A stretch of 64,000 nt of DNA from Patescibacteria group bacterium (GCA_041649575.1 JBAZMW010000001.1:23944-87943), one strand, 5' to 3'. Positions 1-64,000 are shown, counted from the stretch's first letter. The notes: generated from the letters alone by a model not told the origin. Numbers and translations: made by a program.

Positions 1-277
1 AGATATAGGCAGAAAAGGTAAATTAATTTTTAAGTTAGTTAAGGATAGATTTTATTGCAGACAGTCTAATCTACCGCAAAAAGTTTTTTTTATTGATAAG
101 CTAAAAAAGTTAAAACCAGAAGGGAGGATAGCTTATAGAAAGTTTTGGCACAATGGTGATATTGAATATCGTTTGGGTTATTATGTAATCAGTCAGTATG
201 GTAAACGAAAAGGGCATTGGATGTTTGGTCAGTATAATCCGATTATGCCGCTAAGAGATTTGGAAAAAATTTTGTAA
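1..277 (+). CDS. 3' fragment of an unidentified protein-coding gene (runs in from upstream of window, stop TAA 275-277)
   Basis: Open frame from position 2 to TAA at 275-277 with no internal stops (…YRKFWHNGDIEYRLGYYVISQYGKRKGHWMFGQYNPIMPLRDLEKIL*). No recognisable domain. Confidence 0.3.
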   Translation, partial: DIGRKGKLIFKLVKDRFYCRQSNLPQKVFFIDKLKKLKPEGRIAYRKFWHNGDIEYRLGYYVISQYGKRKGHWMFGQYNPIMPLRDLEKIL

Positions 278-328
278 GAGGCAAAAAATAAAGGAATCAT
301 AGATAAAAATTTTAAAATTGTTTGAAAA

Positions 329-1516
329 TTGAAAATTTTTAAATTAAAAATTATGTCTAAAATACTCGAAGGCTCCCGCGCAATTGCGGAGACAATTAAA
401 AATATCAATGTGGGTGTAGTTTCGGCTTACCCGATTACGCCGCAGACGCATATCGTCGAAGAATTGGCCAAGCTGAAAGCCGATGGCCAAGCGGATTTTG
501 AATATGTCAAAGCCGAGAGCGAGTTCGCGGCCATTTCCATACTGGTTGGCGCTTCGGCTGCGGGAGTACGCACTTATACTGCCACTTCGGCTCAAGGATT
601 GTTGTTGATGACCGAGGTGCTCTATAATGTGGCCGGTATGCGACTGCCAATAGTGATGACCGATGCCAATCGGGCCGTCTCGGCGCCGATAAATATTTGG
701 AATGACCAGCAAGACGCCGTCACCATGCGCGATGCCGGCTGGATTATGATGTTTGGCGAGGACATTCAGGAAGTTTGCGATTTGCACGTCTTGGCTTATA
801 AAATAGCGGAAAAATGTCTGCTTCCGGTGATGGTAAATTTGGACGGTTTTGTGCTGACTCATGTGGTGGAGCCGGTGACAGTGCCGGAAATGGCAGAAAT
901 TAAGAAATATTTGCCGGATTTCAAGCTAGCAGAAAAATTGGATGTCAAAAATCCTTTGACTCTCGGCGCCTTCGCCACGCCAGCGCATTATATGGAAATC
1001 AGGCAGGAGTTGCACGACGATTTGGTCGCTTCAAAAAATATTATGGCCAAGGAAATGAAGGAGTTTAAAAAAGTTTTTGGCCGGTTGCTCACTCTGGTTG
1101 AATACTATGGCGATCAAAGTGCCGAGACAGTGATTATAGCTATGGGTTCGGTCTTGGGAACTATTAAGGAGACAGTCGATGAAATAAATAATTCTACAGG
1201 AGGGGCACACCATGGCGTGCCCGTACAAAAAGTCGGAGTTTTAAAGATTAGTTGTTTACGGCCGTTTCCAGTTGAGGAAATTTTAAAATTAATCGGCGAC
1301 AAGAAAAATATTGTGGTGATTGATAAATCTGTTTCTCTAGGCGAGGAAGGAACTTTGGCTGGTGAAATTCGTCGCGTTTTTTATGGCCGGTCCAAAGCCA
1401 ACATCACCAGCGTGATTATGGGTTTGGGCGGCAGAGATATTACCAAGGAGACGATTCTGCAGGCAATTAATCTGGCTAAAAACAGAAACGATAAAGCAGT
1501 TTTTATTGGAAAATAA
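329..1516 (+). CDS. porA: 2-oxoacid(pyruvate):ferredoxin oxidoreductase, alpha subunit (PorA/KorA-like)
   Basis: 395 aa. The N-terminus 'MSKILEGSRAIAETIKNINVGVVSAYPITPQTHIVEELAKL' is the typical POR/KOR alpha N-terminal domain. A TPP-binding beta subunit follows directly. An alternative ATG at 353 (MSKILEG) is possible. Confidence 0.8.
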   Translation: MKIFKLKIMSKILEGSRAIAETIKNINVGVVSAYPITPQTHIVEELAKLKADGQADFEYVKAESEFAAISILVGASAAGVRTYTATSAQGLLLMTEVLYNVAGMRLPIVMTDANRAVSAPINIWNDQQDAVTMRDAGWIMMFGEDIQEVCDLHVLAYKIAEKCLLPVMVNLDGFVLTHVVEPVTVPEMAEIKKYLPDFKLAEKLDVKNPLTLGAFATPAHYMEIRQELHDDLVASKNIMAKEMKEFKKVFGRLLTLVEYYGDQSAETVIIAMGSVLGTIKETVDEINNSTGGAHHGVPVQKVGVLKISCLRPFPVEEILKLIGDKKNIVVIDKSVSLGEEGTLAGEIRRVFYGRSKANITSVIMGLGGRDITKETILQAINLAKNRNDKAVFIGK

Positions 1517-1517
1517 T

Positions 1518-2420
1518 ATGGAAAAGAAATATAAAGCACCGTTATCACATTTACTTAACCCCGGCCACAGCGCTTGCGCTGGTTGCGGCATGATTATTGC
1601 TTATCGTTTGGTTTTGGACGCGGCTGGCCAAAACACCATTGTCACCAACGCCACCGGTTGTAGCGAAGTGACCACCACTCAATACCCGATGACGGCTTTT
1701 AAAGTGCCCTGGATTCATTCGTTGTTCGAAAATTCGTCTTCCCTGGCTTCGGGCATTTGGGCGGCTTTGAAATACCAGAAGAAAGATAAGGATATAAATA
1801 TTATCGCGGTGGGCGGTGACGGCGCCACCTTTGACATTGGCTTCGCGCACATTTCCGGCATGTGGGAAAGGGGCGATAATGTTTTGTATGTCTGTTTTGA
1901 CAATGAGGCTTACCAAAATACCGGTTATCAATATTCTAGCGCCACCCCACTGGACGCCAACACCTCCACCACGCCGCCGGGCAAGCGGTCACTGGGCAAC
2001 CAGAGCTACAAAAAAGACATGATCAAAATAGCTCTGGCCCACAACCTGCCTTATGTGGCCACCGCTACCACCGGCTATCCGCTGGACATCGGCGTCAAAG
2101 TTAAAAAGGCGCTGGCTATAAAAGGGCCGAAATATTTACAGCTCCACACTCCTTGTGTGCCTGGCTGGGGTATTGAGCCCAAAGACACCATAAACGTGGC
2201 CAAGCTGGCGGTGCAATCCGGATTTTATCCTATTGTCGAGTACACAAATGGCGAATTGACTGGCAAGATAAAGATTACCAAAAAAGTACCAGTGGAAGAA
2301 TTTTTAAAATTACAAAAAAGGTTTAAACATCTGTTTAGCTCGGAAGCAGGCAAGCTGGAGGTTGCTAAAATTCAAAAATTGGCGGACGAAAATATCAAAA
2401 AATTCGATTTAATTCAATAA
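1518..2420 (+). CDS. porB: 2-oxoacid:ferredoxin oxidoreductase, beta subunit (TPP-binding)
   Basis: It carries the 'GHSACAGCG' and 'GGDGATFDIGFAHISG' TPP-binding motifs. The ORF track starts at a TTG (1506) that overlaps porA. The first ATG (1518) lies 2 nt after the porA stop, so the two genes are translationally coupled. Confidence 0.8.
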   Translation: MEKKYKAPLSHLLNPGHSACAGCGMIIAYRLVLDAAGQNTIVTNATGCSEVTTTQYPMTAFKVPWIHSLFENSSSLASGIWAALKYQKKDKDINIIAVGGDGATFDIGFAHISGMWERGDNVLYVCFDNEAYQNTGYQYSSATPLDANTSTTPPGKRSLGNQSYKKDMIKIALAHNLPYVATATTGYPLDIGVKVKKALAIKGPKYLQLHTPCVPGWGIEPKDTINVAKLAVQSGFYPIVEYTNGELTGKIKITKKVPVEEFLKLQKRFKHLFSSEAGKLEVAKIQKLADENIKKFDLIQ

Positions 2421-2449
2421 TTAAACAAACTTTAGAGAGGAGGTGAAAA

Positions 2450-2881
2450 ATGTTATTAAGCTTAATGCAAATCCAGGCCAATATTAATATTGACCCGGAA
2501 AAGATGAAGCAACTGCAAGATCAGATAAATCAGCTATCGAACGCAGCCAACAGTCCGGCGGCCAAACAGGCGGTGAGCGGTTTGGCGATATTTGCCGGCT
2601 GGATGCTGGGTCTGGTGGTGGTACTGGGCATCATTATGTTAGTCATTACCATTATCAGCTTGATCGATATTTATCATTGGGGCATAACCGATAAAGCGCT
2701 TTTCGAGAAAGCCAAAGAAGAAAAAAAGAAATGGTTCATTAATTTGATTTTGATTCCCTTTATCGCCGGTGTAGTAATGATCATTCCTTTTGTCGGCTGG
2801 GTGATCGGCGGGGTGATGTATATTTATTGGTTGGTAATGGTTTTGGTATATTTTTTCGGGGTGCGCAAGAAACTGGTTTAA
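2450..2881 (+). CDS. small integral membrane protein (about 3 TM segments), function unknown
   Basis: 143 aa with a strong SD (GAGAGGAGGTG) 7 nt upstream. It has hydrophobic stretches and a K/E-rich loop. Confidence 0.5.
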   Translation: MLLSLMQIQANINIDPEKMKQLQDQINQLSNAANSPAAKQAVSGLAIFAGWMLGLVVVLGIIMLVITIISLIDIYHWGITDKALFEKAKEEKKKWFINLILIPFIAGVVMIIPFVGWVIGGVMYIYWLVMVLVYFFGVRKKLV

Positions 2882-2895
2882 TAAAAAAGTTTATT

Positions 2896-2925
2896 AAAAT
2901 TCCCCCGATTAATCGGGGGAATTTT
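2896..2925 (+). terminator. intrinsic terminator-like hairpin
   Basis: The sequence 'aaaattcccccgatt aatcgggggaatttt' forms a perfect 12-bp stem flanked by A/T runs, directly after the 143-aa gene. Confidence 0.55.
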
Positions 2926-2987
2926 AATATTGACAAAGGCAAATCTTTTTAGTAAAACCGACATCCCTAGTTTTTTCCTATAATCTT

Positions 2988-3016
2988 TTGACACCCTTGA
3001 CTTTTTCCTGTATAAT
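2988..3016 (+). promoter_or_regulatory. consensus sigma70-type promoter upstream of uvrA
   Basis: TTGACA (2988-2993), a 17-nt spacer, then TATAAT (3011-3016). uvrA's ATG is at 3063. Confidence 0.5.
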
Positions 3017-3062
3017 AAACGTTAATTTAAAAACTTAAAAATATTGTTTTAAGCGACAGGCC

Positions 3063-5936
3063 ATGAAAGATAAGATTTCTATCCACGGAGCGCGAGTCAA
3101 TAATTTGAAGAATATTGATATTGATTTGCCCAAAAATAAATTAGTGGTGATCACCGGGCTCTCCGGCTCGGGCAAATCGTCTTTGGCTTTTGATACCGTT
3201 TATGCCGAAGGGCAGAGGCGTTATGCCGAGAGTTTATCCGCTTACGCCAAGCAATTTCTGGATTTGATGGACAAGCCGGACGTCGACAGCATTGAAGGCA
3301 TGTCGCCAACCGTTGCCATTGATCAAAAATCGTCTTCCGCCAATCCGCGTTCCACGGTGGGGACAATCACGGAAATCTATGATTATTTGAGGTTGCTTTA
3401 TGCCAAAGTGGGAGTTGTCCATTGCCATTTGTGCGGCCAGGAGGTGAAAAAACAAACCCCCGATCAGATTTTGGAACAGCTTCTAAAATTACCGGCTGAT
3501 TCAAGGGTTCAGATTTTGGCGCCGGTGGTCTTTAATAAGAAAGGCACGCACACCAAACAAATCGAAGCCATCGCCAAAGCCAATTACGAATTGTTGCGTA
3601 TTGATGGTCATTTTTACAATATTGACGAGGCCAAGCAATTGAACTTGGACAAAAATTTCAGTCATACCATCGAAGTTTTGATCGACAGTTTAAGTTTGAC
3701 CAGCGGTATCAGCAGTCGCGACAAAGAAGACGTTGACTGGCAGCGTCTAAATAAAGCCATCATGCTGGCCCTGGATTATGGCAACGGTTTTATCAATGTT
3801 CATCTGCCGGAAAGCGACAAAGACTTGCCTTTCAATTTGTATTATGTTTGCCATCGTTGCGGCATTAGCATTGCCGAAGTGGAGCCGCGGAGTTTTTCTT
3901 TTAATTCGCCTTTTGGCGCCTGCCCGGCTTGCCGGGGGCTGGGTATAAAATTGGTGCCGGACAGGGATTTGATCATTCCCAACAAAAGACTGACTTTGGC
4001 CGAAGGCGCCATTAAGCCCTGGTCCAGAAATTTCGCCTCGCAAAATTCCAATTTTAAGTTGTTGGAAAAAGTAGCCCAGAAAAATAATTTCAGCCTGAAT
4101 TCTCCGGTAGCGGAATTACCCGACAGGGCGCTGGAGATTATTTTTAACGGCAGCGGTGACGAGGTCTATGAAGTCGACGGTCTGTCGAAGACCGAGGCGA
4201 GAAGAAAAATGGTTTTTGAAGGCGTGATAAAGTTTTTGGACAATAAATACAGTGAAACTAAATCGGAATATCTGCAAAAAACACTGGAAGACTACATGAG
4301 AATTTCCACTTGCCCGGTTTGTCATGGTACCAGATTAAAACCAGAAAGCCTGGCAGTCAAAGTGGTGGACAAAAACATCGCTCAAGTCAGCGGCTTGGAT
4401 GTTGATCGGTTGTTAGAATTTTTTAATGACCTGGAAAAGAAGTGGAAAGCGACTTCGCGCGAAGGAAAAATTTCCAAGCAGATTTTTAGGGAAATCACCA
4501 AAAAGTTGGGTTTTTTGAAAAACGTCGGACTAGACTATTTGACTTTAAGCCGCAGCGCTACCACCTTGGCCGGCGGCGAAGCCCAGCGCATAAAGCTGGC
4601 GACGCAAATCGGCTCGGGTTTGGAGGGAGTGGTTTATATTCTCGATGAGCCGTCAATTGGCCTGCACGCCAGGGACAATGGAAAATTAATCGACACTCTG
4701 AAGAAGTTGCGCGACAAAGGCAATTCGGTGATTGTGGTGGAACACGACGAGCAGATGATGCGGGCCGCGGATTATCTTATCGATATCGGACCGGGCGCGG
4801 GAATTTATGGCGGAGAGATTGTGGCCGAGGGTACTTTTGACCAAGTCAAAAAAAATAAAAAATCCATTACCGGCCAGTACTTGTCGGGAGTCAAAAGAGT
4901 GGAAATCAAAAAAGAATTGCATCAGGGCAATGGCAAAGCCATCAAAATTATCGGCGCCAGTGAGTTTAATCTGAAAAATATTGACGTCGAGATTCCGCTG
5001 GGCAAGCTGGTTTGCATCACCGGCGTCTCCGGCAGCGGCAAGTCGACTTTAATGACAGAAATTTTAGCCAAAGCTCTGGCTAATCGTTTTTACCGCACCA
5101 AGGATTTGCCGGGCAAACACAAGGAAATCAGAGGTTTGGATAATCTAGACAAGGTGATAGACATTGATCAGTCACCCATTGGCCGCACGCCACGCAGTAA
5201 TCCAGCCACGTACACGGGGGTGTTTACTTACGTCCGTGATTTGTACGCTAATTTACCGGAGAGCAAGGTGCGCGGCTTCAAGCAAGGCCATTTCAGTTTT
5301 AACGTTAAGGGCGGCGGTCGTTGCGAGACCTGTGCTGGTGACGGCTTGGTGAAAATCGAGATGCAATTTTTGCCAGATGTCTATGTGGAATGCGAGGAAT
5401 GTCATGGCAAGAGATATAACAAGCAGGCGCTGGAAATCCATTATCGGGGCCAGGACATCTCCGATGTTTTGCAAATGTCGGTGGCCGAAGCCAAAAAGTT
5501 TTTTACCCTTAATCAACAGATAGTCGACAAGCTGAATATCCTGGAAGAAGTTGGTTTGGGTTATTTAAAGCTGGGGCAAAGCGCCACCACACTCTCGGGC
5601 GGCGAAGCGCAAAGAGTGAAATTGGCTACCGAATTATCACGTCGTCCCACTGGCAGAACTTTATATATTCTCGACGAGCCGACCACCGGTTTGCATTTTG
5701 ATGATATAAAGAGATTATTGCAGGTGTTAAATTGCCTGGTGGAAAAAGGCAATTCGGTGTTGATCATAGAGCATAATTTAGATGTGATCAAATCCGCCGA
5801 CTGGATTATTGATTTGGGGCCGGAAGGCGGCAACCATGGCGGCGAAGTGGTGGCCGAGGGCACGCCCCAGGCGGTGGCCAAAATAAAAAATAGTTATACC
5901 GGCCAGTATTTGAAAAAAATTTTAAAACAAGCTTAA
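3063..5936 (+). CDS. uvrA: excinuclease ABC subunit A
   Basis: 957 aa with two ABC ATPase modules. Walker A '[14 protein letters not shown]' and '[10 protein letters not shown]' are present. The signature 'LSGGEAQR' occurs twice. Zinc-finger Cys clusters are present. Confidence 0.95.
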
Positions 5937-5940
5937 ATTA

Positions 5941-5967
5941 AAAAAATCCGCTCAACGCGGATTTTTT
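5941..5967. terminator. bidirectional terminator hairpin between uvrA (+) and the convergent minus-strand gene
   Basis: The sequence 'aaaaaatccgc tcaac gcggatttttt' has a stem flanked by an A-run and a T-run. Confidence 0.55.
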
Positions 5968-5981
5968 GAAAATCAATAGAT

Positions 5982-6989
5982 TTAGATTACACCGCAGGCG
6001 ATAACCGCTTCTCCCGGCAGGGCAACCGCCGAATCAGCATGGCCCAAAATCACGCAATCATTAGTGGCGAATAAAGTTTCCTTTAGTTCGCCAAAAACAT
6101 TATAAACCCTTGCCAAGACCTGCTTCTTTTTTACCACTTGCCCCGGCTTGACTATAAAACGGATAATGCCGGAAGTAGAGACAACCGGCTGGTGGGAGTA
6201 TTTTAAAATTTTATTTCTTAATTTTGGCGGTATGGAGAAGCCAAGGTTGTTGTCGGATTCCTTGCTCATACCCAATTCTTTTAGTAATTTGAAAATAGAC
6301 TTAACTCCCTCGGCGACGATTTTTTCGTCAATAGTGTAGGCGCCACCCAGCTCAATAGTCAGGGCCGGTATATTTTCTCTAATCAAGCTTCCAGAGAGAG
6401 TTTTTTTTAAAATTTTGTCTTCTTCCGGATCTTTGCCCTCATCAATAACCAAAAAACCAGTATGCAAGCTTAATTTTTTTGTTTTTTCGTAAGCTTCTCT
6501 ATACTTATTCCCCGGGTAGGGATCGATGATGGTGTAAGGGATCGACTGAAGCCAGTCGTTGTGCAGATCCAAAACCAAGTTGGGCTTGGTTTTTAAAATA
6601 GTGGTAAAAATTTTGTCGGTAATCCTTTCAACCAGAGAGCCATTTTTATCGCCGGGAAAAGAGCGGTTCAAGTCTTCTTGCACCACTCCCAGATTGCGAG
6701 AAACCATTTCAAAGCCCACCGGGTTCATTAAAGGAAAAGCAAAAAGAGATCCCCTGAGCAGCGGTCTGTTTTTTATTTTTTTGAAAACTTCCTGAATAAC
6801 AGCGATGCCGCCCACTTCGTCTCCATGAATGCAACCGGTAAGCCAGACAACCGGTCCGGGATTTTTGCTTTTGGCCGACATTAAAGCCAGGCGCCTGTAA
6901 GATAAATCGGAGCCAGTTAGTATTTTAATAAAAGAATGGTTTATTTTTTGCTTAGTTTTTTTCATAAGATTTGTCTTTAATAGTAGCAT
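5982..6989 (-). CDS. succinylglutamate desuccinylase / aspartoacylase (AstE/AspA, M14-like zinc hydrolase) family protein
   Basis: The sequence 'VWLTGCIHGDEVGGIAV' is the Zn-binding HxxE motif of the AstE_AspA family. Length is 335 aa. Confidence 0.6.
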   Translation of the reverse strand: MLLLKTNLMKKTKQKINHSFIKILTGSDLSYRRLALMSAKSKNPGPVVWLTGCIHGDEVGGIAVIQEVFKKIKNRPLLRGSLFAFPLMNPVGFEMVSRNLGVVQEDLNRSFPGDKNGSLVERITDKIFTTILKTKPNLVLDLHNDWLQSIPYTIIDPYPGNKYREAYEKTKKLSLHTGFLVIDEGKDPEEDKILKKTLSGSLIRENIPALTIELGGAYTIDEKIVAEGVKSIFKLLKELGMSKESDNNLGFSIPPKLRNKILKYSHQPVVSTSGIIRFIVKPGQVVKKKQVLARVYNVFGELKETLFATNDCVILGHADSAVALPGEAVIACGVI

Positions 6990-7077
6990 TTTTTGCTATT
7001 TTTGTCCAGAACTTCAGCTAAAGTTGAAAAAAACAAATTTTTATGGTAATTTTAAAAACATAACGGTTAATTTTACT

Positions 7078-10000
7078 ATGTCTACTTATAAAGAGTTTTT
7101 AGATGGTGACGGTGAAAAGAAGTGGCAAGACTATTGGGAGCAAAAAAAATTATTTGCGGCCAATGATTTTGACGACCGGCCCAAGTATTATGCCTTGATA
7201 GAATTTCCTTATCCTTCGGCCGAGGGTTTGCACGTAGGTCATCCGCGCAGTTATACCGCGCTTGATATTGTGGCTAGAAAAAGACGGATGCAGGGTTTTA
7301 ATGTGCTATACCCAATTGGTTTTGACGCTTTTGGACTACCGGCAGAAAATTTTGCTATCAAAACCGGGACCCATCCGAAAATTCAAACCGATAAGAATAT
7401 CGACAATTACCGTCGACAACTCAAATCGATCGGTTTTTCTTTTGATTGGGACAGGGAAGTCAATACGACCGATCCCAAGTATTACAAATGGACGCAGTGG
7501 ATTTTTTTACAGCTGTTCAAACACGGCTTGGCTTACAAAGCGGAAGTGCCGATTAATTTTTGTACCTCTTGCAAGGTAGGTTTAGCAAATGAGGAAGTGG
7601 TGGGTGGTAATTGCGAACGTTGTGGCGGTGAGGTGGTCAAAAAGATTAAAAGCCAGTGGATGCTAAAAATCACCGACTATGCCCAGCGGTTGGACAAAGA
7701 TTTAGACCAGGTAGATTTTTTGGAAAAAATAAAAATTCAGCAACGGAATTGGATTGGCAAGAGCGAAGGAGCGGAAGTTGATTTTGCAATTAGTGGTAGT
7801 GAGGAAAAAATAAAAGTCTATACTACTCGGCCGGACACTTTGTTTGGCGCGACCTACATGGTGCTTTCTCCAGAGCACGAGCTGGTACAAAAATTAAAGG
7901 ATAAAATTAGCAATTTTCAGGAGGTCGAAAATTATCTTAGTGAGGCGGCCAAGAAATCTGATTTGGAACGCACTGAACTCAACAAAGAAAAAACCGGCGT
8001 GGAGTTAAAAGGAATTAAGGCGATAAACCCAGTTAATAATGAAGAGATTCCGATTTGGATTTCCGACTATGTGTTGGCCGGTTATGGCACGGGAGCGATT
8101 ATGGCTGTGCCGGCACATGATGAGAGAGACTTTTTATTTGCTTTGAAATATAATTTGCCGATTATCCAAGTTGTTGAATCATCAGATAAACAAGATGTTA
8201 TTAATATTAATATTCATGATGATGATCGGAGCGACACGGTTGAAAAACTAAGATTGTTGGCAATAGATAGTGAGCCAGTGGCACCGACTATACGGCGGTA
8301 TCATTTTTCCACTGAAAAACTAAATTCTTTAATGGATATTTTAAAAGGTAATAAGGTGGGGAAAGAAGATGATTATAAGTTGATAAAAAAAGCAGTTAAT
8401 TTTACTTTATATACAATCGAAGATAAGACGGAGATCGTTTTTACAAAAATATTTACCGGTGATGGAGTACATATAAATTCTGATTTTTTAAACGGCTTGG
8501 GTCTGACAGATTCCCTGGCCGAGATTATAAATTGGTTGGAAAAAAATAAATGTGGTAAAGGCGCTACTATTTACAAACTGCGTGACTGGGTATTTTCTCG
8601 CCAGCGTTATTGGGGCGAACCGATTCCTTTGGTCTTTTGCGAAAACTGCAAGAACAAGAAACAGAAGGCGTTGCTAATTCACGGTTTTGAGGGCACGGGT
8701 GATGGCAATTGGTTTGCTTGGATTAAACAAGAATTAGAGAAAGCTGGTTTTGAGGTATTCAACCCGACGATGACCACCTCGGAGCATCCGGTGTTGGAGC
8801 AATGGTTTGAGGAATTAATGCCGTTTGTCGAGCAGATGGGCGAAGATGATATCATCGTCGGTCACAGCTTGGGCGCTAAGGCGGCTTTGCATTTGATAGA
8901 GAAAGCGGGCAAGAAGTTTAAGGCCTTGTATTTAGTGGCGCCGGTGCTAAATGCGGCTTCTGACAAGGAATATGATTTATTATCTGAAAAATGGCAGGGC
9001 TCGGACATTGATTTATTAAAAAAGTTTTCTTCGGAGCCGTATGATTTCAGAAAGATCAGTGATTTAGTAGAAAGTAAAAATGTTATTTTTTCCGATGATG
9101 ATCCGTATATAAGAGTTGAGTCAAAAAATATTTTGCCGGCTGGTTGGAATAGACAAGTGTGGAATGGTTTTGGGCATTTTCAGAATAAAGAGATTTCCGA
9201 GTTGTTAAATTTAATTTCCAAGAGCAAAAATACCGGCTGGGTGGCTTTGCCGGAAATAGAGTTGCCGTTGGTTTTGCCGGAAATAAAAGAATTTCAGGCT
9301 GGCGACGACGGCGAGTCGCCATTATCCAAAGAAACAAAATGGGTGGCAACCACTTGTCTGAAGTGTGGCGGATCGGCCAAGCGGGAGACCGACACTATGC
9401 CACAATGGGCGGGCAGCTCTTGGTATTTTTTGCGCTACATCGATCCGCAAAATAATGTGGCTTTTGCCGATGAGAAAAAGCTTAGTTATTGGACACCAAT
9501 AGATTGGTATAATGGCGGCATGGAGCATACGACCCTACATTTGTTGTATTCTAGATTTTGGCACAAATTCTTGTTCGACTTAGGATATGCGCCGACAGCT
9601 GAGCCTTATGCCAAGCGTACTAGTCACGGCATGGTTTTGGGCGAGGGTAGCGAGAAGATGAGTAAGAGCCGCGGCAATGTGGTCAATCCTGATCAGGTGA
9701 TCAAGGATTGTGGCGCCGATACTCTAAGAATGTATGAGATGTTCATGGGCCCATTTGATCAGGCGATTCCCTGGGACACTAAGGGCGTGCTGGGCGTGAG
9801 AAGGTTTTTAGAAAAAGTGTGGTTGTTTTTTGGCGATGAGAAAAATATTACTAAAGAGGCTGATGAGGAGCTAGAAAGAGTGTTAAATAAAACAATTAAA
9901 AAAGTAGGCGAGGATATTGAGACGATGCATTTTAATACCGCTGTTTCAGCGATGATGATTCTCGTCAATAAAATAACGGAGAAGAAGTCGGCGACTAAAG

Positions 10001-10326
10001 AAATTTTGGAAAAATTTCTGATAATATTGTCGCCATTTGCACCGCATTTGACGGAAGAACTGTGGGGCCGACTAGGACATCAGAATAGTATCGCTTTGGA
10101 AAAGTGGCCGGCTTATGACAAAGTGTTAATAAAAGATGAGCAAGTGGAAATAGTGGTGCAAGTCAATGGTAAGGTAAGAGCTAAAATTTTGGTGTCGGCC
10201 GATATTTCGGAGGGTGAAGTAGTGGAGTTGGCTGGGCAGAATGAGAATGTTAAAAAATATTTGGAAGGGCAGCAAATTAAGAAAACGGTCTTTGTGCCGG
10301 GCAAATTGATTAGTTTTGTGGTTTAA
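7078..10326 (+). CDS. leuS: leucyl-tRNA synthetase carrying an inserted alpha/beta serine-hydrolase domain
   Basis: Class I aaRS motifs are present: HVGHPRSYTALDIVARKRRMQGFNVLYPIGFDAFGLPAE, KMSKS ('KMSKSRGN') and a C-terminal anticodon-binding region. The ORF track starts at 7024 but MSTYKEF at 7078 is the likely start. At about 1082 aa it is ~230 aa longer than typical because of the insert. Confidence 0.9.
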   Translation: MSTYKEFLDGDGEKKWQDYWEQKKLFAANDFDDRPKYYALIEFPYPSAEGLHVGHPRSYTALDIVARKRRMQGFNVLYPIGFDAFGLPAENFAIKTGTHPKIQTDKNIDNYRRQLKSIGFSFDWDREVNTTDPKYYKWTQWIFLQLFKHGLAYKAEVPINFCTSCKVGLANEEVVGGNCERCGGEVVKKIKSQWMLKITDYAQRLDKDLDQVDFLEKIKIQQRNWIGKSEGAEVDFAISGSEEKIKVYTTRPDTLFGATYMVLSPEHELVQKLKDKISNFQEVENYLSEAAKKSDLERTELNKEKTGVELKGIKAINPVNNEEIPIWISDYVLAGYGTGAIMAVPAHDERDFLFALKYNLPIIQVVESSDKQDVININIHDDDRSDTVEKLRLLAIDSEPVAPTIRRYHFSTEKLNSLMDILKGNKVGKEDDYKLIKKAVNFTLYTIEDKTEIVFTKIFTGDGVHINSDFLNGLGLTDSLAEIINWLEKNKCGKGATIYKLRDWVFSRQRYWGEPIPLVFCENCKNKKQKALLIHGFEGTGDGNWFAWIKQELEKAGFEVFNPTMTTSEHPVLEQWFEELMPFVEQMGEDDIIVGHSLGAKAALHLIEKAGKKFKALYLVAPVLNAASDKEYDLLSEKWQGSDIDLLKKFSSEPYDFRKISDLVESKNVIFSDDDPYIRVESKNILPAGWNRQVWNGFGHFQNKEISELLNLISKSKNTGWVALPEIELPLVLPEIKEFQAGDDGESPLSKETKWVATTCLKCGGSAKRETDTMPQWAGSSWYFLRYIDPQNNVAFADEKKLSYWTPIDWYNGGMEHTTLHLLYSRFWHKFLFDLGYAPTAEPYAKRTSHGMVLGEGSEKMSKSRGNVVNPDQVIKDCGADTLRMYEMFMGPFDQAIPWDTKGVLGVRRFLEKVWLFFGDEKNITKEADEELERVLNKTIKKVGEDIETMHFNTAVSAMMILVNKITEKKSATKEILEKFLIILSPFAPHLTEELWGRLGHQNSIALEKWPAYDKVLIKDEQVEIVVQVNGKVRAKILVSADISEGEVVELAGQNENVKKYLEGQQIKKTVFVPGKLISFVV

Positions 10327-10345
10327 AATTAAATTTTTTAAAAAT

Positions 10346-10384
10346 AAAGCGCGTTTGCCATCCTCCGGTGGCAAACGCGCGTTT
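10346..10384. terminator. strong bidirectional terminator hairpin
   Basis: The sequence 'aaagcgcgtttgcca tcctccgg tggcaaacgcgcgttt' has a 12-bp GC-rich stem between convergent leuS and the minus-strand ORF 10417-11472. Confidence 0.6.
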
Positions 10385-10416
10385 AAGTTTATAGTACAGG
10401 TTGGGTAAAGAGCTGG

Positions 10417-11472
10417 TCAGAACCGAAGCAGGAACTGAAGCTGGCCTTGATCTGGCGTCTTCGGCTCCAGCGACCAGTAGTAGCCGGCCTTGACTGACAC
10501 GATGTCCCGATAGAGGAAGACCTCTGCGGTGGCCCCGATGCTGGTGTCGGTTTTGTCCGGGCTGTTTCTGGCTACCTCGGCAGAAGTCACCTGGCCGTTC
10601 TTGCCGACGGAGGTCACGATTTCCGTCCAGTACTTGGGCAGCTGTCGGTTATACATCGCGATTCCAGACAGTTTGGCTTGGCCGTCAAACAGCTCGCGGC
10701 CAAGCAGTAGGTAGCCGCCGACTTGATTGCTGATGTGGTCGTCGCTGTAGTTGGAGCCGTCCACCTCTACGCGGCAGAACCAGGGCTTGGGTCGCCACTC
10801 GAGGAAGCCGCCAAGTTTCAGGAAGTCGTCGCAGACCTGTCCGGTGATGCCCAAGCAGCCTTGATCCAGTTTGCGTTTGAGCATGAATGACGACTCCAGG
10901 CGATCAAACAGCTTGGAGCTGTCGAAGGCCTCACCTGATCGGCCGGTGACATCCCATAGCGCGGTCCAGACATCGCTTTCCCAGCGTAGTTGGACACCAG
11001 GAGCGTAGCTGCTGAAGGGGATCGAGGCGGGAAAGAAGGGCAAGTCCCACTTGAATGGTCCGATGATGGGGTTGCCGAAGCCGCAGGCTAGCGTAAAAAG
11101 TCCGCCGCGTAGTTTCAGCCGGCCATCAAAGCCGATTGGCGTTTCCAGCCAGGCTTCGCGCAACCAATTGCCGCTGGTGTCTTCCTGCAAGTCGGCTAGC
11201 TCCAGTACCAGGCCGAAGGCCATCTGGCGGCCTTGGAGCTTGGTGTTGATGCGGGTCATCTGCCAAACAGCGTCGGTGGCGTTGTCTTGTAGTTTGATGA
11301 CCCCGCTAGTCCAGCCCCAGGTGGTCCAGGTCCAGTCGTCGTCCAGTTGAACGGGCGGAATCAGCCGGAGCTGTTCGGGCAGGTTCTGGGTTGGCGCTTT
11401 GGCGGCTTCCTCGGCCCAGACCGGTAGGGTTATTGTAACTGCCAAGATCGAAATCATTCTCACGTACTTCAT
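10417..11472 (-). CDS. secreted aromatic-rich beta-barrel/OMP-like protein of foreign (GC-rich) composition
   Basis: It has a signal peptide (MKYVRMISILAVTITLPVWAEEA). It is W/Y/G-rich and ends in '…LQFLLRF', a terminal Phe typical of an OMP beta-signal. The gene's GC is visibly far above flanking DNA. Confidence 0.5.
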   Translation of the reverse strand: MKYVRMISILAVTITLPVWAEEAAKAPTQNLPEQLRLIPPVQLDDDWTWTTWGWTSGVIKLQDNATDAVWQMTRINTKLQGRQMAFGLVLELADLQEDTSGNWLREAWLETPIGFDGRLKLRGGLFTLACGFGNPIIGPFKWDLPFFPASIPFSSYAPGVQLRWESDVWTALWDVTGRSGEAFDSSKLFDRLESSFMLKRKLDQGCLGITGQVCDDFLKLGGFLEWRPKPWFCRVEVDGSNYSDDHISNQVGGYLLLGRELFDGQAKLSGIAMYNRQLPKYWTEIVTSVGKNGQVTSAEVARNSPDKTDTSIGATAEVFLYRDIVSVKAGYYWSLEPKTPDQGQLQFLLRF

Positions 11473-12035
11473 GGCGCTTCTCCTTCTTTGGTTAAGGCTC
11501 GAGCTATAACTCTAACAACCCTCTGAGCCAGCATATATTCTGAGCAGCTAACCCAGAGGCTATCGGCAACGATGATGTTACTGCCATTTCCGACCAGCTG
11601 GAAGCTTAGTTGTATTCCTCCGTGCTGATATTGCGAGGTGCCAGTTATCAGCTTGGCATTCACTGGCAAGGTTGTACGGTTTTCCCAGAGATCATTGGCC
11701 TCTTTGTCGTTGAGGTAGGAGACTTCGGCGTTGGCCTCTCTCAACTGATTGATGATTGCTGTCTCGACAGCTTTCGCCGTCTCATGTTGCGGGTCGCTCT
11801 CATTGCTGGCTCGGATTACCACCAAGAACTGCTGACCCTTTAGAGCGGCGAGTTGGCGTTCTTCTATTCTGGCCTGCTGGCAGTGGGCTTCATACAGGCA
11901 GTAGGCCAAATACCCGATACCCACCACAGCCGCGCTGGCTAGGATAGCGCCCAGTGTCGCAGCACTACCTAGCAGCATCCATTTGTATTTCTGGTTCATG
12001 ATTCTGTCTCTCCCTCGGGTTTTCAAGGTTCGCAC
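11469..12035 (-). CDS. N-terminally membrane-anchored hypothetical protein (GC-rich island, 4-nt overlap with downstream ORF)
   Basis: The likely start is MNQKYKWMLLGSAATLGAILASAAVVGIGYLAY (TM anchor). No known domain. It shares the atypical composition of the neighbouring ORF. Confidence 0.45.
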   Translation of the reverse strand: MRTLKTRGRDRIMNQKYKWMLLGSAATLGAILASAAVVGIGYLAYCLYEAHCQQARIEERQLAALKGQQFLVVIRASNESDPQHETAKAVETAIINQLREANAEVSYLNDKEANDLWENRTTLPVNAKLITGTSQYQHGGIQLSFQLVGNGSNIIVADSLWVSCSEYMLAQRVVRVIARALTKEGEAP

Positions 12036-12105
12036 CCTAGTTGTCTTTCCGAGACAAGTTTACCGCCATGGTAAACGGCTAATTCTAACAAGGCGATAAA
12101 AAACT

Positions 12106-12119
12106 GTCAATCTGTTGAC
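12106..12119. promoter_or_regulatory. perfect inverted repeat GTCAA-N4-TTGAC in the divergent intergenic region
   Basis: 'gtcaatctgttgac' sits between the minus-strand GC-rich operon and the TrmB-like regulator gene and overlaps a -35-like TTGACG. It is a candidate operator. Confidence 0.25.
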
Positions 12120-12170
12120 GAAAATCGACAACTATGATATATTGAGTATAGAAAATTTTAAATTAGATCT

Positions 12171-12974
12171 ATGTTGCAAGATATCCTAAAAAATTTAGAC
12201 ATTCCTGAAACCACTAGTCGGGTTTATCTTCGGCTTTTGGAAAACGGCGCCAGTTCCGCCCGGCAACTGGCGGAAAATCTTAATATTCCCAGGCCGTCAA
12301 TTTATGACAATTTAAGAGTTTTAATTAGCTTAGGACTGGTGACGGAAATTGACCAAGAAAATAAAAAGTTATTCAAAGTAGATGATATAAAAAACCTCTC
12401 ACATTTACTGATTGGCAAAATTTCTAATTTGCAAAAGCAGGAGAAGGAGCTTAAAGGAATTATTCCCAAACTAAGTGTTTCCAACGATTATTTTGAACCA
12501 AAAATTAAATTCTATAGCGGGCCGGACGGCGTACGGCGAGCGGTTAATGATATTTTGTGGTATGAAGATATTATAACTTTGTGCACCTGGCCTATCAGTG
12601 AAATGCTCGAGGTCTTGGGCGCGGATTGGCTGGCCGAGCATAATAAAAAAAGAATCCGCAAAAAAATTGCTCTGCGCACCATTTGGCCATCAGATAAAGC
12701 TGTTAAATTCAAGCAGTATCCTTTTTTGGGTGTCGGCAAGGAGTTCTTGCGCGAGATTCGACTGGCGCCCAAGGGCATGAGTTGGAATATGGGTTATTGG
12801 CTTTACGCCGACAAGGTTTCTTTTATTTCTTCGCGTAAAGAGAGTTTTGGTTTTACAGTCACCAGTCGCGATTTTACCGAGCTGATAAAATCGCAGTTTG
12901 AACTGGTCTGGCCGCTGTGCAAAAAAGTGGTGGTCGACCCCAAAGACACAGCCTCGTTTTTGAAATATATCTAA
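12171..12974 (+). CDS. TrmB-like winged-HTH transcriptional regulator
   Basis: N-terminal wHTH 'TSRVYLRLLENGASSARQLAENLNIPRPSIYDNLRVLISLGLV' is followed by a ~170-aa C-terminal domain. Length and architecture fit the TrmB family. Confidence 0.5.
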   Translation: MLQDILKNLDIPETTSRVYLRLLENGASSARQLAENLNIPRPSIYDNLRVLISLGLVTEIDQENKKLFKVDDIKNLSHLLIGKISNLQKQEKELKGIIPKLSVSNDYFEPKIKFYSGPDGVRRAVNDILWYEDIITLCTWPISEMLEVLGADWLAEHNKKRIRKKIALRTIWPSDKAVKFKQYPFLGVGKEFLREIRLAPKGMSWNMGYWLYADKVSFISSRKESFGFTVTSRDFTELIKSQFELVWPLCKKVVVDPKDTASFLKYI

Positions 12975-13037
12975 AACTTTATTTTTCAGACCGGTTTTGC
13001 TATAATTCATCTCAATATTAATAAATTAAAAAAATCT

Positions 13038-13613
13038 ATGAAAAAAGGGTTGATAATTTTGGTTGTCGTAATTGTCGTGTTGGTGGCGGTAGTCGGCTAT
13101 TTGTGGTCGGCTTACAATAAAATGGTTGTCGCCAACGAATCAATCGACGGCCAGTGGGCGCAAGTAGAGACACAATATCAAAGGCGTTTGGATTTGATTC
13201 CTAATTTAGTGGAATCGGTCAAGGGCATTATGACTCAAGAACAGCAAGTTTTCGGCGATTTGGCCGAGGCCAGGACCAAATATGCCGGCGCGGTGACTGT
13301 AGATCAAAAGGCGGCGGCGGCCACTCAAGTGGAAAGCGCTTTGGGACGACTGCTGGTGATAGTGGAAAATTACCCGCAGCTCAAATCGGCAGAAAATGTG
13401 CAAACACTGATGGTTCAGCTGGAGGGGACGGAAAATCGGGTGAGCGTGGAGCGTGGACGATTCAATGATTTGGTAAAAAATTACAACATCTTAATCAAAC
13501 GTATTCCAGAAAAATGGCTGGCCGGCATGTTCGGTTTTGGCGAGCGGCAATATTTTGAAGCAGCAGCCGGCGCCGAGAATGCGCCAAGCGTAAACTTAAA
13601 TATCAATCAATAA
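13038..13613 (+). CDS. lemA: LemA family protein
   Basis: N-terminal TM followed by 'QWAQVETQYQRRLDLIPNLVESVKG…ENYPQLKSAENVQTLMVQLEGTENRVSVERGRFND'. This is the classic LemA signature. Confidence 0.8.
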   Translation: MKKGLIILVVVIVVLVAVVGYLWSAYNKMVVANESIDGQWAQVETQYQRRLDLIPNLVESVKGIMTQEQQVFGDLAEARTKYAGAVTVDQKAAAATQVESALGRLLVIVENYPQLKSAENVQTLMVQLEGTENRVSVERGRFNDLVKNYNILIKRIPEKWLAGMFGFGERQYFEAAAGAENAPSVNLNINQ

Positions 13614-13625
13614 TAAAGAAGCTTT

Positions 13626-13650
13626 AAAGCCGTAGCCGCGCTACGGCTTT
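13626..13650 (+). terminator. hairpin after lemA
   Basis: 'aaagccgtagc cgcg ctacggcttt' forms a 10-bp stem. Confidence 0.35.
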
Positions 13651-13661
13651 AACTTTAGCTT

Positions 13662-14555
13662 ATGCAAAAAGTATTTCTAAGAATAGGTTTAGTAGCTGTG
13701 ATTTTGGCCTTTTTAACTTTGCCGGCCAAGGCCTATTATGATTTGGGCCGGCCGGCGGGATATGTTAATGATTACGCCGGAGTTTTAAGCGCGGCCGACA
13801 AAACGGCGCTGGAAAACAAATTGACGCAGTTCGAAGCGGATTCTTCCAATGAGATTGCCATAGCGACAATCAAGTCGCTCCAAGGCGATACGATAGAGAA
13901 TTTTGCGGTGAAGTTATTCGAGTCTTGGAAGATCGGCAAAGAAGACAAGGATAACGGCGTCTTAATTTTGGTGGCGGTAGAGGACAGAAAAATGCGGGTT
14001 GAAGTTGGCTATGGCCTGGAAGGAGCGCTGACCGACGCCCAAAGTTATTGGGTAATCAACAACGTCATGAAGCCGGCTTTCAGAGAAAGTAACTATTACG
14101 GAGGTCTTAATGGAGCCGTAGATAAAATAGTTGACGCCACCAAGGGCGAATATGTACCCAGCGAAACTCCAAAAAATTCTGAAGAGGGGGGTTTGTTAAA
14201 TATCGTTTTTGGCTTGATCTGGCCTTTCGCTTTTATTTTGATATTTTTAGCCAGTATTTTGTCGAGGAGCAAATCGTGGTGGGCCGGAGGAATAATTGGC
14301 TTAGTTATAGGGGTGGTGGTCGGATTGTTCGTCGGTTTCATTTGGGGTGTGGTTGGCGTTTTGATCCTGACGCCCCTGGGCCTGTTGTTTGATTTTTTTG
14401 TTTCCAAACAATATCAAAAGGGCAAAGCTTCGGGACATTATCCCTGGTGGATTGGGGGGCGCGGCGGATTTGGCGGCGGCGGTAGCGGCGGCGGCGGTTT
14501 TGGCGGATTTGGCGGCGGCAGTTCGGGTGGTGGCGGAGCGAGCGGTGGGTGGTAA
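13662..14555 (+). CDS. TPM-domain (YgcG-like) membrane protein with Gly-rich C-terminal tail
   Basis: Signal peptide, then the TPM domain 'YVNDYAGVLSAADKTALENKL…NEIAIATIKSLQGDTIENFAVKLFESWKIGKEDKDNGVLILVAVEDRKMRVEVGYGLEG', then TM segments and a GGxGG tail. LemA plus TPM is a common gene pair. Confidence 0.75.
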   Translation: MQKVFLRIGLVAVILAFLTLPAKAYYDLGRPAGYVNDYAGVLSAADKTALENKLTQFEADSSNEIAIATIKSLQGDTIENFAVKLFESWKIGKEDKDNGVLILVAVEDRKMRVEVGYGLEGALTDAQSYWVINNVMKPAFRESNYYGGLNGAVDKIVDATKGEYVPSETPKNSEEGGLLNIVFGLIWPFAFILIFLASILSRSKSWWAGGIIGLVIGVVVGLFVGFIWGVVGVLILTPLGLLFDFFVSKQYQKGKASGHYPWWIGGRGGFGGGGSGGGGFGGFGGGSSGGGGASGGW

Positions 14556-14956
14556 AAAATATGGAAAACAAATACAAAGGCGTAATAATAGAAGAAAGCC
14601 TAGAAGACAAAACTGTTTTAGGAAGTGTCAGTATTTTGGATACGAAAATAGAAGAAGTAACTAAAAAACATAGAACTCCATGGGTTACTAAGTGGACTTT
14701 GCACACTGTAGAAATACCCGAGGATAGAGTTGAGATTATTACAGGACAAATCAGTGAATCTTTAGATAAAAACCACGCCTGGTATGCCGATTTTAAAAAT
14801 AGAGAGCATCATTACATTGTTTTCCGTGGTAAGGTTTTCTTTGTTGACCGATACAGTAAAGAACAATATGACGAGGCAAAGAAATATGGAATTTCATTGG
14901 GTATTCCGGAATATCAGGTTGATTTTCATCCAGAGGTGAAAGAGTGGGAGAGATAG
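14549..14956 (+). CDS. hypothetical cytoplasmic protein
   Basis: 135 aa with no recognisable motif. It overlaps the TPM gene stop by 7 nt. Confidence 0.4.
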   Translation: MVKNMENKYKGVIIEESLEDKTVLGSVSILDTKIEEVTKKHRTPWVTKWTLHTVEIPEDRVEIITGQISESLDKNHAWYADFKNREHHYIVFRGKVFFVDRYSKEQYDEAKKYGISLGIPEYQVDFHPEVKEWER

Positions 14957-14987
14957 GGTTTACATAATTATTTAGATCAAATACTAC

Positions 14988-15018
14988 GGAGACGCGTGCA
15001 AGCGCGTCCCTGTATTTT
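14988..15018 (+). terminator. intrinsic terminator
   Basis: 'ggacgcg tgcaag cgcgtcc' stem followed by 'ctgtatttttt'. Confidence 0.55.
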
Positions 15019-15088
15019 TTGGCTGATTTTTGCTATAATTTATCCTGTTAGACAAAATTTTAAATTTTTTATTTGTCTTGCAATATGT

Positions 15089-15343
15089 ATGTATTATGTC
15101 TATATTTTGGAATCTATAAAAGATAAAAAATTCTATACTGGCTTTACTAAAAATTTAAAATTTAGATTTGAGCAACATCAAAAAGGATTGGTTGACTCTA
15201 CTAAGAATAGGAAACCGTTTAAATTAATTTACTATGAGGCTTGTCTTAACCAGCAGGATGCTACTAGGAGAGAAAAGTACCTAAAAACGATTTATGGCAA
15301 AAGATACCTCAAGAATCGGCTCGAATCTTATCTAACAGGATGA
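15089..15343 (+). CDS. GIY-YIG family nuclease (UPF0213/SLX1-like small endonuclease)
   Basis: 'MYYVYILESIKDKKFYTGFTKNLKFRFEQHQKG…' is the GIY…YIG motif with conserved R and H/Q. The ORF-track N-terminal extension (14996) runs through the upstream terminator, so the ATG at 15089 is preferred. Confidence 0.7.
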   Translation: MYYVYILESIKDKKFYTGFTKNLKFRFEQHQKGLVDSTKNRKPFKLIYYEACLNQQDATRREKYLKTIYGKRYLKNRLESYLTG

Positions 15344-15347
15344 ATTA

Positions 15348-16472
15348 ATGAAAGTAATTTTTGGAGAAAGCTTGGGTCAGGAAAAGTGGGACGAATTTAT
15401 CAAAAATAATTCGTCTGATTTTGGTTTATTGCAATCAGCTGGTTGGGCTAAGTTTCAGAGAAGCTTGGGCCGGCAAGTTTTTCAGTTAGCAGCGGCCGAT
15501 GAACAGCAAAATATTTTGGCCGTAGCATTAATAATTAAGCAGAAGCTACCACTAGGAAAAAGTTATTTTTATATTCCACGTGGGCCAGTTGTGGTTGTCA
15601 TTGCGAGCGAAGCGAAGCAATCCCAAGTAATAATGGATAACACGGGATCGCCACCTGTCTCGCATGCCTTTGGCAAAGCCTTCGGCGACGCCAGGCCGAG
15701 CCTAGGCGGACGGTCGCTATCGCTTCCTCGCGATGACATTTTGAGTAGTTTGTTTTCTGAAATTGAGAATTTGGCTAAAAAAGAAAAAGCGATTTTTTTA
15801 AGATTGGATCCGGCCTGGGAAAACAGCGAGGCCAGTCTGAATTATTTTAAAAAGCAAAAATTAAAATTTTCCGGACAGGTTCAGCCAAAACAAACACTAA
15901 TTTTAGACTTAACCAAATCAGAAGAAGAATTATTGGCGCAAATGAAACCAAAAACCCGCTATAATATCAAAGTGGCGCAAAAGCATTGTTTAAAAATTGA
16001 CGAAGGTGAGCATTATTTTGAAAATTTTTGGCAATTAATGAAAAAAACTGCCAAACGCGACAACTTTTCGACTCATAGCAGAGAGTATTACTATAAAATG
16101 GTCGAAAACCTAGCGTCGGATAAAGTTGTCAGACTAGTGGTGGCCAAAGACGGCGACAGAGTTATCGCCGCTAATCTAATGGTAGCTTTCGGCTACTGGT
16201 GCGTTTATTTGCACGGCGCTTCCGATTATGGCTCTCGGGAAAAAATGGCGCCCTATTTGTTGCAGTGGGAGGCGATTTTATCGGCCAAAGCCAAAAACAA
16301 AAAATATTATGATTTTTGGGGCGTGGACGAAGACAGCTGGCCGGGGGTGACGCGGTTTAAGACCGGTTTTGCTCTTAAACAGGGTTTCACCCAATATGTT
16401 GGCAGCTGGGATTTAGTGTATAATAAAAGGTGGTATGGTCTATACCGGGCTCTGAAAAAAATAAAAAGCTAG
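15348..16472 (+). CDS. FemAB-family peptidoglycan interpeptide-bridge aminoacyltransferase, interrupted in frame by a 141-bp GC-rich element
   Basis: Its length, 'GLLQSAGWAKFQ' and the C-terminal GNAT-like half with 'YYDFWGV' are typical of the FemX/FemAB (lipid II aminoacyl transferase) family. Confidence 0.7.
   Translation: MKVIFGESLGQEKWDEFIKNNSSDFGLLQSAGWAKFQRSLGRQVFQLAAADEQQNILAVALIIKQKLPLGKSYFYIPRGPVVVVIASEAKQSQVIMDNTGSPPVSHAFGKAFGDARPSLGGRSLSLPRDDILSSLFSEIENLAKKEKAIFLRLDPAWENSEASLNYFKKQKLKFSGQVQPKQTLILDLTKSEEELLAQMKPKTRYNIKVAQKHCLKIDEGEHYFENFWQLMKKTAKRDNFSTHSREYYYKMVENLASDKVVRLVVAKDGDRVIAANLMVAFGYWCVYLHGASDYGSREKMAPYLLQWEAILSAKAKNKKYYDFWGVDEDSWPGVTRFKTGFALKQGFTQYVGSWDLVYNKRWYGLYRALKKIKS
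15597..15737. mobile_element. miniature inverted-repeat element (MITE/RPE-like) inserted in frame in the FemAB-family gene
   Basis: The element is 141 bp, which is 47 codons. It is strongly GC-rich against an AT-rich gene. Its imperfect terminal inverted repeats are 'gtcattgcgagcgaagcgaagc' and 'gctatcgcttcctcgcgatgac'. Confidence 0.45.
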
Positions 16473-16478
16473 ACTTTT

Positions 16479-17669
16479 ATGGCCGATAAAATTAGAGATT
16501 TAATTTTATCTTGTTTCCCCCGCCAGCTTAACCGGCAGATCAAGGAGTTGTATCTTTCTTCGATAATTTTGGTCTTCGCCGAGTCGATGGTTATCATCTT
16601 CGAGCCGGTTTTTTTGTACACTATTTTTTTTAAGTCCCACGGATTTAAAGGCTCGTTGCAACTCTTGTTGTGTTTTTATCTGGTGATTTATCTGCTTTAT
16701 TTCGCCGTCTTGCCTTTGGGGGCTCGTTTTGCCAAGCGTTTTGGCTACGAATCTTCCATTGCTTTGGGAGTTTTTTTTACGGCGTTGCTTTACGGCAGCT
16801 TGTTTATGATCAGTAAATTTTTCTGGCCCTTTACAGTTCTGACCATAATTTTTTATGTTTTGGCTAAAATGTTTTATTGGCCGGCCTATCACGCCAATTT
16901 TGCCCGCTTTTCGGCTTCGGGCCAACGCGGTCGACAAATTAGCAATTTGGCCATTTTGGAAACCATAGTTTGCATCGTCGGTCCGCTACTGGGCGGCTTG
17001 ATTCTGAAATTTTTCGGCTTTGAGTTTTTGTTTATTATCGCCTGCGCCTTGATAATTATTTCCAACATTCCCCTACTTATCACCAGGGAACAATTCGAGC
17101 CGAAACCTTTCGAGTATTTTAAAGTCTATAAAGATTTATTTTCTCGGGAAAGAAGAAAAAAGTTTTTTTCCCTGTGGGGCTATGGCGAAGAATTCATCAC
17201 CATGGTCGTTTGGCCAGTGTTTATTTTCACAGTGGTTAAAGATTTCTTAGGCTTGGGCGCTTTGACGGCTTTTTCTTTGTTTTTAACCACCATTGTCTTT
17301 TTATTCATCGGCAGAATCACCGATCGACAAGAAGGCCGGCTAGTTATGCGCTACGGCACAATTTTCTATTCTTTTAGCTGGCTGTTGCGCCTGATCTCTC
17401 GGGGTGTTTTGGGAGTTTTTTTAATTGACAGCTATTCCCGATTGGCCAAGCAATCAATCTCAGTGCCCACGGTGGCCTTGACTTATTCCAAGGCGACACG
17501 AAAAGATTCGTCGGTGATGGGGACAATAGTTTTTTTTGAGATGTCTCTGGTGGTTGGCAAAATCGTTACCATGTTGGCGGCCTTAGTCTTGTTGCAAATC
17601 TTTACTCCAGGCTGGAACTCGATGTTTATTCTGGCCGGACTGATGACTTTACTTTATTTACTTTTTTAA
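16479..17669 (+). CDS. polytopic membrane protein, MFS-transporter-like
   Basis: 396 aa with about 10-12 hydrophobic helices. Paired-half organisation and Gly-rich helices (IVGPLLGGLILKFFG) resemble MFS permeases. Confidence 0.45.
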   Translation: MADKIRDLILSCFPRQLNRQIKELYLSSIILVFAESMVIIFEPVFLYTIFFKSHGFKGSLQLLLCFYLVIYLLYFAVLPLGARFAKRFGYESSIALGVFFTALLYGSLFMISKFFWPFTVLTIIFYVLAKMFYWPAYHANFARFSASGQRGRQISNLAILETIVCIVGPLLGGLILKFFGFEFLFIIACALIIISNIPLLITREQFEPKPFEYFKVYKDLFSRERRKKFFSLWGYGEEFITMVVWPVFIFTVVKDFLGLGALTAFSLFLTTIVFLFIGRITDRQEGRLVMRYGTIFYSFSWLLRLISRGVLGVFLIDSYSRLAKQSISVPTVALTYSKATRKDSSVMGTIVFFEMSLVVGKIVTMLAALVLLQIFTPGWNSMFILAGLMTLLYLLF

Positions 17670-17672
17670 TTT

Positions 17673-18725
17673 ATGAAAAGATTGGATTTTTTGGATTATT
17701 GGCGCGGTTGGGCGATAGTGCTGATGGTTTTCAATCATACGGCTCGCTGGTGGCTTGAATCAGCGACGCTGGGAGCCCTTCAGGAACGGGTGGTTTATTT
17801 TACAGTGACTCTGGCAGCGCCATTTTTTTTGTTTTTAGTCGGTTTTTCTTTGGCCTTATCTTTTTTTAGAGCCAGAGAGGCAAAACGGCTGCCGTCGGCA
17901 AAAATTGTGGTCAAATATTTAAAAAGAGGTTTATTTATCATTATTTTGGGCTATGTTTTTAATTTTTTAATTTTGACCAGCCAAAATTCGATTCTGCGTG
18001 GCCAGGTTTTGCAAGCGATAGGCTCGACCATTATTCTGGCCATACCTTTTTTATTTTTGAGCCAGAAAAAATTTTTTCAGTTTGTTTTTTTGGCGCTGGC
18101 CTTGGCCATTGTCTTTTTTGGGCCGATAGCCTTTAGTCTCTCGGTCTCGGCGCCACTACTGGAAAAAATAAATTGGTTTTTTACAGCCTTCCCCCTGATT
18201 CCTTGGTTTGGTTTTGCGCTGCTGGGCCTGGTTTTGGGCCGTATTTTTTTGGAGCTTCGAGATAATCAAAAAAAACTGGCCTGGTTTTTTGGTGTTCTGG
18301 GTTTTTTGGGAGTAATTGGTTTGGCCATAGCGTTTGTCGGTAAAGAATTATTTTTGGATGGTTACTTTTTCGCTTTCGGCCATGATTTTGTCGTCAACGC
18401 CTGGTGGGCACCAAAGGGATTGACGGTCTTTTGGGTTTTGGGAATGATTTTTATATTCTTGGTCGGGTGTTATTTTTTGGATCAATTCGGGAAATGGCGA
18501 ATAACTTGGCTGAAAAATTTAGGCCAGACGGCTTTAATGATTTATTTTGCGCATCATTTGATCGGTTTGGATTTATTAAGCTACGTTTTTAATTTTAAAC
18601 TGGCAACACCCGTTGGTTATTTTTGCGCCAGTCTGGTTTTTTTGGTGATACTGGTATTCTCAAGCGGGTGTTGGCTTGAACTAATTAATTATCTTAAAAA
18701 AAAGTTTGACTATCGCCGAAGCTAA
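17673..18725 (+). CDS. DUF1624/acyltransferase-3-like polytopic membrane protein
   Basis: N-terminus 'KRLDFLDYWRGWAIVLMVFNHTARWW' matches the R..D..RG…H motif of the heparan-N-acetyltransferase-like / acyltransferase-3 superfamily. It has about 10 TM segments. Confidence 0.5.
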   Translation: MKRLDFLDYWRGWAIVLMVFNHTARWWLESATLGALQERVVYFTVTLAAPFFLFLVGFSLALSFFRAREAKRLPSAKIVVKYLKRGLFIIILGYVFNFLILTSQNSILRGQVLQAIGSTIILAIPFLFLSQKKFFQFVFLALALAIVFFGPIAFSLSVSAPLLEKINWFFTAFPLIPWFGFALLGLVLGRIFLELRDNQKKLAWFFGVLGFLGVIGLAIAFVGKELFLDGYFFAFGHDFVVNAWWAPKGLTVFWVLGMIFIFLVGCYFLDQFGKWRITWLKNLGQTALMIYFAHHLIGLDLLSYVFNFKLATPVGYFCASLVFLVILVFSSGCWLELINYLKKKFDYRRS

Positions 18726-19542
18726 ATCAATCAGCGCCAGAATCGGCTTGTCTCCCAGCAGAGCCAAAGGCCAAAATTTTTTGGTCGACCAAAATATTAT
18801 CGACAGGATAATTAAGTCGGCCGATCTTGGCAAAGCCGAGACGGTTTTGGAGGTTGGGCCGGGTTTTGGCGTTTTGACCAGAGAGCTGGTCAAAGAGGCG
18901 GGCCAGGTGGTGGCGGTGGAACTGGACAAAAAACTTTTTGATTTTTTGCAGAAAGAATTGGGGCAAAATAAAAATTTAAAACTGCTTAACGCCGATATTT
19001 TGAAAAACGATCCAGGGGCAATGGGTTTGTCGGCGTTTGGCTATCGGGTGGTGGCCAACCTGCCTTACAATATCACTTCCTTTTTTTTGCGGCGATTTTT
19101 GGAAAGCCCGACCAAGCCCCGTGAAATGATGCTAATGGTGCAAAAAGAAGTGGCTCAAAGGCTTATGGCCAAACCAGGGAAAAACAATTTACTTTCTCTC
19201 TCGGTGCAATTCTATGGCGAGAGTCAAATTTTATTTGAAGTCAAAAAAGAATCTTTTTGGCCCGAGCCGCAAGTGGATTCGGCAGTGATTAAAATAAAAT
19301 TAAAAAAAGATTTGCCAGAAATTGACGCCAAATATTTTTTCAGGGTTTTGAGGGTCGGTTTTTCGGCCAAAAGGAAGCAGTTACAGAACAATTTAGCGGC
19401 CGGTTTTTGTCTAAAAAACTCTAAAATTAGAGAAATTTTGGCTGCTATTGGGTTGGAAGAAAAAATCAGGGCGCAGGAGCTCGCTTTAGACAAGTGGCTC
19501 AATTTGGCTAACCAATTAAAAGATCAGATTTTGCTGAAATAA
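18706..19542 (+). CDS. rsmA: 16S rRNA (adenine1518/1519-N6)-dimethyltransferase
   Basis: 'GQNFLVDQNIIDRII…VLEVGPGFGVLTREL…VANLPYNITS' are the KsgA/RsmA SAM-binding and catalytic motifs. Confidence 0.85.
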   Translation: MTIAEAKSISARIGLSPSRAKGQNFLVDQNIIDRIIKSADLGKAETVLEVGPGFGVLTRELVKEAGQVVAVELDKKLFDFLQKELGQNKNLKLLNADILKNDPGAMGLSAFGYRVVANLPYNITSFFLRRFLESPTKPREMMLMVQKEVAQRLMAKPGKNNLLSLSVQFYGESQILFEVKKESFWPEPQVDSAVIKIKLKKDLPEIDAKYFFRVLRVGFSAKRKQLQNNLAAGFCLKNSKIREILAAIGLEEKIRAQELALDKWLNLANQLKDQILLK

Positions 19543-19666
19543 AAAAGTAAAAAAAGTAAAAAGAGGTATTGGGTGTTTTTTAGTTTTTTATGTTATAATA
19601 TAAATAGTACCTTTCCTCTTTTTTGTGTTATACTATTAGTAATCGGATATATTTATTCACAACCAA

Positions 19667-20602
19667 ATGGAAGGCGACCGACAGGAGGAGTCAATTTTGA
19701 GCGATAACTCGGATTTAGAGTTAAAATCCCCATACAAAAGGGGTAATTTTTCTGTTGTTGGCCGCTCAAAACCAGAAAAAATTATTTCGGTAGCGGTGGT
19801 GGTGATGATTTTGGTGGCACTTTTTTTTGCCTATTACCAGCTGGCTAGCAGTTTTAAGAAGCCTTTTGTTAATTTTAGTCAGTTGGCGGCTAGTAGTAAT
19901 ACTTCCTGTTCTGACGGCAGTTGCTCTGGAGAGAATTCGGCCTCGGAAGAAGAACTAAAAAATACTGACACAGACGGAGACGGCCTTTCTGATTATGATG
20001 AGCTAAACGTTTATAAGACCAGCCCCTACCTAGAGGATACCGATAGCGACGGCACCAGCGATAAACAGGAAGTGCAGTTGGGGTACGACCCAAACTGTCC
20101 CGGTAAGAACCCTTGTTTTGGCTTCAATTTTGATGCTGTCAGCCAAGCCGCTTCGACCACGGCGCCGTCTTTTCAGATCATGCCTAGCACCCCAGTTCAG
20201 CAAATAACTCCTGATTTTTTGCGTCAGCAGCTGAAAGCCAGCGGCGCTACCGAAGAACAATTAGCCCAGTTTAGCGATGCCGAGCTTTTGGCCATGTATG
20301 AGGAATATGTGGCCGAAACGGGGAGCCAGAATACCCAAGCGGGACAGGCCGGCAGTCAGACAAATTCTGGCGGCACTGGCACCAATAATTCTTTGCAGCC
20401 TAGCGGCAATATCGATTTAAGCCAGCTTAATGTGCAGTCGGTAGACGATCTTAAAAAATTAACAGGGGCGCAAATCAGACAACTAATGATTCAGCAGGGC
20501 GCGCCGGCCGAGACCTTGTCCCAAGTCAGCGACGACAAGCTTAAGGAAATGTTCTTGGCGCAGCTGGAGAGTAAATTAAGCGAGACAAATACTAATAAAT
20601 AA
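19667..20602 (+). CDS. secreted/membrane-anchored protein with thrombospondin-type-3-like Ca-binding repeats
   Basis: TM anchor, Cys cluster, 'DTDGDGLSDYDELNVYKTSPYLEDTDSDGTSD', then a Q/S/T-rich tail. It lies directly upstream of the giant protein gene. Confidence 0.5.
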   Translation: MEGDRQEESILSDNSDLELKSPYKRGNFSVVGRSKPEKIISVAVVVMILVALFFAYYQLASSFKKPFVNFSQLAASSNTSCSDGSCSGENSASEEELKNTDTDGDGLSDYDELNVYKTSPYLEDTDSDGTSDKQEVQLGYDPNCPGKNPCFGFNFDAVSQAASTTAPSFQIMPSTPVQQITPDFLRQQLKASGATEEQLAQFSDAELLAMYEEYVAETGSQNTQAGQAGSQTNSGGTGTNNSLQPSGNIDLSQLNVQSVDDLKKLTGAQIRQLMIQQGAPAETLSQVSDDKLKEMFLAQLESKLSETNTNK

Positions 20603-20623
20603 TTTTTTGAAGATAAATTTGCC

Positions 20624-23600
20624 ATGAATCCAGGAGAAGGAACAAAAAAGATAACGAAAAATCTATTTAACAAGGTGATAGTGGTTGGTTTTTTGTTAAG
20701 TTTTTTTATTCCAGCTTTGGTTATAGCGCAGGAGGTTGTTCCAGGAATTAGCGGCGTTAATGTGGCGGATGTGCACGATGAAAATGCTTTTAGGGTGGCT
20801 ACGGAAGGAGGGGGAGATGCTGTGATTACTTGCAATAATTTTGTCGCTGGCGGTTTGGCAACATCCGGAGATATAGCCGCTTTAATTAAATGTATAGAAA
20901 GCGGGACTAAGGCGCAAAACAAAACGGTTGACAAGAATACCCTCAAGCAACTCAAGGCCTTGGAACAAAAGCAGCAGCGTGAAGAATTGTTCAGTAAAAT
21001 GAAGGATGAGCTGAAAAAGAGCATGGCCGGCGCTTTTAAGACCATGCTACGGCAATTTTCCAAACAATTGGCTTATGACACGGCCGTTTGGGTAGCTTCT
21101 GGCGGCAAGGGGCAACAGCCGCTGTTTATGACCGAGGGTATCGGCGCTTATTTGCGAAATCAGCTAGATAATGCCCTGGGTGTGTTTTTGGACGAACTGG
21201 GCCGCTATTATGGCGTGGATGTCTGTACGCCAAATTTCCAGATTAGAGCGCTCCTGCCCGGTTATTTGGGCAGACCACAGGTGAGTGTTCGCTGTTCTTT
21301 TACTAAAATGATCAGTAATTGGCAGAGTGCGGCCCAAAATGCCAGCTTTGCCGTGGAGTACAGAAGATTTTTGAGGCCAGGAGAAAATGATATTTCTTCG
21401 CTACTAATGATTAAAACCGGTTTGAGCAACAAACTAGACCAAGAATTAAGAGATAGCGTTTTAAATGTTTTATCGAAAGATGGCTGGAAGGATGTTAAAG
21501 ATTTTGCCGGCTGGGTTTTGACTCCGGGCACCATGGTGCGCAAGGCCACCGAAAACGCCATTGATCCCCAAAATACTTCGATAGCGGACTACACCTATAC
21601 CGATACACTCTGGGATTTTATCGAAACTTTTTTGAACACGCTGACGGGAAAACTCTTAGAAAATTTAATGACTGGCTTTTTCAGCTCCGGCGGCAATACC
21701 CAAAATTTCACTACCGGTAATTCAAGCTCCAGTTTATTTAATCCTTTGGCGCAACCGTTTAGCGAGGGCCAAGAAGGAGCACAGGAAAGATTTCTGAGTC
21801 TGGTGGAGGGAAGTTTGCAGGTGGGCGGTGTTTACGATATTTTGAACAAACTGACCCAATGCCTGGATTCCAGTAAAAGCAATTTAGGGCCGACAGACTG
21901 TGTTATTGATCAGGCCCTGGCTCAAGCCATAAGAGAAAAAAAATTAGTCAAAGATTTATCCGCGGATATTTTAAATCGTCAGTTCGCTCCCTCTATCTCG
22001 GCCAACATCAATCCGCAGACAGTTTTTACCTTAAGAAATATTGTTATCTTGAGAAAATATCGAATCGTGCCTGTTGGCTGGGAAGTCGCCGCCAAACTGG
22101 TCAATGAAAAAGCCAAACAAATTTATACTTTGCGTCAGTTGATGGAGTGTTATAACGGCTGTGATCGTTTTGGCAAAGAAGAGGATTTTTGCGGCAATCC
22201 GGCCGTGGAAGACACCAGTAGCTGGTGCCGAGGACTGGTTGATCCCAACTGGGTCTTAAAGGCGCCGGAACTATTCTGCCGGCGGGAAGGATACGGGATC
22301 GAAAGCGGCGCCATTGATTCCCAGAACAGTGTCAGTCGGGATAAATATTGCGCCGACGAACAGCAATGCATCAAAGAAGATGAAAAAGGCAATTGTTTGG
22401 CCTATGGTTATTGCACCAAAGAACGCCGGACTTGGGATTTTAATTCTTCCACCTGCGACCCGAAATTCAACACTTGCTTTAATTTTAAATCGCGAACGGG
22501 AGCTGCCAACGCTTATTTGGCCAACACCCTTGATTATAGGGATTGCGACGCTCAAGTGGCTGGTTGTCGTTGGCTGGCTACGGCTTTGAATCCGGTTAGT
22601 AATTATTGGTTGAATCTAACCTATAAAACGAACGAGCTGGGCAAACCCAAGGAAGTCTTAAAGACCTGCAATAATCCTCTGGGTTGCGAGGTGACGGGAG
22701 CCAGCGCAGCTGCCGCTGTGACTTATGGCCACAACATTAGCCCCGATGCCAAAACGATCCTTTCCCAGCCCTGCAATAAAAGCGCCGGCTGTTCTTACGA
22801 AACCAGTAAGTGCACCATTCCTAACGGTGGCGTCACTTGTTCGCCAATAAAAGCAGCTTGTGACGGCCAAAATAATATTTTGGCCGGTTATAATGGCAAT
22901 TTTGCCAAATGCGCCTCTTGGAATGCGGAAAAGTGGGAAGAGGGCTGGGGCGGCTCGGAGAATAATCACCACGCTTGCGTTACTGGTGTTGGCGTGACCG
23001 GCAGTGGCATCAAAGACGACAAGGCCCTGGCCAGCTATACCCTGGGCCAGCAGGTAAGCTCGGCCTTAAGAGACATCTCGGTTGAGCCAAATAAAAAATA
23101 CATTCTGACTTTTGAAGCCAAGAAAAGCGCTCTGGATGCTTATGGTGGAGTTACTAGGGGTTCGGTTGCTGTCAAAGTGGAGTTTACCGATACCAGCGGC
23201 AAGAAGACCGATCAAGGAGTTGTCTTGGCGGCCGATGATTTGAGCGATACTGGTTATCGGACTTTTACTATTGGCAATATCAATAACGGTAATAATGACA
23301 AGTTTACCATCAAAGTGACGACCAACGCCGGTTCTTATGGCAGTTTCTATTTTGATGAATTTATTTTGCGGGAGGTGACGGAGAACTGTTTTGAGACCAA
23401 CCTGGTTTTGACTAATGGCGTTCAAACGGAAGACGACAGCAACAAGGAAATTTATTTTGACCGCGACATTCAGTCTTGCGACGCCAAAGACGAGGGCTGT
23501 AGCCAATTTATTCGCACCAAGGCCGGGTTGGGCAGCAACTTAATACCCAACAGCGGTTTTGAGATTGATGCTGGTGGCGATAATAAACCGGATGGCTGGG

Positions 23601-26600
23601 TAGAGAGAGGGCTGACCAATATTAGTCTGGACACCAACGATAAATATAAAGCCAAGATAGTTTATAGCGCCGAAGGATATGATAAATATCCACTGATACC
23701 GGTAGAGGCCGGCGAATATTATGCCATTTCCTTTGATGCCGCTCAAGCTATTAGTGGCAACAATGACGAAGCTGATTTGGAAATGATTTTTTTGAACAAG
23801 GAAGCGGACGCGATTATTGGGGCAACCGGTATAAAAATCGACAAGACAAATTGCGCCCAGACCGGAGACAACACCATTACTTTGAGAAATTTGCCTGCAA
23901 ATATGAATATGCAGAGGCAGTCTTGCTACTTTTTGGTGCCGGCCGGGGCCAGAGTTATGGGTTATAAGCTGTTTTCGGCCACCGCCAGTGGAGTTAATTT
24001 TATTGACAACATAAAATTGGAAAAAATAAATTATTTCAGCTTGAACGCCTCGGTTTATACACCCTATACGCCTTCGGAACGACCAGTAAGCCAGTTGGCT
24101 TTTGTCAAAAAGGCTCCTGCTTATTACGGCTGTTATAAAACCGGCAGTCTTTGGCCGCAGAGCGAGACTGAATTGGAAAGAGTTTTGCTTGGCCGCAGTG
24201 CGGCCTGCGCTAATTTTGCCAGCGTTTGTATCAGAGATGAAGTTGGTTGCGAACGTTATAGTCCGCTAAATAAGGATCCGGCAGTGCCGGGCAAAATCAA
24301 CGCGCTTAATATCTGCCCGGCGGAGTGTGTCGGCTACCAGCTGTATCGCAAAGAGAAAACTTATTTCGAAAGCGTAAGCTACGAAAAATTCATTGCCGAC
24401 AAAAAACCGCAGTATTGCTCGGCCGCTTACGCCGGTTGTGATGAGTTTACCAATTTAGACGAAGTGGCCAAGGGCGGCGAGAGCAGGGAATACTATTCGC
24501 AACTGCGCGTTTGTCAGCAACCGGCCGCCGACGCCAGCGATGCCACTTATTACACCTGGGAGGGCAGCGACACCACCGGCTATCAGCTAAAAACTTATCA
24601 GTTGAAAAAAAGTCAGACGGACAGCTTTGATACTAATGCTCCCTGCACTGTTTTGGATTATCCGGCCAGTTTAAATGGCAAGAACCAGTGTAATGACCTG
24701 AAAGATGACGGAACCAACAGCGTTGGTTCGGTTTCATTGCCGGCCGGCTACAGTAGTCTAAAGGGTTATTTAACGGTTTTACAGGGTTATACCGATACCA
24801 GTAGCAGCGATCCGAATTTACCCACTATTGTTAACTCGGGAATTTTGGACGAGTTGCACGAGTTTGGCATCTGCGCCAAACAAGAGCTCAACGGCATCGT
24901 TTACAATCGAGGCACGATGGATGATGCCAGTGACGATATTTACATTTATGCCAATGCCGATTGCCGCGAGTTTTATGATGGCAGCGGCCAAGTCCATTAT
25001 CGGCTGCTTTCCAAGGCAATCTTTTCTTCCAGCGAGTGCCATCCTTATCGTCGCAGCCAGGTTCAGACCGATACGGCCGAAGCCCAAGCCGATTGCCGAA
25101 ATTCCCAAGGCTATTGGAATGCTAACGGAGAGTGTATTTATATGGCGATACCCGGCCAGGGAAAGACTTGCCCTGCCAGCGCCAAGGGTTGCCGTCAATA
25201 TGTCGGCAATCAAGGCAACAACGTCCGTTTGAAGTTTTTTGATAATTTTGAGAGTAATCTGGGCGCCTGGCAAGGCGGCGGTGTTCTGGCCATGGAAGCC
25301 ACTAATCCGGGAGGCAAATCATTAAAGAAGGCGGGCGGTGGCGAGATTAGCCGGCCGGTTGCCACAGTCAAAAATAAGGCTTATATCTTAAGTTTTTGGG
25401 CCAAGGCTTCGGCCGACGCCGTTGTGCTGGATGCAATTAAATTTAAAGGAGCGGAAAATAACTCCGACAATTATTTTGCCGAAAGCGACAGCGACGCCGA
25501 CAATATCCCGCAAGCAGTTTTAAATACCACTTGGCAGAAATATGACTTAGGTCCGGTTTTTGTCACTTGGGACGAAAGAGCCGACGAAGCGCTAGAAATC
25601 AAAGCGCCGGCCGGAGTCGATGTCTTTTTTGACAACATAATTCTAAAAGAAGTTCAGCAAAACGTTTACCTGATCGCCAATACTTGGTTTACGCCTTTTG
25701 CTTGCGATAACATACTGGAAACACCCTTTGGGTCAGCCGGTGATTCCAATAATCCGACTCGTGACAGCCAAGGAGAGATGCTCGGCTGTCAGGCTTACAA
25801 TGATCGATCCGATCAACCCTGGTATTTGAAATCATTTTCCAGATTATGCCGCGAAGACGCTGTGGGTTGCGAGGCCTTAATTAATACCTTTAACTCCGAT
25901 TCTCCTTGGGGCAAGGAATTTAATAACGAAGACTTGGAAACGCATGATGACGTGACGGTCCAGAGCGATCAGGCGGTCTATTTGGTCAATGACAATCAAT
26001 ATGCTTGTCAGGCCGAGGATAAGGGTTGCACGGCTTTCGGCTTGCCCAGCGTCACCAAGTATGACGAAACAATAGGTTACAGCACTGTGTATTTGGAAAA
26101 CGTTCCTGACCGTTATAGCTTTGATCTGTGCCGTTACCAAAATTTATGGTGCGAGGAATTCTCCAGTGCCGATGCCCGCGAACTGTCTTATTTTAAGGAT
26201 CCCAGAGACAAGCTGTGCGAGTACACCGCGATTTCCGGCAAGAATTACAGCAACTGGTATGCCAAAGGGACTAATAATCCCTGTCTGACCACCGCCACGC
26301 AAACGATTGGTCTGGGTTCGGCCGATGAGAAGCGGCAGCCAATCGGCTGGTATGACAATAAAACAGAGACGGAGGTGGCGGATTATAAGGGTTGGGCCGG
26401 CCTGTGTCCGGCCGAGCAGAGCTCTTGCACCGAATATATCGATCCGCTGACCGAGGTTTATGAGGGTCTCTTTAATAAGGAGGAAAACAGTTTCAAAAAC
26501 TGTGCCGGCGAAACTCCAGGAGCCGAGCAAAACAATTGCGGTTATTATGTGTTAGAACTGGAGGACGAAAATCTTTATACCATCTCGATCAAGAGAACCA

Positions 26601-29600
26601 GCTCCGGCAATGTCGCCACCCAGCTAGTTTGCGATAATGAAATTTGGTCGCCGGATAAGAGTTTGGATGTGTCTGGCTCTAGTAAATTAATTTTAAACAG
26701 AGACAACGTCGGCGGCGATAAGCAGGTTAGCGGTAGATTTTATCTGGAAAGTACCGGCGCCGGCCAGGCCAGAGTCAATTGTCGCATTTACGATCCTGGT
26801 TTTGACGGCGAAGAGATCGAAGTGGTTAAGGCCGGGGTTTATTATCAATTGGCCAAAGCGGTCAATCGCGCCGCCTGCAACGGTTTGGTGGATATAGATA
26901 GCGGTTGCGTTTTGTTCAATGAGAGAGGAGAGATGAATTACTCCAAGCAGGGCGTGGAGAGAGTCCGCGATTATCTTGACTTTGACGCCGATGAAACTTT
27001 CAATTTGCAAATCAAAGCTGCCAGTAAAAATCCACAGCCGCCATTTTCAGCGATTTTGCCAGGCCAAAAAAATTCTAATTCGATCATTAAAGTGTCGCCA
27101 GACAGGGAATGCAGCGGCTGGCTGTTTTGCACCACTTACGAAAAAGCCAATCCCGAAGATACGGATTTGGCCTTTGGCAGTCAGGATAAGTGTTTGGAAA
27201 TAGGCCTCTGCAGTCGCTTTGATAGCAAGGGAAATTGTTTGAAATATTCGCTGGGCAAAAAAGAAGCCCTGTCTACCAGCACCCCCGATTTTCAAAACTT
27301 AACGGGATACTCCATCAGCGGTTATTACCCGACAGATCTGATGGAACAAATCGGCAATGCGGCCAACTTGCCCAATGGTAATTTTGAATCAACTTACTCG
27401 GGAACCAAAGAACCTCTTGGCTGGTATATCGGCGGCAGTCATTATGATTCGGACAACATCAAACAGCCAGGACAAGTCAGCGGCTGGGGCGATTATCGTT
27501 TTAGCATCGAACGGGATTCTGCCAATCGTAGGGAAGGCTCTGGTTATTTAAAATTAAACGGAGCCTATGAGGCCGAATCGGAACTGGTAGATGTTTTCCC
27601 CAATGTTGATTACACTATTTCGGCCTGGGTAAACACGCTTAACCTGCAGCCCACTTCGACGCAAGCGGAAATTCTGGTCAGGGAGCTAAACGCCAGTGGC
27701 AATACTATAAAAAATTCCAACTGCTCGGCCGTGGCCGGCTGTTATGAAGTCAAAATCAATGGCATCTCCTGGTCTTTGTATGGCGGACTGAAATTAAAAG
27801 CCGGCCAGCCCTGGCTTAGAGTCAACCAGCGGATAAAAACTATGCCGGAAACTTCAAGATTGCAAATTAAACTGTTAAATTTTCTTAGTAGCCAGGATTA
27901 TGTAAATTGTCGCGACCAGAACGCAGCCACCTATTGCAAAACGGGGGGCTACACTTTCTTTGACGATTTACAGATAAACGCCGCCCTGAAAGTTAATGAC
28001 AAAGAGAACATAAAAAGAGACTGTCGCGCTTATCCCGAGCAGGATTCATTGGCCTGTCGGTATTTCAAAGATAATCAGTTTTTTTATGGCTGGTCCGGCT
28101 ACTGCCTGACTTATGATCCGCTAAACTCTCGTTCCTGTCTGCAGTGGTGGCCGGTCGACAATATAAAAGGGGAAGTGGAGGACGAGGTTTCCGGTTATGA
28201 CAACAGAGTTCCTTTGTATTATTGTCTGTTAACCGAATTTGAAAGAGAATTGAAAGAAGTAAGTACCGATGTGATACAGGTTCAGGAAGCGGTCGGCGGC
28301 GCTATGCCGGTTGCCTCTCAGGCCCAAGGAGTGGCGGGAACAATTTTGGATTTTTTAGAATTCATTCTTAATATTGTGGGCGATGTCTTTCTGGGCGGAA
28401 CTAATAGCGGAACAATCATAACCGACCTGATAGCCGGCGGCTTGCAGACTTTTGCCGGCATTGATGTCGGGTCGAGCGGCTCTTCGTCTTCAAAATCGAA
28501 TATGCCTCAATGCGAAAGACTAAGCTTTGAGGATTTGAAATTCGATCCGACCACAAAAAGCTTGAATTCCTGGGTTGCCAGTATCACCGGGAATAATTCC
28601 AGAAACGTCGATGCCAAGTATCTGAAGCCGATAAGTTTGTATAATGTAGTCTATATCACCCTGGATACCGGCTATGGCGGCGGCGGCGGCGTGGAATGCG
28701 AAGATCAGGGCGGGCATAATTTACAAAAAGTAAAATACACGGAAAATTTTATTCTTAGAGGTCTGTATAAATTGGTTGTCGGCGGTACTAGCAGTATAAC
28801 TACCGAAGATTATGGTTATGTTTCTCCTGGCGATGGTACGGCCGGCCTGGATTATAGCGACAAGACTTATTGCGCGGGTTTTGTGACCTTTTTTGACAAA
28901 GACGAGAACGGTCATCGCAAAGGAGAAATAAAAAACATGATAGCCTGCGCTCAGGATACAGGGGAGTACACCCATCAGGACACCTTTAACTTTAAGTTTA
29001 AGATAGGCTACATGACAGACAAGCAGGGCCCGGCTTGCCAAATATTGGCTCAAGTGGTGACTCCGATGGGCAATAACAAGGCTTGGAGCAGAAGGGTGGC
29101 CAAGGGCAGTATTTTCACTATGCCTGGTCTTGGCACTTCGTATAATTCCGATTATCCTCCTTATGGCGCGGTGGTGCCGCCGGAGCCGGCGCATTATCCC
29201 GAGGTTTGGGATACCGACTTAACTCAAAAAGATAAGCAAAAATTATATCATTCCGCGCCGGAACTGGAAAGCCAAAAGCCCTATCAGGCCAGGGCGGGAG
29301 AAGTGTTTAGTTGCGTCAATTATGTCAATGATTTGCCAGGTTATGATGGAACAATGGGAGCGTTAAGAAGTATTTTTGGAGTCGCTTCCAGCTGGGCTTA
29401 TAAGGTGCCTTGTTTTGAGGGCTGCCTGAAAGGCATCAGAACCGACAATGCCTGGCAGGGACTAACTTCCATAACCCAGTCGGTGCTGTGTGTTTGGAGA
29501 CATTGCACCAACGCCTGCAATTTCATCGGCCGTTGCAGTCAGTCGGGCAGTGTTTGTGTCAACTACAACGGCTTTGGCGATGATATTTTGGGTATTGATT

Positions 29601-32221
29601 CGCTCGACGAACAGTCCATGCCTTGCCCGATTTCCGGAGAAAAATGCGTTAGCATCTCTTTGTGGAAAATGTTGAACCAAAACGGAGTACCGACCTGGAT
29701 CGACCAGGCAGCCATTAGAAACAGTTCCAGTTTCATAAAACGACTTTTCGCCAAAAGTTATGGAGTCTGGACCTGGGCCGGCGATGGGGTCGGCTACAAG
29801 AAGACCGACCAATATAATTGGGATGTTCCGGTCAGGCAGTGCGAATTTCACGGCGTGCCAAATGTTCGTCCTGATCCTCAAAATAGCAGTATCAACGAGA
29901 TAATTACCGGCTGGTTTGATCTGAATTTTGAAAAAAACCCAGCCACCGTGGCGGATTGTGATTGGGGCAGCGCCTGCTTGGAGCCGGCCGGCTGTGATTG
30001 TCATGGACTGTGCACGGTGCCCAACGGACAACGAACCTGTGAGTATCCCAAAAATCCGGATTATTGCGGGGTGGCTCCGGTTATCAATAATATCAGAGTG
30101 AACAAGAAGGTGGAGGTGGATGTAAACGGAGTGAATTTGTCAAATACGCCGGTTAAAGTCAGCAACAACAGTAACGTGGAGCTGGAGTTCAACGCGACCT
30201 TGGATCCCGAACAGTTGCCGCTCTCGGCTTACCAGGTTGATTGGGGAGATTACAAGCTCTCTTATTCCGGCATCGAGCTAAGAGACCGCTCCAATATCAA
30301 AAATAAATTCAAACTCTATCATTATTATAGTTACGAGAAGTTGTCCAAACAAAACACCGGTCTTGATGAGATTTATTGCGACGGAGACGCTCTGCCGCAG
30401 GATCCAGCGGTAAGTCCGCCGGTTCTGACCGTTGCTTCCGGAGAATGCTGGCTAAAAATAAAAATTCAGGTGCGCGATAATTGGGGCTGGTGCAACGGCA
30501 GTGATAGCGCCAAAGGTTTTCATGTCAGCAGCGGCAAATGCGGTTCAGACGAGGCCTGGAGGAATTTTGGCCGCTGGGTGGTGGTAATAAAGAATTTCGA
30601 AGACCTCGATGTGGAAGAAGATAAAGAGCTAAATAATGACAGTGATCTGGATTTAGCTTTCACGCCCTATAATGGTATTTGTGAGCCGGGAGAGGATATT
30701 AATACCGAGCCGGCCTGCCCCCTGACTTCGGGCGCCAGTTTTTCTTTGAGGCACAATACTATGAAAAGAACTATCAGCACCAATCCGCAACTTGATGAAT
30801 ATTGGTATTTTTCCACCGGTCAGGGTGAGGATATAACTAAAATCAGGAATTTAAGAATCAGGGCGATCGGAGTTTTAAATTCCAAGCAATGGGAAATAGA
30901 TGATCAGGTTGTGAAGAACGGCGCGAGATTTAATTTGGTTAAAGTCCCCTACGAGGTGCAGAAGAATTGCGAGGTCAAACGGCTCAGCGCCGTAGAGGAG
31001 CCGACACTAGGGGACGGCGATTGTGTTTACATCGAAAGCGAGAGACTAGCCGCCGGCGCCTCCGAAAGCGGCCAGATTTGGGACACCGCTCTTTATAGCC
31101 CGCAGTTGTTCACTTACCCGTCAATATTAGAATATGACTACCAGTTTAAAAGAGAAGGCCAGATAGAAAATCCGCCAACTGTTTTTAAGCTTCATGGAGA
31201 GAGGACTTTCTATCGTGGCACGGTGATTACTTTAGAGGAGAGAGACGACGACGGCACCATTAAGAGCGGCGCCAAATATATAGATGTTGACACCGAAGCC
31301 TGTGATTCCGTATTCTGTGATTTAAAGCAAGGTTCGGCTAATGGTTTTCATGTTTGTGACAATCAGGGAGATTGTTCTGTCAACGCTTGCGATGGTCGGT
31401 GGGACGATAAGGATTTGATTTACAAAACCGTCTGCGAGCTCTTTGGCACGGATAGCCACTGCCGGCCAGAGTGTTCTTGCGAACAGGGTTTTCAGGCCAA
31501 AACATCCGCCGATGGCACTTGCGTAGATTGTTCCAGTGGCCAAAGTTGCGGCTGTCCCAGTTTCCAGTGCTGGAATTCTTCAAGCAAAACGTGCGAACCA
31601 TGTGGCCTGAAGCTGATGGGCAGATTCGCTCTGGAAGAAGCCGTTAACACGGCCGTTGTCGGGGCGACCGCGCCCAATACCGACGGCCGGCGAAATTTGA
31701 CAGTCAAAGACAAAGACTCCAATTTTATCCAAGAAGGCGATCCAGACGCTCTACTTTGCTTCCAGCTGGTGAAGATAAAAAACAGCTCCGGAGCAGAGCA
31801 AAGCAGTTTTACCAGAGATTTGCAAAATGGCGATATTGTCACTCTGTTTACTCCTTGGGGCTGCGTGCAAGAGGCCGGTAATGATTACGTGGTGGGCGCT
31901 GGGAGCGGTTGTCGCGAATTCAAAGTTGAAGGCAGCCCGGTTTTTTCCAAGGGCTCGACTATGACTCTAAAAGATGGCAGCAGTTATTGGGATGCCGATA
32001 TAGCCGGAAGTGGCAAGATAAGTAAAGGCAGCTTAAATACCTTCAAAGTCGGTGATTGCAGCGACGGCAGCTTTGCCTTGGCCAGTTCTGAGTGGCGTTT
32101 GGCCAGCGGCCGCGTGGCGGGAGCGAGCGAGAGCGGAGCCGGATCGAGGCTGGGCCGGCTGGAAGGAGCTTTGGCTGATTTGTGGAACAATTTTTCAAAA
32201 TTAGTGGCCAGAGTATTTTAG
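20624..32221 (+). CDS. giant (3865 aa) cysteine-rich cell-surface protein with multiple CBM4/9-like beta-sandwich modules (putative adhesin)
   Basis: It is an uninterrupted 11.6 kb ORF with an N-terminal signal/TM anchor (KVIVVGFLLSFFIPALVIAQE). There are hundreds of Cys. Recurrent modules read 'N(L/G)xPNxxFE…GW…' (e.g. NLIPNSGFEIDAGGDNKPDGWVERG; FFDNFESNLGAWQGGG; LPNGNFESTYSGTKEPLGWYIGG), typical of carbohydrate-binding CBM_4_9-like domains. The C-terminus is an EGF-like Cys-rich region. Confidence 0.75.
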   Translation: MNPGEGTKKITKNLFNKVIVVGFLLSFFIPALVIAQEVVPGISGVNVADVHDENAFRVATEGGGDAVITCNNFVAGGLATSGDIAALIKCIESGTKAQNKTVDKNTLKQLKALEQKQQREELFSKMKDELKKSMAGAFKTMLRQFSKQLAYDTAVWVASGGKGQQPLFMTEGIGAYLRNQLDNALGVFLDELGRYYGVDVCTPNFQIRALLPGYLGRPQVSVRCSFTKMISNWQSAAQNASFAVEYRRFLRPGENDISSLLMIKTGLSNKLDQELRDSVLNVLSKDGWKDVKDFAGWVLTPGTMVRKATENAIDPQNTSIADYTYTDTLWDFIETFLNTLTGKLLENLMTGFFSSGGNTQNFTTGNSSSSLFNPLAQPFSEGQEGAQERFLSLVEGSLQVGGVYDILNKLTQCLDSSKSNLGPTDCVIDQALAQAIREKKLVKDLSADILNRQFAPSISANINPQTVFTLRNIVILRKYRIVPVGWEVAAKLVNEKAKQIYTLRQLMECYNGCDRFGKEEDFCGNPAVEDTSSWCRGLVDPNWVLKAPELFCRREGYGIESGAIDSQNSVSRDKYCADEQQCIKEDEKGNCLAYGYCTKERRTWDFNSSTCDPKFNTCFNFKSRTGAANAYLANTLDYRDCDAQVAGCRWLATALNPVSNYWLNLTYKTNELGKPKEVLKTCNNPLGCEVTGASAAAAVTYGHNISPDAKTILSQPCNKSAGCSYETSKCTIPNGGVTCSPIKAACDGQNNILAGYNGNFAKCASWNAEKWEEGWGGSENNHHACVTGVGVTGSGIKDDKALASYTLGQQVSSALRDISVEPNKKYILTFEAKKSALDAYGGVTRGSVAVKVEFTDTSGKKTDQGVVLAADDLSDTGYRTFTIGNINNGNNDKFTIKVTTNAGSYGSFYFDEFILREVTENCFETNLVLTNGVQTEDDSNKEIYFDRDIQSCDAKDEGCSQFIRTKAGLGSNLIPNSGFEIDAGGDNKPDGWVERGLTNISLDTNDKYKAKIVYSAEGYDKYPLIPVEAGEYYAISFDAAQAISGNNDEADLEMIFLNKEADAIIGATGIKIDKTNCAQTGDNTITLRNLPANMNMQRQSCYFLVPAGARVMGYKLFSATASGVNFIDNIKLEKINYFSLNASVYTPYTPSERPVSQLAFVKKAPAYYGCYKTGSLWPQSETELERVLLGRSAACANFASVCIRDEVGCERYSPLNKDPAVPGKINALNICPAECVGYQLYRKEKTYFESVSYEKFIADKKPQYCSAAYAGCDEFTNLDEVAKGGESREYYSQLRVCQQPAADASDATYYTWEGSDTTGYQLKTYQLKKSQTDSFDTNAPCTVLDYPASLNGKNQCNDLKDDGTNSVGSVSLPAGYSSLKGYLTVLQGYTDTSSSDPNLPTIVNSGILDELHEFGICAKQELNGIVYNRGTMDDASDDIYIYANADCREFYDGSGQVHYRLLSKAIFSSSECHPYRRSQVQTDTAEAQADCRNSQGYWNANGECIYMAIPGQGKTCPASAKGCRQYVGNQGNNVRLKFFDNFESNLGAWQGGGVLAMEATNPGGKSLKKAGGGEISRPVATVKNKAYILSFWAKASADAVVLDAIKFKGAENNSDNYFAESDSDADNIPQAVLNTTWQKYDLGPVFVTWDERADEALEIKAPAGVDVFFDNIILKEVQQNVYLIANTWFTPFACDNILETPFGSAGDSNNPTRDSQGEMLGCQAYNDRSDQPWYLKSFSRLCREDAVGCEALINTFNSDSPWGKEFNNEDLETHDDVTVQSDQAVYLVNDNQYACQAEDKGCTAFGLPSVTKYDETIGYSTVYLENVPDRYSFDLCRYQNLWCEEFSSADARELSYFKDPRDKLCEYTAISGKNYSNWYAKGTNNPCLTTATQTIGLGSADEKRQPIGWYDNKTETEVADYKGWAGLCPAEQSSCTEYIDPLTEVYEGLFNKEENSFKNCAGETPGAEQNNCGYYVLELEDENLYTISIKRTSSGNVATQLVCDNEIWSPDKSLDVSGSSKLILNRDNVGGDKQVSGRFYLESTGAGQARVNCRIYDPGFDGEEIEVVKAGVYYQLAKAVNRAACNGLVDIDSGCVLFNERGEMNYSKQGVERVRDYLDFDADETFNLQIKAASKNPQPPFSAILPGQKNSNSIIKVSPDRECSGWLFCTTYEKANPEDTDLAFGSQDKCLEIGLCSRFDSKGNCLKYSLGKKEALSTSTPDFQNLTGYSISGYYPTDLMEQIGNAANLPNGNFESTYSGTKEPLGWYIGGSHYDSDNIKQPGQVSGWGDYRFSIERDSANRREGSGYLKLNGAYEAESELVDVFPNVDYTISAWVNTLNLQPTSTQAEILVRELNASGNTIKNSNCSAVAGCYEVKINGISWSLYGGLKLKAGQPWLRVNQRIKTMPETSRLQIKLLNFLSSQDYVNCRDQNAATYCKTGGYTFFDDLQINAALKVNDKENIKRDCRAYPEQDSLACRYFKDNQFFYGWSGYCLTYDPLNSRSCLQWWPVDNIKGEVEDEVSGYDNRVPLYYCLLTEFERELKEVSTDVIQVQEAVGGAMPVASQAQGVAGTILDFLEFILNIVGDVFLGGTNSGTIITDLIAGGLQTFAGIDVGSSGSSSSKSNMPQCERLSFEDLKFDPTTKSLNSWVASITGNNSRNVDAKYLKPISLYNVVYITLDTGYGGGGGVECEDQGGHNLQKVKYTENFILRGLYKLVVGGTSSITTEDYGYVSPGDGTAGLDYSDKTYCAGFVTFFDKDENGHRKGEIKNMIACAQDTGEYTHQDTFNFKFKIGYMTDKQGPACQILAQVVTPMGNNKAWSRRVAKGSIFTMPGLGTSYNSDYPPYGAVVPPEPAHYPEVWDTDLTQKDKQKLYHSAPELESQKPYQARAGEVFSCVNYVNDLPGYDGTMGALRSIFGVASSWAYKVPCFEGCLKGIRTDNAWQGLTSITQSVLCVWRHCTNACNFIGRCSQSGSVCVNYNGFGDDILGIDSLDEQSMPCPISGEKCVSISLWKMLNQNGVPTWIDQAAIRNSSSFIKRLFAKSYGVWTWAGDGVGYKKTDQYNWDVPVRQCEFHGVPNVRPDPQNSSINEIITGWFDLNFEKNPATVADCDWGSACLEPAGCDCHGLCTVPNGQRTCEYPKNPDYCGVAPVINNIRVNKKVEVDVNGVNLSNTPVKVSNNSNVELEFNATLDPEQLPLSAYQVDWGDYKLSYSGIELRDRSNIKNKFKLYHYYSYEKLSKQNTGLDEIYCDGDALPQDPAVSPPVLTVASGECWLKIKIQVRDNWGWCNGSDSAKGFHVSSGKCGSDEAWRNFGRWVVVIKNFEDLDVEEDKELNNDSDLDLAFTPYNGICEPGEDINTEPACPLTSGASFSLRHNTMKRTISTNPQLDEYWYFSTGQGEDITKIRNLRIRAIGVLNSKQWEIDDQVVKNGARFNLVKVPYEVQKNCEVKRLSAVEEPTLGDGDCVYIESERLAAGASESGQIWDTALYSPQLFTYPSILEYDYQFKREGQIENPPTVFKLHGERTFYRGTVITLEERDDDGTIKSGAKYIDVDTEACDSVFCDLKQGSANGFHVCDNQGDCSVNACDGRWDDKDLIYKTVCELFGTDSHCRPECSCEQGFQAKTSADGTCVDCSSGQSCGCPSFQCWNSSSKTCEPCGLKLMGRFALEEAVNTAVVGATAPNTDGRRNLTVKDKDSNFIQEGDPDALLCFQLVKIKNSSGAEQSSFTRDLQNGDIVTLFTPWGCVQEAGNDYVVGAGSGCREFKVEGSPVFSKGSTMTLKDGSSYWDADIAGSGKISKGSLNTFKVGDCSDGSFALASSEWRLASGRVAGASESGAGSRLGRLEGALADLWNNFSKLVARVF

Positions 32222-32257
32222 GTTTTATTTTTTTAAATAAGCGAGGTTTTTAAAAAA

Positions 32258-35200
32258 ATGACAGTCAGAAGAAAAAAATTGATTTTAATTATAACAGTCG
32301 TCTTGTTTTTGGCTGGAATTTTTTTGTTGAGCAGTAATATTTCTTTTGCCCAGGAAACCAACTCCGACTCCAATATTAATGGCAATATCAGTTCGGATTC
32401 CGATGTCGAAGCCGACACCAACATTAATGCGGATTACAACCCCAAGCCAGCCGAGAATGCCGGCGCACCAGCCAATGACGGCAAGATTGCCGGGTTCATT
32501 AATTGGATTTTGTATTACGTGGCTTCGTTTTTTGGCTGGCTGGTGGGGCTGATAGTCAATGTTTTGGTTAATAAGGTGGTGGTTTTTAATGATTTTTTGA
32601 ATGTCCGGCTGGTCAAGGAGGGCTGGCGCATTGTGCGCGACATCTGTAATAATTTTTTTATCGTCATCTTGCTGGTGATCGCCGTGGGCACTATTTTGCG
32701 GGTACCCAACTATCAATACAAACAATTGTTGCCAAAACTTTTGATAATGGCGGTGCTGATTAATTTTTCCAAGATGATTACCGGCGTCCTCATAGATTTT
32801 TTTCAGATTATTATGGTGTTTTTCGGCGGAGCCCTGGTAAAAGAAAATGCCGCCGGAGTGATTTTGGCCAGTGTGGGGTTGTATAAGCTATATTTATTGG
32901 GACAAAACCCAGGGGGACAAATTCTTGGGAACGAGAATTTGCAGGATTGGGATATTACTATCGCTCTGTTTTTTGCCATTGTAATCTCCATTGTCGCCTG
33001 CGTGGCGATAGGAGTGACTATGATCATTCTGGTCTATCGTATTGTAATGTTGTGGATTCTGGTGATTTTGTCGCCGGCCGCTTATTTTCTTTCTTCCTTT
33101 CCCAAAGGCCAGCAGTATGCCGGCATGTGGTGGAGCCAATTCGCCAGCAACCTGGTAGTCGGGCCGGTGCTGCTGTTTTTTCTGTATTTGTCCTTTTTCA
33201 GCGGTTACCGCGATGTCGGCGGCGTAGAAAACACTCGGGGAGGGACGGTTACTATCCCTAGTTCTGCTACTACCCCAGAAGAGCTTAAAAAAAGCGCTAA
33301 AGAAGCTAGGACTGATACTGGCCAAAAAGGTTATATAACCGGTTCTACAAATTCACTCATGGCCACGGATCAAGGATTTTTTGATTATTTAATTATTATT
33401 GCCCTGATGATTGCCGGTCTGGCCGTAGCGCAAAAAGCCGGCGCCGCCGGCGGACAATGGGCGGGCAAGGGCGTGGCCAGTTTGCAAAAATGGGGGAAGA
33501 GAGCAGCCAAGCTGCCTTTAGGTGCAGCCAAGTATACAGCCAAGGAGACTGGCCGAAAAGTCGCTGGAATTCTAAGTTATGAGACAAAAAGTGGCAAACG
33601 ACTCCCTTTTATTGGTCAATGGGCTGGTGATATAAAAACTAAGATGGAAGATGATATTGTAAAACGGCGTACTGCTATAATGAAAAAAATAGGCATGGGG
33701 GACAAGACAAAAGAATGGATAGCCGGCAAGAAGGAGGATTTCAAAAAGGCAAGATACCAAGTTTCTGGTAGGCTTGTTCAAGCGCCAGTTGGGGCCGCTG
33801 TGCATGGCGCCGGTGGAGCTGCTTTGGGAGCTACTATTGGAGGAGTTGCCGGAGGAGTTATTGGTATAATGACAGCCAATCCTCTATTAGCCTTGGGTGG
33901 GGCCAAGGCTGGTGCTTGGATAGGCGGTGCTATGGGAGGATTTGGCGGTATATTAGGAGGCTTAGGAAAAAAACCTTTACAATTTACGGTTAAGGCTGCT
34001 GAATTAGACACGAAGACGGTAAAAAATGCAAAGAGAAAGGCCGATGCCTTGAATGATACCACCGTGCCAGTTGGTGGCACGGATGAAAGTGGTCTAATTG
34101 AGGCCAGAAGTTCATGGAAAAATACCGGGGCGTATATTGGAGCTGGCGGTATTTTATCTAAGGAAAATAAAAAGATGCTTGATAATATAAATGACGACGG
34201 TCTAGCGCATTTATCGCAAGCCATAGATGCTGAAATAGACCCAACTAAGAAAAGTGATTTAAAGGAAGCTTTTACCAAAATGTTGGCTGCTTATAAAAAA
34301 GGCGGCGGATCTAATCTTAGTACCATACAGTCATTTCTCGGTGGCGGAAGGAATGTTTTGGGTATAAGCGAAACAGCTCATATGGATCCTTTAATAGCAG
34401 CTAATAAGGTAGACGTTGCTTCCCGTCGTACCGGTACCGAGAAGTTCAGAGAACAACGCGGTGACTTAAAGGTAGCTCGGTTTAGTCATCTTAAAGATAA
34501 CACAGAGGCTGGTGTTGATTTCAGGGATTTGTTTGAAGGCAATTCAGAGCTTCTAAGTCAAATCAAGGCGCAACAACCGGATTTTGACATCAGTCAAAGC
34601 GGTATTCATATCGAAGGCAAGGAAATGACGCAAAAAGTCTCACAAGCCATGGCTGTCTTGATAGACAAAGAATTGGCCAGTCTTTCTCATAACAGCGCTA
34701 TTGCTTCGACCGGTCAGAAGGAGCAAATAGGCAGAAGAATGGGAACGCTAAGAACGGCCAGAGAGCAACTAACGTCTGGCAGATTGCAGCAGTTGCAATT
34801 ATGGAATAGCGGCCTGGAGAATGAGACCGGCGAAGCGGCAACTACCATTTTCCATGAAAGGATTCATAAAGCAGGTGTTAAGAGCGAAGTTAAGGCCGAG
34901 GAAGGGGCGCGGTTTATTAGGGAAAGGCATTTAGCGGGTTTGCACGAAGAGATCGCCAGGGAAATGGTAGCCATGGAAGGCGAAAGGGGTGGAGATGATT
35001 ACACTATGGACGAGGTGATGGCCAGAGTCAAAGAAAAGCATGGCACCAAGGATAAAGTGAAAAGATTAATTGCCAGAGAACAAGAAGCGGGAGTCGCTCC
35101 GGGCAAGACTGGCGCTAAAGAGCCCAAGCCAACCAAAACTATTACCGAAGCCCCCGAGCTGGAAAGAGCAATACAAGAGCTGACCGAGGCTTTAACCAAA

Positions 35201-35449
35201 ACTAGCAGAAGCGAGGCAGGCGGTGTCGGGCCGGGCGGCGCTTTGCAGCCTGATTTGCAAAGAGAAGCGGCTGCCAACGCCAATTTTTTCAGGTTGCTGC
35301 AAAGCTTGAGAGAAATCGAAAAAGGCGTAGCTGGCTTGGGGGACAAAGAAGCAAAAGATGCTGTCGGCGTGGTGGTCGGGCTGGGGTCAGATCCAGTGCC
35401 TTTGGACGCCCAAGTGACGGCCGAGACTGTTAAAAATTCTTTAAGTTAA
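32258..35449 (+). CDS. VirB6/TrbL-like polytopic membrane protein with long Gly-zipper and coiled-coil C-terminal region
   Basis: Signal peptide, then 7 or more TM helices in the first ~370 aa. The 'GWRIVRDICNNFFIVILLV' region resembles the TrbL/VirB6 core. This is followed by Gly-zipper segments (GAAVHGAGGAALGATIGGVAGGVIGI…) and a charged C-terminal domain. Confidence 0.5.
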   Translation: MTVRRKKLILIITVVLFLAGIFLLSSNISFAQETNSDSNINGNISSDSDVEADTNINADYNPKPAENAGAPANDGKIAGFINWILYYVASFFGWLVGLIVNVLVNKVVVFNDFLNVRLVKEGWRIVRDICNNFFIVILLVIAVGTILRVPNYQYKQLLPKLLIMAVLINFSKMITGVLIDFFQIIMVFFGGALVKENAAGVILASVGLYKLYLLGQNPGGQILGNENLQDWDITIALFFAIVISIVACVAIGVTMIILVYRIVMLWILVILSPAAYFLSSFPKGQQYAGMWWSQFASNLVVGPVLLFFLYLSFFSGYRDVGGVENTRGGTVTIPSSATTPEELKKSAKEARTDTGQKGYITGSTNSLMATDQGFFDYLIIIALMIAGLAVAQKAGAAGGQWAGKGVASLQKWGKRAAKLPLGAAKYTAKETGRKVAGILSYETKSGKRLPFIGQWAGDIKTKMEDDIVKRRTAIMKKIGMGDKTKEWIAGKKEDFKKARYQVSGRLVQAPVGAAVHGAGGAALGATIGGVAGGVIGIMTANPLLALGGAKAGAWIGGAMGGFGGILGGLGKKPLQFTVKAAELDTKTVKNAKRKADALNDTTVPVGGTDESGLIEARSSWKNTGAYIGAGGILSKENKKMLDNINDDGLAHLSQAIDAEIDPTKKSDLKEAFTKMLAAYKKGGGSNLSTIQSFLGGGRNVLGISETAHMDPLIAANKVDVASRRTGTEKFREQRGDLKVARFSHLKDNTEAGVDFRDLFEGNSELLSQIKAQQPDFDISQSGIHIEGKEMTQKVSQAMAVLIDKELASLSHNSAIASTGQKEQIGRRMGTLRTAREQLTSGRLQQLQLWNSGLENETGEAATTIFHERIHKAGVKSEVKAEEGARFIRERHLAGLHEEIAREMVAMEGERGGDDYTMDEVMARVKEKHGTKDKVKRLIAREQEAGVAPGKTGAKEPKPTKTITEAPELERAIQELTEALTKTSRSEAGGVGPGGALQPDLQREAAANANFFRLLQSLREIEKGVAGLGDKEAKDAVGVVVGLGSDPVPLDAQVTAETVKNSLS

Positions 35450-35452
35450 ATT

Positions 35453-36388
35453 ATGGCTAATAATTACATTGCCGAATGTTTGACAAAATTTAGAGCCCTG
35501 CCTCGAGAAATCCAGGAGGCGGTGGGCGGTTTTGAGGCCTTGAAAACCATTCAGGGCCTGGAAGAGACCCATAGAATCAAGCTGGGGCTGATGGTCATTT
35601 TAGTGGCGATTGGCGAATTAAAAATGGAGGAAATAGAGGATTATCTGATGGAAAAGTATAATTTTGGAAAATGGGAAGCGCAGGAGATCAATGAGATTTT
35701 ACAGCAAAGCATTTTTGAACCGGCTCTTGAAGTTGCTTTGGCAACAATGCCTTTAGCCGGCCAGTCTGGACGAGATTTAAGTTTGCCCGAGCAGAAGAAA
35801 ATTTTGACTGATTTATTCAGAGAAAGACTAAAAGAGGTCTTAACCGGCGATGGTGAGCTGGTTCAAGAAGTAAACGATATGATTTTTGATATTTTGGGTC
35901 GGGAAATGGGCGACGAGAATAAAATGTTTGAAAAAGATTTGGAAAAAATTCTCTATCTCAACCAAGAAAAATTGACCAGTCAGAGCATTAATATCGACGG
36001 CCGGCCTCTCGAGCCCACGGTGGCTAATTGGCTTAGGGATTTTATTAATAGAAACGGCACTGCATTTTTTTCCAACCTGGTTTTGTCGCAATATCTGGCC
36101 AACTCGGAAAACGGCAACCGTTTGAATCAAGGAGAAAAGATGCTTCTGGGCAAATTGTTGGTTTTGTATCGCAATTTAAAATTTTTTCCAGACAACCTGA
36201 CTAATTTGCCCCGAAACCAATGGGAGATCATTCCCATTAGCCGCCATAAGTCCGAGCCAATAGCTTCGGCTGGCGCTGCCGCTGGCGGCAGCAGAGCTGT
36301 GCCCCAAGAAGAGCCCTCTCCGGCTTGGCAGGGGCTGTCGGCGATAGAAAAGAAAGCTTTAATGGAAGAGGAAAGTTCCAGAAAATAG
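35453..36388 (+). CDS. hypothetical protein, paralog A (shares N-terminal ~80-aa domain with next gene)
   Basis: N-terminus 'F.ALP.EIQEAV.GFEALKTIQGLEETHRIKLGLMVILVAIGELK' aligns with the N-terminus of ORF 36417. There are no TM segments. Confidence 0.45.
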   Translation: MANNYIAECLTKFRALPREIQEAVGGFEALKTIQGLEETHRIKLGLMVILVAIGELKMEEIEDYLMEKYNFGKWEAQEINEILQQSIFEPALEVALATMPLAGQSGRDLSLPEQKKILTDLFRERLKEVLTGDGELVQEVNDMIFDILGREMGDENKMFEKDLEKILYLNQEKLTSQSINIDGRPLEPTVANWLRDFINRNGTAFFSNLVLSQYLANSENGNRLNQGEKMLLGKLLVLYRNLKFFPDNLTNLPRNQWEIIPISRHKSEPIASAGAAAGGSRAVPQEEPSPAWQGLSAIEKKALMEEESSRK

Positions 36389-36416
36389 CCAAAAGAATCG
36401 GAGAAATAAAAATTTT

Positions 36417-37886
36417 ATGGATTCTAGTTTACAAAAATTCAATCAGTTGCCGGTTTTCGTCAAAGAAAAATTGTCAGCGCTAGCCGTTTTGAAGGCGGTG
36501 GAAGAATTGGAAAAAAAATACCGGATAAAACTGGCTTTATCGCTTATAAAAATGGCGGTGGGCGATTTGACCATAGCCGATTTTAGCAGTTATTTGACTA
36601 ATGTTTCAAAACTAGAGGCCGGTTCGGTCAGAGAAATTAGCCAAAAATTCAAAGAATTTTTGGCTGAAGCGGGGTTAAGAGTCAGCGAAGTTGAAAGGGA
36701 AGCCGCTCTTGGCCGGCCAGCCAGGGAAGCAGTGTTTGCTTTTTCCACTGAGGACGAACATGAGGTTGATAATTTCAGACAATTGGCCGATAGCGGAGAA
36801 AAAATTCACGATCATGATTATTTGGCCGGCGTAGTTATATCGCGGTTTGGCTTTTTGGAAACCGATGAAGTCATAAAAAAAAGATTGCATAATATCGTGA
36901 CAGCCCGGTTAAGAGATATAAGAGACGATTTGGAAACCCTGGAGAGTCTGCAAAAAAGTCGTAAAATCGGAGGTTTGGGTTTTACCGAGGAACAGAGCCG
37001 TCGCCTGCTGGGCTTGATAAAAAATGGCATAAGTGGCCAATGGCCGAAAAATTCGCCAAACGTCAAAGAGCCGGAGACTTCGGGGCGTGAACCCAGTGCT
37101 TCAGTGGCGGCTTCGTCAAAAGCGGAATTAGAAAAAAAAGTTTTGACTTTGCAAGAAAAGAAAAAGCAGGAAGAGACTTCGGTCGGTGCCGGAGACTATC
37201 CGAAGGTCAGAGATTCTTTGGCCGCCAAAGCGCTGGATTTATTGACGGATAAACGGCCAATCTCTCAAAGAGGGGGCAGGCCGCGAATTGAAGAAGAAGA
37301 CGGATTGCCGGTGGTAGTTTTGCCGGAGGAAGAGGAATTAATGATTAAGCCGCTAGTGATTGATTTACAAAAAAAACCTCGAGGCAAGGTAGAAATTAAA
37401 GAGCCGCAGTTACCGCCAAAAGCGTCGGAAAATATCAAAGCTTTCAGACCGCTGGGGCCTCAACCCAGCCCCTTTGCCAGTCCGCGGCCGGTGGTTAAAA
37501 AGGTTTTTAAAACCAGTCTTAGCAGTCGGCCGAATTTGGACGATGTAAAATTTGCTCCCAAGTTGATGGGGCCGGTAGAAGAGCTGGAGAGCATGACTCT
37601 CATTGATTTTCGTCGTTTAGGCCAGGAGCCGAAAGAAATCGCTCGCAAAATCAAAGAAAAAATCGATTTGCTAGAAAACGAATCTTATAGCAAAAAACTT
37701 GAAGGAGTCGAGGCCTGGCAGAAAAACGAGGTCAACAGGTTTTATCGTCTTTTGGGTCAGGCCAGTCTGGCGGCGGGGCAGGGCATTGAAGAGATAATCA
37801 GCGAGCGGCTGGCCAGCGGCAAGCCGACTCTGACTGTCGAGGAATTCGAATCGGTGATGGAGCTTAACAAAGATTTGCGTTTCTAA
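36417..37886 (+). CDS. hypothetical protein, paralog B
   Basis: N-terminus 'FNQLPVFVKEKLSALAVLKAVEELEKKYRIKLALSLIKMAVGDL' is paralogous to ORF 35453. The rest is charged, P-rich and disordered. Confidence 0.45.
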   Translation: MDSSLQKFNQLPVFVKEKLSALAVLKAVEELEKKYRIKLALSLIKMAVGDLTIADFSSYLTNVSKLEAGSVREISQKFKEFLAEAGLRVSEVEREAALGRPAREAVFAFSTEDEHEVDNFRQLADSGEKIHDHDYLAGVVISRFGFLETDEVIKKRLHNIVTARLRDIRDDLETLESLQKSRKIGGLGFTEEQSRRLLGLIKNGISGQWPKNSPNVKEPETSGREPSASVAASSKAELEKKVLTLQEKKKQEETSVGAGDYPKVRDSLAAKALDLLTDKRPISQRGGRPRIEEEDGLPVVVLPEEEELMIKPLVIDLQKKPRGKVEIKEPQLPPKASENIKAFRPLGPQPSPFASPRPVVKKVFKTSLSSRPNLDDVKFAPKLMGPVEELESMTLIDFRRLGQEPKEIARKIKEKIDLLENESYSKKLEGVEAWQKNEVNRFYRLLGQASLAAGQGIEEIISERLASGKPTLTVEEFESVMELNKDLRF

Positions 37887-37919
37887 TAATTAATTTTTTT
37901 GTTAAGATAAGTATAAGCC

Positions 37920-38366
37920 ATGGAACAAATAGTAGTACCACAATTTTTAGACGTCGAAGACAAGATTATCGGTCCGATAACCGTGCGTCAGTTTATCGAA
38001 ATGATGATTGGCGGTTTGCTTTGCTTCATCTTTTATAAACTGTTTGATTTTTCACTTTTTGCTGTGGCTTCGCTCTTGGTGATTCTGGTCACTCTGGTCA
38101 TCGCTTTTGTCAAAATAAACGGCCAACCCTTTCATTATTTTTTGTTGAATTTTTTTGGCACCGTCAAAAATCCCAAATTGAAAGTTTGGCGCAAAGACGT
38201 GACGCTGGCCGATATCAGGGCGCTAGAGGCCAAACAGCCGGTGACCAAGCCGCCAACGGTGGCGGGAACAAGGCAGATACTCACCACTTCCAAAATATCG
38301 GAGCTGTCTTTGATTGTTGATACCGGCGGTGTCTATCGCGGCGAGGAAAAGCTAGCTATTAAATAA
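37920..38366 (+). CDS. PrgI-family (VirB3-like) small membrane protein
   Basis: 'VPQFLDVEDKIIGPITVRQFIEMMIGGLLCFIFY' matches the PrgI-family N-terminal motif (VP.d..vkdkiffGLT.RQf). It is followed by two TM helices. It sits immediately upstream of the VirB4-family ATPase, as in Gram-positive T4SS operons. Confidence 0.55.
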   Translation: MEQIVVPQFLDVEDKIIGPITVRQFIEMMIGGLLCFIFYKLFDFSLFAVASLLVILVTLVIAFVKINGQPFHYFLLNFFGTVKNPKLKVWRKDVTLADIRALEAKQPVTKPPTVAGTRQILTTSKISELSLIVDTGGVYRGEEKLAIK

Positions 38367-38379
38367 TTTATTTAGTTTT

Positions 38380-39063
38380 ATGGCTTCAAGAGTAGCTAAT
38401 AAAAAAACCCCAGCCACCCAAAGGCATCTACATATTGTAGAAGTCAGAGACGATTGCGTGGTAATGAAAGACGGCAGCTTAAGAGCCGTACTGCTGGTGT
38501 CGAGTATAAATTTTGCCCTGAAGTCAGAGGACGAGCAAAATGCCATCGTGGCCGGTTATATGTCGTTTTTGAACTCTTTGGATTTTCCAATTCAGATGGT
38601 GGTGCAGTCCCGGCAACTTGATTTGGATGAATATCTGGCGGAAATAAAAAATGCCGAAGACAACCAGACCAATGAGCTGCTAAAGTTGCAAACAGCGGAA
38701 TATCGCCAATATATCACGGAACTGGTTTCGCTGGGCGATATTATGACCAAAAGATTTTTTGTGATCATACCTTATGACCCTCTGTCCAACAAAAAACGGA
38801 CTTTTTGGCAGAGAACGACCGACGTTTTGTCGCCAACCAGCATTATTAATTTGAAAGAGAAGCAATTTATCAAACGAAGAGAGGATTTGTTGTTGAGGAT
38901 CGACAAGGTGATTTCCGGATTGTCCAGTATGGGACTAAGAGCGTCGCTATTAAATACCCAGTCACTAATAGAGTTGTACTACAGCACCTACAATCCGACG
39001 ATTTCCAGAAGCGAGAAAATGGTTGATACTAATAAATTAAGAATCGAAGAAAATTTTTTATAA
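38380..39063 (+). CDS. VirB4-family N-terminal region (separated from the ATPase ORF by a single in-frame TAA)
   Basis: 'DGSLRAVLLVSSINFALKSEDEQNAIVAGYMSFLNSLDFPIQMVVQS' resembles the extreme N-terminal segment of Gram-positive VirB4/TraE/PrgJ homologues. It is in the same reading frame as ORF 39067; the stop at 39061-63 is followed by the ATG at 39067. Confidence 0.5.
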   Translation: MASRVANKKTPATQRHLHIVEVRDDCVVMKDGSLRAVLLVSSINFALKSEDEQNAIVAGYMSFLNSLDFPIQMVVQSRQLDLDEYLAEIKNAEDNQTNELLKLQTAEYRQYITELVSLGDIMTKRFFVIIPYDPLSNKKRTFWQRTTDVLSPTSIINLKEKQFIKRREDLLLRIDKVISGLSSMGLRASLLNTQSLIELYYSTYNPTISRSEKMVDTNKLRIEENFL

Positions 39064-39066
39064 AAT

Positions 39067-40971
39067 ATGTTTGACCCGAAAGACTTAGACAAAAAAAACG
39101 ATTTAATTACTCCAACTGTCGAACCGGAGATAAAATTAAGTGCGGAGCAGTTAAACCGGCAAGAAGCGCAGGAGCTGGGAAAAACCAAAGAAAGCCTGGA
39201 AGAAGAGATTGTCTATCGCCGCGGGGCGATGACCATTCGTGACTTGGTGGCGCCGGCGGCTTTGGAGGTGGAAAGCTCTTTTGTCAGATTGGGCGAATAC
39301 TATGTCACGACGATTTTTGTCGTGCAGCTGCCGCGCTATATTAATGTTGGCTGGTTTGCGCCGGTGATAAACCTGGATATTACCGCCGATATGGCGCTGT
39401 ATTTTTACCCGGTTAAATCAGCGGTTATTTTGAAGCAATTAAAAAAGAAAGTCGGTAATGTCGAGGCGGGACTGATCGCCGACGCGGAAAAAGGCGCTCC
39501 GCGCGATCCTTTAAGGGAGACGGCTTTAAGGGATATGGAAAGACTGCGCGACGAACTGACCCAAGGCACGGAACATTTCTTTCAGACCGGCACTTATATA
39601 ACAATTTACGCCAAGAGTTTGGAAGAGCTCGACAAAATCACGGAACGGGTGGAAAACATTTTTGGCTCAACCCTGGTTTTTTCCAAACGGGTTTTTTATC
39701 AAGCCGAACAGGGGTTCAACTCAACCATGCCTTTTGCTTTCGATGAATTGCAGGTTTTGGTAAATATCAACACTTCGCCGGCCGCCAGCTCTTTTCCTTT
39801 TGTTTCTTCGGATTTGACTTCCGATCGCGGCGTGCTTTTTGGCATTAATCGCCACAACAATAGCTTGATTTTATTCGATCGGTTTTCTTTGCAGAATGCC
39901 AACATGGTGGTGTTTGCCACCTCTGGCGCTGGCAAATCCTACGCCATCAAGCTGGAGGTTTTGCGCAGTTTGATGTTTGGCACCGACATTATTATTATCG
40001 ACCCGGAAAGAGAATACAGTCACTTATGCGATGCGGTGGGCGGGACTTATATTGACATTTCTTTGAACTCGGAAAGCAAGATTAATCCTTTCGATTTGCC
40101 TCGGGCGATTGGCGAGGACGCGAGGCCAGCCGATATTATCAGGAGCGCAGTGATTACGGTAAAAGGATTAATTAGATTAATGATCGGCGACATTGACACC
40201 GAGGAAGACTCCATCATTGACCGAGCGCTGCTGGAAACTTATGCCAAGAAAGACATCACTCCCGATGTTGATTTGACACAAATTGAGCCGCCGATTTTGT
40301 CGGACTTACAGGAAGTTTTGGAAGGCATGGAGGGAGCGGAAAAAATCTCGATCCGGTTAAAGAAATATACGGAAGGCACTTTCGCCGGCTTGTTGAACAA
40401 TCCAACCAACGTGGAAACCAATAATCAACTGGTGGTTTTCAGCGTCCGTGATTTGGAAGACGAATTAAAGCCCATGGCTATCTATACGATTATCAATTAT
40501 ATTTGGAATATCGTCAGAAGCCAGATGAAGAAAAGGATTATGATTGTCGACGAGGCCTGGTGGCTGATGCAGCGCGAGGATAGCGCCAAGTTTATTTTTG
40601 CTCTGGTAAAACGGTGCCGTAAATATTACCTGGGCGTGACCACCATTACCCAAGATGTTAACGATTTTTTGACTTCTCCTTACGGTCAGGCAATTGTCAA
40701 TAATTGTTCGCTGCAGCTGTTAATGAAGCAGACGCCGGCAGCCATTAATTTGGTGCAAAAAACCTTCATGTTGACCGAAGGAGAAAAATATTTGCTTTTG
40801 GAGTGTGGCGTGGGCGAGGGTATATTTTTTGCCGGCGCCAAGCACGCTGCCATAAAAACGGTCGCTTCCTATTCCGAAGATCAATTAATAACCTCTGATC
40901 CGCGCCAGCTGCTAGAAATCGAACAAGCCAAAAAGGAATTTGAGGAATCACTTGCTGCCGGGCAAGTCTAG
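39067..40971 (+). CDS. VirB4/TraC/PrgJ-family type IV secretion ATPase
   Basis: Walker A is 'VVFATSGAGKSYAIK', the Walker B-like motif is 'IMIVDEAWWLMQ', and there is the typical 'YYVTTIFVVQLPRYINVGWFAPVINLDITADMALYFYPV' N-domain. Confidence 0.75.
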   Translation: MFDPKDLDKKNDLITPTVEPEIKLSAEQLNRQEAQELGKTKESLEEEIVYRRGAMTIRDLVAPAALEVESSFVRLGEYYVTTIFVVQLPRYINVGWFAPVINLDITADMALYFYPVKSAVILKQLKKKVGNVEAGLIADAEKGAPRDPLRETALRDMERLRDELTQGTEHFFQTGTYITIYAKSLEELDKITERVENIFGSTLVFSKRVFYQAEQGFNSTMPFAFDELQVLVNINTSPAASSFPFVSSDLTSDRGVLFGINRHNNSLILFDRFSLQNANMVVFATSGAGKSYAIKLEVLRSLMFGTDIIIIDPEREYSHLCDAVGGTYIDISLNSESKINPFDLPRAIGEDARPADIIRSAVITVKGLIRLMIGDIDTEEDSIIDRALLETYAKKDITPDVDLTQIEPPILSDLQEVLEGMEGAEKISIRLKKYTEGTFAGLLNNPTNVETNNQLVVFSVRDLEDELKPMAIYTIINYIWNIVRSQMKKRIMIVDEAWWLMQREDSAKFIFALVKRCRKYYLGVTTITQDVNDFLTSPYGQAIVNNCSLQLLMKQTPAAINLVQKTFMLTEGEKYLLLECGVGEGIFFAGAKHAAIKTVASYSEDQLITSDPRQLLEIEQAKKEFEESLAAGQV

Positions 40972-40998
40972 CTTTTAACTTTTTAAATTAATAATTTT

Positions 40999-41568
40999 AT
41001 GGACAACAAAAGAAGAATAGTCATAGTCGTTTTGGCAATAGTAGTGTTGATAATTCTAGTGATAATCTGTTGGTGGATTTTGAAAAATAATTTTGGTCGC
41101 CAGGGCACAGTCAACTTGAATACCAATGTTAACAGGCCGTTGACCGAGAGAATCCAACAATTGCCGCCGCCGACCGCCGAAGAAATAGCCGAGGAAAAAA
41201 AATACCCCCTAGGCATGAAGCAACTGGCCTATTCTTTTGCCGAAAGATTTGGTAGCTATTCCAACTTGACAGTCAACAAAAATCTAAACGACTTGAGAGG
41301 TCTGATGACCGTTAAGATGCAAGCAGAAACCGATAAAGTGATTGACCAGACCTTTACGGCGCCAGCCAGTTATGATGGTTATGATACCAGGGCCTTAGAG
41401 AGCGAACTTTTGTATCTAAAAGACAATGAAGCCAGTATTTTAATTAAAACGCAAAGATCTCACTATTTAGAAAAGGAAAGTCAGCCAGAAGTTTATTATC
41501 AAAATTTACAGCTTAAAATGGTAAAAGTGGGCGAAGAATGGAAGATTGACGAGGCCAAGTGGCAGTAG
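40999..41568 (+). CDS. bitopic membrane protein, possibly VirB8-like (N-terminal TM plus ~140-aa periplasmic/extracellular domain)
   Basis: The single TM is 'IVIVVLAIVVLIILVIICWWIL' and the soluble domain is of NTF2-like size. The position directly after VirB4 matches PrgL/VirB8 placement. The call rests on topology only. Confidence 0.3.
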   Translation: MDNKRRIVIVVLAIVVLIILVIICWWILKNNFGRQGTVNLNTNVNRPLTERIQQLPPPTAEEIAEEKKYPLGMKQLAYSFAERFGSYSNLTVNKNLNDLRGLMTVKMQAETDKVIDQTFTAPASYDGYDTRALESELLYLKDNEASILIKTQRSHYLEKESQPEVYYQNLQLKMVKVGEEWKIDEAKWQ

Positions 41569-41598
41569 GGAGCTCTTTTAAATTTAAGAAGAAATTTA

Positions 41599-42273
41599 AT
41601 GTTTGAAGATATTGGGCAGATAAAGGGTTGGCTGGAGGATTTGTTGTTTCCCAAGAGTTGTGTTAATTGCCGACAGGAGAAGAGCTGGCTTTGCGGTGAA
41701 TGTACAAAATTATTAAAGGCCGTTGCGATGAATTTGGGCTCTCATGTTTTTGACAGCGGTAATCATTTAGAAAAATTATGGGCTTTGACCGATTATAACG
41801 ATCTGCTGGCGCAAAAAGTGATTCAGGCCATTAAATATAATTTTATTAAAGAGTTGGTTTGTAGCTTCGACAGTCTGATTGTGGAAATGGAAAAGATAAT
41901 ACCCGCCTGGTCTAGGGAATTCGTTTTATTGCCGGTTCCTCTGCACCAGAAACGTCTCTCCTATCGAGGATTTAATCAAGCGGAATTAATCAGCGAGAGA
42001 ATAAGCCGGCTACTAGGCAACCCTTTAGGCGACAAAATTTTAAAGAGAAAAATTTATACCAGGCCACAGGTTGGTCTAAGCCAAGCGAAGCGCCGGGAAA
42101 ATATCAAAGGAAGTTTTTTATTGGATAATAAAGTCGAGTGGCGCTTCCCTAGAAATAATGTGGTTTTGATTGACGATGTCTACACGACCGGAGCGACAAT
42201 GGGGGAGTGTGCCGAAGTTTTACAAAAGGCAGGATTTACAAACATCAAAGGACTGGTAATAGCTCATGGTTGA
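41599..42273 (+). CDS. comFC: ComF family protein (ComFC-type phosphoribosyltransferase-domain competence protein)
   Basis: N-terminal Zn-finger 'CVNCRQEKSWLCGECTKLL' and C-terminal PRTase motif 'VVLIDDVYTTGATMGECAEVL'. Confidence 0.7.
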   Translation: MFEDIGQIKGWLEDLLFPKSCVNCRQEKSWLCGECTKLLKAVAMNLGSHVFDSGNHLEKLWALTDYNDLLAQKVIQAIKYNFIKELVCSFDSLIVEMEKIIPAWSREFVLLPVPLHQKRLSYRGFNQAELISERISRLLGNPLGDKILKRKIYTRPQVGLSQAKRRENIKGSFLLDNKVEWRFPRNNVVLIDDVYTTGATMGECAEVLQKAGFTNIKGLVIAHG

Positions 42274-42447
42274 AGAGTTTGATATTTTTTGGGTAAATCA
42301 AAAAATTATTGTAAAGTTTATGAAATAAGACGTGGCAGTTGATTGGGTTTACAAATTTTCGTTTTTGTGTTAAAGTTTGGGGTAAAAGATAAGAAAAAGT
42401 AAAAAAAAGAGATGGCTGATTTTAAAATCGTCTGTTAGGACGAGTCT

Positions 42448-42539
42448 GGAGAGATGGCTGAGTGGCTGAAAGCGGCGGTTTGCTAAACCGTTATACGTCC
42501 TTTTCGGGCGTATCGAGGGTTCGAATCCCTCTCTCTCCG
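42448..42539 (+). tRNA. tRNA-Ser (anticodon GCU)
   Basis: Acceptor GGAGAGA/TCTCTCC, anticodon loop TTGCTAA, long variable arm, T-loop GTTCGAATC. It folds as a canonical cloverleaf. Confidence 0.85.
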
Positions 42540-42540
42540 T

Positions 42541-42578
42541 ATCAGGAATTTAGCCATAATTATGGCTAAATTCCTGAT
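42541..42578. other. perfect 17-bp-stem hairpin immediately 3' of tRNA-Ser
   Basis: 'caggaatttagccataa tta ttatggctaaattcctg' is a perfect palindrome. It is a terminator or processing element. Confidence 0.5.
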
Positions 42579-42776
42579 AAAGAAAGTGAAGGGATGAGAA
42601 GGGCAGTAATGAGCCAAGTCCCGACTTTAGTCGGGGCGCAGGCGAGATGCCGACAATTCCGAGCTGGTGCAGGAATTGTCGCTGCCCAGGCCGCGAATCC
42701 CTCTCTCTCCGCCTTCGCCCGGCCAAAGCGGGCTTCGGCGGACAAGTCCGCAAAAAGCACCTAATTTAAATCATAG

Positions 42777-42863
42777 GGAGAGGTGGCAGAGTGGTCTAAT
42801 GCACCGGTCTTGAAAACCGGAGTCCCTTTACGGGGACCGTGGGTTCGAATCCCACCTTCTCCG
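42777..42863 (+). tRNA. tRNA-Ser (anticodon UGA)
   Basis: Acceptor GGAGAGG…CTTCTCC, anticodon loop CTTGAAA, long variable arm, T-loop GTTCGAATC. Confidence 0.85.
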
Positions 42864-42893
42864 TTTGGCAATAAATTTATAAAATTAGAAAAT

Positions 42894-43406
42894 ATGCCAG
42901 AAACATCAGAAAAACAATTAAGCGAGGTGGTTTTTTCCTGGCGGCATCCGGAATATATTAGGTATCGGAAAAATATTTGGTGGTATGTGATCTCTCTGAT
43001 CGTTCTAATATTATTATCCATTTGGGCCATCGCCCAAGGCAATTGGTTTGGCGATCAGAACTATTTATTTGTAGTTTTTTTGGTTCTTTTTTATCTGGTG
43101 GTTTTAATTTACGAATTCCGTCAGCCGGAAGAAGTCGATTTTATTATCACTCCGGATGGCGTCAAATCTGGCCGGCGTTTTTATTATTATAAAGACATTG
43201 ACAATTTTTTTGTTATTTATCAGGAACAGGGCATAAAAAATTTATATTTAGATTTTGTCAATCCGCTCCGCGGCAGATTAGTAGTGCCGCTAGACGGCCA
43301 AGACGCAGTGGCAATCAGAGAATTTTTACTGGGTTTTTTAAAAGAGGATTTAGACAGAGAAGTCGAGCCCTTGTCGGAAAGATTTCGTCGCTGGTTGAAG
43401 TTGTAA
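42894..43406 (+). CDS. hypothetical membrane protein
   Basis: The ORF track starts at 42783 inside the tRNA, which I reject. The ATG at 42894 (MPETSEKQLSEVVF…) gives a 170-aa protein with two TM helices. Confidence 0.45.
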   Translation: MPETSEKQLSEVVFSWRHPEYIRYRKNIWWYVISLIVLILLSIWAIAQGNWFGDQNYLFVVFLVLFYLVVLIYEFRQPEEVDFIITPDGVKSGRRFYYYKDIDNFFVIYQEQGIKNLYLDFVNPLRGRLVVPLDGQDAVAIREFLLGFLKEDLDREVEPLSERFRRWLKL

Positions 43407-43426
43407 TAATTTAGAAGTTAAAGTAT

Positions 43427-43500
43427 GTGCCCGTAGCTTAGCTGGATAAAGCGTCGGCTTGCGGAGCCGGAGATCAGAGGTTCAAATCCTCTCGGGCACG
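43427..43500 (+). tRNA. tRNA-Arg (anticodon read as GCG)
   Basis: Acceptor GTGCCCG/CGGGCAC, D-arm GCTT/AAGC, anticodon stem TCGGC/GCCGG with loop TTGCGGA, T-loop GTTCAAATC. It is 74 nt. Confidence 0.75.
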
Positions 43501-43514
43501 AAAGAGCATTAAGA

Positions 43515-45569
43515 ATGACTGGTTTAGAAACAAAAGTTAACCAACTCTCGGGCATTGGCAAGACCATTAGCCTAAGATTGAAAAGATTAGGAATTGAGAC
43601 CATTGGCGATCTCATTTTTTATTATCCCTTTCGTTATGATGACTTCAGCCAGCTGACAACCATTGACCAGCTAAAAAGCGGTTCGGTGACAACGGTTAAG
43701 GTAAGAATGGAGTTGCTTGCCAATCGTCGGACATTTAGAAAAAAGAAAATAATTACCGAAGGCGTAGCCAGCGACAGCACCGGTTCGATAAAAGTTATTT
43801 GGTTCAATCAACCCTGGATAGCCAAAAATATCAAAGTGGGCGAAGAGATTTATCTCTCCGGCAAAGTGGCCGGCAACCTGTTTGATATTTATCTCAATTC
43901 GCCACTTTATGAAAGAGCTGCTGCGGCCAACCTTAATACCGCCAGATTGGTGCCAATTTATTCGATCACCGAAGGAGTTTCGCAAAAGCAGTTGAGGGCT
44001 TTGGTAAAAATAGCTTTGAATTTTGTGGGGAATGTTTCAGATTTTTTGCCCGAAAAAATAGTCAAACAAGAAAGGCTATTAAGCCTGCCGCTGGCTTTGA
44101 AACAAATTCATTTCCCGGAAAACCACAAAAAACTAGCGGCGGCCAGAACCAGACTAGCCTTTGAGGAGTTATTCTTATTGCAGCTTTGGTCGCAACTGAT
44201 AAAGAAAGAGCTGGATCAGAAGACTTCCTGGCCGGTGGTTTTTCAGCGGGAAAAAATAAAGGAATTTATTGACGGTCTGGATTTTAAACTGACGACAGAC
44301 CAAAAAAAAGCTGCTTGGGAAATCATCCAGGACTTGGAGAAGAAGCGGCCGATGAATCGTCTGTTAGAAGGCGATGTCGGTTCGGGCAAGACGCTGGTAG
44401 CGGCTCTGGCCATCTTTAACACTGCTTTAAACGGCTATCAGAGCGTCTTATTGGCGCCGACAGAGATTCTGGCCCGGCAGCATTTTCAGACTTTTGATAA
44501 ATTATTTAAAAATAAAGATTTGAAAATCGGTTTATTAACCAGGAGTAATAAACTAATAAACCAAGAAGAAGTCGGTAAAAAGGAATTTTTGGCTCGTTGC
44601 CGGGCAGGAAAAATACAGATTATTATTGGGACGCACGCGGTTATCCAAAAAGAAGTGGCTTTTGCGAAGCTGGCTTTGGCAGTGATTGACGAGCAGCACC
44701 GCTTTGGTGTTGATCAGCGTCAGATTTTGAAAAAGCAGTCGGAGAAAACTCCGCATTTTTTGTCGCTGTCGGCCACCCCTATTCCGCGTTCCTTGGCTTT
44801 GATAATTTATGGCAGTCTGGATTTATCAATCATTAAACAGCTGCCGCCAGGCCGCCGGCCGGTAATTACCAAGGTAGTGGCTCCAGAAAACAGACAGTTG
44901 GCCTATGAATTTATCAGCAAAAAAATAACAGAGGGCCGGCAGGTGATGGTGATTTGTCCGTTGATTGATCCTTCAGATAAACTAGGAGTGCGTTCGGTGA
45001 CGGAAGAATTTAAAAAGCTGGACCAGGAGGTTTTTCCTCATTTACCAGTAGGGTTGTTGCACGGCAGACTGAAAGCCAGCAATAAAGAAAAGGTGATGGC
45101 CGAATTCGTGGCCGATAAAATAAAAATTCTAGTAGCCACCTCGGTAGTGGAGGTGGGAGTGGACGTGCCCAATGCCACAGTGATAATGATTGAGGGGGCA
45201 GAACGTTTTGGTCTGGCCCAGTTACATCAGTTTCGGGGACGAGTGGGGCGTGGCCGAGAACAGTCCTATTGTTTTCTTTTCAGTGCTAGCCCGGACCAAG
45301 AAACGGCCAAAAGGTTGTCGGCAGTGACGGCAACCAGTGACGGTTTTATACTGGCACAAAAAGATTTGCAACTAAGAGGCGCCGGTCAGATCTATGGCTA
45401 TCGGCAGTCTGGTTTTGACGAGCTTAAAATCGCCAATCTTGATGATTTGCCTTTAATAAAAAAAGCCCGTTTCTGGGCAGAAAAGATAATCAACGATGAC
45501 TGTTTAGATAAATACCCTTTGCTGCTTGAAAAAATCGAAGCCTTGGGGCTCACCAGTCATTTAGAATAA
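43515..45569 (+). CDS. recG: ATP-dependent DNA helicase RecG
   Basis: Wedge/OB N-domain and the helicase motifs 'GDVGSGKT', 'VIDEQHRFGV', 'SATPIPRS' and 'QLHQFRGRVGRG'. Length is 684 aa. Confidence 0.9.
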   Translation: MTGLETKVNQLSGIGKTISLRLKRLGIETIGDLIFYYPFRYDDFSQLTTIDQLKSGSVTTVKVRMELLANRRTFRKKKIITEGVASDSTGSIKVIWFNQPWIAKNIKVGEEIYLSGKVAGNLFDIYLNSPLYERAAAANLNTARLVPIYSITEGVSQKQLRALVKIALNFVGNVSDFLPEKIVKQERLLSLPLALKQIHFPENHKKLAAARTRLAFEELFLLQLWSQLIKKELDQKTSWPVVFQREKIKEFIDGLDFKLTTDQKKAAWEIIQDLEKKRPMNRLLEGDVGSGKTLVAALAIFNTALNGYQSVLLAPTEILARQHFQTFDKLFKNKDLKIGLLTRSNKLINQEEVGKKEFLARCRAGKIQIIIGTHAVIQKEVAFAKLALAVIDEQHRFGVDQRQILKKQSEKTPHFLSLSATPIPRSLALIIYGSLDLSIIKQLPPGRRPVITKVVAPENRQLAYEFISKKITEGRQVMVICPLIDPSDKLGVRSVTEEFKKLDQEVFPHLPVGLLHGRLKASNKEKVMAEFVADKIKILVATSVVEVGVDVPNATVIMIEGAERFGLAQLHQFRGRVGRGREQSYCFLFSASPDQETAKRLSAVTATSDGFILAQKDLQLRGAGQIYGYRQSGFDELKIANLDDLPLIKKARFWAEKIINDDCLDKYPLLLEKIEALGLTSHLE

Positions 45570-45584
45570 AAAAATAATCAATTA

Positions 45585-45614
45585 TTGACAAAAAATAAAC
45601 AGGGGAGTTATAAT
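45585..45614 (+). promoter_or_regulatory. consensus sigma70 promoter (TTGACA-17-TATAAT)
   Basis: TTGACA at 45585-90, a 17-nt spacer, TATAAT at 45609-14, located 16 nt after the recG stop. Confidence 0.5.
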
Positions 45615-45725
45615 AAAATCACTCGTTCTTTCGATGATTGCCTGGCGAAAGGAGGTCAACCGGCTTTAAAGGCGATTTGTGAAAGAATAACGGTAGGGTT
45701 CATACAACAGGAGGAGAATGGTGGC

Positions 45726-45938
45726 ATGGAGACACGGGTGGTAAAAGCGGTGGAGCTGGCAACAGCAACGGCGGTGGTTTGCTCTGTTCGGGGCTGCGAG
45801 AATCGGCTCAACAGAGACAGGGCTGAACTCCTGCAGAGGCATGGGCTGAATTTGACCTGTGTACACTGCCAGGAGAAGATAGAGGCCGGCGCCTCGCACT
45901 TCTTCCAGGGCGGCGAGATCGTCCTCGCGCGGACATAG
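45726..45938 (+). CDS. small GC-rich ORF encoding a putative zinc-ribbon protein (70 aa)
   Basis: 'METRVVKAVELATATAVVCSVRGCENRLNRDRAELLQRHGLNLTCVHCQEKIEAG…' carries a CxxxxC…CxxC arrangement. It is preceded by AGGAGG and has GC-rich codon usage unlike host genes. Confidence 0.3.
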   Translation: METRVVKAVELATATAVVCSVRGCENRLNRDRAELLQRHGLNLTCVHCQEKIEAGASHFFQGGEIVLART

Positions 45939-45962
45939 AGGATGGTCGAAAAGCATGCTCGT

Positions 45963-46004
45963 GACGGCTGTCGGACCGGCAAGGTTCGCGGCCGTCGTTT
46001 TTTT
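45963..46004 (+). terminator. intrinsic terminator
   Basis: 'gacggc…gccgtc' stem followed by 'gtttttttgtttt'. Confidence 0.5.
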
Positions 46005-46014
46005 GTTTTATCTC

Positions 46015-46042
46015 TTGACAGCAATCAGAAAATTGTTATAAT
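46015..46042 (+). promoter_or_regulatory. near-consensus sigma70 promoter (TTGACA-16-TATAAT)
   Basis: TTGACA at 46015-20 and TATAAT at 46037-42. Confidence 0.45.
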
Positions 46043-46130
46043 TCATCTTAAGTAGACAGTTGTTCCTTGGTCTGGTTCCTTTGGGGGAGCCAGTTGGCTG
46101 CGAGTTCAAATAGGATAGGAGTACATTGAG

Positions 46131-46292
46131 ATGAAGATGAGGCTGACACCGCCAGATAAGGAAATTATGGAGATACTGGCGGCCCACAAGGGCGGCCATA
46201 TCACGGTGACGGAGGCAAGCCAGATGCTGAAGACGAAAGTAGGCTTGCCGGCGTCCTCACGAGAGAAGGAGCACCAGGCTCTGTGCAACTAG
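46131..46292 (+). CDS. small GC-rich ORF (53 aa) with putative helix-turn-helix
   Basis: The protein is 'MKMRLTPPDKEIMEILAAHKGGHITVTEASQMLKTKVGLPASSREKEHQALCN'. The 'ILAAHKGGHITVTEASQML' stretch resembles an HTH. AGGAG lies 8 nt upstream. It is below the ORF-track size cutoff. Confidence 0.3.
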   Translation: MKMRLTPPDKEIMEILAAHKGGHITVTEASQMLKTKVGLPASSREKEHQALCN

Positions 46293-46352
46293 AGCCCTAC
46301 TAGCGAGCCAGCGAGCGTCCCCAGGTTAGGAACGAGGTCTTCTGATGCGATG

Positions 46353-47705
46353 TTATTGCGTTGGAAGCCTCTTTTTTTTGCCGATAATTTTAACAAGCTC
46401 TCTGATATCACTAATAGAAACAACCCTTGTTTTATTAGTAGCAGCACCCTTGTTTGGCGGGGAGACGATTTTCTCGAAGTTAAGCTTGAGGGCTTCAGAG
46501 ATAATTTTTTCCATTTGCGGTACCGATCGAATTTCGCCGGCCAGGCCCAGCTCGCCAAAAATCAAGAGCCCAGGGCTAACAGGCAGTTCTAAAAAGGCAG
46601 AAATTATAGCGGTAGCAACCGCTAAATCCACACCAGGGTCTTTTATTTTCAAACCGCCGGCAATATTTAGGTAAATATCCTGGTTATTAAGGTTGAGTTT
46701 GGCTATTTTGGAAATCACGGCAATAATTAACTGCAGACGATTAAGATCAAAGCCGGCAGCTTTTCTTTGGGGATAGCCAAAAACAGTTTTGGTGACCAGC
46801 GCCTGCACCTCTAGAAAAAACGGCCGTTGACCTTCTATCACTGCGGTGACAACCGCACCAGTGGCCGGATAATTTTCTTTTTCCAAAAATACTTGTGAGG
46901 GATTGCTGACTTCTTTCAGGCCAAGGTCGGTCATTTCAAAAACGCCTATTTCTCCAGTGGAGCCAAAGCGATTTTTACTGCTGCACAAAATTTTATAAAA
47001 ATTTTGGTTGTCATTTTCCAAATACAGGACGGTATCGACCAGGTGTTCCAAGCTCTTAGGTCCGGCGACCAGCCCTTCTTTGGTGACGTGGCCGATAATG
47101 ATGATAGGGATGCCAGATTTTTTGGCCACTTCCAGCAGCTGACTGGTAATGGAGATAATTTGCGCGGCCGAGCCCAGATTAGAGGCGGGATCATGAAAAC
47201 GCATAGTCTGGATAGAATCAACAATAGCCAGTTCCGGCTTGACTTCTTCGATGGTGGCGATGATTTTACCGATGTCGGTCTGGGCCAAAAAACGCAGATT
47301 ATTAAGATCCAGGTTGATTCTTTGGGCTCGAATCTTTACTTGATTGCCGGACTCCTCGCCGGAGACATAAAGAACATTTTTTAATTTATCGGAGATTTGC
47401 AGGCAGAGGGTCGATTTGCCAACGCCCGGATCGCCGCCGATCAAGATCAGAGACCCCTTGACTATGCCGCCTCCTAAAACCCGGTCCAACTCTTGAATTT
47501 TAGTAGAGAGTCTGGCCTGACTGATGTCGGGCAATTGCTTCAGATCTATTGGTTGGTCAGGCGCGGTTTTGGGCGTTTTTTTATCGTTGTTTTCAACGGC
47601 TTGCTCCTGAATGGTTCCCCAAGAGCCGCATTCCAAACAGCGCCCTTGCCACTTGGGATATTGGGCGCCGCATTTGAGGCAGGAATAAATTAAGCTATGG
47701 GCCAT
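46353..47705 (-). CDS. radA: DNA repair protein RadA/Sms
   Basis: N-terminal C4 zinc finger 'CLKCGAQYPKWQGRCLECGSW', RecA-like Walker A 'GGDPGVGKSTL', 'KNRFG' and a Lon-protease-like C-terminal domain. Confidence 0.9.
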   Translation of the reverse strand: MAHSLIYSCLKCGAQYPKWQGRCLECGSWGTIQEQAVENNDKKTPKTAPDQPIDLKQLPDISQARLSTKIQELDRVLGGGIVKGSLILIGGDPGVGKSTLCLQISDKLKNVLYVSGEESGNQVKIRAQRINLDLNNLRFLAQTDIGKIIATIEEVKPELAIVDSIQTMRFHDPASNLGSAAQIISITSQLLEVAKKSGIPIIIIGHVTKEGLVAGPKSLEHLVDTVLYLENDNQNFYKILCSSKNRFGSTGEIGVFEMTDLGLKEVSNPSQVFLEKENYPATGAVVTAVIEGQRPFFLEVQALVTKTVFGYPQRKAAGFDLNRLQLIIAVISKIAKLNLNNQDIYLNIAGGLKIKDPGVDLAVATAIISAFLELPVSPGLLIFGELGLAGEIRSVPQMEKIISEALKLNFEKIVSPPNKGAATNKTRVVSISDIRELVKIIGKKKRLPTQ

Positions 47706-47706
47706 A

Positions 47707-48492
47707 TTATTTTAGGTAACATTGGCAGGAGTAAGTATTAATGGTGTCTCCATTTTTTGGGGCGTGGGTGTAGACCAGGTTAGCGTATCTTTCAGAGCAC
47801 CAAGAGAAGCAGAGTTGATCGGCGGCCTCCTGACTGTTAGCTTTAATGTCGGTGGGGCCATTACGATAATTCAGAGTAGTCGCTTTGTCACGGCAAAAAC
47901 AGGACCATAAATTAGGACTACTGCCTTGCTCTACACGTTCAAACTCCTGGTTGTTGTTAGAACATTGGTTTTGGCATTGTTTTTCGGCTTCTTCTTTACT
48001 ACCGGTAGAAGCTAAGCCGACTGGCTGGGTGCTGGCAGTGGGGGTTGTAACACTGTCTAAATGCGGCATCGTTATCACTGTCAGCTTGGGATTGATCAAA
48101 TACAAAATAGTGAAAGACAAAAAAGCCAAGACCAGACCAATCAAGGCGGAGATAATAATCTCTTTGGCCTGTCCGATCTCGGAACTATTGCCTCGAGAAG
48201 CCAGCCACTTGAATCCGCCCCACATCACCATCACCGCCGCCAAGACTCCCACGGCGCCGATGATTAGACGATACCAAATATTAAAGTAAGTGCCCAAGAT
48301 GTTAGCATCGGTGACATTAAATTCTTTGGCCATATTGCCGAGAGGCACATTAAGGCAAACTTTTCCTGCTGGGCAAGAGCCGGCGGCTCCGGAGGCGGCT
48401 GCCGGAGTTTCTCCGGGGGTAGCTCCCAAAGCCAGAAGAGGAGCAGTAAAAAACAAGACAACCAAAAATAAGATTATTATATTTTTTTTCAT
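47707..48492 (-). CDS. secreted protein with TrbC/VirB2-pilin-like membrane module and Cys-rich C-terminal domain
   Basis: Signal peptide, then the module 'LIIGAVGVLAAVMVMWGGFKWLASRGNSSEIGQAKEIIISALIGLVLAFLSFTIL' (hydrophobic-WGG-basic-hydrophobic, pilin-like), then a C-terminal 8-Cys domain. Confidence 0.45.
   Translation of the reverse strand: MKKNIIILFLVVLFFTAPLLALGATPGETPAAASGAAGSCPAGKVCLNVPLGNMAKEFNVTDANILGTYFNIWYRLIIGAVGVLAAVMVMWGGFKWLASRGNSSEIGQAKEIIISALIGLVLAFLSFTILYLINPKLTVITMPHLDSVTTPTASTQPVGLASTGSKEEAEKQCQNQCSNNNQEFERVEQGSSPNLWSCFCRDKATTLNYRNGPTDIKANSQEAADQLCFSWCSERYANLVYTHAPKNGDTINTYSCQCYLK
48058..48269. repeat. 212-bp direct repeat copy A (~99 % identical to 49110-49321)
   Basis: Aligned by eye, there are 3 mismatches over 212 bp. 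It encodes the shared pilin-like TM module of the two adjacent paralogs. Confidence 0.8.
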
Positions 48493-48506
48493 TTTATTGG
48501 CGGTTT

Positions 48507-49688
48507 TTAGAGACAGGACGTTTGCGCCCGATTAATGAACTGTTGTTCGCCATCGGCGCTTTCTAAAATATTGGCGTTACTGTTGATTCGGCTGGATACC
48601 CCCATACCCGGATCGGTTTTGAAAAAATTAAGGTAGTTGGTCCTCATATATTGGGCGGCTCCCGCTCGATCGCCAGCCCGGATTCTAGAAGCGGTTTCAC
48701 TTAAAAATACTGAATTAGGACCAAATTGATAAGCGGTGTCTGCTAAAACCGCTTTAGCCTGGGGATCAAGTCTCTCCCAGCCGTCGCCATAAGCGTTGGC
48801 CGCTCCCGGCCAATAGGTATTATTGTAATTATTCCAAAACCAATTTTTTTCCGTTTCATAATCGACAGAATTCGGCCTTTGGTCGCTATTATGCCCAAAG
48901 CCATAAGTATAGCCGTGCAGGTCGGCATAAGGAGTGCTGTTGTATCCCTCATAAGAAGCGGTAAAGGCATGATAATAATCAACGCCACCGGCGGTTTCTG
49001 AGCAAGGAACTTTGGCTTGGGAGTAATATGGCCCTGGCAGACCGTTTGGGTCGACAGATAAAGAGATGCCTCTGGGAACAAGGTTGGTATGAACAACCTG
49101 CACACTATCCAAATGCGGCATCGTTATCACTGTCAGCTTGGGATTGATCAAATACAAAATAGTGAAAGACAAAAAAGCCAAGACTAGACCAATCAAGGCG
49201 GAGATAATAATTTCTTTAGCCTGTCCGATCTCGGAACTATTGCCTCGAGAAGCCAGCCACTTGAATCCGCCCCACATCACCATCACCGCCGCCAAGACTC
49301 CCACGGCGCCGATGATTAGACTAAACCAAACAGCAAGGTAGTCTTCCAGGCCAGAGGCGGTAGTTTTGGAGCCAAGAGGCACATTAAGCTTAATACTGAT
49401 TGATCCTTTTGATTCTTCGGAATTAATTCCGACAGGGCCGCTGAATTGATCGAGAGTTTCTCCGGCGGCCAAGAAGGAGCGACAGCCTTGCTGGCAGGTT
49501 ATCAAGAGAGAATCGTTGGCCGCCCTGGCCAGGCCCTGATTTTCCCTGTTTCCATAATCCGTGTAACATTGGTTGACGCAGTCGGTGTATTTTGTTTTGT
49601 CGGCCAAAACATTTTTTGGCAACAAGCTGATGGCCAAGAGGATAATCGCAGGCAAAATTATTCTTAACAGTTGTCGTTTGGTGATCAT
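48507..49688 (-). CDS. secreted pilin-like-module protein fused to a GH24 (T4-lysozyme-like) peptidoglycan hydrolase domain
   Basis: It carries the same TM module as ORF 47707. The C-terminal domain 'YEGYNSTPYADLHGYTYGFGHNS…LDPQAKAVLADTAYQFGPNSVFLSETASRIRAGDRAGAAQYM' matches the phage-lysozyme pattern E-G-x…Y-x-D…T-x-G-x-GH and the A..D.AYN.G/…I..GDW..AA helix. Confidence 0.55.
   Translation of the reverse strand: MITKRQLLRIILPAIILLAISLLPKNVLADKTKYTDCVNQCYTDYGNRENQGLARAANDSLLITCQQGCRSFLAAGETLDQFSGPVGINSEESKGSISIKLNVPLGSKTTASGLEDYLAVWFSLIIGAVGVLAAVMVMWGGFKWLASRGNSSEIGQAKEIIISALIGLVLAFLSFTILYLINPKLTVITMPHLDSVQVVHTNLVPRGISLSVDPNGLPGPYYSQAKVPCSETAGGVDYYHAFTASYEGYNSTPYADLHGYTYGFGHNSDQRPNSVDYETEKNWFWNNYNNTYWPGAANAYGDGWERLDPQAKAVLADTAYQFGPNSVFLSETASRIRAGDRAGAAQYMRTNYLNFFKTDPGMGVSSRINSNANILESADGEQQFINRAQTSCL
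49110..49321. repeat. 212-bp direct repeat copy B
   Basis: See copy A. The spacing between copies is 1052 bp. Confidence 0.8.
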
Positions 49689-50407
49689 CGGTTTAGTTCT
49701 ATTTTGATAATGTTTTCGAAATCGGCCAAAGAAGCTTGTCCGGAGAGCTCCTGGCTGTTGATATAAAAATGAGGCGTACCAGTAAGCAGGAGCTCATCGG
49801 CTTCCTGGACATCTTGCTCAATTAGCTTTTCAATATTTTTGTCTGTTAAACAATCAGAAAAAAGTTTTTCATTTAAATTCAGTTTTTGGGCTAGCGCCAG
49901 AAGATTTTTTGCAGAAAAATTTTTTTGGTTTTGCCACAACAGATCGCTGTAGGCCCAAAATTTATTTTGTTGCCCAGCGCAGCGGGCGGCTTGATGGGCC
50001 AGATAAGAATCTTCTACTCCCGAAAAAGGCAGGTCTTTCCAAACTAGCCTGACCTGATCCGGATATTTTTCAATAATTTTTTTCAACACATTTTGGGTGG
50101 CAGCGCCGTATTCGCAGGAGAAACTGGAAAATTCGAAAATGGTTATTGGCGCATTAGGATTGCCCAAAATTGGCGCTTGGGCTTTCATTTTTGGCTCTAG
50201 GAGTTTTTGTTCGGGCACATAACTGACCAAGCCATTGTCGATCACTGCTTTTTGTCCGGTAAGGGCTGCCGGGGCCGTGTTTTTTAATGCCGTCTGGGTT
50301 TTTTGCCGGGAGACGGAGGCCAAAGACAGCAAAAAGAAAGACACAATTATTATCGCCAAAATAACGAGAATACCTTTGAGATAGTCGGGAGTTTTATTTC
50401 TTGGCAT
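49685..50407 (-). CDS. membrane-anchored DsbA-family thioredoxin-fold protein (active site reads SCEYG rather than CxxC)
   Basis: TM anchor, 'ITIFEFSSFSCEYGAA' in the position of F-x-D-F-x-CPxC, and the downstream 'AARCAGQQNKFWAYSDLLW' DsbA-family helix. Confidence 0.55.
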   Translation of the reverse strand: MPRNKTPDYLKGILVILAIIIVSFFLLSLASVSRQKTQTALKNTAPAALTGQKAVIDNGLVSYVPEQKLLEPKMKAQAPILGNPNAPITIFEFSSFSCEYGAATQNVLKKIIEKYPDQVRLVWKDLPFSGVEDSYLAHQAARCAGQQNKFWAYSDLLWQNQKNFSAKNLLALAQKLNLNEKLFSDCLTDKNIEKLIEQDVQEADELLLTGTPHFYINSQELSGQASLADFENIIKIELNR

Positions 50408-50412
50408 CAGTT

Positions 50413-51651
50413 TTAGATCTTAACTTTGTAAATTTTTTTGGTATTATTGTCGGTGAAGAAAAGCGAATGAGTATCGGTGCTGATGATTAGCTGACCAATG
50501 GAATGATAGCCGTCGGGATTGGCAATAATTTTTTTCGATCCGGTACGCAGATCGATTTCATAAATTTGGTCGTTGACCTCATTGGCTACCTCCGGATCCA
50601 GGCCGACTCCGGCCGGAGGGTTAATGGGAACAGCGCAGAACAGGCGGTCATTGCCGCTAAAGGCGCATTTATTAGCCCAGGTAGTCAGGTCTAATTTGAG
50701 CCGGTTTTCGCCAATCGCTCCGGGCGTGGCTTCGGAAATCCAAAGTTCCGGCTTATAATCGTTGTCGGAACTGTAGACGCTGTAGAGTATTCTTTGGCCG
50801 TCGGGCGACCATTTCCCTTGAAAGCCGCGGCCCTCCACAATCATCAGTTTGAAATTTTCATTATTTAGGCCAATAAAATAGACTTCGGAACGATTAGCGT
50901 CTTTGCCTTGAGTAAAGGTGGCCACCATCTGGTTGTTGGGCGACCAGTTGGAGTCGAATTTATCTTCCACGCCGCCGATTCTTTCCAGGGTTTTGCTTTG
51001 CGAACCGTCATAGTTGGCAACTGCCAAAAAACGATTTTCTGGATCCAGGGCCAAGCTTTTGAAAACCAGCTTTTCGTCATTGGGGGAGAAAGAAAAATCT
51101 TCCCAATGGTTGGGCAGAGTCAGTTGCTTCTTGTTTTTGAAATCATAAACAATATTGGAGCCGTCCGGATATTCTAAAACGGCCTTTTCCAAGTTGTTAG
51201 ACCAGCTGACATTCTTGACGTTATAGAAAATTTTGTCGCTGAATTCGCTGATTTTGCCGTCGAGAGAAAGGCGATAGAATTTGCCGGTTTTAGGATCATA
51301 ATAGACCAGCTCGCCGTTTTGGGAACTGGAAACAAAATAAGCGTTATCCTTGCTTACCAATTCGGTTTCATTGGTTGGGGCAGTGGTTGGTTCGAGAGTG
51401 GTTGCCGGGGTTTTGCCGTTGACGTTCTCGGTTGTCGGTAATTGGCCGTTAGCATCAACAGTATAAATTTTGCCGTTAATATTCACAGTTAGCGGCAAGC
51501 GGCCATTAGCATTGGCATTAGTATTAATATTGGCGTTGGTTGGCGGCACAAAAAAACTGCGGAAAAAAAAGTAATAAAGAAAAAAGCCAAACAAGGCAAT
51601 CGCGACAATAAAAAGAAGGATGATCCCTATTTTTTTCCAATCCAGTTCCAT
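50413..51651 (-). CDS. membrane-anchored TolB-like / PD40 beta-propeller repeat protein
   Basis: N-terminal TM, then repeated 'SPDG/SPN…' blades (KWSPDGQRILYSVYS; NWSPNNQMVATF; FSFSPNDEKLVFKS). Confidence 0.5.
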   Translation of the reverse strand: MELDWKKIGIILLFIVAIALFGFFLYYFFFRSFFVPPTNANINTNANANGRLPLTVNINGKIYTVDANGQLPTTENVNGKTPATTLEPTTAPTNETELVSKDNAYFVSSSQNGELVYYDPKTGKFYRLSLDGKISEFSDKIFYNVKNVSWSNNLEKAVLEYPDGSNIVYDFKNKKQLTLPNHWEDFSFSPNDEKLVFKSLALDPENRFLAVANYDGSQSKTLERIGGVEDKFDSNWSPNNQMVATFTQGKDANRSEVYFIGLNNENFKLMIVEGRGFQGKWSPDGQRILYSVYSSDNDYKPELWISEATPGAIGENRLKLDLTTWANKCAFSGNDRLFCAVPINPPAGVGLDPEVANEVNDQIYEIDLRTGSKKIIANPDGYHSIGQLIISTDTHSLFFTDNNTKKIYKVKI

Positions 51652-51669
51652 GGTTGTTTAAATTATTTT

Positions 51670-53031
51670 TTATTGACCGCCAATTCTTTGAGCCGCCTCT
51701 TGCACGGCAGTGTTGCCTCCGGGCAAAGCTCCGGCCAGCCAAATCATGGCGCCGCCCCAAAGGCCAATATTATAGATCCGGTAGCCGACGTAAAGTATCA
51801 AAGCGATAATGCTAAACAAAATTCCGTTAATAATGGCCAGAATAATTATTTCGGTCCATTTAGCCAGCTCTTTTGGCAGCCACCGGCCGATCAAGTAGTC
51901 TTCGCCAAAGTCGGCTATTTTATCGGTAAAGAGGGTGGTTGCCAGATAGAGATTCAGTCCCCAAAGAGTGAGAGTAGTCCAATCAAGCCAGACCGCTCCC
52001 CACATTGAAGTAAGAATGGCGGCACTCTCTTGCTTGACGGCCAAATTAACCGTAGCTTTGGCATCGGAAATTTTTAAAGAAGCGGCTAGGCTGGCGGCTT
52101 GTTTAAAGTTGTTTCTCGATTTCTCCCTGGCGCTTTGAATTCTTTGTTCTGTCGTTTGCCTTAGTTTGTCAGCTTCTTTTTCTTTGCTTTTATTTTTTTC
52201 TGATTCTTTTTTGTTTTCTTCTTCGACTTCTGGGGTTGGTGCTTGCGATTTTAGATCGCCGTTTTTTTCGTCTTTTTTGCCAGTGGCGTCTTCTTTTGGT
52301 TTTTTATCTTTTTTATCATCCTCCCCCTTTTTCTCACCTTCCGCCTTTTCCGATTTTTTGTCTTTCTTGTCTTTTTTTTCGCCTTCCTTTTCCTTTGCCC
52401 CTGTTTCTCCAGCCGGTTTTTCTTCCTCATCTGTTGCCTCGGCCGGCTCTCCAGCGATATTTTTTTTATGTTCTTCACCGGCCTCGGTTTGTGGTTCTGT
52501 CTCCGTTTCTTCTTCCGAGTCAGAAAAGAGATTGGCATTAGTGTCTTCACCGGCGCCTCCCCAATCTTCACTCTGGTCGTAGATGTCTTCTAGATCATAG
52601 GGATTTTCTTTGTCCCGCGGCAGATAGCCTTCCGCCTCCCTCCTTTTTTCTAACCGGGCTTCCTCCTGTTTTCTTCGTAAAGCGGCAGCCTGGCTGGAGC
52701 TGTCTTTTAGGCCGCCACTGCCAATAATGGAAGCGTTGGCAGCCCGTCTAGCAACACCCAAGGTATCGCCAAAATTTTTTGCTCCGGCTTTGGCTCGGCC
52801 AATCGCTCCTTGCTGGGCCAGAGGAAAACCGCTGGCTCGAGAGCTGATTTTTTGGGCTATTTTGTCTAGTGTTAGGCCGGCAACTCTGGTCATTCTGCCC
52901 GCGCGGCTGTTGGGACTAATGGCGCCAGCGGCTTTGGTTGCCCCGGCCAGGCCTCTTAAGCCAAGAGTGTCCAAAGACCTACCCGCCGGGCGAGAGGTTC
53001 TGTTTAATTGGTGGGCGAGATTATCGGACAT
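51670..53031 (-). CDS. protein with long K/E/D-rich disordered region and C-terminal multi-TM domain
   Basis: 453 aa. The central ~200 aa are low-complexity (EKKDKKDKKSEKAEGEKKGEDDKKDKK…). The C-terminus has 3-4 TM helices. Confidence 0.45.
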   Translation of the reverse strand: MSDNLAHQLNRTSRPAGRSLDTLGLRGLAGATKAAGAISPNSRAGRMTRVAGLTLDKIAQKISSRASGFPLAQQGAIGRAKAGAKNFGDTLGVARRAANASIIGSGGLKDSSSQAAALRRKQEEARLEKRREAEGYLPRDKENPYDLEDIYDQSEDWGGAGEDTNANLFSDSEEETETEPQTEAGEEHKKNIAGEPAEATDEEEKPAGETGAKEKEGEKKDKKDKKSEKAEGEKKGEDDKKDKKPKEDATGKKDEKNGDLKSQAPTPEVEEENKKESEKNKSKEKEADKLRQTTEQRIQSAREKSRNNFKQAASLAASLKISDAKATVNLAVKQESAAILTSMWGAVWLDWTTLTLWGLNLYLATTLFTDKIADFGEDYLIGRWLPKELAKWTEIIILAIINGILFSIIALILYVGYRIYNIGLWGGAMIWLAGALPGGNTAVQEAAQRIGGQ

Positions 53032-53066
53032 CTAAATAAAGTTTAGCCGCGCCAATACTGATCAAA

Positions 53067-55547
53067 TTAGGCGTTGACGCTTAACTTTATTATACCATTT
53101 TTTTCGCTAAGCTGCACAGTATTGCCGGCAGAGGCCCTATCTTCAAGAATTTTTTGGGACAGCGGCATTTCTATCAGCTCTTGAATTGTCCGGCTGATGG
53201 CGCGGGCGCCGGGAGAATCTTTTTGGCTTTCTTTGGCGAGAAAAACGATTAGCTTGCGGCTGAATTTCAAAGCAATTTTTTGTTTTTTCAGTTTTTCTTC
53301 CAATTTTTTCAGTTCCAGCTTGACGATGTCTTCCAAATCGTGACTGGAAAGCGGGTTAAAGTAGATTATTTTATCAACCCGATTCAAAAATTCCGTTCTA
53401 AAATGATTTTTAACTTCATTGATAATTATTTTTTCCAGAGGTGAAGAAAACTTTTCTTGACTTTGAGAAAAACCGATGGTTTTCTGTCGCTGAAAACGGT
53501 GGGAACCAAGATTGGAAGTCATGATAATGACAGTGTTTCTAAAGTTAATTTTAACTCCGGTGGCATCGGTCAGGTAGCCATTATCGAGCACTTGAAGCAG
53601 TAAATTGAAAACTTCCGGATGCGCTTTTTCGATTTCATCGAATAAAATTAAAGAGTAGGGACGATGTTTGACTTTTTCGGTCAGTTGCCCGCTCTCTTTG
53701 TAGCCGACATAGCCTGCCGGGGCTCCAATCAACTTGGAAATATTGAATTTTTCGCTGTATTCCGACATGTCAATGCGAATCAGCGCTTCAGGGCTGTTAA
53801 AAATCGATTGAGCCAGAATTTTGGCGGTATAGGTTTTGCCGACGCCGCTTGGTCCGACAAAAATAAAGGAAGCAAGAGGCTTGGTCTCATCGGTTAGTCC
53901 GGCCTTGGCTCTTTTGACAAAGCCGGCAATGGTTTTCAAGGCCCCGTCCTGTCCGATAATCATTTCTTTTATCTGCTGGTCCAAATTAAGCAGTTGGCGT
54001 TTTTCCGAAGAGAGCAGGTTGTCCAGAGGAATGCCGGTGATTTTAGTGAGAATTTGGGCGACATCTTTATCGGTTATTTCACCGATGTTCAAGTGAGATT
54101 TTTTTTGATTTTTTTTCTTTAAGGCGCCTAGCTCTTCGTTTAATAGTTCAACTTGTTTTTTAAACGCCAGCGCTTCGGCAAAGTTTTCACTAAAGATCGC
54201 CGTTTCCTTGTTTTTATTCAAACTGCTTATTTCCTCGGTCAGTTTGTAGATTTTTTTGTCTAGAGCGGATGTTTTTTTGTTAATTCTAATGGCGGCGCAG
54301 GCTTCATCAATGAGGTCGATCGCCTTATCGGGCAAAAATCGTTCCGGCAGGTATCTTTGGCTAAGCGTGATGGCGGCGCTGATGGCCGTTTCATTAATTC
54401 TAACGTGATGAAAATTTTCTAGATTTTCTTTGATGCCCAGTAGGATTTTTCGGCCTTGTTCGCCGGTTGGCTCATCAATTTTTACCGGTTGAAAGCGGCG
54501 GTTTAAGGCCGGGTCGTTTTCGATAGTTTTGCGATAATCCTCAAAAGTGGTGGCGCCGAGGCAATGAATCTCGCCTCTGGCTAGAGCCGGTTTCAAAATA
54601 TTGGCCGTGTCCAGCGACCCGGAGGCCGAGCCGGCGCCGACGATATTGTGGATTTCATCAATGAAAATGATGACTTCGGGACGGTTTTTGACCTCCTCGA
54701 TTATCTGTTTGATGCGGTTCTCAAATTCGCCACGGTACATGGTGCCGGCAATGGTGGCAGTAAGATCTAGCGAATAAATTTTTTTGTCTCGCAATATTTC
54801 TGGCACATCGCCGGACAGGATTTTTTTGGCTAAACCCTCGACGATGGCGGTTTTGCCCACGCCGGGCTGGCCCAAAATAATGGGATTATTTTTGGTGCGG
54901 CGGGACAAAATCTGGATAACCCGACTGATTTCCTCCTCGCGCCCGATGACGGGGTCGATTTTTTTCTGTACTTTGGGCGAAGTCAAATTGACGCCAAAAA
55001 CATCCAGGACTCCGGTTTGGCCGTAGGGGACTTCCGGGTCGAGATATTCCTCCGATCGTTTGCCGATAACCTGAAATATTTCGGTCAGGTCGGGGAGCTT
55101 GGAAGCGCTTTTTAAGACGGCCGCGGCTCTTTGTACCAAATCATTTTCCGAAAGTTTGAAATTGTTGAATATTTTTTTAACCTCCTGGTCTCCGACTTCC
55201 AAGATGGCGGTCAAAAGATGTTCAGTGCCGATGTATTTATGGCGATTAAGATAAGAAATCTGAACTGATTTTTGAATAATTTTTTTGGCGTCGGGAGAAA
55301 ATTGAGGCAGAACTTTTGTCACGGCTTGGTTTTTTGACAAATGACTTTGGGCAATGCTGTTTTTGACTTCGGCCGGCTTAAGCTCTAAAGAATTAAAAAG
55401 CTCGGCGCCGACGCTACCGCGCTGGAGGATCAAACCGTAAAGGAGATGAATCGGATCAATCCAAAAATGGGCCAACTCCTGAGCCAGTTCGGCGGCGGTT
55501 TTAAGAGATTTTTTATAATTATTGGAGAATTTATCCAAAGTGTCCAT
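53067..55547 (-). CDS. clpC: ATP-dependent Clp protease ATP-binding subunit ClpC (class I Clp/Hsp100, two AAA+ modules)
   Basis: Clp_N repeats, Walker A 'GQPGVGKT' and 'GPSGVGKT', a short M-domain and the sensor-2 '[10 protein letters not shown]'. Confidence 0.9.
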
Positions 55548-55573
55548 AAAATTTAATTAGATTTAAAATAAAA

Positions 55574-56455
55574 TTAGGCCATGGTTCGCAATTTTTTTAT
55601 ACGGTCATCAAGAGGGGGATGAGTGGAAAAAGCGTTAGTAAAAATTTTTTTGCTTTTGGCAAAAGGATTGGCAATATACAAATGGGCGGTAGCGCCACTG
55701 GCCCTGATTAAAACAGCTGGGTCGTTTTTGATTTTTTCCAAAGCTCGAGCCAAGCCTTCTGGATAACGGGTTAAGAGTGAGCCGGCAGCGTCGGCCAGAT
55801 ATTCACGGTTGCGAGAAATTGCTAACTTTATCAGTTGAGCGATTAAAGGCGAGACAATAATTAAGATAAGGCCTAAAATCATTAAAACCGAACCGCCGTT
55901 TTCGTTATTGTTTCTCCGGCCACGGAAAAAGCTACCACGCCAAAACCAGTCGGCCAAAAGAACAATCACACTGACCAGAACTATGACAACAGTCATTAAC
56001 CGGATGTCATAGTTTTTGATATGAGAGAGCTCATGGGCAATGACGCCTTCCAGCTCCTCATTCTCTAATTTAGCGACAGCGCCGGTGGTGATGGCCAGAG
56101 AGGAGTGCCGGGGATCGCGGCCGGCGGCAAAAGCATTGATGGCCGGGTCATTGATCAGATAAATTTTCGGCAGCGGCAAGCCGGCAGTGAGACAGAGGTT
56201 TTCCACCAGCCGATAGACATAGGCGTTTTCGTTTTTGGTGATAGCTTTGGCGCCGGCAGCCGCCAGGGCCAGCTTATCGCCGGAAAAATAACCAAGCAGA
56301 CTCAGGGCGATCGAGATAGCCGCAGCGATTAGCAAAACGCCATTGCCATATTCGGTGAGATAACCGAGGAGGTAGCCCAGAAGAGAAATCAGAGCGATAA
56401 AAATAATAATTAAAATCCAGGTTTTACGTTTGTTGGAATCAATTTGGGAATACAT
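55574..56455 (-). CDS. htpX: zinc metalloprotease HtpX (M48 family)
   Basis: 'HELSHIKNYD' is the HExxH motif. There are four TM segments. Length is 293 aa. Confidence 0.85.
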   Translation of the reverse strand: MYSQIDSNKRKTWILIIIFIALISLLGYLLGYLTEYGNGVLLIAAAISIALSLLGYFSGDKLALAAAGAKAITKNENAYVYRLVENLCLTAGLPLPKIYLINDPAINAFAAGRDPRHSSLAITTGAVAKLENEELEGVIAHELSHIKNYDIRLMTVVIVLVSVIVLLADWFWRGSFFRGRRNNNENGGSVLMILGLILIIVSPLIAQLIKLAISRNREYLADAAGSLLTRYPEGLARALEKIKNDPAVLIRASGATAHLYIANPFAKSKKIFTNAFSTHPPLDDRIKKLRTMA

Positions 56456-56598
56456 AAAACTAATAATTCAAAATTATTTTTTGTTTCTGCCGGATTGATC
56501 AAATTGAAGCCGGTTCCAGAGGATAATTTTCAAACAAATTGATGATAATCCAATTTTTTTAAATTAAAAAATCACTCGCCTGGTTTGAAAATTAGAAT

Positions 56599-57156
56599 TT
56601 AAAATTTTACCGTCACGTTTTCTTTCTCGCCAGCTTCAGTTTCAAAAAAAGCGAATTCTTTAAAACCCAAGGCGTTGCCTATTAAGTTATTGGGGAAGAT
56701 TTGAATCTTAATGTTAAAGTCACGCACGTTACCGTTGTAGAAGCGTCTAGCTGCTTGGATTTTATTTTCGGTGTCGGCGAGCTCATCTTGTAGCTGCAAA
56801 AAATTTTGGTTGGCTTTGAGGTCGGGGTAGCTTTCGGCCAAGGCAAAGATGGATTTTAAAGTAGCGGAAAGAGCGTTTTCCGCTTTGGCTTTTTCTTCCA
56901 AATTGGCGCCCGGCTTCATGGCGGCGTTTCTGGCTTCGATAACTTTTTGCAAAGTTTCCTGTTCGTGTTTGGCATAACCTTTGACCGTTTCCACTAAGTT
57001 AGGAATCAAATCGTGGCGTCTTTTTAACTGGACGTCAATATCGGACATAGCTTCGTCAGTCCTGGTTTTTAGCTTAATTAAGCTATTATAAACCGCTATC
57101 AGCCAAACAATTATGATGGCTATGGCGGCCAAAACAACCCAAAGAATATCAGTCAT
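56599..57156 (-). CDS. lemA: LemA family protein (second copy)
   Basis: 'DIDVQLKRRHDLIPNLVETVKGYAKHEQETL…ESYPDLKANQNFLQLQDELADTENKIQAARRFYNG'. Confidence 0.8.
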   Translation of the reverse strand: MTDILWVVLAAIAIIIVWLIAVYNSLIKLKTRTDEAMSDIDVQLKRRHDLIPNLVETVKGYAKHEQETLQKVIEARNAAMKPGANLEEKAKAENALSATLKSIFALAESYPDLKANQNFLQLQDELADTENKIQAARRFYNGNVRDFNIKIQIFPNNLIGNALGFKEFAFFETEAGEKENVTVKF

Positions 57157-57309
57157 ATTTTTTAAATTATTTATTAGCTTTGATTTAGAGCTTTATTTTG
57201 TGTTATAATTTAAATAAATAGTTTTAATTTTTACTGTTTTATTGTATAATAAATTGTATAACATGACTGTTGATAAGTCAATTTATTTAAACTCTGGAAG
57301 GTGACAACT

Positions 57310-58635
57310 ATGAGATGGCCAAGAGCCAAAGGATCTAAATTGTTAATCGTCAATTTCTTGACGTTTTTGGTTATTTTGGCGTGTTTGACGTTGGCTGGCA
57401 AAAACATTGCAGCCCAAACCGCGATTTGGCATGAGCCAGAAGGGACGCCGCCCAACAACAATGTGCCCGCACCTTTAAATATTAATACCAAGTTTGTAGG
57501 CGATAATTTATCGCTTGAGGGTGGCTGGGACTATGGTTTAGGAGCCATGAAACTCACTTTGTCCGGCTGCAACAATGCCAACGAGGTTCTTAAGTGGGAC
57601 AATGACCAAGAAAAATGGGTTTGCGGTGAAGCCCAGGCCAATAATTTGTTAAGCGTCTTGCAAAAAAGTTCTGACGCCAGCGAATTTACTGGCAATGTTT
57701 TGATTGGCAGTGAAACCAACGGGGCTAATTTGTATTTAGGCGGTGAATTTACAAGTAAATGGCTTCATGCCACTGCCCAAGGCGACAACAGTATTCTGGG
57801 TAATTTGGGTTTGGGCACTATTACTCCACGAGCCAAACTTCATATCTTCGATTTGAGCAAAAACGCTGAAATCGACTTACAAAGCGTTGATGGCGAGGGC
57901 AATCACTGGGCTATTTATCATGACGCCTCTAGTAATTCTTTGCGTTTTTGGAACAATAAAGCGCCAGGTGACAAAAATGTTATTTCCTTGGGAGACGGAG
58001 GAAAATTGGGACTGGGCACCGTTAATCCCAATAGTAATTTGCATATTTACGACAGTTCTAAGAATGCAGAAATAGATATTCAAAGCGGCGGTGGCAGCAA
58101 TGAGCATTGGGCTATTTACCATGATGCCAGTAGCGGTGATTTAAGGTTTTGGAAGGACGATAACGATGGCAATTCTAATAACGACAACCAGGTTAAAATC
58201 AATAAACAGGGAATAATTACTGCCGAAGATTTTTGTTCGGAATCCGGGAAATGTTTAAGCGGCGGCTTAGGTTTTATGGGTCAGACCAGCCAGGAATTCA
58301 CGGGCGCGTCCGGGGGATATAAGGGAGCCAACGCCAAATGTTCGGCACAGTATCAGAATAGCCACGTTTGCAGTACGGACGAAATCCTGGCTTTGATTAA
58401 TAAAGGATTATCGCCGAATTCTGGTTGGGGCTGGATCTCTAACGGGCCGCCAGGATTTCCGGCGATCATCCCCAACTATAAATCGCGAGTCAATGATTGT
58501 AATGGTTGGACTAACGGTACCGGCGATATCAATGGAGAAAAAACTTATGGTAATTGGTGGCAGTTTGATAGTAATGGCGGTCGAGGATATTTGGTAAATT
58601 GTAATGTCGATATGCCGTTTTTGTGCTGTCATTAG
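57310..58635 (+). CDS. secreted repeat protein (3x ~40-aa 'KLHIFD..KNAEID.QS…HWAIYHDASS..LRFW' repeats) with Cys-rich C-terminal domain
   Basis: AGGTGA lies 6 nt before the ATG at 57310; the ORF-track GTG at 57301 is less likely. It has a signal peptide and internal repeats related to those of ORF 58672. Confidence 0.5.
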   Translation: MRWPRAKGSKLLIVNFLTFLVILACLTLAGKNIAAQTAIWHEPEGTPPNNNVPAPLNINTKFVGDNLSLEGGWDYGLGAMKLTLSGCNNANEVLKWDNDQEKWVCGEAQANNLLSVLQKSSDASEFTGNVLIGSETNGANLYLGGEFTSKWLHATAQGDNSILGNLGLGTITPRAKLHIFDLSKNAEIDLQSVDGEGNHWAIYHDASSNSLRFWNNKAPGDKNVISLGDGGKLGLGTVNPNSNLHIYDSSKNAEIDIQSGGGSNEHWAIYHDASSGDLRFWKDDNDGNSNNDNQVKINKQGIITAEDFCSESGKCLSGGLGFMGQTSQEFTGASGGYKGANAKCSAQYQNSHVCSTDEILALINKGLSPNSGWGWISNGPPGFPAIIPNYKSRVNDCNGWTNGTGDINGEKTYGNWWQFDSNGGRGYLVNCNVDMPFLCCH

Positions 58636-58671
58636 GCGTTTTAAAAGCTTAAATAAAATTAATTAAAAAAT

Positions 58672-61600
58672 ATGAACAGTAAAATCGTTTTTAAGACATT
58701 AATGCCAATAGCGGTAATGGCATTACTTTTTACGTCTTTAGCTCTGGTGGCCCAAGCGGCGCCCAATACCACGTGTCCAGGCTCTGGCGGCGGTATTGAG
58801 TGTCCCAGCTCCAAACCTTTTTTGTGTGGCGGGGTCTGTGTGGGCTCTTTACCAGTGCAGCCGCAGGATCCGGATCCTAATAATTACACTCTTGATTGTG
58901 ACACTTGCCAATGGGTGTGTTATGGAGGAGCGGTCAGCTGTAATGGTTTGTGTAGAGCATCACAAGCCGGCCAAACTTGTGATTGGTCAGATGCCGCCGA
59001 TACCGATGACGGCAAAAAGGACGCCTGTGGCAGCTGCGCCTCCTGTAATACTCCCACTTATTTGGATTGTCGTGATGTCAGCCGAGGCTGTGCCCGACCG
59101 GACGAATTTACCACTTGCGTCGGCGCTAACTGCAACACAACTACAGGAGAATGCAATTCCGGTTTTGCCAAAGATTCCTGCGGTCGTTGCGTCTCTAATG
59201 TTTATACCCCGGTTTATCTTAATTATTATGAGCCACAAACTGGAAATGTAGCTATTTCTGGCAACTTAAGAACCTCCAATGGTGATTTATATTTAAGCAG
59301 CACCAAAGCCATCAGAGTCGATGGCCTTGGTCAGACAGCTCTAAATATTGGCAACTGGGACGCTAATGGAGAGGGAGTGCAATTGGGTGTTTGGGGGAGC
59401 TTGAGGGTTGGTGATCTTAAAAATTATTGGCAAACAGGAACTGCGGAAGTCAGTATCAATGGTTCGCCGGCAAAAATCGCTGTTTTAAGCGCTGTTTCTG
59501 CCGACGGCCAGTTCCCGATAGGCGCTATCGCCAACGGAGTGGCAATTCTTTCGACAGAAAATTCCGGCAGTGATCCGTTTATCGATTTGGTTGACGGAAA
59601 TGACAGTAGTGAGTCTCTTAACCTGAGATACAATCGCGCTTCCCGAACAACCAGTTTGACCGGATCAGGTAAATATTTTATCGATGGGCCGATTTATTTG
59701 TGGGGCGGAGAATATATTTCAGCCGGCAAAGAAGAGGGTAATTGGGGATTAAATCTGGGGGTTAATGGTGTTGATAGAATGACAATTGCCAGTGGCGGCA
59801 ACGTTGGGATTGATACTGGCACCGTCGCTCCGGCTTCCAGGCTGACGGTTTTTGGCAACGCGCAATTTGGCGATGAAAAAAATTATTGGAAATTTGAGAA
59901 TACGCCCTTAACAGTTAATGGCCAAACAATCACCGTGGCCTTAGCCAGAGGCAATTCCGGCGATGGCCAGTGGCCGCTTGGCGCCATTGCTAACGGCGTG
60001 GCAGTTTTGGCAGAGGGCGCTGGCAGCAGTCCCTTTCTCATTTTCGTTAATAAGAATAACATGGAAAATGCCTTTACCTTGGGCTATAACCCTACTTCCA
60101 AAAACGCCTTGTTTACCGGCGCCGATAGTTATTCTTTCGATAATAAAATTAGCCTTGGCGGCGGTGGTGAATATATTTATTCTCCCAGAGACGGGAATGA
60201 TCCGGACAGGTGGTCCTTAAAATTTTTTACTGGTTTTAATAACGCCATGACTATCGCCAATAGCGGTAATGTCGGCATTGGCACCAGCCAGCCACAGCAA
60301 AAGTTAGATGTTAATGGAGCTATTCGGCTTGCCGGTCAAGCCCAAGAAACAGATCAGGCGCTTTATAATATTAATGGCGAGCTTTATTGGAACGGCAGCA
60401 AATTAGGTTCTGGACAAGGCGGTTCTGATTGGGTCAAGGTGGGCAATAATCTTGTTTATACCGGCGGCAATGTCGGTATTGGCACCACCAACCCGACCAG
60501 CGGGCTTGAAGTCAGTGGCCAAATAGCAGTTAAAGCGGTTAATGGCACTGGTGACGGCTGGGATTATTCTAGTTTTGTTTTGGATTCGACCGACAACAGT
60601 AAATGGGGATTAGTCCATCGGCAAGCCGAAAGCAGCCCCCAATTGCAGCACAGTCTTAATATCGAATATAATTCACCAGGCGGGTTTAGTTATAACAGAA
60701 TGCTGACTATTATGCCACCAACTAAAGACTTGAGCGGCTTAAGTCCTTTGACCATCATGGGTAATGGCGATGTTTTAATGCCAAACAGAGTTGCGATAGC
60801 TAGATTGAATCTTGGTAGTAATAGCAGTGATGCAGCCCCCTCTATTACCGGTAATGTTGGAGCATTATCGTTTTTGACCAATAACCAACAAAGAATGATG
60901 GTTGATCTTGGTGGAAATGTGGGCATTGGTCTGGATAATCCCGGGCAAAAGTTAGATGTCAGTGGCGTGATTAGAGCGCAGGAGAACGGCGCGGCCAGAA
61001 TTATTGCCGAAGGAAAGGGCAATGGTTGGGATTATGCCAATATTCTTCTTAAAGGTGATACTGGCTCCGGCCCCAATGGTGGCAATACTTGGTCTTTGTC
61101 GCATCGTCAGGCTAGCGATTCAGGCAGTGAGTACAAAGACGCCTTGATTGTGGAGTATAATGACAGCAGTAATAATAGCCATGATATGATCTGGGTTCAG
61201 GCGCCAATAATCGGTATGGAATCGGGACTTAGACCCTTTATGATAAAAAGCAACGGTGATATTCATATGAGTATGAATTTGTCGGTTGGCGGCAAGGTCG
61301 ATAGCAGCAACATCAGTATTACTGGTAAGAGTGGCGGTGATAATCCAGAGTTGAGGATGAACATGTCTGGTGATAATTATTGGGCGTTATATGGTGACAA
61401 AAACGGCCAAGGAGATTTTAGGATTTGGAATCAAACCATCCCGGGAGATAAGAATGCTCTGGTTGTAAAACAAAATACTGGCAATGTTGGTATTGGAGTG
61501 ACTAGTCCGACCCAAAAATTAGATATAGCCGGCAACCTGAAGGTACAGGTAAATACTGCCTCTGCCGCTCCTGCTGCTTGCAGTGCCGCCGAAGAGGGAA

Positions 61601-61692
61601 CAATAAAATATGTGCGAGTAGGCAACGCCGGCCACTATTACGGTTGTGCCAGAACCAGCGCCACGGCTTTGAGCTGGAGGAGACTGGAATAG
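58672..61692 (+). CDS. large secreted tail-fibre-like repeat protein (Cys-rich N-domain plus repeated 'GNVGIGT..P..KLDV.G' motifs)
   Basis: Signal peptide and a 20-Cys N-terminal module. There are 5 or more repeats: 'GNVGIGTSQPQQKLDVNGAIRL', 'GNVGIGTTNPTSGLEVSGQIAV', 'GNVGIGLDNPGQKLDVSGVIRA' and 'GNVGIGVTSPTQKLDIAGNLKV'. Confidence 0.55.
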   Translation: MNSKIVFKTLMPIAVMALLFTSLALVAQAAPNTTCPGSGGGIECPSSKPFLCGGVCVGSLPVQPQDPDPNNYTLDCDTCQWVCYGGAVSCNGLCRASQAGQTCDWSDAADTDDGKKDACGSCASCNTPTYLDCRDVSRGCARPDEFTTCVGANCNTTTGECNSGFAKDSCGRCVSNVYTPVYLNYYEPQTGNVAISGNLRTSNGDLYLSSTKAIRVDGLGQTALNIGNWDANGEGVQLGVWGSLRVGDLKNYWQTGTAEVSINGSPAKIAVLSAVSADGQFPIGAIANGVAILSTENSGSDPFIDLVDGNDSSESLNLRYNRASRTTSLTGSGKYFIDGPIYLWGGEYISAGKEEGNWGLNLGVNGVDRMTIASGGNVGIDTGTVAPASRLTVFGNAQFGDEKNYWKFENTPLTVNGQTITVALARGNSGDGQWPLGAIANGVAVLAEGAGSSPFLIFVNKNNMENAFTLGYNPTSKNALFTGADSYSFDNKISLGGGGEYIYSPRDGNDPDRWSLKFFTGFNNAMTIANSGNVGIGTSQPQQKLDVNGAIRLAGQAQETDQALYNINGELYWNGSKLGSGQGGSDWVKVGNNLVYTGGNVGIGTTNPTSGLEVSGQIAVKAVNGTGDGWDYSSFVLDSTDNSKWGLVHRQAESSPQLQHSLNIEYNSPGGFSYNRMLTIMPPTKDLSGLSPLTIMGNGDVLMPNRVAIARLNLGSNSSDAAPSITGNVGALSFLTNNQQRMMVDLGGNVGIGLDNPGQKLDVSGVIRAQENGAARIIAEGKGNGWDYANILLKGDTGSGPNGGNTWSLSHRQASDSGSEYKDALIVEYNDSSNNSHDMIWVQAPIIGMESGLRPFMIKSNGDIHMSMNLSVGGKVDSSNISITGKSGGDNPELRMNMSGDNYWALYGDKNGQGDFRIWNQTIPGDKNALVVKQNTGNVGIGVTSPTQKLDIAGNLKVQVNTASAAPAACSAAEEGTIKYVRVGNAGHYYGCARTSATALSWRRLE

Positions 61693-61705
61693 TCTAAAAT
61701 GGTAA

Positions 61706-63517
61706 ATGCTAAAGAAAAAATTTAAATATTTTTTAGGAATTGTTTTGGTGGGTATAATTGCCGCGACTGGTTTGTTGTTTTACAATTTTAAGACATTGCA
61801 AGCGCAGAACTCCGATTATGATTTGGCCGGTTGGCTTTGGAGTGATAATTATGGCTGGATTTCTCTGAGTTCGGATAATTGCAAACTGCCCGATTGCATT
61901 CCCGGCCCTAATGATTATGGCGTTAGATTAAATTCAAACAATACGGTTAGTGGCTATGCCTGGTCGAATAATGTTGGCTGGATCTGTTTTGGCGAAACTT
62001 GTTCGGGAGTCGCGCCCGATGGCGGAGGCCCGAGGATCGTTTTGGATGATAACAGCGGTCGATTGAGCGGCTGGGCCAAGGTGGTTTCCCTGGCAGATCA
62101 GGGCTGGATAAGTTTGGGTAGTGGAGAGGTTTTGGGCGAGATTAAAGGCGAAATATGCTATGACTGCAAACCGGTTTGCGAGGATTGGACGGCTTACAGG
62201 AGGTGTGACGGCAAGGGCTGCCAAGAATCAAACACCAAGTGCCAGGCAGGCGAGATCGGCTGCACCAATGTCGAGCCTTGCGTGGTTTATTCGGAAGAAA
62301 AATATGAACGTTGCAACACTTGTTTTTCAGAAACTTTTTTTTGCAACAATGAGAATGATTGCCGTCAGCCGCCCGATTCCGATCCGGTGGTTGGAGGCAG
62401 CGGGAAGATTTGTTCAGATTGCCAATTAAATTGTCATAAAGAATTTGATCCTTTAAAAAAGAATAATCGGATCGTCTGCGATAAATGTTTCAGGTGCAGA
62501 AATTATGGGGTTAGCTCCGAGGTTTTGGCTGATTTTAGCAACGGTGAAATTCTGGGTTGGGGCTGGAACGGCATAAAAGAAGGAAGCAACTGGGTGGGTG
62601 GAGCCGGTTGGGTGCATTTTAATACCGGTCGGGGAGCCTTTATTGTTTATCCTTGGCTGGAAACATTGTATGGCGCGATCTATAGCTCTAATGAGGTCAG
62701 GCAAAGAGCCGGATTAATTGATAATAATGCAACTTATTGTATTTTTGCCAAAGACGTGATTAGGGTTAGTTCAGCGCGCTGTGAGGAAAGAGTAATTAGT
62801 GATGTCAATATTAATTTTCCGAGCTTGGAAGCGGAGACAAATTATCGCAATGCTTTAGGCAAAATAGATTACACTGGACTGGTGACGCCGGTGGTTGTTG
62901 AAGGCAAAACTAACAAATACGGCAACGAAATAATCAAAATAGGCGATGGCTGGCTTGGTCCTCAAGGAAATGTTTTAGACGACAAAGTCTATTATCGCGA
63001 AGGCGATCTGACGATTGGCAGCTCGGGGTTGGTTTTCAATAATGCTCCGGAAGATTCGCAACAGAAGGGCAACGGGATAATTGTGATTGATGGAGATTTG
63101 AGGGTTAATGGCGACGTGTCCTATAATGGCCAATTAACCGATGATTTAAGACAGCTGTCTTCGGTAGCCTGGCTGGTCAGGGGCGATGTAATAATTAATG
63201 GCGACGTCAAGAGATTGGCTGGAGCATTTATAATTATGGGCAAAGGCAATGATTGCGAAGAGCTGGCTGGTTCACAGCCGGATTACCCGCATTACCGACA
63301 AAACAGTTGTGGCGTATTTTTTTCTGGAGAATCGGACAAGTCGCTGACTTCCCTGGGTTTAATTATTTCCAGAGCGTTTGATTTCCGTCGCACGTTTGCT
63401 AGTCGTAAACAAGGGGCAGAGAGAATAATTTACGATGGCCGTTTGATCGCCAACCCGCCGCCAGGCCTGGAAGGGTTTGTGGAAAAGCTGCCAGTTATCA
63501 GAGATTTTTCATTTTAA
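61706..63517 (+). CDS. secreted Cys-rich protein with repeated 'GW(I/V)' aromatic motifs
   Basis: N-terminal TM/signal, 'GWLWSDNYGWISLSS' and 'SNNVGWICFGETC' repeats, and many Cys in the central region. Confidence 0.45.
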   Translation: MLKKKFKYFLGIVLVGIIAATGLLFYNFKTLQAQNSDYDLAGWLWSDNYGWISLSSDNCKLPDCIPGPNDYGVRLNSNNTVSGYAWSNNVGWICFGETCSGVAPDGGGPRIVLDDNSGRLSGWAKVVSLADQGWISLGSGEVLGEIKGEICYDCKPVCEDWTAYRRCDGKGCQESNTKCQAGEIGCTNVEPCVVYSEEKYERCNTCFSETFFCNNENDCRQPPDSDPVVGGSGKICSDCQLNCHKEFDPLKKNNRIVCDKCFRCRNYGVSSEVLADFSNGEILGWGWNGIKEGSNWVGGAGWVHFNTGRGAFIVYPWLETLYGAIYSSNEVRQRAGLIDNNATYCIFAKDVIRVSSARCEERVISDVNINFPSLEAETNYRNALGKIDYTGLVTPVVVEGKTNKYGNEIIKIGDGWLGPQGNVLDDKVYYREGDLTIGSSGLVFNNAPEDSQQKGNGIIVIDGDLRVNGDVSYNGQLTDDLRQLSSVAWLVRGDVIINGDVKRLAGAFIIMGKGNDCEELAGSQPDYPHYRQNSCGVFFSGESDKSLTSLGLIISRAFDFRRTFASRKQGAERIIYDGRLIANPPPGLEGFVEKLPVIRDFSF

Positions 63518-63544
63518 TTTAAGAGATAAAAAGTTTAAATTCCT

Positions 63545-64000
63545 ATGGGATTATTATCGAAGCAAATAAGTTATGTGGGGGTGGATTTGGGGTCGGCTTC
63601 AATCAAGATTGTGGAGCTGGCCAATATTAACCATCGTCCCAAATTAATCACTTACGGTTTTACCGAAAAAAAATTAGCCGGTTGGGCCGGTGAAGATGCC
63701 CTGGAACGAACGGAAGAGACGGCGCAGGTAATCAAAGATGTTTATAGTAAGGCCAGAATCGGCTCGTCTAAAGCGATTGCCGCCTTGCCGAATTTTTCGG
63801 TTTTTACTTCCATTCTAAATTTGCCGGAGATGCCCAAAAAAGAATTAGCCTCGGCAATCGGCTGGGAAGCCAAGAAAATTATTCCGATGCCTTTGGAAGA
63901 TATTATTTTGGATTGGAAAGTAATCAAAGAAACGGCCGAAGACGGTAAGGTTTTAAAAAATAATGGCATTAACCCTGGCGCAGAAATCAATCTCCAGGAG
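63545..64000 (+). CDS. pilM: type IV pilus assembly protein PilM (5' portion; continues beyond window)
   Basis: 'VGVDLGSASIKIVEL' is the actin-like ATPase phosphate-1 motif typical of PilM/FtsA. It is open to the window end. Confidence 0.6.
   Translation, partial: MGLLSKQISYVGVDLGSASIKIVELANINHRPKLITYGFTEKKLAGWAGEDALERTEETAQVIKDVYSKARIGSSKAIAALPNFSVFTSILNLPEMPKKELASAIGWEAKKIIPMPLEDIILDWKVIKETAEDGKVLKNNGINPGAEINLQE

Follow-up and report, generated by a model that had tools for sequence, protein, structure and literature searches.

Tandem pilin-fusion genes with near-identical membrane cores beside a type IV secretion locus in a Patescibacteria group bacterium

The gene block between clpC and radA

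In the 64-kb stretch of Patescibacteria group DNA analysed here (the window), a series of closely packed minus-strand genes runs in the order clpC to radA, with intergenic gaps of 35, 18, 5, -4 (an overlap), 14 and 1 nt. The upstream border is a clpC-type AAA+ chaperone gene (53067-55547; Clp_N, AAA, AAA_lid_9, AAA_2 and ClpB_D2-small domains) and the downstream border is radA/sms (46353-47705; Zn-ribbon, KaiC/AAA_25 and ChlI/Lon_C domains). The first gene after clpC (51670-53031) encodes a K/E-rich membrane protein whose hydrophobic C-terminal domain (aa ~330-453) is conserved in syntenic relatives; the protein has no match in Pfam, NCBIfam, PHROG or PADLOC, and a word-indexed search returned only 2 homologues. 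It is followed by the gene for an N-terminally anchored beta-propeller-like protein (50413-51651), well conserved at 48-58% identity in four relatives, with relatives encoded in 239 species genomes; of 80 loci retrieved, about 55 have the propeller gene beside pilM/N/O-pilB type IV pilus genes instead. Its matches to PD40, WD40 and TolB models are all sub-threshold, and the name TolB-like given to it in a preliminary description of this DNA survives only as a weak, partial propeller match, the TIGR02800 model (cut-off 343 bits) scoring 32 over a stretch of 94 residues. TolB was rejected as an identity; the protein is propeller-like only, and the organism is a monoderm.

The third gene (49685-50407) encodes a membrane-anchored protein whose DsbA/thioredoxin fold is well supported by HMM (PF13462, 4e-28, 99 bits; PF01323, 5.9e-18, 65.8 bits), but alignment of the active site with orthologues reveals that the catalytic CxxC is replaced by CEYG, so that the earlier label DsbA-like applies to the fold and not to the degenerate site. 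A CxxS sequence occupies this position in six more loci (CRSS in L001 and L013, CPYS in L007 and L012, CPSS in L010 and CEFS in L051), whereas CxxC is retained in more distant loci and in L003 (CNFC). The gene is present in some relatives and missing in others, such as L002 and L005. Last in the block are two paralogous pilin-fusion genes, an upstream one (393 aa; 48507-49688) and a downstream one (261 aa; 47707-48492; NCBI name 'pilin'), past which radA starts after 1 nt.

The same arrangement, lemA-htpX-clpC-membrane protein-propeller-(DsbA-like)-pilin genes-radA, recurs in about 28 related ABY1-type genomes and continues past radA with recG, comF and a type IV secretion module of PrgI, TrsD and VirB4 genes. 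The number of pilin genes (0-4), their C-terminal domains and the presence of the DsbA-like gene vary among relatives; L029 and L032 have no pilin gene at the locus, and L029 still has virB4 nearby. In the window the secretion module lies on the plus strand about 7 kb from the pilin pair, and consists of three type IV secretion system (T4SS) core genes, for PrgI/VirB3-like (37920-38366; PF12666, 35.7 bits) and TrsD/TraC-like (38380-39063) proteins and a VirB4-like ATPase (39067-40971); over 37920-40971, PF19044 matches at 102 bits, and NF041427 and NF045975 fall below threshold. The stretch that joins this module to radA (41599-45569) holds, also on the plus strand, a comF-like gene (41599-42273), recG (43515-45569) and three tRNA genes. 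PrgI, TrsD and VirB4 are 5-7 kb from radA in the window and in L003, L086 and L088.

A pilin-like core with differing ends

Both pilin-fusion proteins follow one plan, in which a Sec-type signal peptide and a variable N-terminal segment precede a VirB2-like hairpin and a variable C-terminal domain, the variable parts being predicted to be extracytoplasmic. In the upstream paralog the signal peptide is followed by a CX3C...CX3C region, a core at aa 114-188 (about 49125-49349), whose hairpin is supported by hydropathy and by AF2 helices at 114-146 and 151-181, and a GH24 lysozyme domain at aa ~237-354 (about 48627-48980). The downstream paralog has a C-x6-C LNVPLG segment after its signal peptide, a core at aa 66-140 (about 48073-48297; AF2 helices 65-98 and 103-133, pLDDT 86-94) and a Cys-rich C-terminal domain (aa 148-261; 47710-48051) in which a CxxxC...CxC repeat occurs twice, the whole protein containing 10 Cys. 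Searches found no homologue of this last domain in the databases, every match to the protein aligning via the core. The proteins had been described as secreted, but both are predicted to be membrane-anchored by the two-helix hairpin.

Assignment of the core to a pilin family rests on PF18895 (T4SS_pilin; gathering threshold 26.6 bits), which is passed by the upstream (38.3 bits, 1.4e-9) and downstream (36 bits, 7.4e-9) paralogs and is matched in 27 of the 29 relatives with conserved synteny and in 130 of the 131 close representatives of the family. The family's other traits are found here as well: a signal peptide, then two hydrophobic helices with a short polar loop, and T4SS genes (VirB4, VirB3-like) about 7 kb away. 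Thus the proposal of a pilin-like module was borne out, and its suggested kinship with TrbC/VirB2 (PF04956; gathering threshold 27.9 bits) holds in part. The window proteins are sub-threshold for that model (14 bits, E 0.06), but relatives match it, with 36 of the 131 representatives reaching E<=1e-3 and family member P0034 clearing the threshold at 33.1 bits; homology to TrbC/VirB2 is therefore at the level of the family only. The proteins also carry globular domains and measure 261 and 393 aa, unlike the small TrbC/VirB2 pilin, whose precursor of ~100-120 aa has no further domain. A core profile searched against PDB sequences found no solved conjugative pilin, and Foldseek searches with the core returned generic helical hairpins only (E>0.7). 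Two family members, P0048 and P0104, carry six cores in one chain, an arrangement no less compatible with a module residing in the membrane than with a subunit of a fibre.

The C-terminal domain of the upstream paralog is identified from its sequence as a GH24 muramidase, with predicted activity. It matches PHROG 2083 ('internal virion lysozyme motif') at 4e-12, and a profile of three such C-terminal domains, run against the PDB, matches T4 lysozyme and gp5 at 1.5e-7; Pfam PF00959 gives 17 bits on the window protein alone, under its 22.3 cut-off. The GH24 motif SYEGY..YAD..GYTYGFGH is present, and the catalytic E/D/T residues are intact, SYEGYNSTPYADLHGYTYGFGH aligning with the EG...D...T-x-G-x-GH motif of T4 lysozyme (E-x8-D-x5-T type). 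Relatives at the same locus bear GH24, SLT, M15/VanY, Amidase_2 or 3D on this core, and Cys-rich domains also occur on it among relatives, in keeping with the earlier view of a shared anchor whose C-terminal domain varies. Peptidoglycan-active domains occur on about 30% of the 131 close family representatives (SLT in 18, GH24 in 10, M15_3 in 4, YkuD in 3, glucosaminidase in 2 and NlpC/P60 in 1).

The core repeat and its homogenisation

The two-helix core of both proteins is encoded by a direct repeat, copy A lying inside the downstream gene (48059-48269) and copy B inside the upstream gene (49111-49321), both on the minus strand. Set 1052 nt apart throughout, the copies are identical at 208 of 211 nt (98.6%), with mismatches at 48133, 48160 and 48166 (copy A coordinates) and a longest exact run of 103 nt; a repeat of 212 bp and ~99% identity reported earlier (48058-48269 and 49110-49321) is thereby confirmed to within 1 nt. 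Both edges are sharp, identity falling abruptly to background on either side, and tblastn finds only these two copies in the window. Over 73 codons compared in frame there are five third-position differences, all synonymous, of which three are the mismatches of the 211-nt block and two lie just 3' of it, and a single amino-acid difference (S/R) at the 5' edge.

Cores resemble their locus mates in relatives as well. In the 12 loci with at least two copies, the nearest nucleotide neighbour of every core (27 of 27) is its locus mate; core identity is 58.7-95.4% within loci, against a mean of 53% and a maximum of 70% between them, and at third codon positions locus mates are up to 94% identical, while cores of different loci average 33%. 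The N-terminal flank beside the core groups instead by gene position, the upstream copies of the window and L002 pairing with each other and the downstream copies likewise, scoring 74 and 96.5 where the locus mate scores 32. The GH24 domain of the window's upstream gene is likewise orthologous to that of the upstream gene of L001. Because cores pair by locus while flanks pair by position, concerted evolution by gene conversion, and not independent duplication, is indicated, and the earlier suggestion of 'recent duplication or gene conversion' thus stands in its second half. By this reading the core is kept near-identical by recurrent intrachromosomal conversion between tandem paralogs, and the flanks evolve independently. 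Patchy sub-tracts are also seen, such as 99 nt at 99% identity inside the 82% core of L002. Within loci, dN/dS is 0.02-0.17, as expected of ordinary purifying selection, and no selection for co-assembly need be invoked to account for identical cores.

Possible functions and origins of the pilin fusions

The explanation that we favour, and consider reasonably probable, is that these are T4SS-linked, wall-acting enzymes on pilin hairpins, with cores homogenised by conversion, in a conserved ABY1-type segment. Their most likely function would be that of cell-wall enzymes tethered to a pilin scaffold of the secretion system. The hairpin would put both termini outside the membrane, so that the enzyme domain would face the cell wall, and the T4SS machinery would handle the core, whether this forms a pool of pilin in the membrane or a polymer resembling a pilus. 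In that case the proteins may be VirB1-like enzymes, tethered by a pilin, that breach the cell's own wall or that of a host. The direct core repeats could also serve as a substrate for unequal recombination, which would explain both the range of 0-4 copies and the shuffled C-terminal domains.

The VirB1-type hydrolases of Gram-positive conjugation systems (PrgK of pCF10, TraG of pIP501, TcpG of pCW3) carry SLT, CHAP or muramidase domains and are thought to open the wall for the secretion apparatus. They resemble the window proteins in being encoded with a monoderm T4SS, membrane-anchored and often multi-domain. They differ, as far as the anchors can be compared by description, in having an ordinary N-terminal transmembrane anchor in place of a VirB2-like hairpin, and they are single genes where the window has an array homogenised by conversion.

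The strongest competitor, unlikely but deserving serious weight, is that these are housekeeping autolysins that remodel the cell's own wall, the PF18895 hairpin being a mere anchor with no T4SS role and homogenisation a neutral by-product of tandem homology. The genes do sit within a conserved housekeeping string from clpC to radA, the enzyme classes are typical of autolysins, and ordinary dN/dS, multi-core polyproteins, the type IV pilus (not T4SS) neighbours of the propeller gene in about 55 other genomes and the survival of virB4 without pilin genes at the L029 locus all fit such a role. On the other side, PrgI, TrsD and VirB4 are conserved together with the rest of the super-locus, and the core family has a relationship to TrbC/VirB2. 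Within the set of window genes that were scanned there is no further PF18895 gene, no other VirB2-like gene near the T4SS and no other recognisable wall hydrolase, and in Ca. Southlakia epibionticum the pilin array is essential along with the T4SS (Wang et al. 2023, PMC10633639). Counted against the favoured explanation were the position of the block in a housekeeping gene string, the size and globular domains of the proteins, the lack of any solved pilin or specific fold among the matches of the core, the two loci without pilin genes, the six-core chains and the ordinary dN/dS.

Two further functional readings are both rather doubtful. In one, the T4SS would build a surface 'lytic pilus' with interchangeable muramidase, lytic transglycosylase, amidase and DD-/LD-peptidase domains that breaches the wall of a host or neighbour; were this so, all cores would stay fit for a single assembly machine through conversion, enzymatic domains would be exchanged by recombination at the core junction, and the fixed comF/recG/radA linkage would reflect wall breaching coupled to DNA or nutrient acquisition. 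In the other, the core would be an export or processing carrier, and cleavage after the INPxL (P-x-L) junction would free a soluble enzyme effector. TrbC undergoes C-terminal processing, the N, P and L that end the second helix are invariant in 21 cores, and identity stops sharply just past the INPxL motif, after which comes a Pro/Thr/Ser-rich linker; on the other hand, a scan of window genes revealed no dedicated peptidase, TraF-like or otherwise.

As to origins, it is improbable that the copies arose genome by genome through recent tandem duplication, with later replacement of N- and C-terminal domains, instead of being old paralogs under conversion. Such duplication would account for cores that cluster by genome, for C-terminal domains clearly shuffled among relatives and for the range in copy number, but not for core-adjacent flanks that pair by position, for a GH24 domain that in each of the window, L001 and L088 is borne by the upstream copy, or for the very recent, short sub-tracts within older, more diverged cores in L002 and L007. 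The block had also been viewed as an accessory cassette inserted between clpC and radA, a view to which the adjacency of these genes in Bacillus-type ctsR operons and the variable pilin number and DsbA presence lend some appeal. Its order, however, is conserved in about 28 genomes of several ABY1-type lineages (labelled Buchanan-, Uhr-, Magasanik- and Falkowbacteria), its GC content is not anomalous, and no integrase, transposase, plasmid, phage or defence signature was found in it; a genomic island or mobile cassette was rejected on these grounds, and horizontal acquisition is very improbable. The block is a conserved chromosomal segment beside the lineage's T4SS/comF/recG/radA locus, not a recent insertion. 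A collapsed or chimeric repeat is scarcely credible even for a single metagenomic contig, given two in-frame copies with distinct flanks, three mismatches and no exact stretch beyond 103 nt, and the same two-copy design at 11 further multi-copy loci whose records were deposited separately, two of the records (L003 and L004) being of one organism.

VirB2-like pilin arrays in the comF/recG/radA context of ABY1 T4SS loci have been described (Quinonero-Coronel et al. 2025, PMC12102498), with that context as characteristic of ABY1, and they share with the window PF18895, tandem genes and PrgI/TrsD/VirB4 within a few genes. The window proteins differ in their size, in their extra domains, one a muramidase, and in cores near-identical in DNA, whereas the described arrays are highly variable (mean 25%, maximum 54% amino-acid identity) and the passages of that account consulted make no mention of enzyme fusions or conversion. 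Pilin arrays at such loci are therefore already published; for the enzyme fusions and core homogenisation we found no description. Whole-protein identity is here 30-46%, which hides the mosaic of homogenised cores and differing ends, and statistics on whole proteins would mask conversion-homogenised cores and shuffled enzymatic ends in the same way. T4SS genes and VirB2-like arrays are essential in the one genetically tractable Patescibacterium (PMC10633639), and in the present lineage the only pilin-like genes found near the T4SS are fused to predicted wall-cleaving enzymes of several bond specificities, which offers a concrete idea for at least one array function, tethered wall breaching. 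Many 'pilin' and 'hypothetical' calls in these genomes would, by sequence, be membrane-anchored peptidoglycan hydrolases.

Other systems share parts of this design. The virB2 clusters of Anaplasma and Bartonella (PMC3556328) are tandem paralogs with a conserved hydrophobic core and variation near the N- and C-termini, but they encode short pilins without enzymatic domains, in diderm alphaproteobacteria, and their hypervariable peptides are read as antigenic variation. Polymorphic toxins (CdiA-CT, Rhs, LXG) similarly join an N-terminal trafficking module to interchangeable C-terminal enzymes at a sharp, motif-marked junction and owe their diversity to recombination; here, in contrast, the enzymes are wall hydrolases and not nucleases or pore formers, the trafficking module would be a membrane hairpin, and no cognate immunity gene lies directly downstream, the next gene being a pilin fusion or radA (gaps of 14 and 1 nt). 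The Mbov_0395 family (NF045849) matches weakly over the two-helix region (E 1e-4, 21-22 bits, cut-off 40); Mbov_0395 proteins of mycoplasma ICEs are only ~80 aa long and without extra domains, but they too are pilin-like proteins of a monoderm T4SS, encoded beside a VirB4 gene.

Pilin-like proteins with variable C-terminal domains

Between clpC (53067-55547) and radA (46353-47705) lie genes for a K/E-rich membrane protein (51670-53031), a propeller-like protein (50413-51651), a DsbA-fold protein (49685-50407) and two paralogs, upstream (48507-49688) and downstream (47707-48492), the whole forming a head-to-tail string of seven minus-strand genes, spaced by 35, 18, 5, -4, 14 and 1 nt. Positions 48059-48269 and 49111-49321, which lie 1052 nt apart throughout, are equal at 208 of 211 nt, with mismatches at 48133, 48160 and 48166, and identity directly outside the repeat is at background, confirming the near-identical repeat and same-strand gene string of the preliminary description and giving the repeat sharp edges. 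The 64-kb window holds these two copies only. When 73 codons are compared in frame, five third-position differences are seen, all synonymous, three being the repeat mismatches and two located immediately 3' of the 211-nt block. The encoded cores differ by one amino acid, at the 5' edge. Promoter and terminator scans within the block gave no decisive signal, and Rfam found three tRNAs and nothing else nearby.

That the repeat encodes a pilin-like module is supported by Pfam, since both paralogs exceed the gathering score of PF18895, T4SS_pilin (26.6 bits), at 38.3 bits for the upstream and 36 bits for the downstream copy; NCBI names the latter 'pilin', on a contig of 245 kb from a Patescibacteria MAG. 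By hydropathy, each N-terminus resembles a signal peptide and each chain has a pair of long hydrophobic helices, modeled by AF2 as an antiparallel hairpin (pLDDT 86-94 in the downstream copy, whose Cys-rich domain is modeled without confidence). Foldseek with the downstream model returned generic helical hairpins only (ATP synthase subunit c, designed proteins and the like), and with the low-confidence upstream model (pLDDT 57.6) nothing below E=1 in the PDB; sequence searches of the PDB gave no useful match to the whole upstream paralog and none to the core profile. The upstream paralog ends in a GH24 lysozyme domain, which falls below the Pfam cut-off by itself, matches the PHROG 'internal virion lysozyme motif' (4e-12), retrieves T4 lysozyme and gp5 from the PDB as a three-sequence profile (1.5e-7) and keeps the EG...D...T-x-G-x-GH catalytic motif. 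At the C-terminus of the downstream paralog are two CxxxC...CxC repeats; database searches found no homologues of them.

The proposed architecture of a common core with a variable C-terminus is borne out in relatives, where the cores carry interchangeable wall-active domains. Among 29 pilin genes at the clpC-radA locus, 27 match PF18895, and their C-termini include SLT (three), M15/VanY-type peptidase (about four), GH24 (two), Amidase_2 (one) and 3D (one) domains, the remainder being Cys-rich or unassigned. Searching 1.84 billion cluster representatives with a profile recovered 65,391 proteins at E<=1e-3, of which 23,641 reach E<=1e-10; the best 150 of the 65,391 are mostly 200-650 aa long. 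For 131 of these best 150, PF18895 was matched by 130 and TrbC/VirB2 by 36, and wall-active domains comprised SLT (18), SLT_2 (3), GH24 (10), M15_3 (4), YkuD (3), glucosaminidase (2) and NlpC/P60 (1). The suggested kinship with TrbC/VirB2 (PF04956) thus holds for the family, whose top score among the 131, 33.1 bits, lies above the gathering score, but is weak for the window's own paralogs (E 0.06). Some family proteins carry two to six cores per chain: P0048 and P0104, from the profile search, have six each, falling in P0048 into two internally near-identical groups, and P0034 has two near-identical cores with an SLT domain. The C-terminal end of P0034, CLLYTSPSPRDS, is presumably translated sequencing adapter.

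A possible role at the cell wall

The signal peptide and the R/K-containing loop between the helices suggest an N-out, C-out topology, in which the enzyme would face the wall. The core may be the element that a type IV secretion system (T4SS) recognizes, as for VirB2, whether in a membrane pool or a polymer, and the proteins could then act as pilin-tethered, VirB1-like enzymes that breach the cell's own wall or that of a host. The same domain architecture might instead belong to housekeeping autolysins for which the hairpin is merely an anchor, a reading that we consider rather unlikely; that the enzyme is freed by cleavage at the INPxL junction is more doubtful still.

The Cys-rich modules would probably need extracytoplasmic thiol chemistry. 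The neighboring DsbA-fold protein fits that need, although a site with one Cys speaks for a non-canonical role. Its fold, as previously suggested, is DsbA-like (PF13462, 4e-28), but CEYG stands where the catalytic CxxC is expected. Orthologues have CxxS in six further loci (L001/L013, L007, L010, L012, L051) and keep CxxC in more distant loci and in L003, so that, judged from these motifs, one DsbA-fold subclade has become monothiol. For the protein described as TolB-like, only partial, sub-threshold propeller matches were obtained. The K/E-rich membrane protein could not be assigned to a family in Pfam, NCBIfam or PHROG, and a word-indexed search found two homologues only.

Concerted evolution of the core

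An alignment of 72 core codons from 36 genes at 20 loci shows that the core evolves in concert. The nearest nucleotide neighbor of all 27 cores from 12 multi-copy loci is a locus mate, and nucleotide identity within loci is 58.7-95.4% (median 77%), as compared to a mean of 53% and a maximum of 70% between loci; at third positions the figures are up to 94% within and a mean of 33% between. Whole-protein identity of the paralog pairs is 24-43% of the longer protein. Within-locus dS ranges from 0.08 (in the window) to saturation. The dN/dS range, 0.02-0.17, is unremarkable, and selection for identical cores beyond purifying selection was therefore not adopted as an explanation.

Duplication followed by domain replacement, in place of conversion, appears quite improbable, and independent duplication of the pilin genes is likewise unlikely, because the flanks, the enzyme domain and the age structure of the cores all point to conversion. 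Across genomes, the 36-residue stretch immediately before the core clusters by gene position and not by locus (scores of 74 for the upstream and 96.5 for the downstream genes of the window and relative L002, versus 32 for the locus mate). In the window, L001 and L088 alike, it is the upstream copy that bears the GH24 domain. Short and very recent sub-tracts lie within older cores: in L002, 99 nt at 99% inside a core of 82%, and in L007, 108 nt at 95%.

The clpC-radA locus and its surroundings

The order clpC, membrane protein, propeller, (DsbA), pilin, pilin, radA, located through homologues on contigs from independent metagenomes, is repeated in L001, L002, L003/L004 and L005, with recG convergent past radA in each. 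A scan of species-representative genomes found propeller relatives in 239, and about 26 of the 80 loci fetched from these, labeled Buchanan-, Uhr-, Magasanik- or Patescibacteria, have the clpC...radA context. Two long contigs, L086 and L088, repeat the window's entire super-locus: lemA, htpX, clpC, membrane protein, propeller, DsbA, pilins and radA, then recG, comF, VirB4, TrsD/TraC-like and PrgI, placing the pilin genes close to a T4SS. Pilin copies at the clpC-radA position number zero in L029 and L032, one in eight loci, two in nine (window included), three in L088 (found separately) and four in L061; direct repeats may drive unequal recombination, generating such copy-number and domain variation.

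The preliminary description had regarded the block as an accessory cassette inserted between clpC and radA. Given the conserved order, the shared context in relatives, an unremarkable GC content and the lack of any phage, plasmid, defense or mobility signal in the searches made, horizontal insertion is very improbable. Phage origin was rejected for want of a phage DNA match, the lysozyme domain alone matching PHROGs; plasmid or ICE origin, as core tblastn against a plasmid collection gave no match; and a defense system, as PADLOC was without a match. An assembly artefact is hardly credible.

In some 55 further genomes of Falkowbacteria type (L015, L022, L025, L036 and L067, ~2300-9000), the propeller orthologue is divergently adjacent to the type IV pilus genes pilM-pilN-pilO-x-pilB and is followed by comF and thrS. 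No pilin-fusion genes lie close by in these genomes, so the propeller has no exclusive tie to the pilin genes. In L003/L004, 3405-4275 holds a short membrane-protein gene (157 aa) and then a 23S_rRNA_IVP (four-helix-bundle) gene, with a second 23S_rRNA_IVP gene upstream. Several relatives (L002, L003, L004, L007) have clpC as two ORFs, with unlike split points in L003 and L004, two records of the same organism.

The locus is a member of a published class of Patescibacteria T4SS pilin arrays. According to Quinonero-Coronel et al. (2025, PMC12102498), a PF18895 and PF04956 search of 3,035 Patescibacteria genomes found VirB2-like genes in 1,948 assemblies, with 441 arrays of 2-11 genes of 'high variability' (mean 25%, maximum 54% identity); comF, recG and radA are common in ABY1 T4SS loci, and the authors suggest that the place of VirB1 might be taken by other glycosidases. 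Ca. Southlakia cannot do without the T4SS and its pilin array, both shown to be essential by Wang et al. (2023, PMC10633639), as a 2025 FEMS review restates. Unlike those arrays, the window locus has enzyme-bearing pilin-like proteins with conversion-homogenized cores, provisionally a variant not found described: full-text searches returned no account of enzyme fusions or core homogenization in Patescibacteria, an absence that is provisional because their coverage is incomplete.

The T4SS genes are immediately preceded by genes for two large proteins lacking Pfam matches. One (20624-32221, plus strand; 3865 aa) contains 134 cysteines and has a hydrophobic segment at its N-terminus. The other (32258-35449, plus; 1063 aa) is a candidate for an extended VirB6-like channel protein, given some 8-10 hydrophobic segments within residues 1-400. 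Between convergent recG and radA, 45585-46352 (plus; GC ~0.47-0.51, somewhat higher than most neighboring stretches) contains two small units without Pfam or Rfam matches, each headed by a sigma-70-type promoter that matches perfectly, 12/12 (at 45585 and 46015), with plus-strand ORFs at 45726-45938 (71 aa, two CxxC pairs) and 46131-46292 (53 aa), the latter followed by a terminator-like hairpin (46339-46367) overlapping the radA stop. Of two LemA-family genes, 13038-13613 (plus) and 56599-57156 (minus), the second, followed by htpX (M48 peptidase), heads the gene string holding the pilin pair. The leucyl-tRNA synthetase (7024-10326, plus; 1100 aa) has a Ser_hydrolase/alpha-beta-hydrolase domain inserted at residues 550-718 (PF06821, 6.4e-17).
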